Source of the DNA: Dehalococcoidia bacterium UBA6627
GTDB lineage: Bacteria; Chloroflexota; Dehalococcoidia; UBA2979
Length of the DNA stretch: 53,508 nt
Assembly (NCBI GenBank): GCA_002455955.1
Contig: DKLZ01000047.1
Span: forward strand, 1 to 53,508
Direction: 5' to 3'
Below, piece after piece: positions 1-53,508 of this stretch (position 1 is its first letter; each line of letters opens with the position of its first letter). Both the position numbers and the translations under genes were made by a program. The notes under the pieces were generated by a model. It was given only the letters and a program-made list of their open reading frames with translations, searched no databases and was not told the origin of the DNA.

Positions 1-9
1 CCCCGACCA
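1..9 (+). tRNA. 3' terminal fragment of a tRNA cut by the window edge (CCCCGACCA)
   Basis: The first 9 nt are identical to the last 9 nt (acceptor 3' arm, discriminator A, CCA) of the tRNA-Pro at 43363..43439 and are followed by a T-run. Only a fragment is visible, so identity cannot be assigned. Confidence 0.3.
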
Positions 10-17
10 TTTTTTTC

Positions 18-45
18 TTGACTTTTGGCCACAAAATGGTATTAT
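18..45 (+). promoter_or_regulatory. sigma70-type promoter for tRNA-Lys
   Basis: TTGACT at 18-23 is followed by a 16-nt spacer and an extended -10, TGgTATTAT, at 37-45. It sits about 20 nt upstream of the mature tRNA 5' end at 65. Confidence 0.6.
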
Positions 46-64
46 AATACTGTAAGAAAGTTGT

Positions 65-140
65 GGGCCATTAGCTCAACAGGCAGAGCAGTGGACTTTT
101 AATCCATCGGCCGAGAGTTCGATCCTCTCCGGGCTCACCA
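65..140 (+). tRNA. tRNA-Lys (anticodon UUU), CCA encoded
   Basis: Hand-folded cloverleaf of 76 nt. D arm GCTC/GAGC, anticodon arm GTGGA-CTTTTAA-TCCAT, T arm GAGAG-TTCGATC-CTCTC, discriminator A plus CCA. The acceptor stem has two mismatches at its base (see findings). Confidence 0.8.
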
Positions 141-486
141 AGTTCCTTCTTCGTAATTGCGTCAAGCCGTCTGATCGTGAACGTGGTTGATCCCAATGTT
201 TCAGCTCTCGTAGGCATTTCTCTTTGATACCTGAGCGGGATGACTGAAAACAGTCGACCGGATCTAACATCTAACTTAATGCAGTCGTTGGCCAGAGTCG
301 TTACTGCAATGGACTCAAGTTTTCGCAAGGTATCTGTGGAAGAGGCCCTGTCTCGAAACTCTTTCTGATTACGGTGTGACACCACAAACATTCCAACTAT
401 GACCTCACGTGTTAGCTAGGATGCAAACTACTTCTTAGTTACGACCACATCTGGATCGAACAACTCAGTATTGACTCACCTGCTAT

Positions 487-1737
487 TCATCGCGGCCGAC
501 CACTGCCAGTGTATTGACGTGATCCGGGACCTGCGGGAGGGTCACTTGTTACCAACACATCCGAATCAAACAGCTCGGTGATCGTACTTTCATCGAGTCC
601 GAGATCTTCGCGTAGAACATCGGCGGAATGCTCTCCATGCAAAGGTGCACGAACCACAGGGACTTCGCTCGCAGAAAGGCGTGGGGCCCATCCGAGGACA
701 CGAATCGGGCCGTGTTCCGGGTGGTCTAACTCGTGGATGAATCCACGCCCCTGCATATGACGGTCTTCAAATAGTTCAGCTGTATCCTGTACGGCGCCAC
801 AGGGAACTCCTGCCTCACCGAGAGTTTCGAATACTTCATATTTCGTTCGCTCACTTGTCCACGCACTGATTTCCTCAGTCAGTGCTTCGGCGTTTATCAG
901 TCGCTGATCATCAGTATTGAAACGAGGATCTGCAGCCAGATGTGGCTTACCAATCGCGAGACACAATTTGTCCCACATCTGCTGAGTGACACACAGCATG
1001 ACAACGTGGTCATTCTTACCAAATGGTTTACACGGATAGATGCGCATTGTCGCAGAATCTCGAACAGCGCTGCCATGGCGTGGCCGTCGTGATCCATCCC
1101 AACCTGCTGCCGAAATCGCCGTTCGCATGAAATACGTCAGAGCTTCCTGCATCGATATTTCGATGAACTGACCTTCGCCTGTTCGCGTACGCTGGATATA
1201 TGCAGCCGAGATAGCCAGCGCCAGTTGCAAGCCAGTCCCTGTATCTCCGGTCATTGTCCCTGGGATCAGTGGCGGTCCATCAGCAGTACCGGTCATCGTA
1301 ACCCCGCCGCCCATAGCCTGTGCGACCGTGTCAAACGCACGGTAAGGTGCATATGGTCCACTCAGTCCAAACCCCTTGAGTCGCGCATAGATCAGGCCGG
1401 GATTCGCTTCACGCATTACCTCGTAGCCGATATCAAGTTTCTCCATGACCCCGTACGCATAGTTTTCGACGAACACGTCATAGTGCGGTGCCATTTGTAG
1501 CAGTAAGTCGCGTCCCCGTGGATTCGCTAAATCAAGCGAGATACTGCGCTTATTACTATTCCACTGAATGAAATATGGTGCGTTCCCTGGAGGGTTCTGA
1601 GCTTGTCGTCCAGGGTCACCCGTTGGCGGCTCTATTTTCACAACATCCGCACCCAGCCAGGCAAGTGCTTGTGTGCATGAAGTACCGGCCTCGTATTGAG
1701 TCATGTCCAGAATACGCATTCCGTCTAAAGCAGCCAT
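487..1737 (-). CDS. family III CoA-transferase (CaiB/BaiF family)
   Basis: 416-aa ORF. The N-terminus MRILDMTQYEAGTSCTQALAWLGADVVKIEPPTGDPGR is the typical family III CoA-transferase signature. It is one of three paralogues in the window. Confidence 0.9.
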   Translation of the reverse strand: MAALDGMRILDMTQYEAGTSCTQALAWLGADVVKIEPPTGDPGRQAQNPPGNAPYFIQWNSNKRSISLDLANPRGRDLLLQMAPHYDVFVENYAYGVMEKLDIGYEVMREANPGLIYARLKGFGLSGPYAPYRAFDTVAQAMGGGVTMTGTADGPPLIPGTMTGDTGTGLQLALAISAAYIQRTRTGEGQFIEISMQEALTYFMRTAISAAGWDGSRRPRHGSAVRDSATMRIYPCKPFGKNDHVVMLCVTQQMWDKLCLAIGKPHLAADPRFNTDDQRLINAEALTEEISAWTSERTKYEVFETLGEAGVPCGAVQDTAELFEDRHMQGRGFIHELDHPEHGPIRVLGWAPRLSASEVPVVRAPLHGEHSADVLREDLGLDESTITELFDSDVLVTSDPPAGPGSRQYTGSGRPR

Positions 1738-1770
1738 GATGATCCTCTCGTTGCGATGAAGGCTCTTACG

Positions 1771-2211
1771 TTACTTCTTATCCTCGCCAGGGTAGTGACG
1801 ACCTTCGGCAAGAATTTCCGTCAGGATCCCATCCATACTCTTCGGATAGAAAAAGCATCCTCCGGCTTCTTCCGGATCTTCCCCTGGGATCATTGCCAGT
1901 CCTGTCGCTTGCAGTCGTTCTGCATCAGCGGCGAGATCGTCACTCGCGTAGCAGATATGGTGCAGGCCCGGGCCGCGCTTCTTGAGGAACTTTCCAATTC
2001 CTGTAGTGGGGTCTTCAGGGAGCAGAATTTCCACACGAGTCTCGCCAATGCCGACCTTCACAAACTTAATCTTTGTGCGCCCATTTTCTGCCGCTCGATC
2101 AACGGCGTTACGCACAAGGTCGAGATGAAATCCGAGTTTATCCACGAGAACTTGAGTAGCGTCATCCAACGTCTCAGACACGATACCAACGTGATCGATA
2201 CGAATTAACAT
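1771..2211 (-). CDS. methylmalonyl-CoA epimerase-like VOC/glyoxalase family protein
   Basis: The sequence MLIRIDHVGIVSETLDDA...GPGLHHICYASDD is the VOC-fold epimerase pattern. Start moved to the ATG at 2211, which has GGAGGGG 6 nt upstream; the track ORF extends to 2274. Confidence 0.75.
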   Translation of the reverse strand: MLIRIDHVGIVSETLDDATQVLVDKLGFHLDLVRNAVDRAAENGRTKIKFVKVGIGETRVEILLPEDPTTGIGKFLKKRGPGLHHICYASDDLAADAERLQATGLAMIPGEDPEEAGGCFFYPKSMDGILTEILAEGRHYPGEDKK

Positions 2212-2355
2212 GTCGTTCCCCTCCGCGCAGGCAACACGAACGAGTACTCCAGCAGAACGCTCCGTGAAGTTCATTCAGCGGTACCACCGACAGTCTACTG
2301 ATTTTTGATTGCGCGGATCGTAGTTATTTGGCTATGGGCATCATGGAACCAACCG

Positions 2356-3153
2356 TTATAGGTCAAAGCGGTGCTTACGGAGGCCCATCGGATCGATGCG
2401 ATTACGAATCAAATCAACCTGCTCAACCGTTGGAGGTTCGGTCTCTTGAAGATCAGAACCTACGATGAGTTCGAATCCTGTGTTCGCTTCAATCTCATCT
2501 TGAGTTACACCTGGATGCACGCTGTCCATTCGCATTGCGTGGGTGTCTTCGTCGAATCCCATAATTCCGAGGTTGGTGACCACACGTTGCGGTCCTTGAC
2601 CCGGGATTCCGAGACGCTGGCGACCATTGGTTTCACCGGCTATATGCCCTTGCCCCGTGATGTAATCGACTTTTTCCACGAAAGCGCGTCTCGTGTGCTT
2701 GGGCAAATACGCATAGACCCGATTTGCGTAAAGAAACCAGTCTGTAATGCCGTAACCACCGGGGAATCGAGTTTGCGGTTGCTGATGATCACCAATAAGG
2801 GAAACGTTCACATTGCCATATCGGTCAATTTGCGCGGGCATCGTACTGAATACGTCGATTTTCCCTCGAATACACATACTGACCATTCCGTCGATCGTCA
2901 TATTACGCTGCAGAGCGGTTCCACGAACCGAATCAGGGGAATGGCCCGGACCAATGTTGTCGAACAGCGGATCGACTGAAGAAAGGTAATTATATTTCAG
3001 ATTCGGCGCGTGCGTTAAACGCGCCAACAGCACTGACACAATACCCAATGCTGTTCCGCCACCCTGTGCTACGAATTCTCCATCACGAATCTCGCGCGCA
3101 AGGGAACACACCACTAGTTCGTCAATCGTGTAGTCCGTTGAATATTGAGTCAT
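2356..3153 (-). CDS. family I CoA-transferase, subunit B (GctB/AtoA-like)
   Basis: 265 aa. The start overlaps the stop of the upstream subunit A gene by 1 nt, at position 3153. The layout matches the beta subunit of glutaconate/3-oxoacid CoA-transferases. Confidence 0.8.
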   Translation of the reverse strand: MTQYSTDYTIDELVVCSLAREIRDGEFVAQGGGTALGIVSVLLARLTHAPNLKYNYLSSVDPLFDNIGPGHSPDSVRGTALQRNMTIDGMVSMCIRGKIDVFSTMPAQIDRYGNVNVSLIGDHQQPQTRFPGGYGITDWFLYANRVYAYLPKHTRRAFVEKVDYITGQGHIAGETNGRQRLGIPGQGPQRVVTNLGIMGFDEDTHAMRMDSVHPGVTQDEIEANTGFELIVGSDLQETEPPTVEQVDLIRNRIDPMGLRKHRFDL

Positions 3154-4028
3154 CAGGCACGCACTCCTACTAATTCGAGATATGCAGAAGCATCAGTCGG
3201 CTCATTTACGAAATGCTTCAGGTATTCCTCGAAGGACTCCGGCGTATTAGCAGCCTTCAGGTACTCCTCGAAATGTTCGAGATCGGGCTCATAATAGCCC
3301 GTGACTCCAAACGGGTGAGCGCCGTGAGGTACATGAACGACTGCATCCACATCGTGATAAAGAATCGAGGTTTCATCTGGCGTCGCACGAATTTCCTCGT
3401 TCGTCACGATTTCTTCAGCGGTTAGGATCACTCGCTTCGCACCGCGGACCATCGCAGGTGCTGAAAACGCAGCCATCACGTTGAGGTCATTCGTATCGCC
3501 CAGCTTAGCGTTGCCCTCCGGGTCGGATTTCGGTACATGGACGATCGCAACATCTGGAGTAATCGCTGTGATGGTAACCATTTCTTGTCCATCAACAGGT
3601 GATGTGAATTGATGCCATTCCGGATGATGCTGCAAATGATCATTCTGATAGCCGTGTAACGGGATGAATTGCACTCCCATACTCCCAGCCAGTAATCCCA
3701 ATGTCACCGAGAATTCACTTTCTTCTCTTGTAGTGATCGTACCTTCGATACTGGCCCGCCTGAAATTTGGAGGAACGGCCTGCCCGATAATTCTGAAAGC
3801 GAATGCCTGAACAGCCTTCAAGCAACCGGCCCCGATGAGTAAGTCGCCCTCCAGTCCCATGATTGGTGTGTACAGGTCGAGATCACGTTTTCTTTGGCGC
3901 ACAATTTCTCGTATCAATGCCATCGGTACCAGAGCCACCGGGCCTACAGATGGGGAGGCGATACCAACAGACGATCCGTCGGGAATAAGTTGGGTCGCTT
4001 CTTCGAGAGTCATCAGTTTCGCTGTCAT
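3153..4028 (-). CDS. family I CoA-transferase, subunit A (GctA-like)
   Basis: 291 aa. It begins MTLEEA..IPDGSS and contains LTAEEIVTNEEIR and VPHGAHP, collinear with glutaconate CoA-transferase subunit A as I recall it. Confidence 0.8.
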   Translation of the reverse strand: MTAKLMTLEEATQLIPDGSSVGIASPSVGPVALVPMALIREIVRQRKRDLDLYTPIMGLEGDLLIGAGCLKAVQAFAFRIIGQAVPPNFRRASIEGTITTREESEFSVTLGLLAGSMGVQFIPLHGYQNDHLQHHPEWHQFTSPVDGQEMVTITAITPDVAIVHVPKSDPEGNAKLGDTNDLNVMAAFSAPAMVRGAKRVILTAEEIVTNEEIRATPDETSILYHDVDAVVHVPHGAHPFGVTGYYEPDLEHFEEYLKAANTPESFEEYLKHFVNEPTDASAYLELVGVRA

Positions 4029-4249
4029 TAGTTGATTTGTTGTTATGTCACCTTGCCGTGCGTGCTTCGTCGCGAATGATCGCGAGGTGTCCTACAACCC
4101 TTCCTATCGCTCATGAGAGCAGTTTGAGTCTTCTGCAGTACTTCTTCATGCTCGCTCACGGTTGTTACTCCGCCATTATTGCCTAATTATCGGATATTTG
4201 TCCTGATCTCTTCACATTTGGAATGAAATTGTTATCCGGGTAGGCCTCC

Positions 4250-4279
4250 TTACATACCTATTGACGAATCTATTAGAAT
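4250..4279 (+). promoter_or_regulatory. possible sigma70-type promoter for the DUF1800/DUF1501 genes
   Basis: TTACAT (4250-4255), an 18-nt spacer, then TAGAAT (4274-4279), about 58 nt upstream of the ATG at 4337. Pattern match only. Confidence 0.3.
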
Positions 4280-4336
4280 CTCTTCATCGTATTGCCAATA
4301 CCCGAGGATTCGCTGAATTTGAACGGGAGAGTTTCG

Positions 4337-5749
4337 ATGTCCACGAACCCAGACATCGCCCTGATGGCACATCTCATGCGTCGAGCAGGATTCGGAACAA
4401 ACCGAGAAGAGCTAGAACAGCTTACGGAACAAGGCTATGAAGAAACTGTCGAGCAACTTGTCGATCCACCGTCGTCAATTCCTGGCGCTGATCAATATGA
4501 GCTCTTCCGGTACATGCCATCACTAGAAACCGGAGGACCTAACCCTGTTCCCGGCGCGGCAAATTTGCTCTATCACATGGTGAACACGCAACGCCATCTC
4601 GAAGAAAAGATGGCGTTCTTTTGGCATCATGTCTTCGCCACTGGAAACTCGAAAGTCGACAACGATCAGAATCTGACGATTCAACTTGATATGTTCCGCG
4701 AGCATGGTATGGGCAACTATCGAGACTTACTGATTCGCCTTTCTCAGAGCCCTGCGATGATCTATTGGCTCGATAACAATGAGAACCACAAGCGATCACC
4801 CAATGAAAACTGGGGACGAGAACTCCTCGAATTATTCTCACTTGGTGTTGGGAATTACACTGAAACTGATGTGTTTGAATGCGCAAGGGCCTTCACCGGC
4901 TGGACCATCAATCCTAAGATCCCTCGAACTCCATACCATCGCTTCGCATGGTCTTATTCATTTAGGCCGGAAGAGCACGACTACAGTGAAAAAACCTTCC
5001 TAGGGCATGTCGGGAATTTTAACGGCGATGACATCATCGATATCATCCTTCAACAGCCAGCATGTTCACGGTTTATCGCCCGACACCTGTATAACTTCTT
5101 TGTTGCCGACGAAGCCCAGGTGCCGGCATGGGATATCGAGCCGCCACGCGATCCTGAAGCTATCGATTTACTGGCAGGCACGTTTGTTGACTCAGGTTAC
5201 GAACTTCGGCCAGTTTTGCGAGTCTTGTTTAACTCCGATTTCTTTAAGGAAGCCCGTTTTAAGAAAGTGCGCAGCCCTGTTGAAGTAGTGGTAGGTGCTC
5301 TACGTACTACAGGCGATCTGCAAGGCCCCGACCCCAGATTGGTCGCGATCGCTCAGGAACCATCTCATATGGGTCAGGCTCTTCATAACCCACCGAGTGT
5401 TGAAGGCTGGCAAACTGGCCGTGATTGGATCAACAGCGGATCAGTCGTAAAGCGAATCAACTTCGTGGCGGATCAGGTAAGTAACACGGAGTTACCAGGA
5501 GTTCAGAAACTTGTACAACGTGTCCTTGTTTCGAGCGACAACCAAATCAAAGAGGAAGATTTGGTCGATCGCTGTCTCGATTTGATGGGGCCACTTGAAA
5601 TTTCGGAGGAGACACGCCGCGAACTTATCGCCTACGTTGAGGCGGAAGGTCCGGTGAAGATCTCACCAGACAATGGTCACGATACGGAACAGCGGGTCGC
5701 GGATATGTTGGCGCTGATCGCTGCGACTCCGGAATATCAGTTCGGTTAG
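4337..5749 (+). CDS. DUF1800 domain-containing protein
   Basis: It contains LMRRAGFG, FWHHVFATG, YWLDNNEN and WGRELLELFSLGVGNYTE, which are DUF1800 hallmarks. Start set at ATG 4337 (GGGAGAG upstream); the track ORF starts at TTG 4292. Confidence 0.8.
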   Translation: MSTNPDIALMAHLMRRAGFGTNREELEQLTEQGYEETVEQLVDPPSSIPGADQYELFRYMPSLETGGPNPVPGAANLLYHMVNTQRHLEEKMAFFWHHVFATGNSKVDNDQNLTIQLDMFREHGMGNYRDLLIRLSQSPAMIYWLDNNENHKRSPNENWGRELLELFSLGVGNYTETDVFECARAFTGWTINPKIPRTPYHRFAWSYSFRPEEHDYSEKTFLGHVGNFNGDDIIDIILQQPACSRFIARHLYNFFVADEAQVPAWDIEPPRDPEAIDLLAGTFVDSGYELRPVLRVLFNSDFFKEARFKKVRSPVEVVVGALRTTGDLQGPDPRLVAIAQEPSHMGQALHNPPSVEGWQTGRDWINSGSVVKRINFVADQVSNTELPGVQKLVQRVLVSSDNQIKEEDLVDRCLDLMGPLEISEETRRELIAYVEAEGPVKISPDNGHDTEQRVADMLALIAATPEYQFG

Positions 5750-5788
5750 GAATAGCGGTTTTATCGTTGAACCGAAGGAGCATTTTGT

Positions 5789-6949
5789 ATGACAGCCATA
5801 ACCAAGCCACCAGTATTCGTAGTGCTTCAACTGACTGGAGGAAACGATTACCTCAATTCTGTTGTCCCTTACACCGACCCCTATTACTACGACAACCGCA
5901 AAGGAACTCTGCGAGTCGAAGCAGAAGATGTTCTGAAGCTAGACGCCGAATTCGGCCTGCACCCATGCATGAAGCCACTTCACGAAATTTACGAACGTGG
6001 TGACATGGCGATCATCCACGGTGTGGGGTATCCCAATTCACCAAGATCACATTTCCGATCGATGGATATCTGGCACACCTGTGAACCGGACACTGTCGGC
6101 ACCGAAGGTTGGGCAGCCCGTGCCATCCGTGAACTCGACCCTGAGGGAGAAAACCCTGTCACCGGTGTGAATATCGGTCAGGCCTTGCCCCGCGCCTTAG
6201 TACTGCCAGGAGTGTCGGTCGCTTCGGTAGCTGACCTCTCCAGCTATGGCCTACTCACCGGTATCGAAGTAGAAGAAAAACGCACTCGTTTATTGCAACG
6301 TTTTGCCAATATGTATGGAAAAGCAATCGGAACCGGCGCTGTAAATGACTACCTTGCTCGAACTGGACTCGATGCTCTCAGCGGAGCAGACATATTAAAA
6401 CGTGGATTAGCCAGCTACGAGTCAACAATCGAATACGGTACCGACGAAATCTCAAGAGCAATGCGAGACATTGCGACCATTCATACAGCGGATGTCGGCA
6501 CACGTGTTTTCTACACGCAGCTCATCGGCTTCGACACGCACGCAGCCCAACAACCTACTTTCGAACGCCTCTGGACTGAAGTATCCCGTGCCATCTCAGA
6601 CTTCTGGGATGATCTACGCGAACACGACGCTGACGACAATGTCGTCCTATTCCTATTTTCGGAATTCGGCCGGCGCGTACGAGATAACGGGTCAGGCACA
6701 GATCACGGAGCAGCAGGGGGCTGTTTTGTAATGGGACCATCAGTAGCCGGTGGAATGTACGGAACATACCCAGACAGGAAGCCGGAATCTCTGGATCAAG
6801 GAGACATGATCCCAAATCAAGATTTTCGTGGAGTCTATTCGACAATTCTCGAAGACTGGCTCCAGCTCGACTCCATCCCAATCGTGAATGGCCACTTTGA
6901 GAAACCTCGCTTTATCCAAAGTGCACCTACTGAATTAAGCAGTGTCTAA
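5789..6949 (+). CDS. DUF1501 domain-containing protein (sulfatase-fold)
   Basis: It contains LTGGNDYLN, SHFRSMDIW, FDTHA, FSEFGRR and GTDHG, which are DUF1501 hallmarks. It directly follows its usual DUF1800 partner. No twin-arginine leader is visible. Confidence 0.85.
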   Translation: MTAITKPPVFVVLQLTGGNDYLNSVVPYTDPYYYDNRKGTLRVEAEDVLKLDAEFGLHPCMKPLHEIYERGDMAIIHGVGYPNSPRSHFRSMDIWHTCEPDTVGTEGWAARAIRELDPEGENPVTGVNIGQALPRALVLPGVSVASVADLSSYGLLTGIEVEEKRTRLLQRFANMYGKAIGTGAVNDYLARTGLDALSGADILKRGLASYESTIEYGTDEISRAMRDIATIHTADVGTRVFYTQLIGFDTHAAQQPTFERLWTEVSRAISDFWDDLREHDADDNVVLFLFSEFGRRVRDNGSGTDHGAAGGCFVMGPSVAGGMYGTYPDRKPESLDQGDMIPNQDFRGVYSTILEDWLQLDSIPIVNGHFEKPRFIQSAPTELSSV

Positions 6950-7067
6950 CCATGTTGAAAATAAAAAGCACCGATAGGCTTGTGTAATCCACCTCGTCTT
7001 CCCTGATGGATGCACATAGCTTCAAGCGAACGAAGGCGTTGGCCCAAAATTACCAAGGAGTCTTGTG

Positions 7068-8063
7068 ATGCCGACAAAAACAGTTGCGGGTCGCACCTGG
7101 CACTTCAGTCACTCAGTCGGTCATCACGTGGGCCCGGGAGGGTTCGTACACCCAACCTCCGTCTTAGCTACTCCTGACAACATCGTTTACGTCGCCGACA
7201 CCGGAGCTGCCGAGGGTTACGGTCGAGCTAGGATTCGCAAGCTCCACATTGAAGACGGGTTCATCGATGATTTTGGTACCCGCGATCTCGTTTGGCCTGA
7301 AGGCCTGGCGATTGATCATCTCGGCAATATCTACTGCTCAGACGCACGAACACATCAGATCGTTGTCCATGATCAAAACGGTGAGGAAATCAATGCCTGG
7401 GGTAGTTACGGTGCAGAGGCAGGTCAGCTTAATGGGCCTTCCGGTTTAGTAGTAGATAACGATAACTCACTGCTTGTCGCAGATACTCGTAACCATCGGA
7501 TTCAGAAATTTTCGACCGATGGATCTGCTATTGATAGCTGGGGAACATTTGGTGATGCGCCCGGGCAGTTGAATCGCCCATGGGGGCTTACCATCGACCA
7601 AGCAGGTGACGTGTACGTTGCTGATTGGGGTAATGATCGTGTCCAGAAATTCTCTAGTGAGGGTGAGCTACTAGGACAATTCGGTTCCACGATAGACGAT
7701 GGTGGCCAGTTGACCAGACCGTCTGATGTTGCTGTTGACAGTGAGGGTGACGTCTACGTCGCTGACTGGGGCAACCACCGTATTCAAATCTACTATCCCG
7801 ACGGCGATATCATCTGCGGCCTATATGGCGATGCGCGCGAATTCTCACGGTCGGCGCAGGAAGTAATGGATGTCAATCCAGATCTGGTTGCCGCGTTCGA
7901 TCGAGTGGAGCCAACTGAATTGGTTTCATGGGGTCACTTCGAACGGCCACGAGGCATTGCTATTGATGATCAAGACAGGATCATCGTCACTGACGGAACG
8001 CGGGGTCGATTTCAAGTCTATGCAAAGGACAAAGATTACATCGTCCCTCAATTCAATCTCTGA
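7068..8063 (+). CDS. NHL repeat-containing protein (six-bladed beta-propeller)
   Basis: Motifs of the type G.L..P.G..VD..G..YVAD..N.RIQ.F recur about six times. AAGGAG lies 7 nt upstream of the ATG at 7068. Confidence 0.85.
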   Translation: MPTKTVAGRTWHFSHSVGHHVGPGGFVHPTSVLATPDNIVYVADTGAAEGYGRARIRKLHIEDGFIDDFGTRDLVWPEGLAIDHLGNIYCSDARTHQIVVHDQNGEEINAWGSYGAEAGQLNGPSGLVVDNDNSLLVADTRNHRIQKFSTDGSAIDSWGTFGDAPGQLNRPWGLTIDQAGDVYVADWGNDRVQKFSSEGELLGQFGSTIDDGGQLTRPSDVAVDSEGDVYVADWGNHRIQIYYPDGDIICGLYGDAREFSRSAQEVMDVNPDLVAAFDRVEPTELVSWGHFERPRGIAIDDQDRIIVTDGTRGRFQVYAKDKDYIVPQFNL

Positions 8064-8184
8064 CCCAACTCGTCAAAACATTAACACGACGGTCATCAAG
8101 TTCAATACGGTCGTTTGTTGATAACCTCCAATCGAACAGCGTTAGAGCAGCACTCGATCGTTGGCTCACTCTATCGAGATCCGA

Positions 8185-9003
8185 TTAGTTCGGTATCGGT
8201 GCCGTCATACCTATGTCTATCGGGACTACCCCAGCTTCATCGATAACCTCTTGGCTGTACCGAATACCACCGGTTACCACATCTGGATCGCCTGTTGTGA
8301 GTAGGTGAGCGGCTTCCGCAATAACTTCGACAGGCTCAGCTGCGTCTAACATTTCTTGCGTGTACTGCCTGCCATACATTTGCCCCGGTGTTGCTACTAC
8401 CAATTCTGGCGATAGTGCATTTACGGAGACGTTGTGTTCGTACATTTCGGCCGCAAGTCCTGTAGTGAAGCGTTCGACAGCAGCTTTTGCCATTCCGTAT
8501 ACCGGCCCATCACCATGCTGTCGATCAATTTTTGGGTGAATAGCTGCACGTGATGAGATGTTCAGAATCGAGCCACCAACCCCTCGCTCAATCATCCCCG
8601 GAAGCGAAAGTTGCGCTAGATGAAATGGTGCCTTCACCAAAATCTCCATCATTCGGTCGTAATAACGTTCGGAAAAATCGATAGTTCCCCCTGGAACCAA
8701 AATAGCTCCATTGTTCACCAGCACATCTACGGCACCGTAGATAGCTATGGTTTCAGCAATCAAATGTTCACGGTCTTCTTTCTTCTGTAAGTTGGCCGCA
8801 ATAGCCGTCGCTTCTCCACCTCTTTCGCGGATTGCTTCGACGACGCTGTGGACCGTGCCAGGTAGTTTTTCGTCTCTGACTTCTACTGTTCGAGCGGACA
8901 CGATCACTTTCGCGCCAGCGATAGCTAAACGACGTGCGATCGCTTCACCGATCCCTCGCGAAGAACCTGTAACAATCGCCACTTTCCCGTTCAAGTCATT
9001 CAT
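8185..9003 (-). CDS. SDR family oxidoreductase
   Basis: It has the N-terminal VAIVTGSSRGIGEAIA Rossmann motif, an NNG motif and YGMAK (YxxxK) catalytic residues. Confidence 0.9.
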   Translation of the reverse strand: MNDLNGKVAIVTGSSRGIGEAIARRLAIAGAKVIVSARTVEVRDEKLPGTVHSVVEAIRERGGEATAIAANLQKKEDREHLIAETIAIYGAVDVLVNNGAILVPGGTIDFSERYYDRMMEILVKAPFHLAQLSLPGMIERGVGGSILNISSRAAIHPKIDRQHGDGPVYGMAKAAVERFTTGLAAEMYEHNVSVNALSPELVVATPGQMYGRQYTQEMLDAAEPVEVIAEAAHLLTTGDPDVVTGGIRYSQEVIDEAGVVPIDIGMTAPIPN

Positions 9004-9211
9004 TGCATGATCCTTCCGCTCTCACGATCAGATGCCATCATTGCAGTGTTCTGATGCTGTTTCCACTATTCCTCACGAGGCGAACCGTGCGAATACAGTG
9101 CGAGATAGAGAAATGCCCAGAACATTTCCGATGACCGAGAGGAAATGACCGTTATCATCAGCTCTCGCAGCCTCACAGCAATCCGCCTGAAATTGTATAT
9201 AGAGTCTGACT

Positions 9212-10597
9212 ATGGCCGACGACGTACTTGATCGCAAAGCATGGATGGCCCTTGCTGTGTCCGGGCTAGGGATGTTCCTTGTTGGTGTGGATGGATCGAT
9301 CGTTAACGTCGCCTTCCCTAGTTTCAGAGAAGATTTTCCTGGTGTGACAAATGCTCAATTGTCATGGGTGCTCAATTCCTACGTACTTGTATACGCAGCC
9401 CTATTAGTCGTAACTGGCCGCCTAGCCGACCGAATGGGTCGACTCCGCGTAATGTCTCTTGGCCTGATCGTGTTCGTTATAGCGTCTATCGGAGTCGCTA
9501 TTTCTCCAACGGTTGTCTCTTTGGTCTCAATGAGAGGTCTTCAGGGTGTAGGTGCGGCCTTGATTACACCTGCCTCAATGGGACTTGTGATCGCTTCTTG
9601 GCCAACTGGTCGGCGCGCAACTGCAGTCACTCTCTGGGGCGCATGCTTTGCATCGGCTAATGCCTTTGGACCCGCTATAGGAGCTGGAATTATCGAATTA
9701 TCGAACTGGCGATGGGCTTTCTTTATTAACCTGCCCCTTGGTCTTGTCGCATTGATTTTGAGTGGGCGTGTATTCGTGGAAACGATGAAAAACACTTCTA
9801 CTCGACCGGATGTCATTGGTGGAGTGCTACTTTCCATGTCCACAGGACTATTCGTGCTCGCGATCGTCCAAGGGCGTGATTGGGGCTGGGTTTCGCTGGA
9901 AGTTATGATCTCGGTCTTAATCGGGCTTGCTTGTGTTTCGCTATTCATTTATCGCAACAATGGACATCAGGAGCCGATCCTTCCGAGCGGGTTAGTGAAA
10001 GTTACTTCTTTCCGACGTGCGTCGTTTGCGCTCTTCATATTCACGTTTGGCATGTACGCATTGATGCTATCTCTCGTACTTTTTCTTACAGACGTCTGGA
10101 AATATTCAACCGGGTTAGCAGGTCTTTCTACCGCATTCGGTGCCGCATTTGTCACGATTGCATCAATGGTGGCGGGGCCATTAGCCGATCGTTACGGACA
10201 TCGACTCGTCGCAGGACCGGGAACCGTCATATGCGCCTTGGGAATGCTGTGGTGGCTGATGATGCTCAATGAACAACCCAATTACTTCGTTGGATTCTTG
10301 CCGGGTATGGTACTAAGCGCTTGTGGGATGGGGCTTACTTTGGGAGTTTTAGCTGCGGCCGGCGTCTCCGAAGTGAAGCCTCAATATTTCAGCCTCGCGG
10401 GCGGCGTCACGCAGACTGCTCGGCAGTGCGGTGGAGCCTTAGGCTTAGCCATCATGTTCGCGATTATCGGTGAGCCCACTGGCCCATCAACCGCGTATGA
10501 AGCCTATCAATGGGGTTTCTCATTCATCATGATTACATCAATAATCGGAACCTTACTCGTAGTAAGAGTTCGCCCGTCCGTGAATTCTGGTTCGTGA
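9212..10597 (+). CDS. MFS transporter (DHA2/EmrB-like, about 14 TMS)
   Basis: 461 aa and highly hydrophobic. It carries the GRLADRMGR loop motif typical of MFS drug:H+ antiporters. Confidence 0.85.
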   Translation: MADDVLDRKAWMALAVSGLGMFLVGVDGSIVNVAFPSFREDFPGVTNAQLSWVLNSYVLVYAALLVVTGRLADRMGRLRVMSLGLIVFVIASIGVAISPTVVSLVSMRGLQGVGAALITPASMGLVIASWPTGRRATAVTLWGACFASANAFGPAIGAGIIELSNWRWAFFINLPLGLVALILSGRVFVETMKNTSTRPDVIGGVLLSMSTGLFVLAIVQGRDWGWVSLEVMISVLIGLACVSLFIYRNNGHQEPILPSGLVKVTSFRRASFALFIFTFGMYALMLSLVLFLTDVWKYSTGLAGLSTAFGAAFVTIASMVAGPLADRYGHRLVAGPGTVICALGMLWWLMMLNEQPNYFVGFLPGMVLSACGMGLTLGVLAAAGVSEVKPQYFSLAGGVTQTARQCGGALGLAIMFAIIGEPTGPSTAYEAYQWGFSFIMITSIIGTLLVVRVRPSVNSGS

Positions 10598-10627
10598 GCT
10601 CAACGTAATTCATGTTTCACCGTTTAC

Positions 10628-12211
10628 CTACAAAGCGGCCAGCCAACGTTGTTTTCGACCCAGCATAGGTACGAGCTGCTCATAGGCATGATCAATCCAT
10701 TCGCTCAACATCGCTCGTGTGTCTCGTGGATCGATAATGTCTTCGATTTCGTAGGCTTCTGCGGCAGCAAACGGTGAACGCATCGCAACGAAACGTTCTT
10801 CGACTTGCCGACGTGCCTCATCAGGATCGTCACTTTCCTCAATTTCACGACGGTATGCTGCCTGAACCCCACCTTCGATAGGTAATGACCCCCACTCACC
10901 CGATGGCCATGCGACCCGAAAATTGAATCGTTCGTGATTTTGTTGACCGCCCCCTGCAACTCCATAAACTCGTCGAACTACGACAGACGCCCATGGAATC
11001 GTCGCCGAATATACTGCAGCAAGCCCGCGCAATCCTTGTTTCAATGTCCCTGATGCTTCAGCAGAACGCCCAATCATGAACCCAGGTTGATCCACGAAAT
11101 TCACGATCGGAAGATGAAATGTGTCACATAAATTGACAAATTTCTCCAATTTTTGTGCTGCATCGGCATCCATTGCGCCACCATGGACCAACGGATCGTT
11201 CGACAATATCCCAACCGGTCGACCACTGATACGAGCGAACATCGTGACTTGCGAACCACCGTAATAACGACCAATTTCGAAACTTGATCCACGATCGACT
11301 ATCAACTCGACAAGTTTTCGTGTGTCATACGGTTGATTTCGCTCACGGGGAATGATTGAGAGTAGTTCTTCTTCTCGCCGTCCTGCTGAATCATTTGTGA
11401 CCTGAGTTGGCGGCAATGTGAATACATTACTTGGCAGATATGACAAAAAGGTCCGGATGATTCGAAATGCATCAGCTTCGTCTTCAGCTTCGTTGTCGAC
11501 CAGCCCACTCCCACGCGCATGTACTCGGTAGCCCCCTAATTCTTCCTTATGGATGTTGTCACCCAATGCTCGCGACACGACTGGCGGACCAGCCGCGAAT
11601 ACCTGAGAGTTCTCTTTGATCATCACGGCAAAGTGGGCGCCGGCGATTTCAGCAGCAGGCAACCCGGCGACAGAGCCAAGTGCAGCAGAGACCACTGGGA
11701 CTTGGTTCATCATTTCGATCAACGTAGCCCATGTTTTATTTTGTGGGAGGTACGTTCTGCCACTACTAGCGATCTGGCGGATATCAGCGCCAAAACCATC
11801 AATCAGTCTGATCAGGGGCATCTTCATCCCAAGTGCCATTTCGTCGGCTTGACGTCCTTTGTTGCCTAGAGCGCCCTGAGTTGGAGTACCGGAATTAACA
11901 CCCTTGCCTCCACTCGTCGGTCGAACCGTGTAGTCCGAACCCTTCACTACCACCGAACGACCGTCGAGTTTTGCCAATCCAACCACAAGGGCATCTGAAC
12001 GGAAATCGGTCAGTTGTCCGTCTTCGTAACTACCGATTCCGGCTAATACCCCTCGCTCCCGAAAGCTACCGTCATCGACTAATTCATCAATCCGTTCACG
12101 AACAGTAAGTTTCCCATGTTCATGTTGCTGTCGGACTCGATCGTCGCCACCCATCCGATGAGCCAGATTGCGTCGCCGTTCTATTTCGTCGATTTCAGGT
12201 TGCCAGGTCAT
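10628..12211 (-). CDS. acyl-CoA carboxylase carboxyltransferase (beta) subunit
   Basis: Carboxyl-transferase domain pattern: GKLTVRERIDELVDDGSF and the paired N/C CT subdomains. Start set at ATG 12211 with AAGGA upstream; the track ORF extends to 12256. Confidence 0.85.
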   Translation of the reverse strand: MTWQPEIDEIERRRNLAHRMGGDDRVRQQHEHGKLTVRERIDELVDDGSFRERGVLAGIGSYEDGQLTDFRSDALVVGLAKLDGRSVVVKGSDYTVRPTSGGKGVNSGTPTQGALGNKGRQADEMALGMKMPLIRLIDGFGADIRQIASSGRTYLPQNKTWATLIEMMNQVPVVSAALGSVAGLPAAEIAGAHFAVMIKENSQVFAAGPPVVSRALGDNIHKEELGGYRVHARGSGLVDNEAEDEADAFRIIRTFLSYLPSNVFTLPPTQVTNDSAGRREEELLSIIPRERNQPYDTRKLVELIVDRGSSFEIGRYYGGSQVTMFARISGRPVGILSNDPLVHGGAMDADAAQKLEKFVNLCDTFHLPIVNFVDQPGFMIGRSAEASGTLKQGLRGLAAVYSATIPWASVVVRRVYGVAGGGQQNHERFNFRVAWPSGEWGSLPIEGGVQAAYRREIEESDDPDEARRQVEERFVAMRSPFAAAEAYEIEDIIDPRDTRAMLSEWIDHAYEQLVPMLGRKQRWLAAL

Positions 12212-12316
12212 ATCAGATCCTTCGCCATGTTCGCGTGGTCGATTCCACAATTCCAACTCGGATTTCGCGACAAAAATAATTTGCCGTTAATGAGCGTCAG
12301 ATAGAGAGGCCAGGAG

Positions 12317-13558
12317 TCACTCTGCATATGAGGTCAAGGCATCCAATGCTGGTTTGACCTCGCTCATAAACACTTCCAGATTACGAATGACGCTTTCCTT
12401 AGGTTGTTGCGCATAATGCACGATCAATGAGATGTACTCTGCCGGAAGAAGCTCCCACTGACGTACAAGCTTCTCTCTGACATCTTCGACCGAACCCCAT
12501 GCGTGAGTTTCGAGCCCTTCGAGTTGCTGCGCAAATTCTTCTAAAGATGCATCCACTGCCAACATTTTGGCTGGATTAGCCCCAGGGCGCGCCAATGCCA
12601 GTTGGTGATAAAAATTCCGTTGGATTTCAGCGTCGTATTTCCGCAGTGCCACACGAGCATGCTCACGAGTTTCACCGATCTGCAGCCATCGCGCCGTTGC
12701 CTGATTCTGCCCTAAGGCGAAATTGTGCCCCGCCTCATTCGCGGCTTGCTGATAAACGGAGCCATGTTCTTCTGCTTGTTCCACTCCTGAGAAGTAGATT
12801 GGGATAAATCCATTGCGAGCGGCAAATTCGATTGATTGCGCGCTTCCGGTTGTTGCAACAAAGATCGGAGGATGAGGTTTCGTATAAGGGGCCGGCACTA
12901 CCGAGACACGGCGGACTTTTCCATGCTCATCGAGCTCGTTAGGCGCGCCTAGACGTTTAGTTGTATCACTCATCCACCAATCGATACCGTCATCGTATGG
13001 GTAGGGGATCTGCCATGCTTTCGACTTACGTTCGATGGTCTCTTGAGTCCAAGACTCAATCACCATTTCGACATGCTCTTGAAACATCTCTCGGTTCGCG
13101 AGATCTGCCGAACCTCCATCCGATTGAGTCGCCACTGTTCCGAAATGCTGACCAATCACATTTGTCCAGCGATCCTGATAGCCACGAGCGAATCCAACGA
13201 AACACCGACCTTTCGAAAGATGATCAATGACAGCGACTTCTTCAGCTACGCGGATCGGGTTTTGCGTAGTCATTACGTAACCGAGTTGCCCGACACGTAT
13301 CTTTTTTGTGATTGCCGCCCAATAAGCGTCCATGATTCCCGGTGCCGGGCCTAATTCATAACCTTCTGAATGAAAATGATGCTCGATAGGTGCGACACCC
13401 CAGACGCCCAGATCGTCAGCTGCCATAACGATATCGTGAAGCCCATCGATAGCCTCTTGATAACGCTCAACATTCCTCCCGATCGGCCGAAGCATCTTCC
13501 GCTCATTTTCATCTTCTGCACGGATCATGGGGTAAACCTGCAAAATTACCTTTACCAT
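12317..13558 (-). CDS. LLM-class (luciferase-like) flavin/F420-dependent monooxygenase
   Basis: It contains EHHFHSEGYE and HLSKGRCFVGFARGY, which are typical of the bacterial luciferase-like family. Start at ATG 13558 with AAGGAG 6 nt upstream. Confidence 0.85.
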   Translation of the reverse strand: MVKVILQVYPMIRAEDENERKMLRPIGRNVERYQEAIDGLHDIVMAADDLGVWGVAPIEHHFHSEGYELGPAPGIMDAYWAAITKKIRVGQLGYVMTTQNPIRVAEEVAVIDHLSKGRCFVGFARGYQDRWTNVIGQHFGTVATQSDGGSADLANREMFQEHVEMVIESWTQETIERKSKAWQIPYPYDDGIDWWMSDTTKRLGAPNELDEHGKVRRVSVVPAPYTKPHPPIFVATTGSAQSIEFAARNGFIPIYFSGVEQAEEHGSVYQQAANEAGHNFALGQNQATARWLQIGETREHARVALRKYDAEIQRNFYHQLALARPGANPAKMLAVDASLEEFAQQLEGLETHAWGSVEDVREKLVRQWELLPAEYISLIVHYAQQPKESVIRNLEVFMSEVKPALDALTSYAE

Positions 13559-13766
13559 CCCCAACTCCTTAATCTGCAATCACTCCGTGAGATTTCGGAA
13601 CGTAAAGTAACTCCTCCTGTGGATTTACTCTTCATGAATCCGAAAGTCCACTCGAAAATTTCGATCGTTTGGTAACGTGCAAGAATCGCAACGGCTTTTG
13701 AACTGTAATGAGCAAATTACAGTTATCATCCCTGACAAGTTGACCTCTGCAGGCGGAGCACGATTT

Positions 13767-14804
13767 ATGACTACAACACGAGAGGCACGTAACCAACCAT
13801 TGGAGTTGGATGACGAAATGTCTGCAATCGCGTATTGCTATCAACAAGGTTGGACTGATGGTTTACCAGTCGTTCCACCCACGACCGCTCTAGTCGACGA
13901 AATGCTTGAAGCAAGTGGTGAGGACCCTGAATCGATTCTTGCTACGCATACGACAACAGGAAGACACTGCTCCGCTCATTCGGCCGCTGTAAATTCTGTG
14001 ATGGCTGGGTGCCTACCTGAATACTTTCCGATTGTCGCAGCAGCGCTCCGCGCTATGAGTCACAGGGAATACAACTATCACGGTTCGACAGCCAGTACAG
14101 GTGGAGCCGCTCCGTTGGTTATCGTTAGTGGGCCAATCGTTGATGCGATTGGCATGAACTCAGGTGTGAATACTTTCGGTTCCGGAAACCGACCAAATGC
14201 GACGATCGGCCGTGCAATTCGTCTCGTTCATCTGAACGTGTTCAAAATGGTTCCCGGTGTAACCGATCGATCAACGCAAGGCAATCCCGGCAAGTACAGC
14301 CTCTGCATAGCCGAAAACAGCCAGGCCAATCCATGGGCGTCGTTAGTAGAGGAATCCGGATTCCCGAGTGGTAGCTCTTGCGTGACTGTCTATGCAGCCA
14401 GTGCATTCCATAATATTGAAAACCATTACTCCTCAGAGGGAGATGGTGTACTAATGACAATTGCTGATTCGATGGCGAGTCTTGGTTCGTTAACTCACGG
14501 ACAGTCTGTCGTCGTACTTTCTCCTGAGCATGCCAGTATTGTGGCGCAAAACGGCCGCACGAAGCTACAAGTTCAAGAATTCCTCTTTGCTCATGCACAA
14601 CGCCCTATTGAAGAACTGCGTAAAGTCGGCAAAGGTGGTAAAGCAAAGGAAGAACAATTCCATCGTGGATTAAGCCCAGACGATATTCTGGTAACGGTTG
14701 CAGGTGGGGAAGCAGGTGGGCATTCAGCCTTCTTGCCATCATGGAGTCGAATGCGCGGCTCAGTCATGCAGACTGAAATAATCAAGCCGATTTCAAAAGA
14801 TTGA
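13767..14804 (+). CDS. uncharacterised conserved-looking protein (345 aa), first gene of the selenoprotein module
   Basis: A long ORF with GGAG 9-10 nt upstream of ATG 13767. It contains GWTDGLPVVPPT near the N-terminus. I cannot assign a family. Its stop is 13 nt before the next gene. Confidence 0.6.
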   Translation: MTTTREARNQPLELDDEMSAIAYCYQQGWTDGLPVVPPTTALVDEMLEASGEDPESILATHTTTGRHCSAHSAAVNSVMAGCLPEYFPIVAAALRAMSHREYNYHGSTASTGGAAPLVIVSGPIVDAIGMNSGVNTFGSGNRPNATIGRAIRLVHLNVFKMVPGVTDRSTQGNPGKYSLCIAENSQANPWASLVEESGFPSGSSCVTVYAASAFHNIENHYSSEGDGVLMTIADSMASLGSLTHGQSVVVLSPEHASIVAQNGRTKLQVQEFLFAHAQRPIEELRKVGKGGKAKEEQFHRGLSPDDILVTVAGGEAGGHSAFLPSWSRMRGSVMQTEIIKPISKD

Positions 14805-14817
14805 CCCGGAGGCGAAG

Positions 14818-15363
14818 ATGGCATTGCAGTTATATGACCCAACAATCGACGACATGAAGGCCCGTGATACCTCGGAAGCTCAACGGCTACCGAGCTTGGA
14901 GAACTGCACGATTGGCCTACTAACAAACGGTAAGGTGAATGCCGACATATTGTTACGAGAAGTAGGGTCTCTCTTCGAGCAACGCAATAATTGTCGTGTT
15001 CTTCTCGAAGAGAATAAGGGCAATGCGTCGCGACCTGCACCAGCAGAACTCCTCCAACAAATTGCTGCCGACGTTGACTTTATGGTGACGGCAGTCGGTG
15101 ACTGAGGAAGTTGCTCAACGTGCAGTGTGCACGATGGCATTTCATTCGAGCAGCTCGGTAAGCCCGCGCTGGTAATCTGTACACATCCTTTTACACCGAC
15201 CAGCCAAGCGACTGCGTCAACTCTCGGTATTCCTGACTATACGGTTGCCTTCGTCGATCATCCGATTGGAAGTTGCAGCCTAGATGGGTTACGCGAGCGA
15301 GCAGAGGATGTTTACCAGCAAGCATCGGCAATTTTACTCGGCAACTCAGCTACCCCCGAATAA
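14818..15363 (+). CDS. UGSC-motif selenoprotein candidate (181 aa, Sec at codon 96 encoded by TGA 15103-15105)
   Basis: Track ORFs 14818..15105 and 15127..15363 are in the same frame. They are separated only by one TGA and 7 sense codons. Read-through gives VTAVGD-U-GSCSTCSVHDG. GGAGG lies 5 nt upstream of ATG 14818, but there is no SD before GTG 15127. A hairpin follows the TGA. Confidence 0.7.
15107..15143 (+). promoter_or_regulatory. candidate bacterial SECIS stem-loop
   Basis: Perfect upper stem CGUGCA (15119-15124) / UGCACG (15128-15133) with apical loop GUG, starting 13 nt after the UGA. An imperfect lower stem spans 15107-15117 / 15135-15143. Confidence 0.5.
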
Positions 15364-15374
15364 CGGATCGGATA

Positions 15375-16304
15375 GTGACTGAAACTCCCGAATTCGAGCT
15401 CGCCATTATCGGTGGTGGCTTTACCGGATTAACGGCTGGACTGATAGCTGCTCGTGCAGGTCTCAATGTAAAATTGTTCGACAGGATGGGTCCTGGTGGA
15501 CAGTTGATCAACATCGATCGTGTCGATAATTATCCTGGGCTTCCCACTGGTATCGCTGGTTATGAGCTCGGACCTGCAGCGTTGGAACAAGCCCTCGATG
15601 CCGGAGTAAAAATCGACTATGGGGAAATCGACGGCCTTACATTCGACGGTGAACACTGGCAGCTCATCACCAACACAGGTGTAGTCACTGCCTACGCTGT
15701 CATCGTCGCAACTGGATCCGAACTCGCGAAACTCGGACTTGATGGTGAAGAAGAACTTCACGGATCCGGGATCTCCTATTGCGCAACATGCGATGCAGAA
15801 TTTTTCCGTGATCAAGACATCATGGTCGTAGGCGGTGGTGATTCTGGCCTCGATGAAGTGCTCGTTTTGGCACCTGTTGTGCGGTCAATCACACTTGTAA
15901 CACGTGGTGAGCTTGATGGCGCCGCAACCACGGTCAACGCGGTGAGAGCACTAGAAAACGTAACAATCCACTGCAACACAACTCTGACCGAACTGCACGG
16001 AACTGCACAATTGGAAGGTGTTTCCGTTATTCATCGTGAAAATGGCGAAACTGCACATCTCAAGGTGAGCGGCCTTTTCATTTACGTTGGCCTAAACGCC
16101 AATACTTCGCTGTTAGAAGGTCTTATACCTCTTGATACAGCTGGTCATGCTCAAGTAGATATCATGATGGCTACGGAACAACCTGGTCTTTTCGTTGCTG
16201 GTGACCTGCGAGCTGGATCGGTACGGCTTCTCGCCAGCTGTGCAGGCGATGGTGCAACAGCAGCCGTAGCAGCTGAAAGATATATCCGGTCAACTCTAGG
16301 CTAA
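15375..16304 (+). CDS. thioredoxin-disulfide reductase-like FAD-dependent oxidoreductase
   Basis: It has IIGGGFTGLTAG (FAD), the redox-active CATC in SYCATCDAEFF, VVGGGDSGLDE (NAD(P)H) and a C-terminal GLFVAGD motif. Start set at GTG 15375, 11 nt after the previous stop; the track ORF from 15273 overlaps the upstream gene. Confidence 0.85.
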   Translation: MTETPEFELAIIGGGFTGLTAGLIAARAGLNVKLFDRMGPGGQLINIDRVDNYPGLPTGIAGYELGPAALEQALDAGVKIDYGEIDGLTFDGEHWQLITNTGVVTAYAVIVATGSELAKLGLDGEEELHGSGISYCATCDAEFFRDQDIMVVGGGDSGLDEVLVLAPVVRSITLVTRGELDGAATTVNAVRALENVTIHCNTTLTELHGTAQLEGVSVIHRENGETAHLKVSGLFIYVGLNANTSLLEGLIPLDTAGHAQVDIMMATEQPGLFVAGDLRAGSVRLLASCAGDGATAAVAAERYIRSTLG

Positions 16305-16318
16305 GTATCTTTCCACTC

Positions 16319-17347
16319 TTATAGAGAAAACTCGGGAAAAAGGTATTCCTTAACTCGCTGCAGCAATTGAACAGCACGTTTATGATCTATGCCCGGTGGC
16401 ATACGAATAATGGTGCCATCGAGTGGAACCTCTTTCAGTCGTTGTTTAAAGAGATCAACAATCCGCTCTGGACCACCTACAAATATCTCCGAACCGTCAC
16501 GCATTTCTTCTGGGGTAGATGCCGGCTGAGCATATGGTTTCCGGCCGTCTGCTATTGCTGCTTCAGAAGCCCATTGGGCGTAATGCAAGTACGAATGGTA
16601 GAGATGTTCACGTGATTCCTCCCAGGCGCTCGCATCATCTTCTCCTAGCCAAAAGTCACGACTGTCGTACACAGGGATCGATTTAGGGTCACGATTGTTT
16701 CGCAACATCGCCGCTCTAAATGCTTCGTAGACATTTGATCCGCCGACCATATGGAATCCGTCAGCCAACCGGGCAACTCGCTCCAACGCTGTGTCACGCG
16801 TTGCTCCAATCCAGATTGGGGGGCCGCCATCTTGGAATGGTTTCGGTTCCACCCGTACCCCCTGAAGTTGGTATCGCTTACCGGTGAAGTCGAACTCGTG
16901 TTCATTCCAACCTCGACGGATAATTTCGATACCTTCCTCAATGAGTGAGGGTCGATAGCGACGATTGACCCCAAACGCTGGATATTCCTGCGGTCGATAT
17001 CCAACTGCGATTCCGAGAACGAAACGGCCTTCTGACATTATGTCTATAACTGCTGCGTCTTCAGCGATCCGTACTGGATGATGAAGCGGCAGCAGCATCA
17101 ATCTTGTGCCTATTGTGATTTTTGAGGTTCGATCAGCTGCTGCTGCTGCGACCGGAAGCACCGACGGACAATAGCCATCATCAGCACCATGATGTTCCGA
17201 TATCCAGACGCTATCGAACCCTAACTCTTCAGCGATGACGATCTGCTCCAGAGTTTCTTGATATACCTGAGGCCATGGCTTCTGCCATTGAGAAGGATTA
17301 CGTAGCGAAAAAAGGACGCCAAATTTTAGAGTCATCTTTGTACTCAT
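16319..17347 (-). CDS. LLM-class F420/flavin-dependent oxidoreductase
   Basis: It contains AEELGFDSVWISEHH and SEGRFVLGIAVGY, which are typical luciferase-like family motifs. Confidence 0.85.
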   Translation of the reverse strand: MSTKMTLKFGVLFSLRNPSQWQKPWPQVYQETLEQIVIAEELGFDSVWISEHHGADDGYCPSVLPVAAAAADRTSKITIGTRLMLLPLHHPVRIAEDAAVIDIMSEGRFVLGIAVGYRPQEYPAFGVNRRYRPSLIEEGIEIIRRGWNEHEFDFTGKRYQLQGVRVEPKPFQDGGPPIWIGATRDTALERVARLADGFHMVGGSNVYEAFRAAMLRNNRDPKSIPVYDSRDFWLGEDDASAWEESREHLYHSYLHYAQWASEAAIADGRKPYAQPASTPEEMRDGSEIFVGGPERIVDLFKQRLKEVPLDGTIIRMPPGIDHKRAVQLLQRVKEYLFPEFSL

Positions 17348-17374
17348 TTCTAAATGAGCCTGAAGTCATCGCAA

Positions 17375-18484
17375 TCAGTGGCTACTGGCAGCCTCGCCAC
17401 TCACGCGATCAAACTGTTCCATCGCTTCTTCCACTAAACTGTACACAACCTCAGCAGCTGGTTTGATCTCGTGAATCCCTACGACAGCCTGACCAGCTGG
17501 TGTGGTCATCCAGTCTTCAAGACGTGCTTCACGAATACCTGCAAGAGTCTGATCCACTAGCATACCTTGCAAAGGCATCTGTAACGGTTCAGGGGAATCT
17601 GGCTGTTTCCATGCATCCGACCAGTTCGAGCGCAGCTGCCGAATCGGCTTACCGGACATGGCCCGCGACTGCACTGCGTCCTCGACTTTTGCTTCAATTA
17701 TTCGTTGCTTGAGAAACATCTCAGTTTCCGATTCATGAGTGGCGAGCCAAATAGTACCTGTCCAGATTCCATCCGCGCCCATAGCCAGTGATCCAGCAAG
17801 GTGCTTCCCATTCGAAACTCCACCTGCTGCTAACACGAGGGTGTCTGTTCCTTCTGCTATCTCAACGACCTCAGGAACGAGGGTAAAGGTTCCAACCGTC
17901 CCGCTATGGCCACCAGAGTCATAGCCTTGTGCAATGACTACATCTACCCCAGCTTCGACCTGCCGACGCGCTTGTCGCGGCAATCCAACAAGACCCCATA
18001 CTCGCGTGCCGACTGCATGAGCCTCTTCGATAATGAAAGCTGGACTTCCAAGGCCGGAAGCGAAGATTGGGACACGCTCTTCAAAGACTACTTCGAGTAA
18101 TTCACGTGCATCACGAAGTAAATTTGGAGATCCAGTACCACCGTCGTGGCGTGGTTTCCCTTCACTGATTCCGTTCTCTTTCCGAAGCCCTTCAAGGAAG
18201 TCTCGATGACCTTGAGGAATTAATTCTTCGAGATCTTCGCGGTTCCCCTCGACAAACGAAGCAGGCACGAGCAGATCAACTCCGAACGGTTTGTCACCAA
18301 CACGTTCCTTGATCCACCGGACATCCGATCGTAGTTCATCAGGAGTCCGCCCAACGCCTCCGAGAATGCCAATGCCACCAGCATTTGTGACGGCGACGAT
18401 TACATCTTTGGTGTGCGCAAACGCACATATTGGTACTTCACATCCGTACTCATCGCAAAGCCGTGTGTGCATAGGGTTTAACAT
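17375..18484 (-). CDS. nitronate monooxygenase (NMO / 2-nitropropane dioxygenase, FabK-like) family protein
   Basis: It contains VTNAGGIGILG and VIAQGYDSGGHSG, which are FMN TIM-barrel NMO hallmarks. Start set at ATG 18484 with GGAGAG 7 nt upstream; the track ORF extends to 18583. Confidence 0.85.
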   Translation of the reverse strand: MLNPMHTRLCDEYGCEVPICAFAHTKDVIVAVTNAGGIGILGGVGRTPDELRSDVRWIKERVGDKPFGVDLLVPASFVEGNREDLEELIPQGHRDFLEGLRKENGISEGKPRHDGGTGSPNLLRDARELLEVVFEERVPIFASGLGSPAFIIEEAHAVGTRVWGLVGLPRQARRQVEAGVDVVIAQGYDSGGHSGTVGTFTLVPEVVEIAEGTDTLVLAAGGVSNGKHLAGSLAMGADGIWTGTIWLATHESETEMFLKQRIIEAKVEDAVQSRAMSGKPIRQLRSNWSDAWKQPDSPEPLQMPLQGMLVDQTLAGIREARLEDWMTTPAGQAVVGIHEIKPAAEVVYSLVEEAMEQFDRVSGEAASSH

Positions 18485-18522
18485 TGATTGCTCTCCGATC
18501 ATGGTGCCCACTGATTGTAGAC

Positions 18523-18559
18523 TCTTGTTCACTCGTTCGCTGCGAACGAGTGAACAAGA
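18523..18559. repeat. 17-bp perfect inverted repeat (3-nt loop) between the carboxylase and NMO genes
   Basis: TCTTGTTCACTCGTTCG-CTG-CGAACGAGTGAACAAGA. On the + strand it is followed by TGTTTTTT; on the - strand there is no U-tract. Confidence 0.8.
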
Positions 18560-18586
18560 TGTTTTTTCGAACGAACGACACAAAAG

Positions 18587-21500
18587 CTACCAAGTGTCGA
18601 GGAATCGGTTACGCCCTCGTCGAATTGGATCAGGTGCCGGAGTAGATTTCAAACCTTGAATGATCCAGTAACGAGTTTCGGCAGGATCGATAACATCATC
18701 GATTTCAAATGTAGATGCCACGTTTATCGATCCTCCGCGTTCGTAGGCCTCGGCTAAGAGGCGTTCATACTCACTTGCACGTTCTTCGATATCATCGATT
18801 GCTGCTAACCGGTCACGGTTAGACAACTGAACGCTAGCTTCTTGATTCATGCCCCCATGCTCACCGGTCGGCCAAGCTACAGTGAACAGCGGAGCACGGC
18901 TGCTACCTGTTAGCTGTGCCATCGAGCCAAGTGCGTAACCCTTCCTCAAAATTACGGCGAAACGTGGAGTCTCCAGATTAGCGCCAGTTACAAAGAGCCT
19001 GGCACAGTGTCGGATCAGACCACTCTTCTCTACGTCTGGTCCCACCATCATGCCGGGTGTATCAACTAACGAAATGATCGGAATGTTCCAGGCGTCACAG
19101 AGTTGCCAGAACCGAGCCACTTTATCGGATCCATCACTATCAATTGCGCCACCGATGTACTCGTTATTGTTACATGTGAGACCGAAAGGACGCCCTTCGA
19201 TACGGACGAATGCCGTGATCATCCCGATACCAAATTCAGGACGAAGCTCAATTACGGAGTCTTTATCTGCGAGAATCTCGATCACTTCACGGACGTTAAA
19301 ACTCCTCATTCGATTTTCAGGGATTATGTGACGCAATTTCCTCTGATCGTGCATTTCCCAATCATCAACTCTGCCTTGGAAGTAAGAGAGTAGCTTCTTA
19401 CTGGTGTCGATCGCTTCACTGTGATCCTTAACAACGATGTCAACGGACCCGGCTGGGGCTAGATCGGACATTGCTCCGACTTCTTCCGGTAAAAACGCTC
19501 CCATGCCGCTACCTTCGATCACGGCAGGACCGCCCATTGCAATCAAGGCATCCTCTGTCGCAATGATGATGTCAGTACAGCCAAGAATTGCGGCATTACC
19601 TGCGTAACACCATCCTGCGGTCACTCCGATAATCGGCACTTTGCCACTCAGTTCAGCAAGTCGTGCCCACGTAGCACCAGTTCCACCGAAACCACGTGCT
19701 GGATCTCCATCACTATCTCCAGATCGCCCTCCAGCTCCTTCGGCATGAAAAATGACCGGAAGTGACATCTCGTTCGCGAGCTCCAGCATGCGATCTGTTT
19801 TCATATGACCGTGCCCACCCTGTGTTCCAGCGAACACAGTGTCGTCATATGAAATAAAAACGGTTCGAGCACGTTCTTCGTCAAATAGATCACCATTCAC
19901 ACTGCCGATCCCCATGACTAAACCATCGGCGGGTGTTTTCCAGATCAATTCATCAAGAGGTCTCTTGCGGCGTTGGCGGGCAATGACTAATCCGCCGTAC
20001 TCAACCCACGTGTCGGAATCGATCAGTTGTGAAATGTTCTCGCGTACGGTTTTGCGATTTCGACTATGCCGTCGCTCGACAGCCGCCGGTCGATTTTCAT
20101 CCAGTAGAAATTTACGACGGTCAAAGAGCGCTTGTAGATCAGGACGGATGTAATCCAAATCTACTTCAGGCGAGGATTCCGTGATCTCGCTGCCGACATC
20201 CATTTCTTCGATGAACGCCAACGGATGGTCTTCATACACAACGGTTCCGGTCGATACGGTCACCTGTCGAATTACTCCACCTTGCGGTGCGTAAACAAGG
20301 TGCTCCATTTTCAATGCGCTCATAACGAACAGTTGCTGTCCTTTCCGCACCGCATCTCCCTCTGAAATATTAATTTCAATCACTGTGCCTTGCAGGGGGG
20401 CAGTGATAGGGATCGTGTTTGGCGGCCCGATGACCGCAATTTGCGTTTCTCTTTCCGTGCGTGTCGCTTCGCCTGAACGGAAATATTCCAGAGATGCCAG
20501 TGGGTCACGCGCATCTAGGGAAGCACCGGCCTGACTGGTAGATTCACCGTCAGGTTGCCCTGTCCTTTCGGGATGTATTGCGAGCGCGCTGACTTTCTCA
20601 TCAATCCATCGCGTATGAACATGGCCTTTGTGGAAGTCTTCGTGTCTTAGCACATTCAGGAGGAACGGTATGTTCGTTTCGACGCCATCGATTTCGAATT
20701 CTTCCAGTGCTCGAGTCGTTCGTCGGATAACGTCTTGAAAATTATCGGATGTGGAATGGCCGATCACTTTAGCAATTAAAGAATCAAAATTAGGGTTCGT
20801 TGCGTATCCATGATATCCATAACTATCAATGCGAACTCCCGGACCTGACGGTGCTTCGAATGTATCCAGCGTGCCGCCAGTCGGGATTATTTGCCCATCG
20901 GTGTTAATCCGTTCGGTATTGACGCGAGCCTGAATCGCAAAGCCGCGTGGTCTCGGAATCTCAAATTGCTCCAGGCCAAGATCAGCAAGAGTTTCGCCAC
21001 CAGCCAAACGCAATTGGGCTTGTACTAAATCGATCCCTGTCACCTCTTCAGTAACCGTATGTTCAACTTGCAATCGAGCGTTCGCCTCAATGAAAGCGAA
21101 ATCACCATCGGAAGAATCGTCTACGAGAAACTCCACAGTACCGAGGCTTTGATAGTTCGCAGCTTTAGCTATCTTGATCGCTGCAGCTGCGATCGCTTCC
21201 CGTTGCGAGTCTGACAGGTACGGACTGGGAGCAATTTCTAATAGTTTTTGATGGCGTCGTTGCACACTGCATTCACGTTCTCCGAGGTGACTCAACGATC
21301 CTGTAGAGTCGCCAATTACTTGAATTTCAATATGGCGTGCACGCGGGATAAGACGTTCAACATAAACTCTGCCATCACCGAACGCCGCAGCAGCTTCTGA
21401 GCTGGCACGCTGGTACGCAGAAGCAACGTCTTTCGCATCAGTCACAAGGCGCATTCCGCGACCGCCACCACCGCTAATTGCCTTAATTAACATCGCGGGA

Positions 21501-21985
21501 CCGGCATTTGAATCTTTCCCATTGCTAGCGGTTGCCAGGCTCGTAAAAAACGATTCTGCTTCTTCAAGATTGACTGAACTAGTGCTTCCAGAGAGCACAG
21601 GAACTCCGGCGTGTTCAGCCAACGCACGTGCACGTGATTTATCGCCAAACACGTCGAGTGTTTCCGCAGTAGGACCGACAAAGGTCAATCCAGCTTCTGC
21701 ACATGCGGAGGCCAATGTCGCATTCTCTGAAAGGAATCCGTAACCAGGATGTACAGCATCACATCCCTGCTCAATAGCAGCAGTAATTATTCCTTCGACA
21801 TTCAAATAAGCTGGCGCACCTGTACCACTAAGCTGGTACGCATCATCTGCCTTTCTCACAGCAAGAGAATTCGCATCATCTTCGGAGAATGTCACCACAG
21901 TCGGGATTCCTAGGTCGGCAGCAGCGCGGATGATGCGCATCGCTATTTCACCACGGTTCGCCACCAACAGTTTCGATAAACTCAT
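18587..21985 (-). CDS. single-chain multidomain acyl-CoA carboxylase (biotin carboxylase + BCCP + carboxyltransferase)
   Basis: N-terminal LLVANRGEIAMRIIRAA biotin carboxylase ATP-grasp, a central biotinyl motif VMSALKMEH, and a C-terminal carboxyltransferase of about 510 aa. Start set at ATG 21985; the track ORF extends to 22057. Confidence 0.85.
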   Translation of the reverse strand: MSLSKLLVANRGEIAMRIIRAAADLGIPTVVTFSEDDANSLAVRKADDAYQLSGTGAPAYLNVEGIITAAIEQGCDAVHPGYGFLSENATLASACAEAGLTFVGPTAETLDVFGDKSRARALAEHAGVPVLSGSTSSVNLEEAESFFTSLATASNGKDSNAGPAMLIKAISGGGGRGMRLVTDAKDVASAYQRASSEAAAAFGDGRVYVERLIPRARHIEIQVIGDSTGSLSHLGERECSVQRRHQKLLEIAPSPYLSDSQREAIAAAAIKIAKAANYQSLGTVEFLVDDSSDGDFAFIEANARLQVEHTVTEEVTGIDLVQAQLRLAGGETLADLGLEQFEIPRPRGFAIQARVNTERINTDGQIIPTGGTLDTFEAPSGPGVRIDSYGYHGYATNPNFDSLIAKVIGHSTSDNFQDVIRRTTRALEEFEIDGVETNIPFLLNVLRHEDFHKGHVHTRWIDEKVSALAIHPERTGQPDGESTSQAGASLDARDPLASLEYFRSGEATRTERETQIAVIGPPNTIPITAPLQGTVIEINISEGDAVRKGQQLFVMSALKMEHLVYAPQGGVIRQVTVSTGTVVYEDHPLAFIEEMDVGSEITESSPEVDLDYIRPDLQALFDRRKFLLDENRPAAVERRHSRNRKTVRENISQLIDSDTWVEYGGLVIARQRRKRPLDELIWKTPADGLVMGIGSVNGDLFDEERARTVFISYDDTVFAGTQGGHGHMKTDRMLELANEMSLPVIFHAEGAGGRSGDSDGDPARGFGGTGATWARLAELSGKVPIIGVTAGWCYAGNAAILGCTDIIIATEDALIAMGGPAVIEGSGMGAFLPEEVGAMSDLAPAGSVDIVVKDHSEAIDTSKKLLSYFQGRVDDWEMHDQRKLRHIIPENRMRSFNVREVIEILADKDSVIELRPEFGIGMITAFVRIEGRPFGLTCNNNEYIGGAIDSDGSDKVARFWQLCDAWNIPIISLVDTPGMMVGPDVEKSGLIRHCARLFVTGANLETPRFAVILRKGYALGSMAQLTGSSRAPLFTVAWPTGEHGGMNQEASVQLSNRDRLAAIDDIEERASEYERLLAEAYERGGSINVASTFEIDDVIDPAETRYWIIQGLKSTPAPDPIRRGRNRFLDTW

Positions 21986-22121
21986 TGTCCTGCCTCTCTT
22001 AGAATGAGACCCATCATCCTGCTGCAGGGAGAGAATACGCGATGCTACTGCGCCCACCGTAATTCAATAGAGACACAGCGTAAGACTGACTATATAAGAA
22101 GAGGGTGAGATCGGAGCAATA

Positions 22122-22541
22122 ATGACAGCAATGGATAAAAAGACCCGTGAGAATTTTCTCGGAGACACAAAAATTGCAGTTCTTTCGACAAACACTGAAG
22201 AAGGGCCACCCTTCTCTGTGCCAATTTGGTTTGAATGGGATGGTTCCCGCGCATGCTTTTTTACCAGTGCCAATTCTCCAAAGATGGAGCGAATGGCAAC
22301 GGACTCACAAGTTTCATTGCTCGTTGCTAATCCAAGTGGAGCGCCCGAACAATGGGTACTCATTGAAGGGCGAGTGGAAATCACAGAACGAAATGCCTTT
22401 GACCTCGCTGAGCGGCTAGCGCACCGTTATTGGGATATGGAAGATCCTGCTCATATCAAAATGGTCGAGGAGTGGAGAGCGAGTGCCACCAGCTTGAGAT
22501 TGCTAGAAATTTTGCCGACGAGAATTCGAAGCTCAAATTAG
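22122..22541 (+). CDS. PPOX-class (pyridoxamine 5'-phosphate oxidase family) probable F420/FMN-binding protein
   Basis: 139 aa. The pattern AVLSTNTEEGPPFSVPIWFEWDG...VLIEGRVEI is the split-barrel PPOX pattern. Confidence 0.7.
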   Translation: MTAMDKKTRENFLGDTKIAVLSTNTEEGPPFSVPIWFEWDGSRACFFTSANSPKMERMATDSQVSLLVANPSGAPEQWVLIEGRVEITERNAFDLAERLAHRYWDMEDPAHIKMVEEWRASATSLRLLEILPTRIRSSN

Positions 22542-22594
22542 CGAAGCAGCATTTGGTGCCACTGTACCGATGCGGGTTGTAGCATCAAAAGTAT

Positions 22595-22668
22595 TGCCGG
22601 GTGGTGTAAAGGTAGCACAGGGGACTTTGAATCCCTAAGTCTGGGTTCGAATCCCAGCCTGGCATCCA
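22595..22668 (+). tRNA. tRNA-Gln (anticodon UUG)
   Basis: Hand-folded, 74 nt. Acceptor TGCCGGG/CCTGGCA, anticodon arm GGGGA-CTTTGAA-TCCCT, T arm CTGGG-TTCGAAT-CCCAG, CCA encoded. Confidence 0.85.
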
Positions 22669-22745
22669 TACCGTAACTGCTGCATTCGTTAACAAGGAAT
22701 CCATTGTCGCAGCTGATTACTCGTGCCAGACTGACTTGAGTCTGA

Positions 22746-22821
22746 TCCCCGATAGCTCAATTGGTAGAGCGACCGGCTGTTAACCGGTAGGTTCGTGGTT
22801 CGAGTCCACGTCGGGGAGCCA
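22746..22821 (+). tRNA. tRNA-Asn (anticodon GUU)
   Basis: Hand-folded, 76 nt. Acceptor TCCCCGA/TCGGGGA, anticodon arm ACCGG-CTGTTAA-CCGGT, T arm CGTGG-TTCGAGT-CCACG, CCA encoded. Confidence 0.9.
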
Positions 22822-22834
22822 ACTAATCTCGAAA

Positions 22835-24109
22835 ATGTTCGACACATCTTTCATCTTACGAAACCTACCTGCTTTCCAATCAGCGGACTATCGGAGACTT
22901 TTCACTAGTTTCTTCTTTGCATCTGCATCTAGATGGGCTCTCGTCTTGGGGCAAAGTTGGCTTGTATTCGAGCTTACCGACAGTTCGCTTGCGGTTGGTG
23001 CCGTTTATTGTGCAGGTGCGGCACAGTTTGTGATTGTCGGACCGTTTGCCGGAGCGATCGCTGACCGGATCGACCGGCGACGACTGGCTATTAACGCATT
23101 GATCTTGTCTGTGATTTGTTCAACCGCACTCGCCGCAATTACATTAGCTAACGTAGTCGAAGTCTGGCATGTGATAGCGATAGCTGTCGTACAAGGATGG
23201 GCGCAGGCTGCGGCAATGCCAGCGCAACGATCGTTGCTCGCTAATCTAGTACCGCGCGAACATCTGATGAACGCTGTCGCCTTAGGTGGTATGCCGGTCC
23301 ACGGTTCGCGATTTGCCGGTCCCCTGTTTGGCGGAATCCTCCTTGCAACTCTTGGCGCAGGAGCAGTTTTCCTATTATCGGCGGCGATTCTGACCGTGGC
23401 AGTCCTACTGATATCAAGGATCCAACATCGAGCCGAACCCTTTGCCGGCTCGTCTGGTGTGGCAAGCGTCATGACAGATGTACGCTACGGCTTCGTTTAT
23501 ACATGGGCAGATCGTCGGATCAGATTAGTTATCGCGTTGATCATCTTTCACTGCTCGTTCACGATGGCGTTCAACTCGCTGCTGCCGAGATTAACCACTG
23601 ATATCGGTGGCGGTGACATGACTTTTAGCCTGATTATGATGGGCATTGGGACCGGTGCCATTATCGGGACTCTAGCGATTTCGGTCGTACGCAATCGAAT
23701 CTTGCAAGGAGCTTCCCTGAACGTCGTCGGAATTGGTAGTGGCATCGCAATGCTACTCATGGGTCTGTTCGATTCGGTAACGATCGTCGTAATCGGTGCC
23801 ATACTAGCGGGTGCTACGCAGGCCACATATATGGCGATCTCTCAGGTGCTGGTACAAGAGATTGTGCCTGACTCCCTAAGAGGGCGCGTAATGGCCATCT
23901 ACACAATGATGGCAGCCGGCCATATGGCACTTATCAATCTCGGCTTCGGAGTTCTTGCCGATGAAATTGGTGTTCGTCCTCTTCTAGTGGTACCGGCACT
24001 TGTATGGATTGGGATCTTCCTCGTTACAGCGCTCATAAGCGTTGACCTGCGTAACGTACTAAGGAAGGGTGAATTCCATACAACCGAGGCACCAACTGTC
24101 AACGGGTGA
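22835..24109 (+). CDS. MFS transporter (EntS/MFS_3-like, 12 TMS)
   Basis: 424 aa and strongly hydrophobic, with the GAIADRIDRRR loop motif. Confidence 0.8.
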   Translation: MFDTSFILRNLPAFQSADYRRLFTSFFFASASRWALVLGQSWLVFELTDSSLAVGAVYCAGAAQFVIVGPFAGAIADRIDRRRLAINALILSVICSTALAAITLANVVEVWHVIAIAVVQGWAQAAAMPAQRSLLANLVPREHLMNAVALGGMPVHGSRFAGPLFGGILLATLGAGAVFLLSAAILTVAVLLISRIQHRAEPFAGSSGVASVMTDVRYGFVYTWADRRIRLVIALIIFHCSFTMAFNSLLPRLTTDIGGGDMTFSLIMMGIGTGAIIGTLAISVVRNRILQGASLNVVGIGSGIAMLLMGLFDSVTIVVIGAILAGATQATYMAISQVLVQEIVPDSLRGRVMAIYTMMAAGHMALINLGFGVLADEIGVRPLLVVPALVWIGIFLVTALISVDLRNVLRKGEFHTTEAPTVNG

Positions 24110-24169
24110 CAAATCTGTACCAGCTCGAATTATGACTCTTGATCGATAACGCAAGCGGGAACTAACGAA

Positions 24170-24216
24170 ACCCGCTCAAGATCTTGATCAGTCGCAGCAA
24201 CCACTTCGAGATCAAT
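24170..24216. repeat. 47-bp exact copy of an internal nitroreductase gene segment (intergenic copy, gene fragment)
   Basis: ACCCGCTCAAGATCTTGATCAGTCGCAGCAACCACTTCGAGATCAAT is identical to 26347..26393. About 15 nt of weaker similarity extends to the left (24157-24169). Confidence 0.9.
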
Positions 24217-24264
24217 GACAGTTTTTTATTCAAGGTAAATCCACCGGTACCGATCTAGTTGTCG

Positions 24265-25350
24265 TTACAAGGCTTCAACAATCGCAGCTCCAAGTTCCGA
24301 TGTTGAAGCATTTCCACCAAGGTCAGGGGTTCGAGGGGCACCATTTATTGGATCTAGCACCGTTTCAATAGCACGAAGTATTGTGTCATGTACTTTTCGA
24401 TGACCTAAAAACTCCAACATCATCGCACCGCACCAAATCTGGCCAATAGGGTTTGCAATATTCTTACCCGCTATATCAGGTGCTGACCCATGCACTGGTT
24501 CAAACAGTGATGGAAATTTCAGCGGAGGATTGAGATTCGCACTTGGAGCAAGCCCAATGGTTCCGGTGCAAGCAGGTCCGAGATCGCTGAGAATGTCACC
24601 GAACAAGTTGCTAGCAACTACTACGTCAAAGAAGTCGGGGCGCTGGACGAAGTGCGCTGCAAGGATGTCAATGTGGAATTGGTCGACCTTTACATCTGGA
24701 TAGTTGGCTGCCATCGCCGCAACGCGTTCATCCCAGTAAGGCATTGTAATAGCTATACCATTAGATTTAGTGGCACTGGTTAAATGTTGACTGGATCGAG
24801 CCTGTGCTAATTCGAACGCGTACTCCAACACGCGGTCCACACCGATGCGAGACATGACAGTTTCCTGCATAACCAATTCACGATCGGTGCCTGAAAAAAT
24901 CCGGCCACCGATGCTCGAATACTCACCTTCAGTGTTCTCTCGAACGATATACATATCGATCTCACCAGCTTCGCGTGGACTACCGTCCGGTCGCACTACC
25001 GGAGCAATAACACCTGGCATCAAGCGTGCCGGCCGCAGATTGATGTACTGGTCGAACTCTCGTCGAAATTGGAGCAATGAACCCCAGAGTGAGATGTGAT
25101 CTGGAATCTTGTCGGGCCATCCGACTGCACCAAAAAAGATCGCGTCGTGCTCACCTATCTGCTCCTTCCAATTAGTGGGGAGCATTTGTTGGTGTTGCTC
25201 GTAATATTCCCATGAAGCGAAATCGAAATGATCGAATGTGAGATCTATATCAAATTTTGTAGCCACAGCATCAAGGACTCGTAGACCTTCTGGGACCACC
25301 TCTTTGCCAATTCCGTCACCGGCGATGACTGCTATTTTAGTTGCACTCAT
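24265..25350 (-). CDS. tartrate dehydrogenase / D-malate dehydrogenase (decarboxylating)-like, isocitrate/isopropylmalate dehydrogenase family
   Basis: It contains KIAVIAGDGIGKEVVPEGLRVL, FFGAVGWP, LRPARL, VRENTEGEYS and NLFGDILSD, which are family hallmarks. The N-terminal pattern is closest to the TtuC/DmlA type as I recall it. Confidence 0.8.
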   Translation of the reverse strand: MSATKIAVIAGDGIGKEVVPEGLRVLDAVATKFDIDLTFDHFDFASWEYYEQHQQMLPTNWKEQIGEHDAIFFGAVGWPDKIPDHISLWGSLLQFRREFDQYINLRPARLMPGVIAPVVRPDGSPREAGEIDMYIVRENTEGEYSSIGGRIFSGTDRELVMQETVMSRIGVDRVLEYAFELAQARSSQHLTSATKSNGIAITMPYWDERVAAMAANYPDVKVDQFHIDILAAHFVQRPDFFDVVVASNLFGDILSDLGPACTGTIGLAPSANLNPPLKFPSLFEPVHGSAPDIAGKNIANPIGQIWCGAMMLEFLGHRKVHDTILRAIETVLDPINGAPRTPDLGGNASTSELGAAIVEAL

Positions 25351-25562
25351 AACTTGCGCCTTCCATGCACTCGATATTGAACAAACTCTTCAGCTGATGG
25401 AATGTCGTGTTAATGGATTTACTCGTGCCGTCCGATCAACAATGTGATTTACAGCTCTGAAGGATACTCCCGTCTATCATGATTACGAAGAAGCGATCCA
25501 TTCGATGGTGACGGTCAGATGAGGCAAAATGCTGAGCAACGAAACTCGCAAGGAGTATGGCA

Positions 25563-26045
25563 ATGCTACCAACTGCAGACGAACCTACCGTCTATGCACA
25601 TTTGCTAAGGGAAGCACTCTCAGCAATCGCAGAAACTATCGAAGAATTACCCAGTGCTGAGTTAGACGTTCATTTGGCTGATGGCGTTAGTAGCCCTGCA
25701 CAACTAGCAGCACACGTTGCAGGTGCTATTCGTGCCTACGTCCTAGGGGTTGGTTGCGGCCTTGATGTTGAACGCGATCGCCCAGAAGAATTCGCAACTG
25801 CCGACATGCCATCTGAAGAATTAGCAAACGCACTACGAGCTCTCGCAGACGATATCGATTCCACTATGAACAAGATCGACCCAGTGATTTTTGATGAGTT
25901 GACCGTGCCCGAACAATCACTATTCGGAGCTGCTCCTACCCGAGAAGTATCTCGACGTTCGGCGATTGTTTCAGCGATTAGGCATATTGGTGAGCACCTC
26001 GGACATTTACATCTTAGCCGCGACATGCTCGCCGATCGGCGATGA
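25563..26045 (+). CDS. DinB-family (DinB_2/YfiT-like) protein
   Basis: About 160 aa and helical, with His-containing segments AAHVAG and IRHIGEHLGHL typical of DinB-fold metal sites. AAGGAG lies 7 nt upstream of ATG 25563. Confidence 0.55.
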   Translation: MLPTADEPTVYAHLLREALSAIAETIEELPSAELDVHLADGVSSPAQLAAHVAGAIRAYVLGVGCGLDVERDRPEEFATADMPSEELANALRALADDIDSTMNKIDPVIFDELTVPEQSLFGAAPTREVSRRSAIVSAIRHIGEHLGHLHLSRDMLADRR

Positions 26046-26078
26046 TTCACGATTTGGCGATGTGCATGAAGCAAAAAC

Positions 26079-26744
26079 TTAGACGACTAGCGGCCCTCCA
26101 TGCCATCGCTCGAGATGAGTAAACTCGTCGACTGTACGGCGCTTCAACTTGGTCAACTGACGAGTTGGCTTCCCGAAAGGAATCACGGCTGCAACTGCTA
26201 CGTGCTCGGGAATCTCTAATAATTCTTGCAATTTGTGCTCCTGCGCAATTGGCAACGTAGTTAGAGTCCCTCCGTAACCTTCATTCCGTGCAGCGAGGAG
26301 AATATTCCAAGCCAAAGGGTAAATAGAGCCACCACTAACTAGCCCTACCCGCTCAAGATCTTGATCAGTCGCAGCAACCACTTCGAGATCAATACAAACA
26401 ATCAAAAGAACAGGTGCAAGAGCAAGAGTTTCCGTCAGGATCGCCGGCGGCGCAGTTTCAAAAATCGTCTCTTCACTTACTCGAGCTGGAGATAAGGGAT
26501 TCCACGGGTTTTCACCATTAGCACGTTGGGCCGCGTAGCGCTTTGCAGCAGGCGCTCCAAGCATGCTAATTGCCCGCTTGCTATCCTCATCACGGATTAC
26601 AATCACATGGCCACCTTGCCTATTTCCTCCTGATGAGGCGAAGCGTGCATTGTCTAAAATTTGATGAAGAATCGCGTCTGGAACTGGATCATCGCTGAAT
26701 TGCCGCGCGGCAAACGTCGTCCGCATGACCTCATATAACTCCAT
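26079..26744 (-). CDS. nitroreductase family protein
   Basis: 221 aa. The N-terminus TTFAARQFSDDPVPD...ARFASSGGNRQ is the FMN nitroreductase signature. Confidence 0.85.
   Translation of the reverse strand: MELYEVMRTTFAARQFSDDPVPDAILHQILDNARFASSGGNRQGGHVIVIRDEDSKRAISMLGAPAAKRYAAQRANGENPWNPLSPARVSEETIFETAPPAILTETLALAPVLLIVCIDLEVVAATDQDLERVGLVSGGSIYPLAWNILLAARNEGYGGTLTTLPIAQEHKLQELLEIPEHVAVAAVIPFGKPTRQLTKLKRRTVDEFTHLERWHGGPLVV
26347..26393. repeat. 47-bp repeat, genic copy inside the nitroreductase CDS
   Basis: Identical to 24170..24216. It encodes IDLEVVAATDQDLERV on the - strand. Confidence 0.9.
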
Positions 26745-26850
26745 CGAAACCCCCTCGAGTGATCACCTTTAGTCCGTCATACTTAGTATCGCGCACGTCA
26801 GTTCATCTGCAGAATGCCATAGACACAACGTGCTATCCGAGGAGGACACG

Positions 26851-27750
26851 ATGATTTCTGAGATCTTCGATCCCGAGCGCTGGCGTGAAATCGAAAACTT
26901 TAGTTTTACCGACATCACTTACCATCGTGCTATCGACCAAGGGACCGTTCGCGTCGCCTTTAACCGTCCTGAGGTACGTAATGCTTTCCGCCCTCACACG
27001 GTAGACGAGCTTTATGTCGCACTCGATCACGCGCGACAATCTACCGAGATCGGAACAGTCCTGCTCACCGGTAACGGACCATCAAGTCGCGATGGCGGAT
27101 GGGCTTTTTGCTCTGGTGGCGATCAACGCATACGCGGCAAGGACGGCTACAAGTACGCCGAAGGAGAAACAGCAGAAGCAATCGACCCTGCAAAGGTCGG
27201 CCGACTACACATCCTTGAGGTACAGCGTTTGATCCGCTTTATGCCGAAAGTTGTCATTGCTGTTGTGCCTGGTTGGGCGGCAGGAGGAGGGCATAGCTTG
27301 CACGTCGCGTGCGACCTAACGCTCGCTTCAAAAGAGCACGCAGTTTTCAAGCAAACTGACGCCGACGTAGCGAGTTTTGATGCTGGCTTCGGTAGTGCGT
27401 ATCTAGCGCGTCAAGTTGGACAAAAGCGAGCTCGTGAAATCTTCTTTCTCGGGCAGGATTACACAGCTGACGAAGCAGAACAATGGGGAGCAATCAACAA
27501 ATCAGTCCCTCATCAAGAATTGGAATCGATAGCACTCGACTGGGCATTAACGATCAATTCGAAAAGCCCTACCGCGCAGCGGATGCTGAAATTCGCCTTC
27601 AATTTGATCGATGATGGATTAGTGGGGCAACAAATATTCGCGGGTGAGGCAACGCGACTTGGTTATGCCACTGACGAAGCACAAGAAGGGCGAGAAGCCT
27701 TTCTTGAAAAGAGGCCCGTCGATTACTCTCGTTTCCCATATCATTTTTAG
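26851..27750 (+). CDS. menB: 1,4-dihydroxy-2-naphthoyl-CoA synthase
   Basis: The crotonase fold with VAFNRPEVRNAFRP, FCSGGDQ and YKY is characteristic of MenB. GAGGAGG lies upstream of ATG 26851. Confidence 0.9.
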   Translation: MISEIFDPERWREIENFSFTDITYHRAIDQGTVRVAFNRPEVRNAFRPHTVDELYVALDHARQSTEIGTVLLTGNGPSSRDGGWAFCSGGDQRIRGKDGYKYAEGETAEAIDPAKVGRLHILEVQRLIRFMPKVVIAVVPGWAAGGGHSLHVACDLTLASKEHAVFKQTDADVASFDAGFGSAYLARQVGQKRAREIFFLGQDYTADEAEQWGAINKSVPHQELESIALDWALTINSKSPTAQRMLKFAFNLIDDGLVGQQIFAGEATRLGYATDEAQEGREAFLEKRPVDYSRFPYHF

Positions 27751-27879
27751 AAGTTTTTCAAATCTTATCCGCACAAACGCTCCGAAATTAGGTTATATCG
27801 GGAACGGAACGCTGTATGAGAAAGAATCTTTTGTCGCAACAATTCGCCGCGCACATTAAACCTTTCATATGCTGTCGAC

Positions 27880-28764
27880 ATGTCTGACTTACGCTTTCAC
27901 TCGCAACCTGAATTAGAACACCCGCTTGTGATTGCCGGATTTGCCGGGTGGAACGATGCCGGAGAGGTAGCTACTAGCGCCATTCGCTTCATTCGTCGTC
28001 GCTGGCGTGCTGAGCGATTTGCCGATATCGACCCTGAAGAGTTTTATGATTTCTCTCAAGCACGTCCTAAAGTTCGCCTCGAGAAAGGTGAGCGTAAATT
28101 GACATGGCCTACAAATGAATTTGCCGCTCACCAACTTGATGGGAGTAGACGTGACATCATCTTACTGAGCGGCATCGAACCTCATATAAACTGGCGACGA
28201 TTTGTAGCGAACATTGTTGATATTTGTAAAACTTACGAAGTAGCCACGTTTATCACACTTGGTGGATTGCTCGCGGAAGTCAGTCATACGAATGCGGTTC
28301 GCGTTGGAGGCTCTGCAACAGATCCAGAATTAGCTAAAGAACTTGGATTCACTGATGCCGAAACGCCTTCTTACCAGGGGCCGACTGGCATCGTGGGAGT
28401 ATTAACTAATGAATTACGTGCAGCTGGCATAGAAACAGCGTCAGTTTGGGCAAATGTTCCTTTTTACATCCAGCGCTCGCCTAATCCGAAAGGTGCTCTT
28501 GCCATCCTTCAACGTCTAAACTCCGCTTTCACTCTCGATCTCTCGTTGCACGATCTCGAAGTGTTTGCAGCACGCTTCGATGCGCAAGTAGCAGCCGATC
28601 TCGAACAAAACCCTGAAGCGTCAGCTCTCGCAAAGAGTATTGAAGAGCAACTCTCGACGGATTCGCTTGAGCAAATCGACGCCCAAGATGAACTTCCTGA
28701 CGCTGAATCAATGGTTAACGAACTAGAGCGCTTTTTAAAAGAACAGCTCGACGATCAGGACTAA
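27880..28764 (+). CDS. PAC2 (proteasome assembly chaperone 2) family protein
   Basis: The PLVIAGFAGWNDAGEVAT start and overall layout match the PAC2/ATP-grasp-like family common in Actinobacteria and Chloroflexota. Confidence 0.75.
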   Translation: MSDLRFHSQPELEHPLVIAGFAGWNDAGEVATSAIRFIRRRWRAERFADIDPEEFYDFSQARPKVRLEKGERKLTWPTNEFAAHQLDGSRRDIILLSGIEPHINWRRFVANIVDICKTYEVATFITLGGLLAEVSHTNAVRVGGSATDPELAKELGFTDAETPSYQGPTGIVGVLTNELRAAGIETASVWANVPFYIQRSPNPKGALAILQRLNSAFTLDLSLHDLEVFAARFDAQVAADLEQNPEASALAKSIEEQLSTDSLEQIDAQDELPDAESMVNELERFLKEQLDDQD

Positions 28765-29032
28765 AAGTGCGCTCTTCTTCACAGTCATTCCAAGTTCGTC
28801 ATTTCATATGTGTAGAGACCAGCACGCTTAAATAACTGTGTCTTATCTTGTTCTCAATCGCCTTACCACCGGCATTCCTAAAGCTGGAATACGGTCAACT
28901 ATTAGCCGACTTGCGCACTAGATCGTTAAAGGCAACGCGGGCGGAGCAGGCCGGCGGCTGCAATGTGAAATCAACGTGATCTTTGATTCGAATAAGATCC
29001 ACTGATATTGTGGTTTTCGATCAGTAACCGCT

Positions 29033-29065
29033 CCTTTAACCCGGTCCTGCGAGGCTGGAAAGAAG
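29033..29065 (+). promoter_or_regulatory. PyrR binding loop (pyr leader RNA element)
   Basis: CCUUUAACCCGGUCCUGCGAGGCUGGAAAGAAG resembles the PyrR-site consensus (UUUAA...GUCCAGAGAGGCU.G.AAG). It folds as a hairpin: CUUU/AAAG plus CCGG/CUGG plus CC/GG. Confidence 0.6.
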
Positions 29066-29127
29066 CACTATGAGTATTGAGCACGTGTATCTAACTATGA
29101 CCACCGCGCGCTACATGGTTGATCCTT

Positions 29128-29151
29128 CCCTCCCACAGCGGAGGGTTTTTT
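29128..29151 (+). terminator. attenuator hairpin plus U-tract immediately upstream of pyrR
   Basis: CCCTCC-cacagc-GGAGGG is followed by TTTTTT and then ATG at 29152. The 3' arm GGAGGG is also the only Shine-Dalgarno candidate for pyrR. Confidence 0.6.
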
Positions 29152-29763
29152 ATGACTAATCCTCTAGCCAATCCGAACAACTTAAACATTATGGGGGACT
29201 CCGGTAGTAGCGAAACTACTGCCGATAACGTAGAACCATTGCTAGACGAGGTCGGGATAAGGCGCACCGTAACCCGACTTGCGCACGAGATCGTTGAAGG
29301 TAACTCAGGCATAGAGAATCTAGTACTCGTTGGCATCCAACGGCGTGGAGTAACAATCGCTCGGCGAATCGCCTCCGAAATAGAAAAGTTTGAGAACACG
29401 CCTACCGTCGGATCACTAGACGTGACCATGCATCGAGATGACTTCGACCGCCGCGGGTTAAGAGGTACTCCTCTTCCTACGGTTTTACCCGAACTCGAGG
29501 GCCACGCGGTCATACTCATCGATGATGTACTGTTCACTGGACGGACGATTCGAGCTGCACTTGACGCTATCAACGACTACGGACGCCCGAAACACATACG
29601 CCTTGCTGTCTTAGTGGACCGTGGCCATCGCGAACTCCCGATCCGTGCTGACATCGTCGGTAAAAACATTCCTACAGCTCGTGAAGATGACGTTCGTGTC
29701 CTCTTAGTAGAGGACGACGGCCGTGATGCAGTGATTGTTACCGACAGAGGAAACGACGCATGA
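29152..29763 (+). CDS. pyrR: bifunctional pyr operon regulator / uracil phosphoribosyltransferase PyrR
   Basis: It contains LAHEIVE, LVGIQRRG, the VILIDDVLFTGRT PRPP motif and VLVDRGHRELPIRAD. Start at ATG 29152 (alternative ATG 29191); the track ORF starts at 29119. Confidence 0.9.
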   Translation: MTNPLANPNNLNIMGDSGSSETTADNVEPLLDEVGIRRTVTRLAHEIVEGNSGIENLVLVGIQRRGVTIARRIASEIEKFENTPTVGSLDVTMHRDDFDRRGLRGTPLPTVLPELEGHAVILIDDVLFTGRTIRAALDAINDYGRPKHIRLAVLVDRGHRELPIRADIVGKNIPTAREDDVRVLLVEDDGRDAVIVTDRGNDA

Positions 29764-30815
29764 CTGCTAAAGCAAATCTTGATATCCACGCGATTCCTGA
29801 AGAAGGAACCACATCTTCTCATCTTCCTTCAGGTCGCTGGCCGCATCACGACATGCTCGATCTTGATAATTGCAGGCGCCCTGACATTGAGGTTGTCCTC
29901 ACTCTCGCTGATCGTATGAGGGAGATTCTCGACCGTAGGATTCCACGCGTACCTGCTCTGCGTGGATACACCATCGTCAATCTCTTCTATGAGCCATCAA
30001 CAAGAACTCGTGTCTCTTTCGAGTTAGCAGGGAAGGTGCTCGGAGCTGACATAATCAGTGTGAGCACAAACACCTCGTCGGTGGTCAAGGGCGAATCTCT
30101 GATTGATACCGTACGCACACTCCGCGCCATGCGATCCGATGCTGTAGTAATGCGGCATCCAATGGCAGGCGCACCTTACCTCGCTGCTCAACACACAGAT
30201 GCGTCCATCATCAATGCAGGCGATGGAGCACATGCACACCCAACTCAAGCCCTCCTGGATCTTTACACCATGCATCGCTCTATTGGAGATATCGCCGGCA
30301 AAAAGATCGTAATGGTTGGTGACATAGCTCATTCTCGTGTAGCACGCTCAGACTTGTGGGGACTCACAACAATGGGTGCACATGTTGTTGTTTGTGGCCC
30401 ACCGACGCTCCTCGCTCTTGGAATGCGCGTCAGTGATCGTCCGTCCCATGCTGAAAATGCACTCCCGCCAGTGACAATAGAAACTAATATCGATCAAGCG
30501 ATCGAAGATGCCGATGTTGTGATGGCACTTCGATTACAAAGTGAACGGCAGGAAGGTGGTCTACTCCCTTCCTTGCACGAATACGCCACCCACTACCAGG
30601 TAACAGCAGAGCGTCTAGCACGTGCAAAACCCGACCACCTCCTGATGCACCCTGGTCCAAAAAACGAGGGCATTGAGATTGCTGCTGATGTTGCAGGAGG
30701 TTCGCATTCAATCATCGAGGATCAGGTAACAAACGGTGTCGCCGTCAGGATGGCACTTTTATACCTCCTATCTGGACGGATCGAACCAGAAGAAGTTACG
30801 GAATTATCAACGTGA
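29760..30815 (+). CDS. pyrB: aspartate carbamoyltransferase catalytic subunit
   Basis: It has the STRTR and HPTQ motifs. The ATGA start/stop overlap with pyrR supports the start, which gives an N-terminal extension of about 30 aa. Confidence 0.9.
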   Translation: MTAKANLDIHAIPEEGTTSSHLPSGRWPHHDMLDLDNCRRPDIEVVLTLADRMREILDRRIPRVPALRGYTIVNLFYEPSTRTRVSFELAGKVLGADIISVSTNTSSVVKGESLIDTVRTLRAMRSDAVVMRHPMAGAPYLAAQHTDASIINAGDGAHAHPTQALLDLYTMHRSIGDIAGKKIVMVGDIAHSRVARSDLWGLTTMGAHVVVCGPPTLLALGMRVSDRPSHAENALPPVTIETNIDQAIEDADVVMALRLQSERQEGGLLPSLHEYATHYQVTAERLARAKPDHLLMHPGPKNEGIEIAADVAGGSHSIIEDQVTNGVAVRMALLYLLSGRIEPEEVTELST

Positions 30816-32158
30816 GTACGGTGGCCATCCATAACGGACGTGTAATCGATCCTGCACTTAGTCGGGACGGCATCGCTGATGTGGTCATCGTTGATGGTCG
30901 TGTCGCCCGAGTCGGACCGAATGAAGGCGAGATGGTAGTCGAAGCAGATCGTATAGACGCTACAGGCCTCATCGTCACCCCCGGGTTCGTTGATCTACAA
31001 GTCCATCTTCGTGAGCCAGGAGCTGAGCATCAGGAAACTATCGCAAGCGGTACGAAAGCAGCGGCACGAGGTGGCTTTACGACTATATGCGCTATGCCTG
31101 GCACTGACCCACCCATTGACAGTCGTGCCGCTGTCGAATCTGTACTTCGAGAAGCTGAAGCTTCGGCTGCAATCCGTGTGTTGCCTCTAGGTTGCATCAG
31201 CGCGAATCGAGCTGGTGAATTACTAGCACCGGCTGGTGAGTTGGCCGGTGCGGGGGTAGTTGCGCTTACAGACGATGGTCAAGCCGTTGCCGATCCGAAT
31301 TTAATGCGTCACGCAATGCAGTATTCCACTCGTTTCGGACTACCCATCGCCCAGCATCCGGAGGACCCCGCTCTCGTTGCTGGAGGGCAAATGCATGAAG
31401 GTTGGGTCGCTACCCGTCTAGGGCTCCGGGGCCGCCCAGCTAGCGGCGAAGCAACAATGGTGGCACGCGATATCGCTCTCGCGGAGCTCACTGGCGCACA
31501 CCTGCACGTCTGCGACGTTTCAACAGCAGGATCTGTCGCACTCATCCGAGCGGCGCGCGAGCGGGGTGTACACATCACAGCTTCAGCAACACCACATCAC
31601 CTAACACTCACACATGAGCGTGTAGCTTTTGCAGAATCTTCATATGAGCAGATTCAGTACGACTCCAGTGCAAAAGTGTTTCCACCGTTACGCGAGGAGT
31701 CCGACATTACTGAAATCGCCAAAGCATTGAGAGATGGCGTTGTCGACGCAATTACAACTGATCACACTCCGGTGAGCTCTATGGAGAAAGACATCGAATT
31801 TGATCTTGCCATTCCAGGGATAAGTGGGCTCGAAACAGCTTTCGGACTGAGTATGCGTCTCGTCGAAAGGCAACAAGTGGACTTAGCTACACTGATCGAG
31901 CGCTTCACGATCGGGCCCGTTCGTGCATGGGCATTAGACCGTCAACCTGGCCTCGAGGGCTTGGGCTCATTAACACCAGGTGGAGTTGGAGATCTTCTCG
32001 TAATTGATCCGGCCGTTGAATGGACAGTCGACCCTGAGAATTTTTCTTCCCTCGGGCGAAATACACCGCTCGCAGGCGAAACTTTGACGGGGCAGGTCAT
32101 CGCGACCATTTTCGATGGCCAACTCGCCTATAAAAACAAATCTTTGACAGCATTATGA
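30812..32158 (+). CDS. pyrC: dihydroorotase (class I)
   Basis: The DLQVHLREPG metal-binding motif is present. The GTG start overlaps the pyrB stop (GTGA). Confidence 0.9.
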   Translation: MSTVAIHNGRVIDPALSRDGIADVVIVDGRVARVGPNEGEMVVEADRIDATGLIVTPGFVDLQVHLREPGAEHQETIASGTKAAARGGFTTICAMPGTDPPIDSRAAVESVLREAEASAAIRVLPLGCISANRAGELLAPAGELAGAGVVALTDDGQAVADPNLMRHAMQYSTRFGLPIAQHPEDPALVAGGQMHEGWVATRLGLRGRPASGEATMVARDIALAELTGAHLHVCDVSTAGSVALIRAARERGVHITASATPHHLTLTHERVAFAESSYEQIQYDSSAKVFPPLREESDITEIAKALRDGVVDAITTDHTPVSSMEKDIEFDLAIPGISGLETAFGLSMRLVERQQVDLATLIERFTIGPVRAWALDRQPGLEGLGSLTPGGVGDLLVIDPAVEWTVDPENFSSLGRNTPLAGETLTGQVIATIFDGQLAYKNKSLTAL

Positions 32159-32179
32159 TCGAGGGATGCTAAGCCAATC

Positions 32180-33307
32180 ATGACGACTGATGACACACCT
32201 TCATTGTTCACCAACCGCCCGCCTGCACGTCTCGTTCTTGCGGACGGTCGTTACTTCGATGGAGTCTCCATCGGCAAGGCAGCACGTACGACAGGTGAAG
32301 TAGTCTTCACGACATCGATGACCGGATATCAGGAAGCGCTCACTGACCCTTCCTACCGCGGACAAATATTGACCATGACATATCCGATCCAAGGCAACTA
32401 TGGAACGAGTGCACGCTCTGCAGAGAGTAATCACCTCCAAGTACGTGGTTTCGTCGTTCGTGAGCTCACCGATCTGCCATCGCACTGGCAAAGCTCATCG
32501 ACACTAAACCACTACCTTGAGCACCATCAGATCCCCGGTATAGCTGAAATAGATACTCGAGCTCTCACACGTCACCTCCGATCACGGGGGGTGATCATGG
32601 GAACGATCACCCATGATGAGACCGTAGACGAAGCTCTTACGCGCCTTCAAAATGAACCAAACTACGAAGGGCAAGACTATGTCAGCAACGTTTCTACACC
32701 CAATCGATACCAGTTCAACGCCGACAACCCAGCTCCAAGTGGAGACCAGATCCACGTCGTTGTCTTAGATCTCGGAGTAAAGCGCAACATCATGCGGCTC
32801 CTCCACCAGCGTGGCTGCAGGATCACCGCAGTACCACACGACACTCACGCTGAAGAAATCATGGCTTTGAAACCCGCAGGTGTTTTGATTTCTCCAGGTC
32901 CGGGTGATCCAACACTCCTTGATAACGTTGTCGACACTGCCAGAGAACTGATCGGCCAAACTCCCATCATGGGTATTTGCCTAGGGCATCAGGTGGTCGG
33001 ACGAGTATTTGGTGCCGGCGTATATAAATTAAAGTTTGGACACCGTGGTGCGAATCACCCAATCCGAGATGAAATTACGGGACGAGTTTTCGTTACTTCT
33101 CAAAATCATGGATTCGCCATCGACGATCACCTTGATAGTGACGTTACTGTCTCTCAGATTCATCTAAATGACGGCACAGTAGAAGGACTGCAGCATTCAA
33201 AAGAACCAGTATTTACGATCCAATATCACTCTGAGGCCTCTCCAGGGCCTAACGACACAGAATTCTTATTTGACCGATTCATGGCCACTGTCCGAGGAGA
33301 CGCATAG
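32180..33307 (+). CDS. carA: carbamoyl-phosphate synthase small (glutaminase) subunit
   Basis: It has an N-terminal CPSase small-chain domain and a class I amidotransferase domain with the GICLGHQ active site. Confidence 0.95.
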   Translation: MTTDDTPSLFTNRPPARLVLADGRYFDGVSIGKAARTTGEVVFTTSMTGYQEALTDPSYRGQILTMTYPIQGNYGTSARSAESNHLQVRGFVVRELTDLPSHWQSSSTLNHYLEHHQIPGIAEIDTRALTRHLRSRGVIMGTITHDETVDEALTRLQNEPNYEGQDYVSNVSTPNRYQFNADNPAPSGDQIHVVVLDLGVKRNIMRLLHQRGCRITAVPHDTHAEEIMALKPAGVLISPGPGDPTLLDNVVDTARELIGQTPIMGICLGHQVVGRVFGAGVYKLKFGHRGANHPIRDEITGRVFVTSQNHGFAIDDHLDSDVTVSQIHLNDGTVEGLQHSKEPVFTIQYHSEASPGPNDTEFLFDRFMATVRGDA

Positions 33308-33337
33308 CATCTGTTACCGCGAGGCCAAAGAATAACT

Positions 33338-34084
33338 ATGAATGACTTAACCGAAACTTATCGAGAATCGAGGGGACGTGATTGGGCTGCGTTTGGCAAC
33401 GTTTCGGATCCGCCTCCTGATTATTGGAATTGGTGGGAAGAACATTCGAGCGGTTGGAAAGTCCCCATTCAATTCTTACAGCCTATCGGACAAGAATTCC
33501 GGTCCGAATTGGATGCGTTAAACGACCTCATGCAGTCTCTGAACGCGATGGAGCAAGTCTCGACCCCACCTATCGAATGGATCCACATCACCTATATCGA
33601 CGTGGGGTTTTTACGACCAACTGATGTGCTTTGGTCTCAAGTTGAGTCATTTTATGTGAATGCTGCTCCGCGAATTCGGCGAGTTGAACCATTTTCGATC
33701 CGTATCACTGGCCTTTCAATTTCCGAAGATGGTGAAATTTACCTTGGCGTGGATGACAGTGGTAACTATCGTTCATTGCGTCGTCAAATTAGACTCGGAG
33801 TTCCATTCATCGCGCAAAAGGCAAATGAGGACTCAGCAGTTATCTCCGACGAGGACATGTTTATTCCTCGATTACCGATAGGGTTCACTACCGGACATGG
33901 CAACCGAAAAGAGTTACTCGATAATTTATCGGAGTATCGGGATATTGATCTTGGCGAATTTATCCCTCCGAATATGAAATTGGCCCGGCTTCCAATTCAA
34001 CCACACGATCATTACAGCCCAATCGATGTCGTTGCAGAGATTCCGCTCCTTGGAGCAAACCACCGCAAGGGGTACCACAACTGA
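33338..34084 (+). CDS. hypothetical protein inserted between carA and carB
   Basis: A 248-aa ORF with no overlapping competitor. It has one HxT motif (WIHITY) and a degenerate second one (PRLPIGFT), faintly reminiscent of the 2H phosphoesterase fold. Family not recognised. Confidence 0.5.
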
Positions 34085-37000
34085 CTACTGCAACTTCACC
34101 TACAAAACACCTCGACCGACCTCCGACTCCCAAATCGGTCCTGATTATTGGAAGCGGACCAATAGTCATCGGTCAAGCAGCGGAGTTTGATTACGCGGGA
34201 ACGCAAGCGTGTAAAGCCATGCGCGAGGAAGGTATCCGTTCGATCCTCGTTAATTCGAACCCCGCGACAATTATGACTGACGACGGCGTTGCCGATGTCA
34301 TATACATCGAACCGCTCACAGTTCCGGTCATTGAACGAATTATCGAACGTGAACAGCCGGACGCACTACTTCCAACGCTGGGAGGACAAACTGGCCTAAA
34401 CCTTGCACGAGAACTCGCGGAGGCCGGTGTACTCGAACGTCATGAGGTTCAACTTCTTGGATCCTCAGTAGAAACGATCAAACTTGCAGAAGACCGCGAA
34501 TTGTTTCGCAATTTGCTCATGGAAATTGGGGAACCGACCCCGAAAAGTGCAATTGTTGAATCATGGAATGATGCGATCGCTGCACGATCGGAGATCGGCC
34601 TACCTCTCGTTATTAGACCGGCCTATACCTTAGGTGGCACCGGTGGCGGCATCGCATATACAGATGATGATTACGAGCAGATCGTTCGAAATGGCCTCGA
34701 TGCTTCTCCTATTACACAAGTACTCGTAGAAGAATCGCTTCTTGGGTGGAAAGAACTTGAATACGAGGTGATGCGCGATGCCAACGATACTTGCATCACT
34801 ATCTGCAACATGGAGAACCTCGATCCGATGGGCGTCCACACAGGAGACTCGATCGTCGTGGCTCCTTCGCAGAGCCTCTCTGATCGCGATTACCAAATGC
34901 TGCGGAACAGCGCACTGAAGATCATCCGCGCCCTCGGTATAGAAGGTGGATGCAATGTCCAATTCGCCCTAGCGCCGCGTCCGGATATCGTTCCGTGGGA
35001 CGCATCTGATAACGCCACTGATCCTCCTTACCATGTGATTGAAGTAAACCCGCGAGTCTCGCGATCTTCTGCCCTTGCGTCTAAGGCCACTGGTTACCCC
35101 ATTGCACGCGTTGCAGCAAAAATCGCTGTTGGAAGATATCTCCATGAGATCGCAAACAGTGTTACAGAACGAACCACAGCTGCGTTCGAGCCTGCACTCG
35201 ACTATTGCGTTGTGAAGATTCCACGCTGGCCGTTCGACAAGTTTCAGATCGGTGACCGCTCCTTAGGCACGCAAATGAAGGCAACGGGCGAGGTAATGGC
35301 TATCGATCGAACCTTTGAAGCAGCTCTAGGCAAGGCTATCCGGTCTCTAGAATTTGGTAATCGCTCGATGCTCTGGGAGCATCCCGACTGGGGTGATAGA
35401 CCACCCTTAGAGGCAACGGACGAGCGCCTCTGGGCACTCTTCGCCGCGATTCGACGACGGATCCCCTTAGACCAGATCTCTAGAGATAGCGGTGTCGACC
35501 CTTGGTTCATTGAAAGAATTGGGCGAATGGTCGAAATGGAAAGACGGATGCTCGCCGAAGAACTCACTCCACAACTGATGCGTGATGCGAAGCGTCTTGG
35601 TTTCGGCGATGGCCAAATCGCCACACTTGCCGATCGATTACCCGCGCAGGTTCGTTCGTTAAGAGATGAATGGGATATCCATCCTGCATACAAGATGGTC
35701 GATACTTGTGCTGCAGAATTCGATGCAGTGACTCCCTATTTCTACGCAACATACGACGAAGAAAATGAAGCGCCACCCACGTCTGGCGAAAAAATGCTTG
35801 TTATCGGTTCTGGGCCCATACGTATAGGTCAAGGTATCGAATTTGACTACTGTTCGGTTCAGGCTGCTTGGGCATTACAGGAAGCGGGTGTAGGGGCAAT
35901 CTTAGCAAATTCCAACCCCGAAACTGTATCGACCGACTTCGATACATCTGACCGTCTTTATTTTGAACCACTCGATGAAGAAGCAGTCCGCGATCTGCTC
36001 GAAAATGAAGCGGGGGTTGATGGAGAAGCTCCCCATTCAGTTGTGCAATTCGGTGGTCAGACTGCGGTAAACATGGCAAGTGTGCTCGCAAATGCTGCTC
36101 TACCTATTGCTGGATCATCAGCCGACGCCATCGATATAGCGGAGAACCGTGGTCGATTTGAAGCCATGCTCTCTGAACTTGAAGTTCCACAACCACCTGG
36201 TGCAGGTGTCGAAACTTTAGAGGACGCACTGACAAGTGCCGACGCAATCGGATATCCAGTCCTAGTCCGTCCTTCTTACGTCCTCGGTGGACGTGCAATG
36301 GCTATCGTCCAGAATGCCAATGAGCTAGTCCGCTACTTCCAGGCAGCACTCGAAGAACACAGTGGCGTCATCCTAATCGACAAATATCTGAGCGGCGGTG
36401 AATTTGAAGTCGACGCTATATGCGACGGTAAGGACGTCTTAATACCTGGGATCATGGAACATATCGAACGCGCTGGCGTCCATTCCGGAGATTCGATGGC
36501 CGTTTATCCACCTCAGAACCTCACCGACGACCAGCAGGCAGCAATAATCGCATACACGACGAAGATGGCACTCGGGCTCGAAGTCCGAGGACTGATGAAT
36601 GTCCAGTTTGTCATCGCACCAGAAGCTCAACCAGATGGCCCTGGCGTTTTTGTCATCGAAGTGAACCCTCGTTCCTCTCGGACCGTTCCCTTCATATCGA
36701 AAGTGACGGGAGTACCTCTGGTACGACTTGCGGTTAATGTCGGTCTCGGAAAATCACTTCACGACCAAGGTTACGAAGGCGGGCTGTGGCCTGCAGGTAG
36801 CCTGATCGCCGTGAAGGCCCCGGTCTTCTCAATGTCAAAACTCATCGGTGTCGACACGCATCTGGGCCCTGAGATGAAATCTACAGGAGAGGTGATGGGC
36901 GTTGATTATGAATTTGCAGCTGCTCTATCTAAAGCGCTAATCGCATCAGACTTAGTTGTCGCACCACAGACACCATTCCTGCTATCCCTTTCAAATCACA

Positions 37001-37386
37001 CCAAGACTGAGGCTATTCCACTCGTCAAATTGTTGCATAGAGCGGGATGTCCTCTTTTCGCCACTGAAGGAACAGCGGCCCTCATTAGTGGGTTAGATAT
37101 TCCTGTAACTCCAGTCACTAAGTTACTCGCAGGGCACCCAAATGTTGTCGATGTAATACGAAACGGTACTGTAGGTGCGGTGATAAACACGTTGGAAGGA
37201 GATCGCAACGATCCATTGCGCGATGGGTTTCATATTCGTCGTGCTGCGACCGAGCAAAGAATCCCCTGCTTCACATCGCTAGACACAGCGAATGCTGCTG
37301 TTACCGCCTTATCTGCCCCAACTGAATATCAAATCCAACCTTTGCAGCAATATCGAGACCACCCCTCAAGGAGAACCGGCCATTAA
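34081..37386 (+). CDS. carB: carbamoyl-phosphate synthase large subunit (start codon non-canonical/uncertain)
   Basis: Unmistakable CarB sequence. The conserved N-terminal [29 protein letters not shown] lies in frame upstream of the first ATG (34219), and no ATG/GTG/TTG occurs between the upstream stop (33946-33948) and 34219. CTG 34081 has AAGGGG 8 nt upstream and overlaps the upstream TGA. Confidence 0.85.
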
Positions 37387-37388
37387 TT

Positions 37389-38078
37389 GTGAGCGAACAA
37401 CCGTCTCCACTTGCTGCTCTCTTCGATCTCGACGGTACTCTTGTTGACTCCATGCCGAGTATCGCGGGAGCAATGAAAGAAACTCTCGCAGAATTTGGAT
37501 ACCTTGTATCTACAGATGCGATCATGCCGCTCATTGGTGCCCCGATGGAGTCCGTAGTAACCAAACTCACCGGGGTAGCAGAATCGACTGCGAATCAGAT
37601 TTATGAGCGATACCTAACGGTCTACTACGATGACATGATTCAAACAACTCAGCCTTTTGCTAGTGCTGAGAAACTTCTCGAACGGCTGCATGACGCTGGG
37701 ATACCGCTGGCTGTCGTTACTAACAAGAGCGAACACGGCGGTAAGTTAATGGTGAAAATCCAAGGATGGGAAAAATATTTCAACGTGGTCGTGGGACGTG
37801 ATAGTGCAGCTCGTCCTAAACCATGGCCAGATGGCGTTCTGCATGCCCTCGGCGCATTCCGAGTTCCGCCACAACGATCTGCAATCGTCGGGGACACGGA
37901 ATTCGATATGCAGGCCGGACGCGAAGCGCTTCTGCACTATCGGATAGGCATCACTGGATCTCGAACTGTCGATGAATTATCTAAAGCTGGATCAACGCAC
38001 ATCATTGACGACCTGGAGGCTGTCGGCGATATCTTACTAACAGGTCAGCATGAGCAAGGGCACAATCGAGTTTACTAG
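37389..38078 (+). CDS. HAD-superfamily hydrolase (phosphoglycolate phosphatase-like subfamily IA)
   Basis: It has the ALFDLDGTLVDS motif I, VTNK motif II and GDTEFD motif IV. The GTG start is 3 nt after the carB stop. Confidence 0.8.
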   Translation: MSEQPSPLAALFDLDGTLVDSMPSIAGAMKETLAEFGYLVSTDAIMPLIGAPMESVVTKLTGVAESTANQIYERYLTVYYDDMIQTTQPFASAEKLLERLHDAGIPLAVVTNKSEHGGKLMVKIQGWEKYFNVVVGRDSAARPKPWPDGVLHALGAFRVPPQRSAIVGDTEFDMQAGREALLHYRIGITGSRTVDELSKAGSTHIIDDLEAVGDILLTGQHEQGHNRVY

Positions 38079-38094
38079 TAACGGAGCGTCACGA

Positions 38095-38871
38095 ATGGAG
38101 CGGTTCACATCGTCAGTCACCGACAGTTCGCTTCTATACGGTAATACTCACATCCTTTGGCTCGACCAACCTCAGGTACTCAACAACTGTCGACCAGGTG
38201 AATTCCTCATGACATACATCGGCGACGGACACGACCCACTTCTGGGTCGTGCGTTGTCGATCCACCGTCTTCGTGAGGGAATCAACGGGCCTGAATTCGG
38301 ACTTTTATTCGATGTTGTTGGACGCGGGACGCACTGGCTGGCACAGCGAAATATCGGTGATCAAATCAGCTTCGTGGGACCGCTAGGTCATGGGTTTGAA
38401 GTGCGCCCTCGAGTTAACCAAATGCTCCTCGTCGGTGGTGGGATTGGTTGTGCGCCGTTGATTTGGCTGGCAGAGGAGCTCATTGCAGATGATCGAAACG
38501 TAACGTTAGTACTCGGTGGCCGCAGTAAGGAACAGATATTTCCTTCTCAGCTACTACCCCCGGAAATCGAAATCGTAGTGACAACAGAAGACGGTTCACT
38601 CGGTGAAAAAGGGCTCGTAACTGGCCCTTTCAAACGATTGCTCCCCTGGTCCGATCAAGTATTCGCCTGTGGACCGGATCCAATGTTCGAAGCGCTATAT
38701 CAAGTAACGAAACAAGCAGGATCTGGGAAGTCACTCCAAGGCTTGCTCGAAGGTCGCATGGCTTGCGGCTTCGGCATCTGCTATTCATGCGCAGTGTTCC
38801 CCAAAAAGGGTGGGGTGCGATTGATCTGCACCGATGGTCCGCAATTCGACCTAAAAGAGATTTATTCCTAA
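38095..38871 (+). CDS. pyrK: dihydroorotate dehydrogenase (class 1B) electron-transfer subunit
   Basis: FAD/NAD-binding ferredoxin-reductase fold with a C-terminal CGFGICYSC...C 2Fe-2S cluster motif. Start set at ATG 38095 (GGAG upstream); the alternative ATG 38050 overlaps the HAD gene. Confidence 0.85.
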   Translation: MERFTSSVTDSSLLYGNTHILWLDQPQVLNNCRPGEFLMTYIGDGHDPLLGRALSIHRLREGINGPEFGLLFDVVGRGTHWLAQRNIGDQISFVGPLGHGFEVRPRVNQMLLVGGGIGCAPLIWLAEELIADDRNVTLVLGGRSKEQIFPSQLLPPEIEIVVTTEDGSLGEKGLVTGPFKRLLPWSDQVFACGPDPMFEALYQVTKQAGSGKSLQGLLEGRMACGFGICYSCAVFPKKGGVRLICTDGPQFDLKEIYS

Positions 38872-38882
38872 GGCGGCCCCGA

Positions 38883-39158
38883 TTGCGACAATATTTTCGA
38901 TTTCACTATTTGTTCGTCTATGGAAGTACAGGCCTCGGTATCACTGTAGGAATCTTCGTCCTCAACATTCAACCGACAATCCTCGGATGGATTCTCGGTG
39001 CCAGCTTTGGCCTTACCGTTGGTTCATACATAGTAGCGATCGCTTCCGGTGAATCACTCCTCGGTAGCTCAAGCTCACAGCGGTCCTCATGGGAAATTGA
39101 AAACATATATGACAAAGAACAATTTTCCGCGGACGATTCCCGGCACGATGGGAATTGA
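38883..39158 (+). CDS. possible small membrane protein (2 TMS)
   Basis: The ORF continues after pyrK with two hydrophobic helices (GLGITVGIFVL, ILGWILGASFGLTVGSYIVAIA). The TTG 38883 start is a guess and no homology is recognised. Confidence 0.3.
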   Translation: MRQYFRFHYLFVYGSTGLGITVGIFVLNIQPTILGWILGASFGLTVGSYIVAIASGESLLGSSSSQRSSWEIENIYDKEQFSADDSRHDGN

Positions 39159-39202
39159 ACGGTTCGGATTAGCGTTCTGCGATCACTGAGATCAAACGCA
39201 AC

Positions 39203-40309
39203 CTAGGTAACTTGGTCGATTACTGATCCTAGCTCGATGTATTGATCTGCAAGTGACCGCATTTCGAGCGAGGAACTCCCCGCGAAAGCAACAACTTCAA
39301 CTCTGACTCCACGCGTCTGCACAACTTCTACTGCGCGTGCGAAATCAGCGTCGCCAGAAACAATAGCGATCACATCGAGCCGATCAGCCATTGTCAACAT
39401 ATCGATAGCCATCTCGACGTCGAAGTTCCCCTTAATTGATCCATCTGCGAACCGTTTCAGTGGTTTAGTCACTATCCGGTATTCATAAGGAACAAACGGC
39501 GCAACAAATTTTTGTCCTTCGAGAGGCTCAGCAGGGTTATCAGAGATCGGTGAATAAGCTGTTGCTCGGACAATATCACGACCACTCCTGAGAAGATCGA
39601 GAAGCTTACCCATATTTATAGGTTTCTCGTCAGATTCTTGGCCGTACATCAGGTTGGGAACGTCGACAAACACACCCAATCGGGGTTTTTGTGCAGTACG
39701 ATCGAGTTGCTGCCCCAGTGCTAACAGTCCAGCGCGCAATTCATTCAGAATATTATTTTGATCTGTAATTCGCTCATTCAATGCATCAATATCTCCGGCG
39801 GCTTTCACCCGACCTTTTCTTACTAACGTCGATGATGACGCTACAGGATCTGAATCAATCGCAGAATCTGCTGAGAGGTCAGCAGTGTCGACATTCGTTT
39901 CAGATACATTTTCGGTACTTCGCACGCGACGCCGTTGAGGCTTAACCACAGGCTTCTTATCACTTATCTCAGCATTCAATGAATCATTCGAGTTGGCTTC
40001 TTTTGCAGTCGTTTTAACCGATCGTTTCCGCGTTGGTTTCGAGGCTTTCGTCTCTGCTTGAGTCATTTCATCTTGTGACTTACCACTTGCACTTACAGTT
40101 CGGCGCCGGCGCCTTGTTGGAGTCTTCGTTTTTTCGTTCGACCCCGCGTTCACTTCATCGGAGCTTGACTCTGTACTAGCACGACGTCCAGAACGACGGC
40201 CCGCGATAATCGATGATGATCGAGGAGCACGTTCTTTATTCGAATTACTGCTACCTCCCTCATCATTCGGAGAAGAAAGTAAAGAATTTAAAATGCTAGA
40301 CCAGGTCAC
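39203..40309 (-). CDS. NYN domain (LabA/DUF88-like) protein with long basic disordered N-terminus
   Basis: The C-terminal half has LGVFVDVPNL...VSGDADFARAVEVVQTRGVRVEVVAF, the NYN/LabA pattern. The N-terminal 200 aa are rich in S/K/R/T. The GTG start overlaps the mrp stop (GTGA). Confidence 0.8.
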   Translation of the reverse strand: MTWSSILNSLLSSPNDEGGSSNSNKERAPRSSSIIAGRRSGRRASTESSSDEVNAGSNEKTKTPTRRRRRTVSASGKSQDEMTQAETKASKPTRKRSVKTTAKEANSNDSLNAEISDKKPVVKPQRRRVRSTENVSETNVDTADLSADSAIDSDPVASSSTLVRKGRVKAAGDIDALNERITDQNNILNELRAGLLALGQQLDRTAQKPRLGVFVDVPNLMYGQESDEKPINMGKLLDLLRSGRDIVRATAYSPISDNPAEPLEGQKFVAPFVPYEYRIVTKPLKRFADGSIKGNFDVEMAIDMLTMADRLDVIAIVSGDADFARAVEVVQTRGVRVEVVAFAGSSSLEMRSLADQYIELGSVIDQVT

Positions 40310-41364
40310 GCGACTGCCGCCTCACCTGCAAATTGAAGCACCGAACACCGGGCCGCAACTTGTTCTGCGAGTTTAATAAATGAACGTCCTACGTCAGAAT
40401 TAGGCGCTGTTGCAACAATTGGTTGACCGATATCACCGCCCTCCCTGATCGCAGCATCGAGAGGTAGTTCACCTAAAAATTCTATACCGAGCTCGTCAGC
40501 AGCCATACGCGCTCCTCCATGCCCGAAGATGTCTCCTGACATATTCTCTACGACACCAAAAATTGGTACTCCTAGCCGATCGAACATGCCGACCGCTTTC
40601 TGTGCATCTTCAACCGCAACTCGTTGCGGCGTCGACACAATCACTGCTCCCGAAATCAATGCATCCTGCGCCATCGTCATCGATGCGTCAGATGTACCTG
40701 GGGGTAGGTCGATGATCAGATAGTCGAGTTCTCCCCAGTCGACATCACGCATCAGTTGACGTACCCCAGAACCAATCATCGGACCTCGCCAGACTACCGG
40801 GGATCCTTTCGGCAATACGAAACCGATCGAAACAGCTTTGAGGCCATACGTTTCGACCGTATGAAGCCCCTCGTCTCCGTCAGCGAGAATACCGCCTTCA
40901 ATTCCTAGCATGGTCGGTAAATTCGGTCCTGTGATATCGGCATCAAGGAGTCCAACACTGGCACCCAACGTCGCAAGTGCAACAGCAAGGTTAGTCGATA
41001 CAGTTGATTTTCCGACACCGCCCTTATTCGAAGCCACGGCAATCACATTCTTAACACCGTCAATGGTAGCTGGACCATCCTCACTGCCAACAGAGCCTCT
41101 AACTTCGGCTCCCCAATCGATCTCGACGTTATCAATGCCTTCAATACCATCTAGCGCAGATCGCACGTCCTGATCAATTTCATCCTTCAAAGGGCACGCA
41201 GGCGTTGTCAGCACCAATTCAAAGGAGACGGTATTTCCTTCGATTTTCAGATCACGCACCATATTCAGCGATACGATATTCCGATGTAATTCCGGATCAT
41301 TGACAGTACTCAGTGCGTCCAGGACGGCCTGTTGTTCAGCCACCTCTACTCCTTCGGACCACAT
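40306..41364 (-). CDS. mrp: Mrp/NBP35 family Fe-S cluster carrier ATPase with N-terminal DUF59/MIP18 domain
   Basis: It contains VNDPELHRNIVSLNMV (DUF59), the deviant Walker A ASNKGGVGKST, and a central MinD-like fold. Confidence 0.9.
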   Translation of the reverse strand: MWSEGVEVAEQQAVLDALSTVNDPELHRNIVSLNMVRDLKIEGNTVSFELVLTTPACPLKDEIDQDVRSALDGIEGIDNVEIDWGAEVRGSVGSEDGPATIDGVKNVIAVASNKGGVGKSTVSTNLAVALATLGASVGLLDADITGPNLPTMLGIEGGILADGDEGLHTVETYGLKAVSIGFVLPKGSPVVWRGPMIGSGVRQLMRDVDWGELDYLIIDLPPGTSDASMTMAQDALISGAVIVSTPQRVAVEDAQKAVGMFDRLGVPIFGVVENMSGDIFGHGGARMAADELGIEFLGELPLDAAIREGGDIGQPIVATAPNSDVGRSFIKLAEQVAARCSVLQFAGEAAVA

Positions 41365-41601
41365 TACACACGTGGTTACTTAATTAAAGTTTTCTAAATT
41401 CGGAGGGAACCTCTAAGAGCCTTCGCGCGTTCTATAGGTAACAACACTTGCCGAACTTATCGGAATCTGCTGGTCCATGTGCGCGAAGCGCCTCGCCGAT
41501 TGAATCCCAGCAACCACAAATCGGCGAGACAATTATACGGCTCTGTCCTTCGAGGCGGAAATAGAATAAGAGATATTTAATAGCTTTAATGCAAATAAAC
41601 A

Positions 41602-41630
41602 TTGACGCCTAATGCGATATAGCAGATAAT
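41602..41630 (+). promoter_or_regulatory. possible sigma70-type promoter
   Basis: TTGACG (41602-41607), a 17-nt spacer, then GATAAT (41625-41630) in an AT-rich 425-bp intergenic region, about 160 nt upstream of the 41790 gene. Confidence 0.4.
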
Positions 41631-41789
41631 ACATTTACTAGTTGCGTTCAGATGTCGAAAATGGCAGCGCATATCTATTTAGCAACGTTGAAACAGGACA
41701 GATTAGGAACACGCGAACGATCTATTAAACCCCACGCACGTAATGCGTTTTGAAACATTGAGGATAAAATAACGAAAAAGGAAACGGTA

Positions 41790-42062
41790 ATGAGTTCGAA
41801 TACTGCCAATCAATCAACAACATCTAGCGATCCTGTACTCAACCAATCATCCGGATGTGTCCACCACTGGATCATTGCAGCGCCCGATGGCCGGGAAAGT
41901 ATGGGTAGCTGCAAGCACTGCGGTATCGCAAAGGAATTCTCGAATTCGAACGAGAGCGTGATGTGGGAGCAGACAAACTCACTACGCAATGAAGTTCGAA
42001 CATCAAGAGGGGCATCATCGCGATTCTCCAAACCGGCCGAAATCCGTCTTTCTGACGAGTAG
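41790..42062 (+). CDS. small Cys/His (zinc-ribbon-like) protein, function unknown
   Basis: 90 aa. AGGAAACGGTA precedes the ATG. The C-x-H-H...C-x-x-C arrangement (CVHHW...CKHC) is present, and a strong terminator follows. The antisense ORFs listed in the track lack these signals. Confidence 0.6.
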   Translation: MSSNTANQSTTSSDPVLNQSSGCVHHWIIAAPDGRESMGSCKHCGIAKEFSNSNESVMWEQTNSLRNEVRTSRGASSRFSKPAEIRLSDE

Positions 42063-42083
42063 GTCCGTAACCGCGCATAGAAC

Positions 42084-42115
42084 AAAAAAGGCGGCGCAAT
42101 TGCGCCGCCTTTTTT
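42084..42115 (+). terminator. bidirectional rho-independent terminator
   Basis: AAAAAA-GGCGGCGCAATTGCGCCGCC-TTTTTT, a perfect GC-rich palindromic stem flanked by A6 and T6. Confidence 0.9.
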
Positions 42116-42276
42116 CTCTAGAGATCTAAATCCAACCCCTAGAAATCAAGCTGACAAGAAGGAGATTGCTCCTTCCACACATCTTTCCCACACTCATGGA
42201 ATAAACTCACGCCGGTCTTTCCAAGCGTATGATCGGCTAACAATCTCGAATGAAGGCTTACACGTACCGAGGGTGC

Positions 42277-43206
42277 ATGAATCTCGCTGTCGACCTAGCC
42301 CCGCATCACAAGCAGCAGCTGCAGCTTCGAAACCCGGTGATGACCGGTTCGGGGACATTCTCAAACGGTATCGAACTCGCTAAGCATTTCGAGATCGATG
42401 CACTCGGAGCTGTCGTATCAAAAGGTACGACACTGCGTACGCGTCGTGGCAACTCAACTCCACGCACAATCGAAACGCCGTCAGGAATGATCAACGCAAT
42501 AGGCTTTCAGAATATTGGTGTTGGGGCATTGATGCGCAATATCGCTCCAACCTGGGCACGGTGGAATGTACCCGCCATCGTGAATGTGATGGGTGAATCT
42601 GTCGAAGAGTACGGCATTTTGGCCAAACGCCTAGATGGAGTCGATGGCGTATCTGCAATCGAACTTAATGTATCGTGCCCGAACGTCGACGTTGGCGGCC
42701 TCGAATTTGGCCAAGATCCGAAGACTGCCGCTGAAGTAGTCTCCGAAGCCATACGGAATACGTCTCTACCACTACTGGTAAAGCTCACTCCCAGCATCAC
42801 CGACATTCGCCCTGTAGTCGAAGCAGTTACAAACGCAGGAGCTCACGCGATCACCGTAGCAAATACGATCCCTGCCCTCGCGATCGACATAGAAAAACGA
42901 CAAGCAGAAATCGCGAACGGATTCGGAGGTCTTTCTGGTCCGGCGATACGTCCGATTACACTACGACTTGTTTGGCAAGCTGCGTCAGTTACTTCCCTAC
43001 CAATCGTGGCCTCAGGTGGAATCGCCAACGGCAAAGATGCAATCGAATTCCTGATGGCCGGAGCCACAGCGGTCCAAGTAGGAACAGCTAATTTCCTCGA
43101 CCCTCGAGCTCCCTGGCGCGTGTTAGAAGAGTTAACCGATTGGTGCAAAACGCATGAGATTCAAGATGTCCGCGAAATTATCGGTGTCGCACATCATGTT
43201 GACTAA
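42277..43206 (+). CDS. pyrD: dihydroorotate dehydrogenase (class 1B) catalytic subunit
   Basis: It contains LRNPVMTGSGTF, GAVVSKGTT, ELNVSCPN and GGI..G.DA..F..AGA, which are DHODH class 1 hallmarks. Start at ATG 42277 with GAGGG upstream. Confidence 0.9.
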   Translation: MNLAVDLAPHHKQQLQLRNPVMTGSGTFSNGIELAKHFEIDALGAVVSKGTTLRTRRGNSTPRTIETPSGMINAIGFQNIGVGALMRNIAPTWARWNVPAIVNVMGESVEEYGILAKRLDGVDGVSAIELNVSCPNVDVGGLEFGQDPKTAAEVVSEAIRNTSLPLLVKLTPSITDIRPVVEAVTNAGAHAITVANTIPALAIDIEKRQAEIANGFGGLSGPAIRPITLRLVWQAASVTSLPIVASGGIANGKDAIEFLMAGATAVQVGTANFLDPRAPWRVLEELTDWCKTHEIQDVREIIGVAHHVD

Positions 43207-43362
43207 TATTCTCAAGCCAGAGAAAGTAACAAACACTTCGTTTTTGCCACAGATATGACGCGCCAGAAGGCTAACTCATGAAATCAATTTCAATAGCGAG
43301 ATTGACTACTGTGCCAAACCACTCGTAGCGTCAGAGTAGTCAGTTTATCCACAGGAGTCATT

Positions 43363-43439
43363 CGGGGCGTAGCTCAGCCTGGCAGAGCGCTGCGTTTGGG
43401 ACGCAGAGGCCCGCAGTTCGAATCTGCGCGCCCCGACCA
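43363..43439 (+). tRNA. tRNA-Pro (anticodon UGG)
   Basis: Hand-folded, 77 nt. Acceptor CGGGGCG/CGCCCCG, anticodon arm CTGCG-TTTGGGA-CGCAG, T arm CGCAG-TTCGAAT-CTGCG, CCA encoded. Confidence 0.9.
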
Positions 43440-43555
43440 TTTCTTTTCCAGAGAATGACTCATCAACCGGAATTCCCCTGATCAGGTGCAACAGTCGTAA
43501 ACTAAATAGCATCTTCAACGAATGTTCCCGATGATGCATTCGAAGGTGGTAAAAG

Positions 43556-44752
43556 ATGCCAGGTCCTCTCGACGGAATTCGAATCCTTGATTTTACGCGT
43601 TTCCAGCAAGGAACTTTTGGAACTTTGCAACTTGCCGATCTTGGAGCAGATGTTTGGAAGATCGAACAACCAGGTGGCGATCCAGGACGCACACTCGGGC
43701 GACACGTCGGTGGCTATTCTTCTTATTTTGAATCCTTGAACCGTAATAAGCGCAGTATTTGCCTAGATCTATCTCAAGCTCAGGGACTTTCTATCGTCGA
43801 AAGGCTTGTAAAACACGTCGATATTGTCGCTGAAAACTTCCGTCCGGGAACGATGGATCGTCTTGGAATCGGATACGAACACCTGCGGACAATCAACCAC
43901 AGTTTAATCTTCGGATCAGGAAGTATGTTTGGACCAAAAGGGCCAAGAGGGCACGATCCTGGATACGATAACATCGCTCAGGCAGCTGGCGGCCTGATGG
44001 ACTTCACGACCATCGAGGGTGATACCCCACAGGGGGCGCAGCCAGGAATCGCCGACCAGACTGGTGGAGCAATGTTGGCATACGCCCTCTTAGGTGCGGT
44101 TGTTCATCGTTTACGCACGGGCGAGGGACAAAAGGTCGACGTTTCCCTCTACGGATCGCAGATCGCACTTCAAGGTATATATGCAGCTAAAGATTGGACC
44201 GATCACGAACTACAACCACCTGGACGATCATCAGGAGTGCTCAGCCATCGGGCGCTGTGCCTCGATGGCCGTTGGATAGGTTTCGGCTTCCTCGAAGCAC
44301 GGCACTTCCCAAAACTTGCTACTGCTCTCGACCTTCCCGAGCTTGTCACCGATGAACGTTTCTCAGACGCTGAATCACGGGCGAAACATATGGGTGAGTT
44401 AGTCGAATTAATCGACGCTCAAGTCATTCAAAACAATTCAGATACGTGGATCGAACAGCTCCGTGCTGCCGATGTACCGTGCTCAGTAGTCCATAACTTC
44501 GAAATGATCCGAAAGGATCCACAGGCGATCGCCAATGGTTACGTTCACGAGACCGAGCATCCTGTCTGGGGTTCAATCGCAACCCATGGTCCGGTAGCTA
44601 GTTTCTCGGAATCACCCGCATCAGTTCGACGTAACGCACCTATTGAGCCAGGTGAACATTCATCTGAAATTCTGTCCGAAGGTGGATTTTCAGTCCGAGA
44701 GATAGAATCATTAATCAAAGACGGTGTGATACACGACGCTAGCAGTCGTTAG
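43556..44752 (+). CDS. family III CoA-transferase (CaiB/BaiF family)
   Basis: The sequence GIRILDFTRFQQGTFGTLQLADLGADVWKIEQPGGDPGR is the family signature. This is the second paralogue. Confidence 0.9.
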   Translation: MPGPLDGIRILDFTRFQQGTFGTLQLADLGADVWKIEQPGGDPGRTLGRHVGGYSSYFESLNRNKRSICLDLSQAQGLSIVERLVKHVDIVAENFRPGTMDRLGIGYEHLRTINHSLIFGSGSMFGPKGPRGHDPGYDNIAQAAGGLMDFTTIEGDTPQGAQPGIADQTGGAMLAYALLGAVVHRLRTGEGQKVDVSLYGSQIALQGIYAAKDWTDHELQPPGRSSGVLSHRALCLDGRWIGFGFLEARHFPKLATALDLPELVTDERFSDAESRAKHMGELVELIDAQVIQNNSDTWIEQLRAADVPCSVVHNFEMIRKDPQAIANGYVHETEHPVWGSIATHGPVASFSESPASVRRNAPIEPGEHSSEILSEGGFSVREIESLIKDGVIHDASSR

Positions 44753-44789
44753 TCATGAATCAATCGCTTAGTTAGGTCGGAACTACGAA

Positions 44790-44996
44790 ATGGCAGATGG
44801 AATCCCTCCTTATGTGCTGGTGGTCCGAATTACGTCAATCTTAGGCATGTCATTTTCACTTGCGATCGGGCTGTTATTGCTAATCGGTGGTTGGTGGATC
44901 CCATCACTGGTAGCGTTTGCGCTTTTTGCTCCGTCGTTCGGCCTACTTATCGCAATTGAACGTTTCGCCGATACTGACCAGCAACATCTTCCTTAA
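44790..44996 (+). CDS. possible small membrane protein (2 TMS)
   Basis: A 68-aa ORF with two clear hydrophobic helices and no competing ORF. No recognised homology. Confidence 0.4.
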   Translation: MADGIPPYVLVVRITSILGMSFSLAIGLLLLIGGWWIPSLVAFALFAPSFGLLIAIERFADTDQQHLP

Positions 44997-45077
44997 CCTG
45001 AAAAAACCAATTGAGATTCGTAAATGATGAGCAGTTACCAATTGACGAATACTGCTAGGGCTCGGACGCTTCCTGGC

Positions 45078-45638
45078 TTAATGTTCACTTACTTCGATCG
45101 AGAAGATCTTTTCACCGGGATGTGAATCCATCAGTGGATTTCTTGCCATTAATACATCAGCAACATCCATACCATTCGTCACTCGTCCGAACGCACTATA
45201 ACGACCGTACAATTGAGGTGCGTCCGCCAATAAAATATAAAATTGCGATCCATTCGTGTTCGGACCCGCATTAGCCATACCGACAGTCCCTCGTCGGAAC
45301 GGTTCATCGGAAATCTCGTCAAGGATCCGATAGCCAGGACCCCCGCGTCCGTTTCCAATGGGATCACCTGCTTGAGCTAGAAATCCTGGGATCACTCGGT
45401 GGAAAGACGTTCCATTATAGAATCCATCCTTCGCTAGAAAGACAAAGTTATTCACGGCCACAGGAGCAACGCGTGGAAGTAATTCGATTGCGATATCGCC
45501 ACAACCCAGATGGACAACTGCCGTATAACAAGTCTCAGCATTAATAGCCATCGTCGGCGGCGCATCATATCGAGGGCTCAATTCAGTATCTGCTTTCGAT
45601 AATTTCGATACCGATAATGGTATCGCCAGTAATAGCAT
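45078..45638 (-). CDS. peptidylprolyl isomerase (cyclophilin type)
   Basis: It contains FHRVIPGFLAQAGDP and GSQFYI, which are cyclophilin motifs. The start is uncertain. Similarity to the upstream paralogue (RYDAPPTM vs VYDAPPEM) extends upstream of the internal ATG 45551, favouring the long form that overlaps the upstream gene by 56 nt. Confidence 0.8.
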   Translation of the reverse strand: MLLLAIPLSVSKLSKADTELSPRYDAPPTMAINAETCYTAVVHLGCGDIAIELLPRVAPVAVNNFVFLAKDGFYNGTSFHRVIPGFLAQAGDPIGNGRGGPGYRILDEISDEPFRRGTVGMANAGPNTNGSQFYILLADAPQLYGRYSAFGRVTNGMDVADVLMARNPLMDSHPGEKIFSIEVSEH

Positions 45639-46416
45639 CGTCCGCCGCAGGGTCGCGTGGGGTCAAATCGTGCAACAACTCTAGTCCGTCGACAACACGC
45701 CCAAACACAGTAAACCCTTCATCCAGGTGAGGCGTATGGCCAAGCGTGATAAAAAATTGCGAACCACTCACACCGCCTCTTGCATCTCTAGCCATCGAAA
45801 GTGAACCAACGTCGAACAAAATAGAATTAGTTTCTACGTCGAGGTTGTAGCCAGGCGATCCGAATCCACCGGCGGTTGGATCACCCGTCTGCGCAACGAA
45901 TCCTGGAATGACTCGATGGAATGTTAAACCGTCGAAGAATTGATCTCTCGCAAGTGAGACGAAATTGTTTACGTAAAGTGGCGCCTCGAGTGGGAACAGT
46001 TCGATTTGCACGTCACCATTAGGAAGTTCGAGAATCGCCTCATATTTCAAATATTCATTGATCGTCATCTCCGGTGGCGCATCGTATACCCGAACAATAT
46101 CCGCATCATCTGAAGCTTCTGAATCTTGAGATGGTTTCGGTTCTTCCTTTTCACTCACCACATCGATATTTTCTGTCAAATCTGTATCCGTAGAACCAAG
46201 TTGGCTAGTGAAAATAATACTTCCCAGGCTAAGCACTAAAACTGCTATTCCACCCACAAAAAAAGGCGTGGTGTTTCGTTGCATAAAGCCCATCGGGCCA
46301 GTGAATTCAACTTGTCCCGCCGACGGTGGTTCTACATTTTGACGTGCACGTTGTCTACGTCGCCGTCGCTGGCGCCGTTGCTGATCTCGTGACTGCTGTT
46401 GTCGGCTACTACTCAA
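45583..46416 (-). CDS. membrane-anchored peptidylprolyl isomerase (cyclophilin type) with poly-Arg N-terminus
   Basis: It contains FHRVIPGFVAQTGDP and GSQFFI, which are cyclophilin motifs. The N-terminus RRQRRRRRQRARQ is followed by a TM helix (FFVGGIAVLVLSLGSIIF). Confidence 0.85.
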   Translation of the reverse strand: MSSSRQQQSRDQQRRQRRRRRQRARQNVEPPSAGQVEFTGPMGFMQRNTTPFFVGGIAVLVLSLGSIIFTSQLGSTDTDLTENIDVVSEKEEPKPSQDSEASDDADIVRVYDAPPEMTINEYLKYEAILELPNGDVQIELFPLEAPLYVNNFVSLARDQFFDGLTFHRVIPGFVAQTGDPTAGGFGSPGYNLDVETNSILFDVGSLSMARDARGGVSGSQFFITLGHTPHLDEGFTVFGRVVDGLELLHDLTPRDPAADDAITGDTIIGIEIIESRY

Positions 46417-46576
46417 GATCGTTGACTCCGCTATGGAAATCGACCCGTATTTTGGCTTTCATCTGAACATTCGTCTCACATCATGTTAGCCGTGGTTAGC
46501 GACAACGGGGAGCCCACTTCAAAAAAGCTCAATAGTGGACGCCGCTGCGCTCACAAGCCTAACGGCATAGCGTTGC

Positions 46577-46652
46577 TGGTACCCTCGGCAGGATTCGAAC
46601 CTGCGACACCTGGCTCCGGAGGCCAGTGCTCTATCCCCTGAGCTACGAGGGC
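46577..46652 (-). tRNA. tRNA-Arg (anticodon CCG)
   Basis: Reverse complement folds at 76 nt. Acceptor GCCCTCG/CGAGGGT (G1-U72), anticodon arm CTGGC-CTCCGGA-GCCAG, T arm GCAGG-TTCGAAT-CCTGC, CCA encoded. Confidence 0.85.
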
Positions 46653-46697
46653 GCGCATTGGAGTGTACGGACCGCTCGATCTACGGTGCAATTCTTC

Positions 46698-47837
46698 CTA
46701 CTCAGACGACAGAGTATTAAAGAATGTCGACACATCTTCGGCAAATAACTCTGGTTGCTCCAGTGCTGCAAAGTGCCCCCCACGTGCAGGTTCGGTCATA
46801 CGTACTAGTCGGTACTGACGTTCCGCGATCGCTCGAGGCGCATTCCAAGGTTCTCCGGGAAATCGGGCATAAGCGGTAGGAATCGTGACTGGCTTCTTCC
46901 CGATTACAGGTCCAATTTGCCGCATCTCGTAATAGATTCTGGACGCTGATAGTACTGAACCTGTCAGCCAATACAACATCACGTTCGTTAACAGCCAATC
47001 ACGATCAATAGTGCTCCAGAGATCTTCACCATGATCAGACCATCCCCAGAATTTCTCCAGTATCCATGCCAACAGTCCTATCGGAGAATCCTGAAGAGCA
47101 TAGGCCAGTGTCTGTGGTCGAGTACTCTGGATTTTGCTATATCCAGTCTCTGTGGCACGGAGTTCTTTCAGACGTGCATGATATGCAACTTCTTCATCAC
47201 TTAAATCACTCCCAGGCACTAATGTTCCACCCGTCATGAAATTTATATGCAGTCCTAGGACTGATTCAGGATGTTCCTGCGCCAATGCAGTTCCTATCAC
47301 CGCACCCCAGTCACCGCCTTGAACACCGTAACGATCGTAACCAAGTTCTTTCATCAGACCATGCAACCGTTCGGCTATCAGCCCCGGATGCATTCCCGGA
47401 GACTTCGGCGCTTCTGAAAACCCAAATCCGGGTAAAGAAGGGATGACAACATCGAACCCAGGTCCACTACCGGTATCTGCAACCAGACGAGGAGACGCGT
47501 CGATAAATTCGAGGAAAGAGCCCGGCCAACCGTGGATCAGTAATAATGGGACTCGTTTAGAGCTTCCTTTCCCGGTATAGAGGACGCTATGCAATTCTTC
47601 TCCATCGATCAGTCCTCGAACGTGTGCTAATTCATTAAGTCGTTCCTGCTGTTCACTCCAGTCATATTCGGTGCGCCAATATCGGGCGAGATCGCGAAGC
47701 GTAGCGTCGTCAGTTCCCGTATCCCAACCTGAACCAATTGATATCTCTGGCCAACGGGTTTGATCGATGCGTCGATGGAGATCAGCAATAGCACGCTGTG
47801 AAAATTCGACGCGGAAGGGCAATAATGACATCACCAT
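46698..47837 (-). CDS. epoxide hydrolase (microsomal-EH-like N-terminal domain + alpha/beta hydrolase)
   Basis: It contains PFRVEFSQRAIADLHRRIDQTRWP (EHN domain), HGWPGSF (oxyanion hole) and GGDWG (nucleophile elbow). Confidence 0.85.
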   Translation of the reverse strand: MVMSLLPFRVEFSQRAIADLHRRIDQTRWPEISIGSGWDTGTDDATLRDLARYWRTEYDWSEQQERLNELAHVRGLIDGEELHSVLYTGKGSSKRVPLLLIHGWPGSFLEFIDASPRLVADTGSGPGFDVVIPSLPGFGFSEAPKSPGMHPGLIAERLHGLMKELGYDRYGVQGGDWGAVIGTALAQEHPESVLGLHINFMTGGTLVPGSDLSDEEVAYHARLKELRATETGYSKIQSTRPQTLAYALQDSPIGLLAWILEKFWGWSDHGEDLWSTIDRDWLLTNVMLYWLTGSVLSASRIYYEMRQIGPVIGKKPVTIPTAYARFPGEPWNAPRAIAERQYRLVRMTEPARGGHFAALEQPELFAEDVSTFFNTLSSE

Positions 47838-48017
47838 TATTATGGCGAGCTTCTTATTGTTCCGCTATCGGCTCTCTCGCTAAATCAATGCCAACCATTA
47901 CTCGTTCGTTACTCTAATTTCATATTCGTCAAGCTTGGTAACTTTCTATCCATCCTGCACATCATCACTAGCGAAGTAACGGTGATGTTGACACACAAAC
48001 CGATAAGAGAGCTCACT

Positions 48018-49313
48018 CTATTCCGTCGGTATTCCAATTGCCTTTTCATTGCGTAACGACTCGATCTCTGCTTCCGTTAGCCCACACTCCTCAAGTACTT
48101 CGTCGGTATGGCGATCAAGAATAGGAGACGGTAGCGGACTGCCAATTCCTGTCCCTGGCATTTCGATAATCGGACCAACAAGTTTTTCGTCTCCTACGAG
48201 TTCGTGTTCGAATGACCGCATGAGGCCCAATGCTTGCACTTGTGGATCGTCCGTGAGTTCTTCAGGGAATTGAACTGGGGAGGCAGGCGCACCAACACGA
48301 TCGAAGTCCGTCATCCATTCAGCCGACGTTCTAGTGGACATTGTTTGTTTGATCTGATCACGGACTTTTTCAACAACCGGGTCATTGTTCGGATCAAGAG
48401 CATTGAAATCTGCGGATTCCGTGGGATCATCTTCGATCTCTAGAACATCACGCATCTGTTTCCGATTAGCAGGAGTGAGCGCTCCTAAGATAATCGCACC
48501 GTCTTTTGTTTGATAACCGCCATAGTAAAGGCGAAAGGCCGCTCCGAGGAGGCTAAAGATATCCCCACGGTGTTCAAGCAGTTCAGAATACTTCGCCCCG
48601 TTCGCGCGACCATCAGCAAGTGCCTGTTCCATAGCATCACGAACTGCAGCATCTGCAACAGGTATTCGAGAAATCACAGGAGATTGGAGCTGAAGCGCTG
48701 AAGCCAGCAGCGACGTTCCTACATATTGACCTTTACCGGTCAGGCTCCGTTGGTACAACGCCGCACAAATACCCATCGCACCCGCGAAGGCTGAAATATA
48801 GTCGGCGGGGGCCGTAGCTGTAATCAGCTCAGGCGCACCATCATCAGTCAGTTTTCCGTCAGCAGCCATCAACCCTGAATATGCCTGCGCAACGATATCA
48901 GATCCTGACCGATCTTTATTCGGTCCAACCGTGCCATAACCCGTATTTTCCATATAAATGAGATCAGGCCTAATGCCGCTCAAAGTTTCATAATCAACGC
49001 CGAGCCGTACGGGAACACCTGGACGTGCATTAATAATAAATACGTCGAAATTCGGAATAATTCGATGAACAACTTCTTGGCCACTGAGATGTTGGAGATC
49101 AATCACTAAACTACGCTTGCCTCGATTGAGCGCATGAAAAAACTTACTTTCACCAGGCAAAAATCCACCAAGTACTCTTCCTGCATCACCTCTAGGCGGT
49201 TCAACCTTAACGACGTTAGCTCCTAAGTCAGCGAGATTTTGGCCGCAAACCGGACCAGCGATAATCTGTGAGACTTCGAATACATTCACTCCATCTAAGG
49301 GGCCTACCATCAC
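48018..49313 (-). CDS. family III CoA-transferase (CaiB/BaiF family)
   Basis: The sequence GVNVFEVSQIIAGPVCGQNLADLGANVVKVEPPRGDAGR is the family signature. This is the third paralogue. Confidence 0.9.
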   Translation of the reverse strand: MMVGPLDGVNVFEVSQIIAGPVCGQNLADLGANVVKVEPPRGDAGRVLGGFLPGESKFFHALNRGKRSLVIDLQHLSGQEVVHRIIPNFDVFIINARPGVPVRLGVDYETLSGIRPDLIYMENTGYGTVGPNKDRSGSDIVAQAYSGLMAADGKLTDDGAPELITATAPADYISAFAGAMGICAALYQRSLTGKGQYVGTSLLASALQLQSPVISRIPVADAAVRDAMEQALADGRANGAKYSELLEHRGDIFSLLGAAFRLYYGGYQTKDGAIILGALTPANRKQMRDVLEIEDDPTESADFNALDPNNDPVVEKVRDQIKQTMSTRTSAEWMTDFDRVGAPASPVQFPEELTDDPQVQALGLMRSFEHELVGDEKLVGPIIEMPGTGIGSPLPSPILDRHTDEVLEECGLTEAEIESLRNEKAIGIPTE

Positions 49314-49565
49314 ATCCTCCTACCGGAACCCACAAGCAATACCGACATCTTGACTGCATTGGTGACAGCGGCACTATACGCCCAAGGGTGCGTGATCGAT
49401 TAGAAATCGCACGAAACAATGGCGTGACAGTCGATAATGTACTTCAGATCAAAAGAAGAGCTCGCGCGCTGCTTTCATCGATCTCTCACCGTTCCTGCCT
49501 CCATAATGCACGAACTCGCTAGTTCTAGTTCGTTATTGGGATGACACAGGCAAGACGCTGCGTAT

Positions 49566-49641
49566 TGGTGCCCCCAGGGGGAATCGAACCCCCGTTTCCA
49601 CCTTGAAAGGGTGATGTCCTCGGCCACTAGACGATGGGGGC
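49566..49641 (-). tRNA. tRNA-Glu (anticodon UUC)
   Basis: Reverse complement folds at 76 nt. Acceptor GCCCCCA/TGGGGGC, anticodon arm TCACC-CTTTCAA-GGTGG, T arm GGGGG-TTCGATT-CCCCC, CCA encoded. Confidence 0.9.
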
Positions 49642-50110
49642 CAGAAGGAACTGTTCAAACGGGTAAGTCTGAACACATCCGAGGATAGCAGTGGTTATGC
49701 TCTATGCCATCGGAGATGAAAGAACTTATCAGCGGTAAAAGTTATTCGTACCCCTGCTGGGGAAGCTAATCACTCTTCGCCTGATATGGGACGTTAATTC
49801 TATTAGCAGTGAGTTACAGATTATCTTTCTGTACCCGTTGTGAACATTCTCGAATAAGCGATAAACCTTCATGGTCGTACCAAGCAGTACCGATTAACAA
49901 ATCGAACATCCATTCAATCAAAAGTCTAGTAACACTAGATAGAATTCACCTCACGTTTGTTACACAAAAGTGAATCCATCTTTAACACACCAGATGCCAG
50001 ATAGAATCCCGTCCATTACGCATTACAAATATGCGAGACTTACCCCTCCCCCGTAGCGTATTCATCGATATAGTCGTTGATCATTCCGTTAAGGATTGGG
50101 GGACCCTGAT

Positions 50111-51598
50111 ATGACAACGCCAGATTCACAAGACCGCCATCAACGCCACATCGTTGAGGAATATCTCAATCCGTCTCAGGGTTACGAGACGGCTGGCTAT
50201 CAACTGTTATTACGGCTCTCAAGTACGCAAGAAGCCGGCATGCTCGGCTTAATTACAACAACTCTGGGTGACGCCGGAGCGGTCATCATGGACATTGACA
50301 TCCGTGAAGCACACGCTGACCGGATGATTCGAGACTTTCGCGTTCTCTGCGAAGGAGAAGAGCAGGCGCACCAAGTAGCGGCGGCTGTCTCTTCTCTTGA
50401 TGGAGTCGAAATCGAACTGGCATCAGACCGAACATTTCAACTTCACCGTCGTGGCAAGATCGCAATCGAGAACAAAGTTCATATCCGAACAAACGCCGAA
50501 CTAGCGCATGTATACACCCCTGGTGTTGGACGTGTCTCAATGGCAATCCACGACAACCCTGATGCAGTGTGGGCACTGACAATCAAACCGAACACGATCG
50601 CGGTGGTAAGCGATGGAACGGCTGTATTAGGACTTGGCGATATTGGACCTGAGGCAGCAATGCCCGTAATGGAGGGCAAGTCTATGCTCTTCAAATCTTT
50701 TGCAGACATCGACGCCTGGCCGATCTGCCTCGACGCCACAGATCCCGATGAAATTGTGAACATTTGTAGAGCAATCGCTCCTGGCTTTGGCGGCATCTTA
50801 CTGGAGGATATTTCAGCACCACGTTGCTTTGAAATCGAAGACCGACTGCAAGACTTAGATATCCCAGTATTCCATGATGACCAGCATGGAACCGCTGTCG
50901 TCGTTATGGCCGCCTTGATGAACAGTTTGAAAATCGTAAACAAACGCCCTGAAGACTTAAAAGTCGTAGTCCTAGGCGTAGGAGCCTCAGGCGTTGCCTG
51001 TTCAAAGATCATGATGAATTACGGGGTTAAGAACTTAATCGGATTCGATCGGAGTGGTGCTGTTTACGAAGGAAGAGAAAATCTTAACGTCGCAAAACAA
51101 TGGTTTGCAGAAAACACCAACCCGGAAGGATTCGACGGCAGTGTGGAAGAATCTCTCGATGGAGCAGACTTATTCCTCGGGCTCTCAGGCCCACGGCTCA
51201 TCGAACCTGAATGGGTCACGAGAATGGCTGATGACGCAATTGTATTTGCGTTGGCAAATCCCGAACCCGAGATTATGCCGGAGCGTATCCCGGCAGGCGC
51301 TGCACGGGTAATTGCAACTGGACGGTCGGATTATCCGAACCAAATCAATAACGTCCTCTGTTTCCCCGGACTATTCCGAGGAGCACTCGATGCGCTTGCT
51401 CGCAATATTACTGAAGAAATGAAGATCGTCGCCGCACAGGCTATTGCGGATGTGATCCCAAGCGATCAATTAAACGAGGACTACATCCTACCCTCCGTCT
51501 TCAACGAGGAAGTTGTCCGACGCGTCGCAGTAGCTGTCCGGGAGGAAGCAATACGCTCTGGTGACACTCGCGACCTGGGACCGCGCGTCTTCGTTTAA
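50111..51598 (+). CDS. NAD(P)-dependent malic enzyme with N-terminal ACT domain
   Basis: An ACT-like region of about 100 aa is followed by HVYTPGVGRV, LGLGDIGP, FHDDQHGTA, GVGASG and ANPEPE, the short bacterial malic enzyme motifs. Start at ATG 50111. Confidence 0.85.
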   Translation: MTTPDSQDRHQRHIVEEYLNPSQGYETAGYQLLLRLSSTQEAGMLGLITTTLGDAGAVIMDIDIREAHADRMIRDFRVLCEGEEQAHQVAAAVSSLDGVEIELASDRTFQLHRRGKIAIENKVHIRTNAELAHVYTPGVGRVSMAIHDNPDAVWALTIKPNTIAVVSDGTAVLGLGDIGPEAAMPVMEGKSMLFKSFADIDAWPICLDATDPDEIVNICRAIAPGFGGILLEDISAPRCFEIEDRLQDLDIPVFHDDQHGTAVVVMAALMNSLKIVNKRPEDLKVVVLGVGASGVACSKIMMNYGVKNLIGFDRSGAVYEGRENLNVAKQWFAENTNPEGFDGSVEESLDGADLFLGLSGPRLIEPEWVTRMADDAIVFALANPEPEIMPERIPAGAARVIATGRSDYPNQINNVLCFPGLFRGALDALARNITEEMKIVAAQAIADVIPSDQLNEDYILPSVFNEEVVRRVAVAVREEAIRSGDTRDLGPRVFV

Positions 51599-51761
51599 CC
51601 TATTGCAGTGTGCATCCACTGATCTAGAAACTCAGGCTGTACCTATAGCTACATAGCCACCAAACTCAACCTCGAGAGCAAAGTGACATGTCCTGTGGAA
51701 ATGATCGCTTCATCGAGTTCAATCGAATAAGTCTAAGGCCACTTTCAGCTACGCTGGGCCG

Positions 51762-52284
51762 ATGCAATCGGAACCGGAAAAACAAGCCGAACCTTCACAC
51801 CTGGATCGTAACACCGGTATGATCAGGCGAATTACACCCCTGTTTTTTGTCGCCGCAATTGTCTTCGGAATCGATCAATCTACAAAGGCTTTGATCAGAT
51901 CATGGCTTGCGGTAGGAGAAGTTTGGCCTGCTGACGCTGAGTTGTTACGCCTGAGCCATGTTCAGAATACTGGTGCAGCATTCGGAATTCTCCAAGGTGC
52001 CGGACCATTCCTCATGATAACGACGGCCATAGCAATCCTGCTGATCGCATTAGTGATCATTCGCTCGGATACTTATGCACGCCCGCAACTCTACGCATTT
52101 GCATTGATACTCGGTGGCGCAGTCGGCAATCTCACTGATCGTATCGTCTATGGATCAGTTACTGACTTCATCGATCCTACTCACTACCCATCATTCAATT
52201 TCGCTGATTCCTCGATCGTGATCGGTGTCTTGGTAATACTCCTCTTGAACCTGTTTTACCGACCAGAAGATAGCGAACATTGCG

Positions 52285-52313
<29 letters not shown>
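51762..52313 (+). CDS. lspA: signal peptidase II (lipoprotein signal peptidase)
   Basis: It contains DQSTK, NTGAAFG, GGAVGNLTDR, VTDFID and FNFADS, which are the LspA conserved boxes. An alternative start is ATG 51819. Confidence 0.9.

Positions 52314-53508
<1,195 letters not shown>

Follow-up and report, generated by a model that had tools for sequence, protein, structure and literature searches.

Glycine reductase is recharged by TrxB and TrxA, and in grd operons the genes of this thioredoxin system lie beside those of the selenoproteins. Another selenoprotein family, UGSC, has been catalogued since 2007 as the 'UGSC-containing protein' of Zhang and Gladyshev (PMC1976440, PMC2398784). It is among the commonest selenoproteins of ocean metagenomes and the top family in several non-marine samples; the GOS metagenome survey recorded 255 Sec-encoding UGSC genes in 37 samples versus 21 Cys homologues (PMC2398784). 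A Trx-like role was assumed earlier (PMC2398784), and a 2026 review still places UGSC among the selenoproteins that are largely uncharacterised in function (PMC13188914). A Sec form is recorded in Hyphomonas neptunium (PMC1976440). A 2008 paper names a 'UGSC/Unknown_1 fusion', which is probably the fusion of UGSC to the partner protein described below. In the literature searched on UGSC, an obligate partner gene, a link to thioredoxin reductase and kinship with selenoprotein B are not described.

The locus considered here lies in a window of 53,508 nucleotides (the whole stretch of DNA that was analysed) and consists of three consecutive genes on the plus strand. The features are as follows:

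12317–13579, minus strand: luciferase-like monooxygenase gene
13752–13758, plus strand: Shine-Dalgarno-like GGCGGAG, 9 nt before the gene 1 ATG (sequence reading)
13767–14804, plus strand: gene 1, 345 aa (ORF and translation)
14808–14812, plus strand: Shine-Dalgarno-like GGAGG within the 13-nt spacer between genes 1 and 2 (sequence reading)
14818–15363, plus strand: gene 2, UGSC-family selenoprotein of 181 aa with Sec96 in D-U-G-S-C-S-T-C (translation and HMM matches)
15103–15105, plus strand: in-frame UGA, the selenocysteine codon (translation and homologue alignment)
15107–15143, plus strand: SECIS-like hairpin, core stem CGUGCA/UGCACG with GUG loop at 15119–15133 (folding)
15375–16304, plus strand: gene 3, divergent low-Mr thioredoxin-reductase-like flavoprotein of 309 aa (translation)
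15411–15428, plus strand: GGGFTG motif (FAD) of gene 3
15780–15791, plus strand: CATC redox motif of gene 3
15831–15848, plus strand: GGGDSG motif of gene 3
16319–17347, minus strand: luciferase-like monooxygenase gene
17375–18583, minus strand: nitronate-monooxygenase-family gene

The initial annotation described this layout accurately: the spacers of 13 and 11 nt, the in-frame UGA, the CATC centre, the Shine-Dalgarno-like elements before genes 1 and 2, and the flanking luciferase-like monooxygenase genes followed by a nitronate-monooxygenase-family gene were all found in the sequence. The GTG start of gene 3 at 15375, 11 nt past the gene 2 stop, is supported because close homologues start at the same position. 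The reported absence of a thioredoxin gene also holds, as no ORF with WCGPC or CGPC occurs anywhere in the 53.5-kb window. An Rfam search of the window returned tRNAs only, and a scan of the window for promoter and terminator consensus sequences gave no useful signal for this organism.

Gene 2 was thought by the initial annotation to belong to an undescribed system; the selenoprotein itself turns out to be a member of the catalogued UGSC family (NF041046, PF24696; PMC1976440, PMC2398784). It scores 138.1 bits against NF041046 (cutoff 125) and 170.6 bits against PF24696 (cutoff 25), carries U/C-G-S-C at the family position, and has both the UGA and the SECIS hairpin. Across 32 aligned members, G94, D95, C/U96, G97, S98, C99 and S100 are invariant, and the window reads GD-U-GSC. 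UxxCxxC, the initial label of the protein, was discarded as a trait of the family, since distant clades and some loci linked to a thioredoxin reductase lack the third Cys; only U/C-G-S-C is conserved throughout.

In every metagenome record, gene callers report gene 2 as two pieces, about 96 and 80 aa long, as would be expected if the TGA at 15103 really terminated translation or were an error of sequencing, and gene 2 were two small genes or a pseudogene. The comparative data refute this reading, which deserves next to no credence. TGA occupies the Sec column in every tblastn-aligned UGSC gene of the 76 genome loci where UGSC adjoins gene 1, and over all loci there are 90 such TGA sites with 86 distinct flanking sequences. 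Moreover, in-frame conservation is strong downstream, Cys-form full-length homologues are colinear with gene 2 across the UGA, and a covarying hairpin with a GU loop lies just downstream of the TGA. Pairing in the 6-bp core stem is at least 99% over 81 distinct homologous sequences, of which 80 keep the loop GU. Compensatory changes are seen at hairpin pairs 18:28 (TA 63, GT 11, AT 5, GC 1) and 20:26 (CG 79, GC 2), and pairing reaches 0.86 versus 0.13–0.52 in slid controls.

The fold of UGSC was modelled on a 42%-identical Cys homologue in place of gene 2 itself. The prediction is a flavodoxin-like alpha/beta domain with the Cys/Sec at a helix N-terminus and with no specific PDB match; the thioredoxin fold assumed in the literature was therefore rejected. 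In profile searches, UGSC proteins matched the models GrdB (21/32), GrdF (16/32), TIGR01918 (14/32) and PrdB (13/32), always round the Sec site, with a best E-value of 8e-5 against selenoprotein B models. Gene 2 itself reaches 15.9 bits against TIGR01917 (cutoff 602), with about 75 residues round Sec aligned. These matches point to a weak but consistent relationship between UGSC and the Sec region of Stickland-reductase selenoprotein B.

For the partner, gene 1, sequence searches of Pfam, NCBIfam and PDB were negative, and it and 29 homologues gave nothing against Pfam even at E-values up to 10. The initial view that its family is unrecognised and has no characterised pathway thus stands. Gene 1 falls in an enzyme-like family that is large but carries no annotation: clustering at 90% identity gives more than 6,400 clusters, and at 50% identity there are 6,383 representatives. 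The motifs are GWTDGLPVVPP, AGC (Cys82), GNRxNATIGRAxRL, STQGxPGK and SPEH, and invariant Arg, Asn, Asp, Glu and His residues are numerous. Among aligned homologues, Cys82 is near-universal (93/95), followed by C180 (84/95) and C24 (75/95). A C-terminal GVCxDC tail of gene 1 was considered as an alternative to an adjacent thioredoxin reductase, but the two are not cleanly mutually exclusive, as Reyranella and other alphaproteobacterial loci have neither.

An AF2 model of gene 1 (pLDDT 81) gave weak fold matches only. The best Foldseek match was a class I fumarate hydratase (E 7e-5, probability 0.96, TM 0.27), and TM-scores against Fe-S hydro-lyases ranged from 0.25 to 0.32. Gene 1 has neither the three Cys for a 4Fe-4S cluster nor the confident superposition that mark class I fumarate hydratases. 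With such TM-scores and a single conserved Cys, the assignment to Fe-S hydro-lyases prompted by Foldseek was rejected.

Gene 1 and UGSC are rarely found apart. In 76 of 80 genome loci, drawn from Pseudomonadota, Chloroflexota, Actinomycetota, Methylomirabilota, Acidobacteriota and others, a UGSC gene lies at most 1 kb from gene 1, and the pairing extends to cultured Actinobacteria (Cys forms) and one haloarchaeon. No other neighbour of the pair is conserved, the next commonest gene cluster occurring in 12 of 86 loci. Single-protein fusions of a UGSC domain to gene 1 occur in Vibrio, Sporomusa, Neorhizobium and library representatives, some of them cut at the UGA by gene callers. Since the two are adjacent nearly everywhere and fused in many organisms, comparative evidence shows that gene 1 and UGSC act as one enzyme. 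The initial annotation treated all three genes as a Sec-dependent redox module; synteny supports a functional module, but the same comparison shows the conserved unit to be gene 1 with UGSC, not all three genes. As the adjacency of genes 1 and 2 recurs in 76 of the 80 unrelated loci and the trio reappears with other outer flanks, the three-gene arrangement is, on synteny, beyond chance.

Neighbouring genes give some indication of the substrate. The pair is accompanied by CoA-transferase III, enoyl-CoA hydratase and luciferase-like monooxygenase genes, by LysR and IclR regulators, and by TRAP, TTT, ABC and MFS transporters, a setting that suggests the breakdown of small carboxylic acids or of CoA esters. 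Some fusions lack Sec or Cys in the motif (GDMGTS and others) and keep Cys82; those inspected adjoin aconitase X (AcnX) and DUF126 dehydratases, and a Microbacterium pair likewise adjoins AcnX. The existence of motif-less fusions implies that gene 1-type catalysis does not always depend on the redox pair.

The motif-less fusions and the AcnX neighbours, together with the weak hydro-lyase fold matches, would suit a gene 1 that does no redox chemistry and works on a carboxylic acid, for instance as an isomerase or hydro-lyase, with UGSC in a structural, regulatory or protective role and the reductase merely guarding Sec or Cys in an aerobic cell. We consider this decidedly improbable. A Sec codon is present in all aligned unfused UGSC genes of the genome loci, and Sec forms far outnumber Cys forms in the GOS data (255 to 21; PMC2398784); such a preference makes a catalytic residue likelier than a structural one. 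In addition, at least five lineages have recruited trxB into the operon or next to it, which suggests a stoichiometric electron demand, and the one near-universal Cys of gene 1 leaves no three-Cys Fe-S site.

As the initial annotation stated, gene 3 is a low-Mr thioredoxin-reductase-type flavoprotein with its CATC centre and both dinucleotide motifs intact. It has the full two-domain architecture, GGGFTG, CATC and GGGDSG are invariant in its subclade, and its closest PDB relatives are all thioredoxin reductases. Against TIGR01292, however, it scores 263.5 bits and does not reach the equivalog cutoff of 343.45; its subclade scores 276–302, versus 346–349 for Chloroflexota TrxBs away from the pair. 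The HRRxxxR motif binds the 2'-phosphate of NADPH. In gene 3 it is replaced by VTRGELDGA, whereas canonical relatives have HRRDxFRA, and this loss suggests an altered nucleotide preference, possibly for NADH. Because of the low TIGR01292 score and the missing HRRxxxR, gene 3 is best classed by sequence as a paralogue that has diverged from the typical housekeeping TrxB.

How firmly gene 3 is tied to the pair depends on the lineage. In the window's apparently Chloroflexota clade, the reductase adjoins the pair at every locus that could be checked, in variable gene order, and the trio is kept with unrelated flanks at loci L081, L083/L094, L085 (reductase upstream), L086 and L088. Among relatives of gene 3 of at least 53% identity, the pair is adjacent in all checkable cases, in four gene arrangements. 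For example, a 58% relative precedes UGSC and two candidate gene 1 genes (of matching size, without a Pfam match), and a 53% relative sits between two gene 1/UGSC pairs. No pair was found near a 49% relative. A metagenome scan with the reductase-subclade profile yielded at least one extra trio; generic thioredoxin reductases dominate the matches listed, and none of the 79 generic loci among them has the pair nearby. A gene 3-type reductase was absent within 6 kb at all 80 sampled genome loci. Synteny of the trio thus stands for the window's clade but fails at the sampled loci, where the pair alone is near-universal, and on this distribution the reductase association is lineage-specific.

These data also bear on whether gene 3 might be an ordinary housekeeping thioredoxin reductase that lies beside the pair by chance. 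Although gene 3 is a genuine homologue of low-Mr thioredoxin reductases and its CATC centre is intact, this reading is largely refuted and very improbable. Adjacency holds at 53% identity and above through four arrangements and unrelated flanks, while the 79 generic loci among the matches listed and the 49% relative lack the pair. Gene 3 also falls 80 bits under the TIGR01292 cutoff, which other Chloroflexota TrxBs pass, and other phyla have extra, plasmid-borne trxB copies linked to the pair.

The linked copies outside the window's clade take several forms. The operon order is trxB-trxA-gene 1-UGSC in Arthrobacter and gene 1-UGSC-trxB in Roseovarius, and Variovorax and Neorhizobium have separate trxB copies within the operon or next to it. 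Electron flow from thioredoxin reductase to the pair is supported by these four cases. U/CxxC is kept at every trxB-linked locus with a readable UGSC sequence; the trxB-linked Neorhizobium fusion keeps CxxC and has Ala at position 82. No trxB was found near the two motif-less fusions inspected in genomic context, those of Vibrio and Sporomusa.

Taken together, the operon probably encodes a two-subunit Sec/Cys-dependent reductase with its own NAD(P)H-driven recharging reductase. The predicted redox centre is Sec96-x-x-Cys99 of the UGSC subunit, placed by the model at the helix N-terminus of a flavodoxin-like domain; this domain would be a distant relative of the Sec region in selenoprotein B of the glycine, sarcosine, betaine and D-proline reductases. 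Gene 1 would supply the substrate pocket, with C82, R142, R149 and E254/H255 among its conserved residues, and the substrate, to judge from the neighbouring genes, may be a small carboxylic acid or CoA ester in a catabolic pathway. The Sec/Cys pair would give two electrons to the bound substrate, leaving a selenenylsulfide, which the thioredoxin-reductase-like flavoprotein would reduce again with electrons taken from NAD(P)H and led over FAD and the CATC dithiol; this recharging step is inferred from how the genes lie together in five or more lineages. The route could be direct or run via cellular thioredoxin. The initial interpretation is largely upheld, but its suggestion that the selenoprotein may be the direct substrate of the reductase is open to doubt: the Arthrobacter operon, with trxA between trxB and the pair, argues against direct transfer to UGSC as a general rule. 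The absence of the reductase at the 80 loci implies that most organisms use a general reductant or that the consumption of reducing equivalents by the enzyme may not be stoichiometric.

Within such an electron chain, UGSC could instead be a mere thioredoxin-like carrier, passing electrons from the reductase to gene 1, the true reductase acting through Cys82. The U-G-S-C at a helix N-terminus resembles the C-G-P-C of thioredoxin, small CxxC carriers are the normal substrates of low-Mr thioredoxin reductases, Cys82 is near-universal (93/95), and a Trx-like role is the literature's assumption (PMC2398784). Even so, the carrier role is unlikely: the predicted fold is flavodoxin-like, not that of thioredoxin, remote homology leads to the catalytic selenoprotein B and not to carriers, a true trxA in the Arthrobacter operon would make a second carrier redundant, and the trxB-linked Neorhizobium fusion combines CxxC with Ala at position 82.

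A bolder version of the two-subunit reductase, which we hold to be quite improbable, is that gene 1 and UGSC form an unrecognised thioredoxin-driven counterpart of the Stickland reductases in mainly aerobic heterotrophs. It would use Sec to cleave a bond reductively in some small, abundant osmolyte or organic acid. Bacteria of ocean and soil would carry it widely, and gene 1 would represent a new catalytic fold. As a speculation by analogy, the near-universal Gly81-Cys82 might even yield a carbonyl cofactor, as in GrdE and PrdA. If true, this reading would explain what one of the most abundant selenoprotein families of the sea does.

Independently of that proposal, UGSC gains a partner enzyme that is obligate and belongs to a very large family without a Pfam or NCBIfam model. 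The Rosetta-stone fusions argue for a physical association of the two, and the recurrent linkage to thioredoxin reductase names the likely electron source. Cultured systems with Sec-free Cys forms, i.e., Roseovarius sp. THAF8, Arthrobacter sp. ERGS1:01, Variovorax sp. SRS16 and Microbacterium, make the function testable without the difficulty of selenoprotein expression. Thus, the function of UGSC, a long-standing question, is now directly testable.

Compared with known systems, the locus shares with selenoprotein B (GrdB/GrdF/GrdH, PrdB; TIGR01917, TIGR01918, TIGR04483) a Sec in U-x-x-C(-x-x-C) and a larger second subunit, GrdE/PrdA there and gene 1 here, and with glycine reductase the thioredoxin-system genes encoded alongside. 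Unlike selenoprotein B, the UGSC protein has about 180 aa and scores far under the family cutoffs, and gene 1 lacks sequence similarity to the self-cleaving pyruvoyl proproteins GrdE and PrdA (Pfam Gly_reductase). No GrdA, GrdC/D or PrdC-E genes occur among the annotated window neighbours or the recurrent neighbours of 86 loci, and the hosts differ, being mostly aerobic aquatic and soil heterotrophs for UGSC and amino-acid-fermenting anaerobes for the Stickland reductases. Gene 1 has its best Foldseek matches in Fe-S fumarate hydratase and aconitase X, with AcnX beside some members, but differs from Fe-S hydro-lyases in its lack of sequence similarity and its single conserved Cys. Gene 3 shares architecture, motifs and CATC with TrxB (TIGR01292) and with thioredoxin-reductase-like paralogues such as the C-terminal module of AhpF; unlike TrxB, it lies below the equivalog cutoff, lacks HRRxxxR and is tied to a non-thioredoxin partner. 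Gene 2, finally, has the D-U-G-S-C, Sec codon and SECIS hairpin of the UGSC family; the selenoprotein itself is not new, and what is added here is the partner gene and the link to the reductase.

In the window, the core of the three-gene module is a pair formed by gene 1, encoding a 345-aa partner protein, and gene 2, encoding a UGSC selenoprotein; gene 3 encodes a thioredoxin reductase (TrxR)-like protein. The positions and strand reported in the initial annotation were confirmed by coordinates, and both intergenic spacers it claimed (13 and 11 nt) were found. Pfam agrees with the luciferase-like monooxygenase brackets and the nitronate monooxygenase gene, and a search of the window for a WCGPC thioredoxin-like ORF was empty, in line with the claimed absence of a thioredoxin gene.

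Features of the window
487-1737, CoA-transferase III
2356-4028, two CoA_trans subunits
12317..13579, minus strand, luciferase-like monooxygenase (Pfam)
13767..14804, same strand as genes 2 and 3, gene 1 (345 aa)
14818..15363, gene 2, in-frame TGA at 15103-15105, reading ...VGD-U-GSCSTC...
15375-16304, gene 3, GTG start at 15375 (309 aa)
16319..17347, minus strand, luciferase-like monooxygenase (Pfam)
17375..18583, minus strand, nitronate-monooxygenase-family gene (Pfam)
26830-27750, enoyl-CoA hydratase

GGCGGAG precedes gene 1 and GGAGG precedes gene 2. Across the wider window, CoA-transferases, enoyl-CoA hydratase, carboxylases and MFS transporters are abundant. A DUF1800/DUF1501 gene pair (4292-6949, plus strand) lies amid mostly CoA-ester catabolic genes. 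Next to the nitronate-monooxygenase-family gene, a 1,156-aa single chain (18587-22057, minus strand) combines biotin carboxylase, biotinyl carrier and carboxyltransferase domains, and a separate 542-aa carboxyltransferase (10628-12256, minus strand) is encoded upstream of the trio.

The module had been presented as a candidate undescribed Sec-dependent redox system; its selenoprotein is a member of the named UGSC family, passing both NCBIfam NF041046 'UGSC family (seleno)protein' (138 bits, cutoff 125) and Pfam PF24696 (171 bits, cutoff 25). The 'UGSC-containing protein' was first seen in Hyphomonas neptunium and ocean metagenomes as a selenoprotein of unknown function (PMC1976440), and a 2026 review still places UGSC among families with largely uncharacterised functions (PMC13188914). 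The selenocysteine (Sec) reading of the TGA is sound because the TGA column is conserved, Cys homologues are colinear and a paired hairpin lies downstream. TGA stands at the Sec column in every aligned UGSC gene adjoining gene 1 in the genome loci (90 Sec sites over all fetched loci, 86 distinct), and Cys-form homologues known from cultured Actinobacteria stay colinear through this column. The hairpin, 16-30 nt 3' of the TGA (CGUGCA-GUG-UGCACG, window 15119-15133), is paired at ≥99% among 81 distinct sequences, with compensatory changes and a loop GU kept in 80 of them; its paired fraction is 0.86, against 0.13-0.52 in slid controls. A genuine stop codon at this position is thereby effectively excluded.

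A structure model of a Cys homologue 42% identical to gene 2 (pLDDT 90) predicts a flavodoxin-like three-layer alpha/beta domain with Cys/Sec at a helix N-terminus and not a thioredoxin fold; no specific PDB match to the model was found. In an NCBIfam scan of 32 UGSC members, weak matches to the Stickland-reductase selenoprotein B models GrdB (21/32), GrdF (16/32), TIGR01918 (14/32) and PrdB (13/32) always fell around Sec, with a best E-value of 8e-5. We read this similarity in sequence as probable remote homology, not membership. The UGSC protein of Arthrobacter sp. ERGS1:01 (L176:8033-8848) carries an extra C-terminal NifU-like domain with CxxC (Pfam 27.2 bits, gathering score 27). By eye, a CxxC-containing N-terminal extension before the gene 1 domain of library protein P0340 resembles it.

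Gene 1 is the obligate partner of UGSC and represents a very large unannotated family. Conserved synteny holds for the pair, with UGSC adjoining gene 1 in 76 of 80 genome loci from many phyla, and fails for the reductase as a core member, no gene 3 homologue occurring within 6 kb of gene 1 in any of the 80. At one of the four unpaired loci, the sequence ends 123 bp past gene 1. Gene 1 has no other conserved neighbour in the sampled loci. Cys-form pairs occur in cultured Actinobacteria (UGSC first, then gene 1) and in a haloarchaeon. The pair is also found near selB in Paracoccus: on pFER4 of Paracoccus ferrooxidans, a 1.46-Mb replicon, a Sec-form UGSC-gene 1 pair lies ~3.3 kb from selB (L182:6408-8065, 11380-13155), with DsrE, TusA and cysteine desulfurase genes upstream. 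Two gene 1 copies are present in L058, L067, L070 and L075 (L058 and L075 have two UGSC genes as well), and tandem gene 1-gene 1 fusions of ~710 aa exist (P0319, P0327).

Fusions join the two partners in a single chain, UGSC-like at the N-terminus and gene 1 at the C-terminus, in Vibrio europaeus (561 aa; pVEu, L179:6368-8053) and Sporomusa termitida (574 aa; pSPTER, L181:6305-8029). A Neorhizobium fusion carries a CSTC motif, and many fusions, 516-586 aa long, are present among the library representatives. Library forms of about 420-450 aa start directly past the motif and are what a gene caller is expected to make of a Sec-containing fusion. A passage of a 2008 report names a 'UGSC/Unknown_1 fusion', probably the same arrangement. 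In the Vibrio and Sporomusa fusions, and in P0352, P0381, P0424 and P0438, the Sec/Cys motif is replaced (e.g., GDMGTS) and no redox pair is present. The Vibrio and Sporomusa genes adjoin aconitase X and DUF126 (AcnX large and small subunits), with no trxB, which points to a branch of the family without redox function. Such fusions keep alive the reading that gene 1 is a non-redox enzyme and UGSC a regulatory or protective domain; for motif-bearing forms, however, the prevalence of Sec and the repeated recruitment of trxB speak against it.

Gene 1 drew no match from Pfam or NCBIfam, although 30 members were scanned with E-values of up to 10 allowed, nor did any PDB sequence match it. Clustered at 90% identity, its homologues give more than 6,400 clusters, each labelled 'hypothetical', and a profile search recovered 6,383 representatives at 50% identity (1,661 at E ≤1e-30). 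The family is strongly conserved, with the motifs GWTDGLPVVPP, AGC, GNRxNATIGRAxRL, STQGxPGK and SPEH; across 95 diverse homologues, C82 is the only near-universal Cys. Many members from Gammaproteobacteria, Chloroflexota and some Alphaproteobacteria bear a conserved C-terminal GVCxDC tail (e.g., L001, L003, L005, L008-L014; alignment A1), which could be a redox shuttle. The tail is missing from the window's clade, and loci without it do not cleanly match those that have a TrxR gene.

Although confined to certain lineages, the reductase is truly linked to the pair. For five gene 1 relatives of the window's clade (58-80% identity), all retrieved loci have a TrxR-like gene beside the pair; it lies downstream in L081, L083/L094, L086 and L088, and in L085 it is upstream, with entirely different outer flanks. 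Gene 3 has its closest named relatives in MAGs of Dehalococcoidia, SAR202 and Chloroflexi, so that the window is probably DNA of a marine Chloroflexota. A 58% relative precedes UGSC and two gene-1-sized genes without Pfam match, which are candidate gene 1 homologues only; a 53% relative has gene 1/UGSC pairs on both flanks, both Sec-form and opposite to it in strand (L174:2995-7727); a 49% relative has no link. None of 79 generic metagenome TrxR loci among the matches listed was linked to the pair. The linked subclade scores 263-302 bits against TIGR01292 (thioredoxin-disulfide reductase), below the cutoff of 343, whereas Dehalococcoidia/Chloroflexi TrxBs away from the pair score 346-349; it has 'VTRG-ELxGA' where the NADPH-binding HRRxxxR otherwise stands. 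A housekeeping trxB lying beside the pair by chance is effectively excluded. On replicons of cultured bacteria, extra trxB copies lie in or beside the operon, and U/CxxC is kept at every trxB-linked locus with readable UGSC sequence.

Reductase-linked gene orders in cultured bacteria
Arthrobacter sp. ERGS1:01, trxB-trxA-gene 1-UGSC
Roseovarius sp. THAF8, gene 1-UGSC-trxB
Variovorax sp. SRS16, trxB-tctC-SDR-gene 1-UGSC
Neorhizobium galegae, fusion, then an unannotated TrxR-like ORF

If UGSC were a mere electron carrier to a Cys82-based reductase, gene 1, a thioredoxin-like role would fall to it. This is less likely, given the predicted UGSC fold, an Arthrobacter operon that already has trxA and a C82A variant that remains trxB-linked. 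We class the module as a thioredoxin-system-dependent Sec/Cys oxidoreductase. In the best-supported model, gene 1 and UGSC constitute one enzyme, as synteny and fusions show, and the U-x-x-C pair would be its redox centre, as the motif, the Sec preference and the selenoprotein B homology suggest. A substrate held by gene 1 might then be reduced while U-x-x-C becomes a selenenylsulfide, and the linkage seen in operons of at least five lineages suggests that the TrxR-like flavoprotein returns electrons from NAD(P)H, directly or via thioredoxin. In Arthrobacter, trxA inside the operon speaks for transfer through thioredoxin; the window lacks trxA. The initial interpretation was largely right, with three corrections: UGSC is a named family, a pair rather than a trio makes up the core, and direct, thioredoxin-free reduction is unproven.

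Recurrent neighbour genes suggest a role of the pair in breaking down small carboxylic acids or CoA esters. These include CoA-transferase III, acyl-CoA dehydrogenase, enoyl-CoA hydratase, luciferase-like monooxygenases, SDRs, DUF6282, ComA, AcnX, LysR/IclR regulators and uptake systems, together with LigAB/RraA/IlvD-type genes in Actinobacteria. DUF6282 lies beside gene 1 in the haloarchaea Natrinema (L178) and Haladaptatus (L183; no UGSC gene within 6 kb of gene 1) and in L088 of the window's clade, and a ComA-type phosphosulfolactate synthase gene lies near gene 1 in Arthrobacter (L176) and Natrinema; both could be substrate clues.

The UGSC selenoprotein family is already known. In the literature searched, no description was found of its near-universal partner enzyme, of domain fusions as evidence for a complex, or of the remote tie to Stickland selenoprotein B and the recurrent dedicated thioredoxin reductase. 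An abundant, long-unexplained selenoprotein family is now open to experiment in cultured Cys-form hosts. Among known systems, the AF2 model of gene 1 (pLDDT 81, pTM 0.85) gives weak fold matches only, the best being class I fumarate hydratase (E 7e-5 but TM 0.25-0.32), and UGSC proteins are weakly but consistently similar, in the Sec region, to Stickland selenoprotein B (GrdB, GrdF, PrdB).

Follow-up and report, generated by a model that had tools for sequence, protein, structure and literature searches.

The window analyzed here, a stretch of 53,508 nucleotides from the Dehalococcoidia bacterium UBA6627, carries on its forward strand a gene of the UGSC (seleno)protein family, which extends from 14818 to 15363 and is read as 181 codons by way of an in-frame UGA; its delineation is based on the translation, on matches to two family models and on an alignment of 26 homologues. 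A Shine–Dalgarno element, GGAGG, is situated at 14808–14812 (+), 5 nt ahead of the ATG at 14818, just as the initial annotation of this DNA had placed it. Immediately upstream on the same strand is a conserved partner gene, 13677–14804, which codes for 375 amino acids from the GTG at 13677 (public gene callers choose the ATG at 13767, yielding 345 amino acids). Since its stop codon, TGA 14802–14804, lies only 4 nt before the Shine–Dalgarno element of the UGSC gene, the two genes look translationally coupled. Downstream, 12 nt past the UGSC stop, is a gene (15375–16304, +; start according to the public gene call in locus L004) coding for a CATC-containing, TrxB-like FAD/NAD(P)H disulfide reductase. 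This protein matches PF07992 (1.5e-29) and reaches 263.5 bits with TIGR01292, short of the 343 set as the cutoff for that model.

The UGSC gene sits within a catabolic cluster that spans 10628–22057 and includes genes for a carboxyltransferase (10628–12256), two luciferase-like monooxygenases (12317–13579 and 16319–17347), a nitronate-monooxygenase-like enzyme (17375–18583) and an ORF of 1,156 amino acids (18587–22057), whose translation resembles, by eye, a fused biotin carboxylase/carboxyltransferase. The rest of the window is taken up by housekeeping and catabolic genes: a pyr operon, CoA-transferases (three of family III lie outside the cluster), luciferase-like monooxygenases, carboxylases and MFS transporters.

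The split reading frame and the UGSC family

The UGSC gene is visible in the sequence as two ORFs, 14818–15105 and 15127–15363, which share a common frame and are separated by nothing but TGA 15103–15105 and seven sense codons (GGA AGT TGC TCA ACG TGC AGT). The joined frame is open from the GTG at 15127 to TAA 15361–15363, so that the product is 181 amino acids long with an in-frame stop at codon 96. The translation at the junction reads ...TAVGD-*-GSCSTCSVHDG..., and the predicted selenocysteine-containing peptide would be ...TAVGD-U-GSCSTCSVHDGISFEQLGK. The initial annotation had proposed this very arrangement, and the shared frame, the TGA with its seven codons, the length and the position of the stop were all reproduced. 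It had also anticipated that standard gene callers would break such a gene apart; indeed, the public records feature two products of 95 and 78 amino acids, both unnamed; these occur on contigs as long as 74 kb, and near-identical members of their clusters on contigs as long as 131 kb. A similar-looking junction elsewhere in the window, where carA (from 32180) follows pyrC (which ends at TGA 32156–32158) in frame after seven codons (30812–33307, +), was considered as a second split gene and dismissed, for this is a plain pyrC stop before carA, with both genes being full-length.

A trivial explanation for the interruption would be a sequencing or assembly error in a codon that is really TGC or TGT, for which a difference of a single base would suffice. 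However, the identical gene, TGA included, recurs in independent TARA, ENA and Logan assemblies (L004–L008 and L157), and at least 10 contigs, which derive from different samples and assemblers independent of one another (TARA, ENA and Logan runs of the DRR and ERR series), carry the N-terminal product that ends at the TGA, with the same neighbors. Hence, we hold such an error to be extremely unlikely. The probability that UGA has been reassigned to a sense codon throughout the genome (genetic code 4 or 25) is smaller still and practically nil: stop-codon usage in the window refutes it, as 18 of the 45 long ORFs terminate at TGA, among them those for a CoA-transferase and pyrC, whose products have full-length Pfam matches.

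When the UGA is represented by cysteine, the joined protein matches the NCBIfam model NF041046, “UGSC family (seleno)protein”, with 138.1 bits (cutoff 125; residues 31–173 against positions 4–146 of 147) and the Pfam model PF24696, “UGSC family”, with 170.6 bits (cutoff 25; residues 5–174 against positions 2–171 of 172). Both matches span the TGA junction. The identification as a UGSC protein offered in the initial annotation is thus borne out: both curated cutoffs are passed, the [U/C]-G-S-C signature falls in the conserved column and a single chain of about 180 residues runs over both halves. A database search with the joined protein recovered 75 homologues, nearly all of about 179 amino acids, with at most 43% identity and mostly from Actinomycetota. 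Microbacterium and Nesterenkonia are among the actinomycetes that possess a Cys form, with cysteine in place of the UGA-encoded residue. The alignment of 26 homologues, a check that the initial annotation had called for, continues across the TGA without a break in conservation; all full-length homologues display a cysteine in the TGA column, within a nearly invariant GDCGSCS motif, and UGA codon 96 (15103–15105, +) is hence aligned with the invariant cysteine of GD-C-GSCS in the cysteine-containing (Cys) forms. One short homologue, P0073 (103 amino acids), begins with the same MHDGISFEQLGKPALVIC as the second ORF of the window; its locus on a 4.59-Mb contig presents the same TGA and has likewise been mis-called as two halves, of which the C-terminal one is 58% identical to that of the window protein.

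The UGSC family has been in the literature for some time. [quoted passage not shown] According to reviews from 2022 and 2026, its function is still uncharacterized (PMC9312934, PMC13188914). Because UGSC has been published as a selenoprotein family since 2007–2008, the gene in the window is a mis-called member of a known family; what is new is an additional member that was split by gene callers, the family itself having already been described. The window protein agrees with the family, whose prototype is ABI76733.1 of H. neptunium, a culturable bacterium with a Sec form, in its length of about 180 amino acids, its motif column, its marine metagenomic origin and the hairpin directly after the UGA. 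The full-length database proteins closest to it, which are Cys forms, show only about 42% identity, and the closest Sec form found shows 58% across the C-terminal half. The genes are arranged in its lineage as partner, UGSC and TrxB-like reductase; other than that, the window protein does not differ in kind from the rest of the family.

To survey the occurrence of the UGA itself, metagenomes were scanned with a pattern that demanded a TGA at the Sec column (A-V-G-D-TGA-G-S-C-S), which matched in at least 120 stretches. With all loci pooled, 127 of the 131 TGA-pattern sites among the matches listed combine a UGSC HMM match with at least 80 open codons past the TGA. A separate contig scan used a back-translated GDCGSC pattern, and for this reason returned only Cys forms, which served as neighborhood data and as a negative control. 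The UGA is thus in frame, aligned with a cysteine of the homologues and followed by conserved coding sequence, and we conclude that it is very probably decoded as selenocysteine, as judged from these sequence comparisons.

The alternative that the TGA is a true stop, leaving a 95-residue fragment, perhaps together with a 78-residue protein initiated at the GTG at 15127, in a split or decaying gene, has in its favor that public callers annotate exactly these two products and that no selenocysteine machinery is seen in the window. We nevertheless judge it very unlikely. Such a break would fall at the junction of strand 3 and helix 3 of one compact domain, in the most conserved motif of the family, and yet 127 diverse genes among the matches listed have this TGA and keep the frame open beyond it. 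Moreover, the second ORF has no Shine–Dalgarno element and its GTG start lies inside a hairpin (described below) that is specific to the TGA forms. With respect to the machinery, selA, selB, selD and tRNA-Sec were all absent from the 53.5 kb of the window, a span too short for this to be informative, and tblastn with an E. coli SelD query matched neither the window nor any of 208 loci. A tRNA-Sec with the anticodon TCA is, in turn, encoded at 1878–1974 (–) on the metagenome contig L178, about 2 kb from a gene for a Sec-form UGSC–partner fusion.

A SECIS-like hairpin downstream of the UGA

In bacteria, the SECIS consensus is a stem-loop that directly follows the UGA and has a G or U in its apical loop, about 16–37 nt downstream. 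The window features a corresponding SECIS-like hairpin at 15107–15143 (+), with a core formed by 15119–15124 and 15128–15133, a GUG loop at 15125–15127 and a bulged lower stem. It starts 4 nt from the U of the UGA, and its GUG loop begins 19 nt past the end of that codon; counted from the U of the UGA, the 6-bp core occupies +16 to +21 and +25 to +30 and the apical loop +22 to +24, a register common to the subfamily to which the window gene belongs (group A). Hence, a stem-loop 3′ of the UGA with its GUG loop at +22 to +24 agrees with the consensus. In keeping with the initial annotation, which had located the GTG of the second ORF in the loop region, GTG 15127–15129 begins with the final base of the loop and extends into the 3′ arm. 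The predicted folding energy is −15.1 kcal/mol (z = −2.27; 6 of 200 shuffled sequences fold as well). Searches with Rfam at gathering thresholds reported only tRNAs in the window, with no curated model detecting the hairpin.

A comparison of 63 unique Sec forms of group A with 78 Cys forms in the same register, used as a control, separates the two sets: the complete 6-bp core is present in 56 of the 63 Sec forms versus 6 of the 78 Cys forms, and a GUN loop in 59 of 63 versus none of 78. Across the 43 distinct sequences, 86.8% of the cells of the core are paired, versus 15–50% when the 3′ arm is slid, and the covariation score of the core is 0.273 versus 0.106 in shuffles, a value reached by none of 500 shuffles. 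Double-sided changes are seen at the three central pairs in 8, 6 and 7 sequences, and the variants of the stem include GUGCA/UGCAC, GUGGA/UCCAC, GCGCA/UGCGC and GGCCA/UGGCC. Relative to codon-position shuffles, the Sec forms also fold better than the Cys forms (p = 1e-5). These pair counts were taken on coding sequence, and a part of the helix conservation reflects constraint on the protein; the Cys-form control argues against this being its whole cause.

The effect of the stem extends to the residues that follow the UGA. In the window gene, the SECIS stem is formed by codon +6 (UGC, the third cysteine) on one side and codon +9 (CAC, histidine) on the other, and Ser +7 (AGU) provides the GU of the loop. 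Among the Sec forms the residues at +6 and +9 shift jointly (C/H, W/H, W/R, R/R, A/A and Y/Y), with +6 being C, W, A, R, G or Y, whereas in the Cys forms +6 is S or A and +9 is A. It is strongly supported that in the related Sec forms the hairpin of the window is kept in register by compensatory changes, even at the expense of altering the residues at +6 and +9. Because the +6 residue tracks the SECIS stem, the third cysteine of UxxCxxC is not a family feature: the initial annotation had likened this motif to that of selenoprotein B, and the window protein does contain it, but on sequence comparison the conserved motif of the family is [U/C]-G-S-C only. The UGSC locus is thus a clear example of a SECIS stem dictating the amino acids after selenocysteine.

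The hairpin also bears on the question of which tRNA reads the UGA. One alternative is readthrough by a near-cognate or suppressor tRNA inserting cysteine or tryptophan, independently of SelB and tRNA-Sec; in its favor, many homologues function with a cysteine at this site. A hairpin with SECIS-type spacing and a GU loop that is conserved and covaries only in the TGA forms speaks against this mechanism, as do the tRNA-Sec adjoining the family member in L178 and the consistent classification of the family with SECIS-bearing selenoproteins (PMC2398784); we accord it a small chance. The central proposal of the initial annotation, namely one split gene coding for a UGSC selenoprotein with a predicted selenocysteine at codon 96, thus draws support from three directions: the scores against the family models, the cysteine of the homologues and the covarying, TGA-specific hairpin.

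The Sec forms of a second group (group B, with GSCTK[YFH]..., mostly fusions, e.g., those of L162 and L198) are devoid of the group A hairpin. They display another, weaker candidate hairpin nearer to the UGA, UGCACNAAGUACCUUGUGUA, which suggests a second SECIS type within the UGSC family.

Predicted fold and relationship to known selenoproteins

UGSC has been described as “likely” Trx-like in fold (PMC2398784). The AlphaFold model of the Cys-form homologue P0001, which shares about 40% identity with the window protein, instead presents a flavodoxin-like (beta-alpha)5 domain with five strands (pLDDT 92), wherein the Cys/Sec position and the cysteine three residues on are placed at the N-terminus of helix 3. 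The PDB fold matches of this model are flavodoxin-like or lumazine-synthase-like (TM about 0.4), with no thioredoxin-like fold among them, and a PDB sequence search with the UGSC profile returned nothing meaningful. Accordingly, from this homologue at about 40% identity, we disfavor a thioredoxin fold for UGSC. The thioredoxin-fold selenoproteins with UxxC or CxxU motifs (Trx-like, Prx-like and SelW-like), among which UGSC is placed in the literature, nevertheless share several features with it, namely a two-residue redox motif with selenocysteine in place of one cysteine, its location at a helix N-terminus and the existence of Cys orthologues; UGSC differs from them in that its predicted fold is flavodoxin-like.

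A different relationship is hinted at by selenoprotein B of the GrdB, GrdF, GrdH and PrdB type (TIGR01917, TIGR01918), in which, as in UGSC, selenocysteine is followed by a cysteine at +3. The window protein obtains 15.9 bits against the selenoprotein B model, versus a cutoff of 602. Seven of ten diverse Sec forms weakly match GrdB-, GrdF-, GrdH- or PrdB-family models, two of these seven being without the third cysteine, and the best GrdB-type match has E = 3.4e-5 and 23 bits, versus cutoffs of 65–800. The matches always fall at positions of about 300–420 of these models of about 431 residues, which we take to be their Sec-bearing C-terminal part. A Pfam scan of 31 Cys forms at E = 10 yielded no GRDB (PF07355) match. 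We regard the GrdB/PrdB similarity, as seen in these sequence profiles, as real but remote and sub-threshold.

The gene contexts offer a further comparison. A thioredoxin-reductase-type gene adjoins the UGSC gene in the window, and grd clusters likewise have an adjacent gene of this type. However, UGSC does not include the N-terminal region of GrdB; grdA, grdE, grdC, grdD, prdA and other genes of the reductase complexes are absent from the vicinity of the window gene; and its surroundings, with luciferase-like monooxygenases and carboxylases, resemble those of an aerobic marine heterotroph, unlike the amino-acid fermentation of selenoprotein B. We accordingly do not assign UGSC to selenoprotein B, given the scores far below the cutoffs, the lack of conservation of UxxCxxC and the absence of complex genes nearby.

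The partner protein and a proposed redox module

The most persistent companion of the UGSC gene is the upstream partner. It is adjacent to UGSC in 85 of 88 loci, and in the Sec-form metagenome loci among the matches listed it is adjacent in 70 of 116 and missing from only one locus that is well flanked on both sides. In 43 readthrough frames, of about 545–600 amino acids, UGSC continues at its C-terminus into the partner; a frame of this kind with 573 residues is present in L109/L190. A fusion of UGSC to a domain named Unknown_1 has been reported (PMC2398784); from the fusions that we observe, the partner would correspond to Unknown_1, and the UGSC–partner fusion is very probably the “UGSC/Unknown_1” protein of that study. 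Such genes also occur in pairs: locus L095 (2823 and 8928) encodes two paralogous Sec-form UGSC–partner fusions about 6 kb apart, and L115 does so as well. In L094, with the TGA at 4378 (+), the UGSC–partner readthrough frame stays open for about 560 additional codons ahead of the UGSC domain, and its total of 1,113 codons may represent a larger fusion.

The partner protein has more than 6,100 homologues, all labeled “hypothetical”. It gave no Pfam or NCBIfam match even at E = 10, and PDB sequence searches with the single sequence and with a profile returned nothing meaningful. Its invariant residues include C54, C210, the GWTDGLPVVPP motif, H135, an S-T-G-G motif, H250 and H349. The structure model has a pLDDT of 80; its fold matches, to the class I fumarate hydratase alpha subunit and to Toblerone-fold hydrolases, are at TM of about 0.2–0.3 and are not relied upon here.

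The TrxB-like gene is a more restricted associate, occurring in 14 of the 116 Sec-form loci among the matches listed and thus in a minority of UGSC loci. The UGSC–TrxB-like arrangement is conserved in the closest relatives of the window locus (L090, L157, L174 and L208), and we infer the TrxB-like protein to be a candidate electron donor for UGSC.

Taken together, we regard it as highly probable that the locus encodes a single 181-residue UGSC protein in which the UGA specifies selenocysteine, with a redox pair that would serve the partner and be recharged by the TrxB-like protein. According to this proposal, selenocysteine would be inserted at codon 96 in a SelB-dependent manner, and the U-x-x-C pair, placed at the N-terminus of a helix, would cycle between the selenol/thiol and selenenylsulfide states. 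UGSC would thereby serve the upstream 375-residue protein as a redox or catalytic partner, and, in the lineage of the window, electrons from NAD(P)H would pass via the TrxB-like flavoprotein to recharge the U-x-x-C pair. The functional coupling of UGSC to the partner and to the TrxB-like protein is proposed here from gene order and fusions.

More tentatively, one might envisage UGSC and the 375-residue partner as a widespread two-component selenoenzyme, wherein UGSC, as a separate protein, would be distantly related to the Sec part of selenoprotein B, the partner would carry the substrate site and the TrxB-like protein would feed in electrons in the lineage of the window. We consider this broader scheme less likely than not; if true, it would place reductase chemistry in aerobic marine heterotrophs and soil actinomycetes.

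For annotation, the consequence is that the two unnamed public fragments should be merged into one selenoprotein CDS. For the family, which ranks among the ocean's most abundant selenoprotein families, four leads could make function testable: the linkage and fusion to the partner, the predicted flavodoxin-like fold, the remote similarity to selenoprotein B and the neighboring TrxB-like gene. The interest of this locus stems not from the UGA itself, but from the unexplored module formed by UGSC and its partner.
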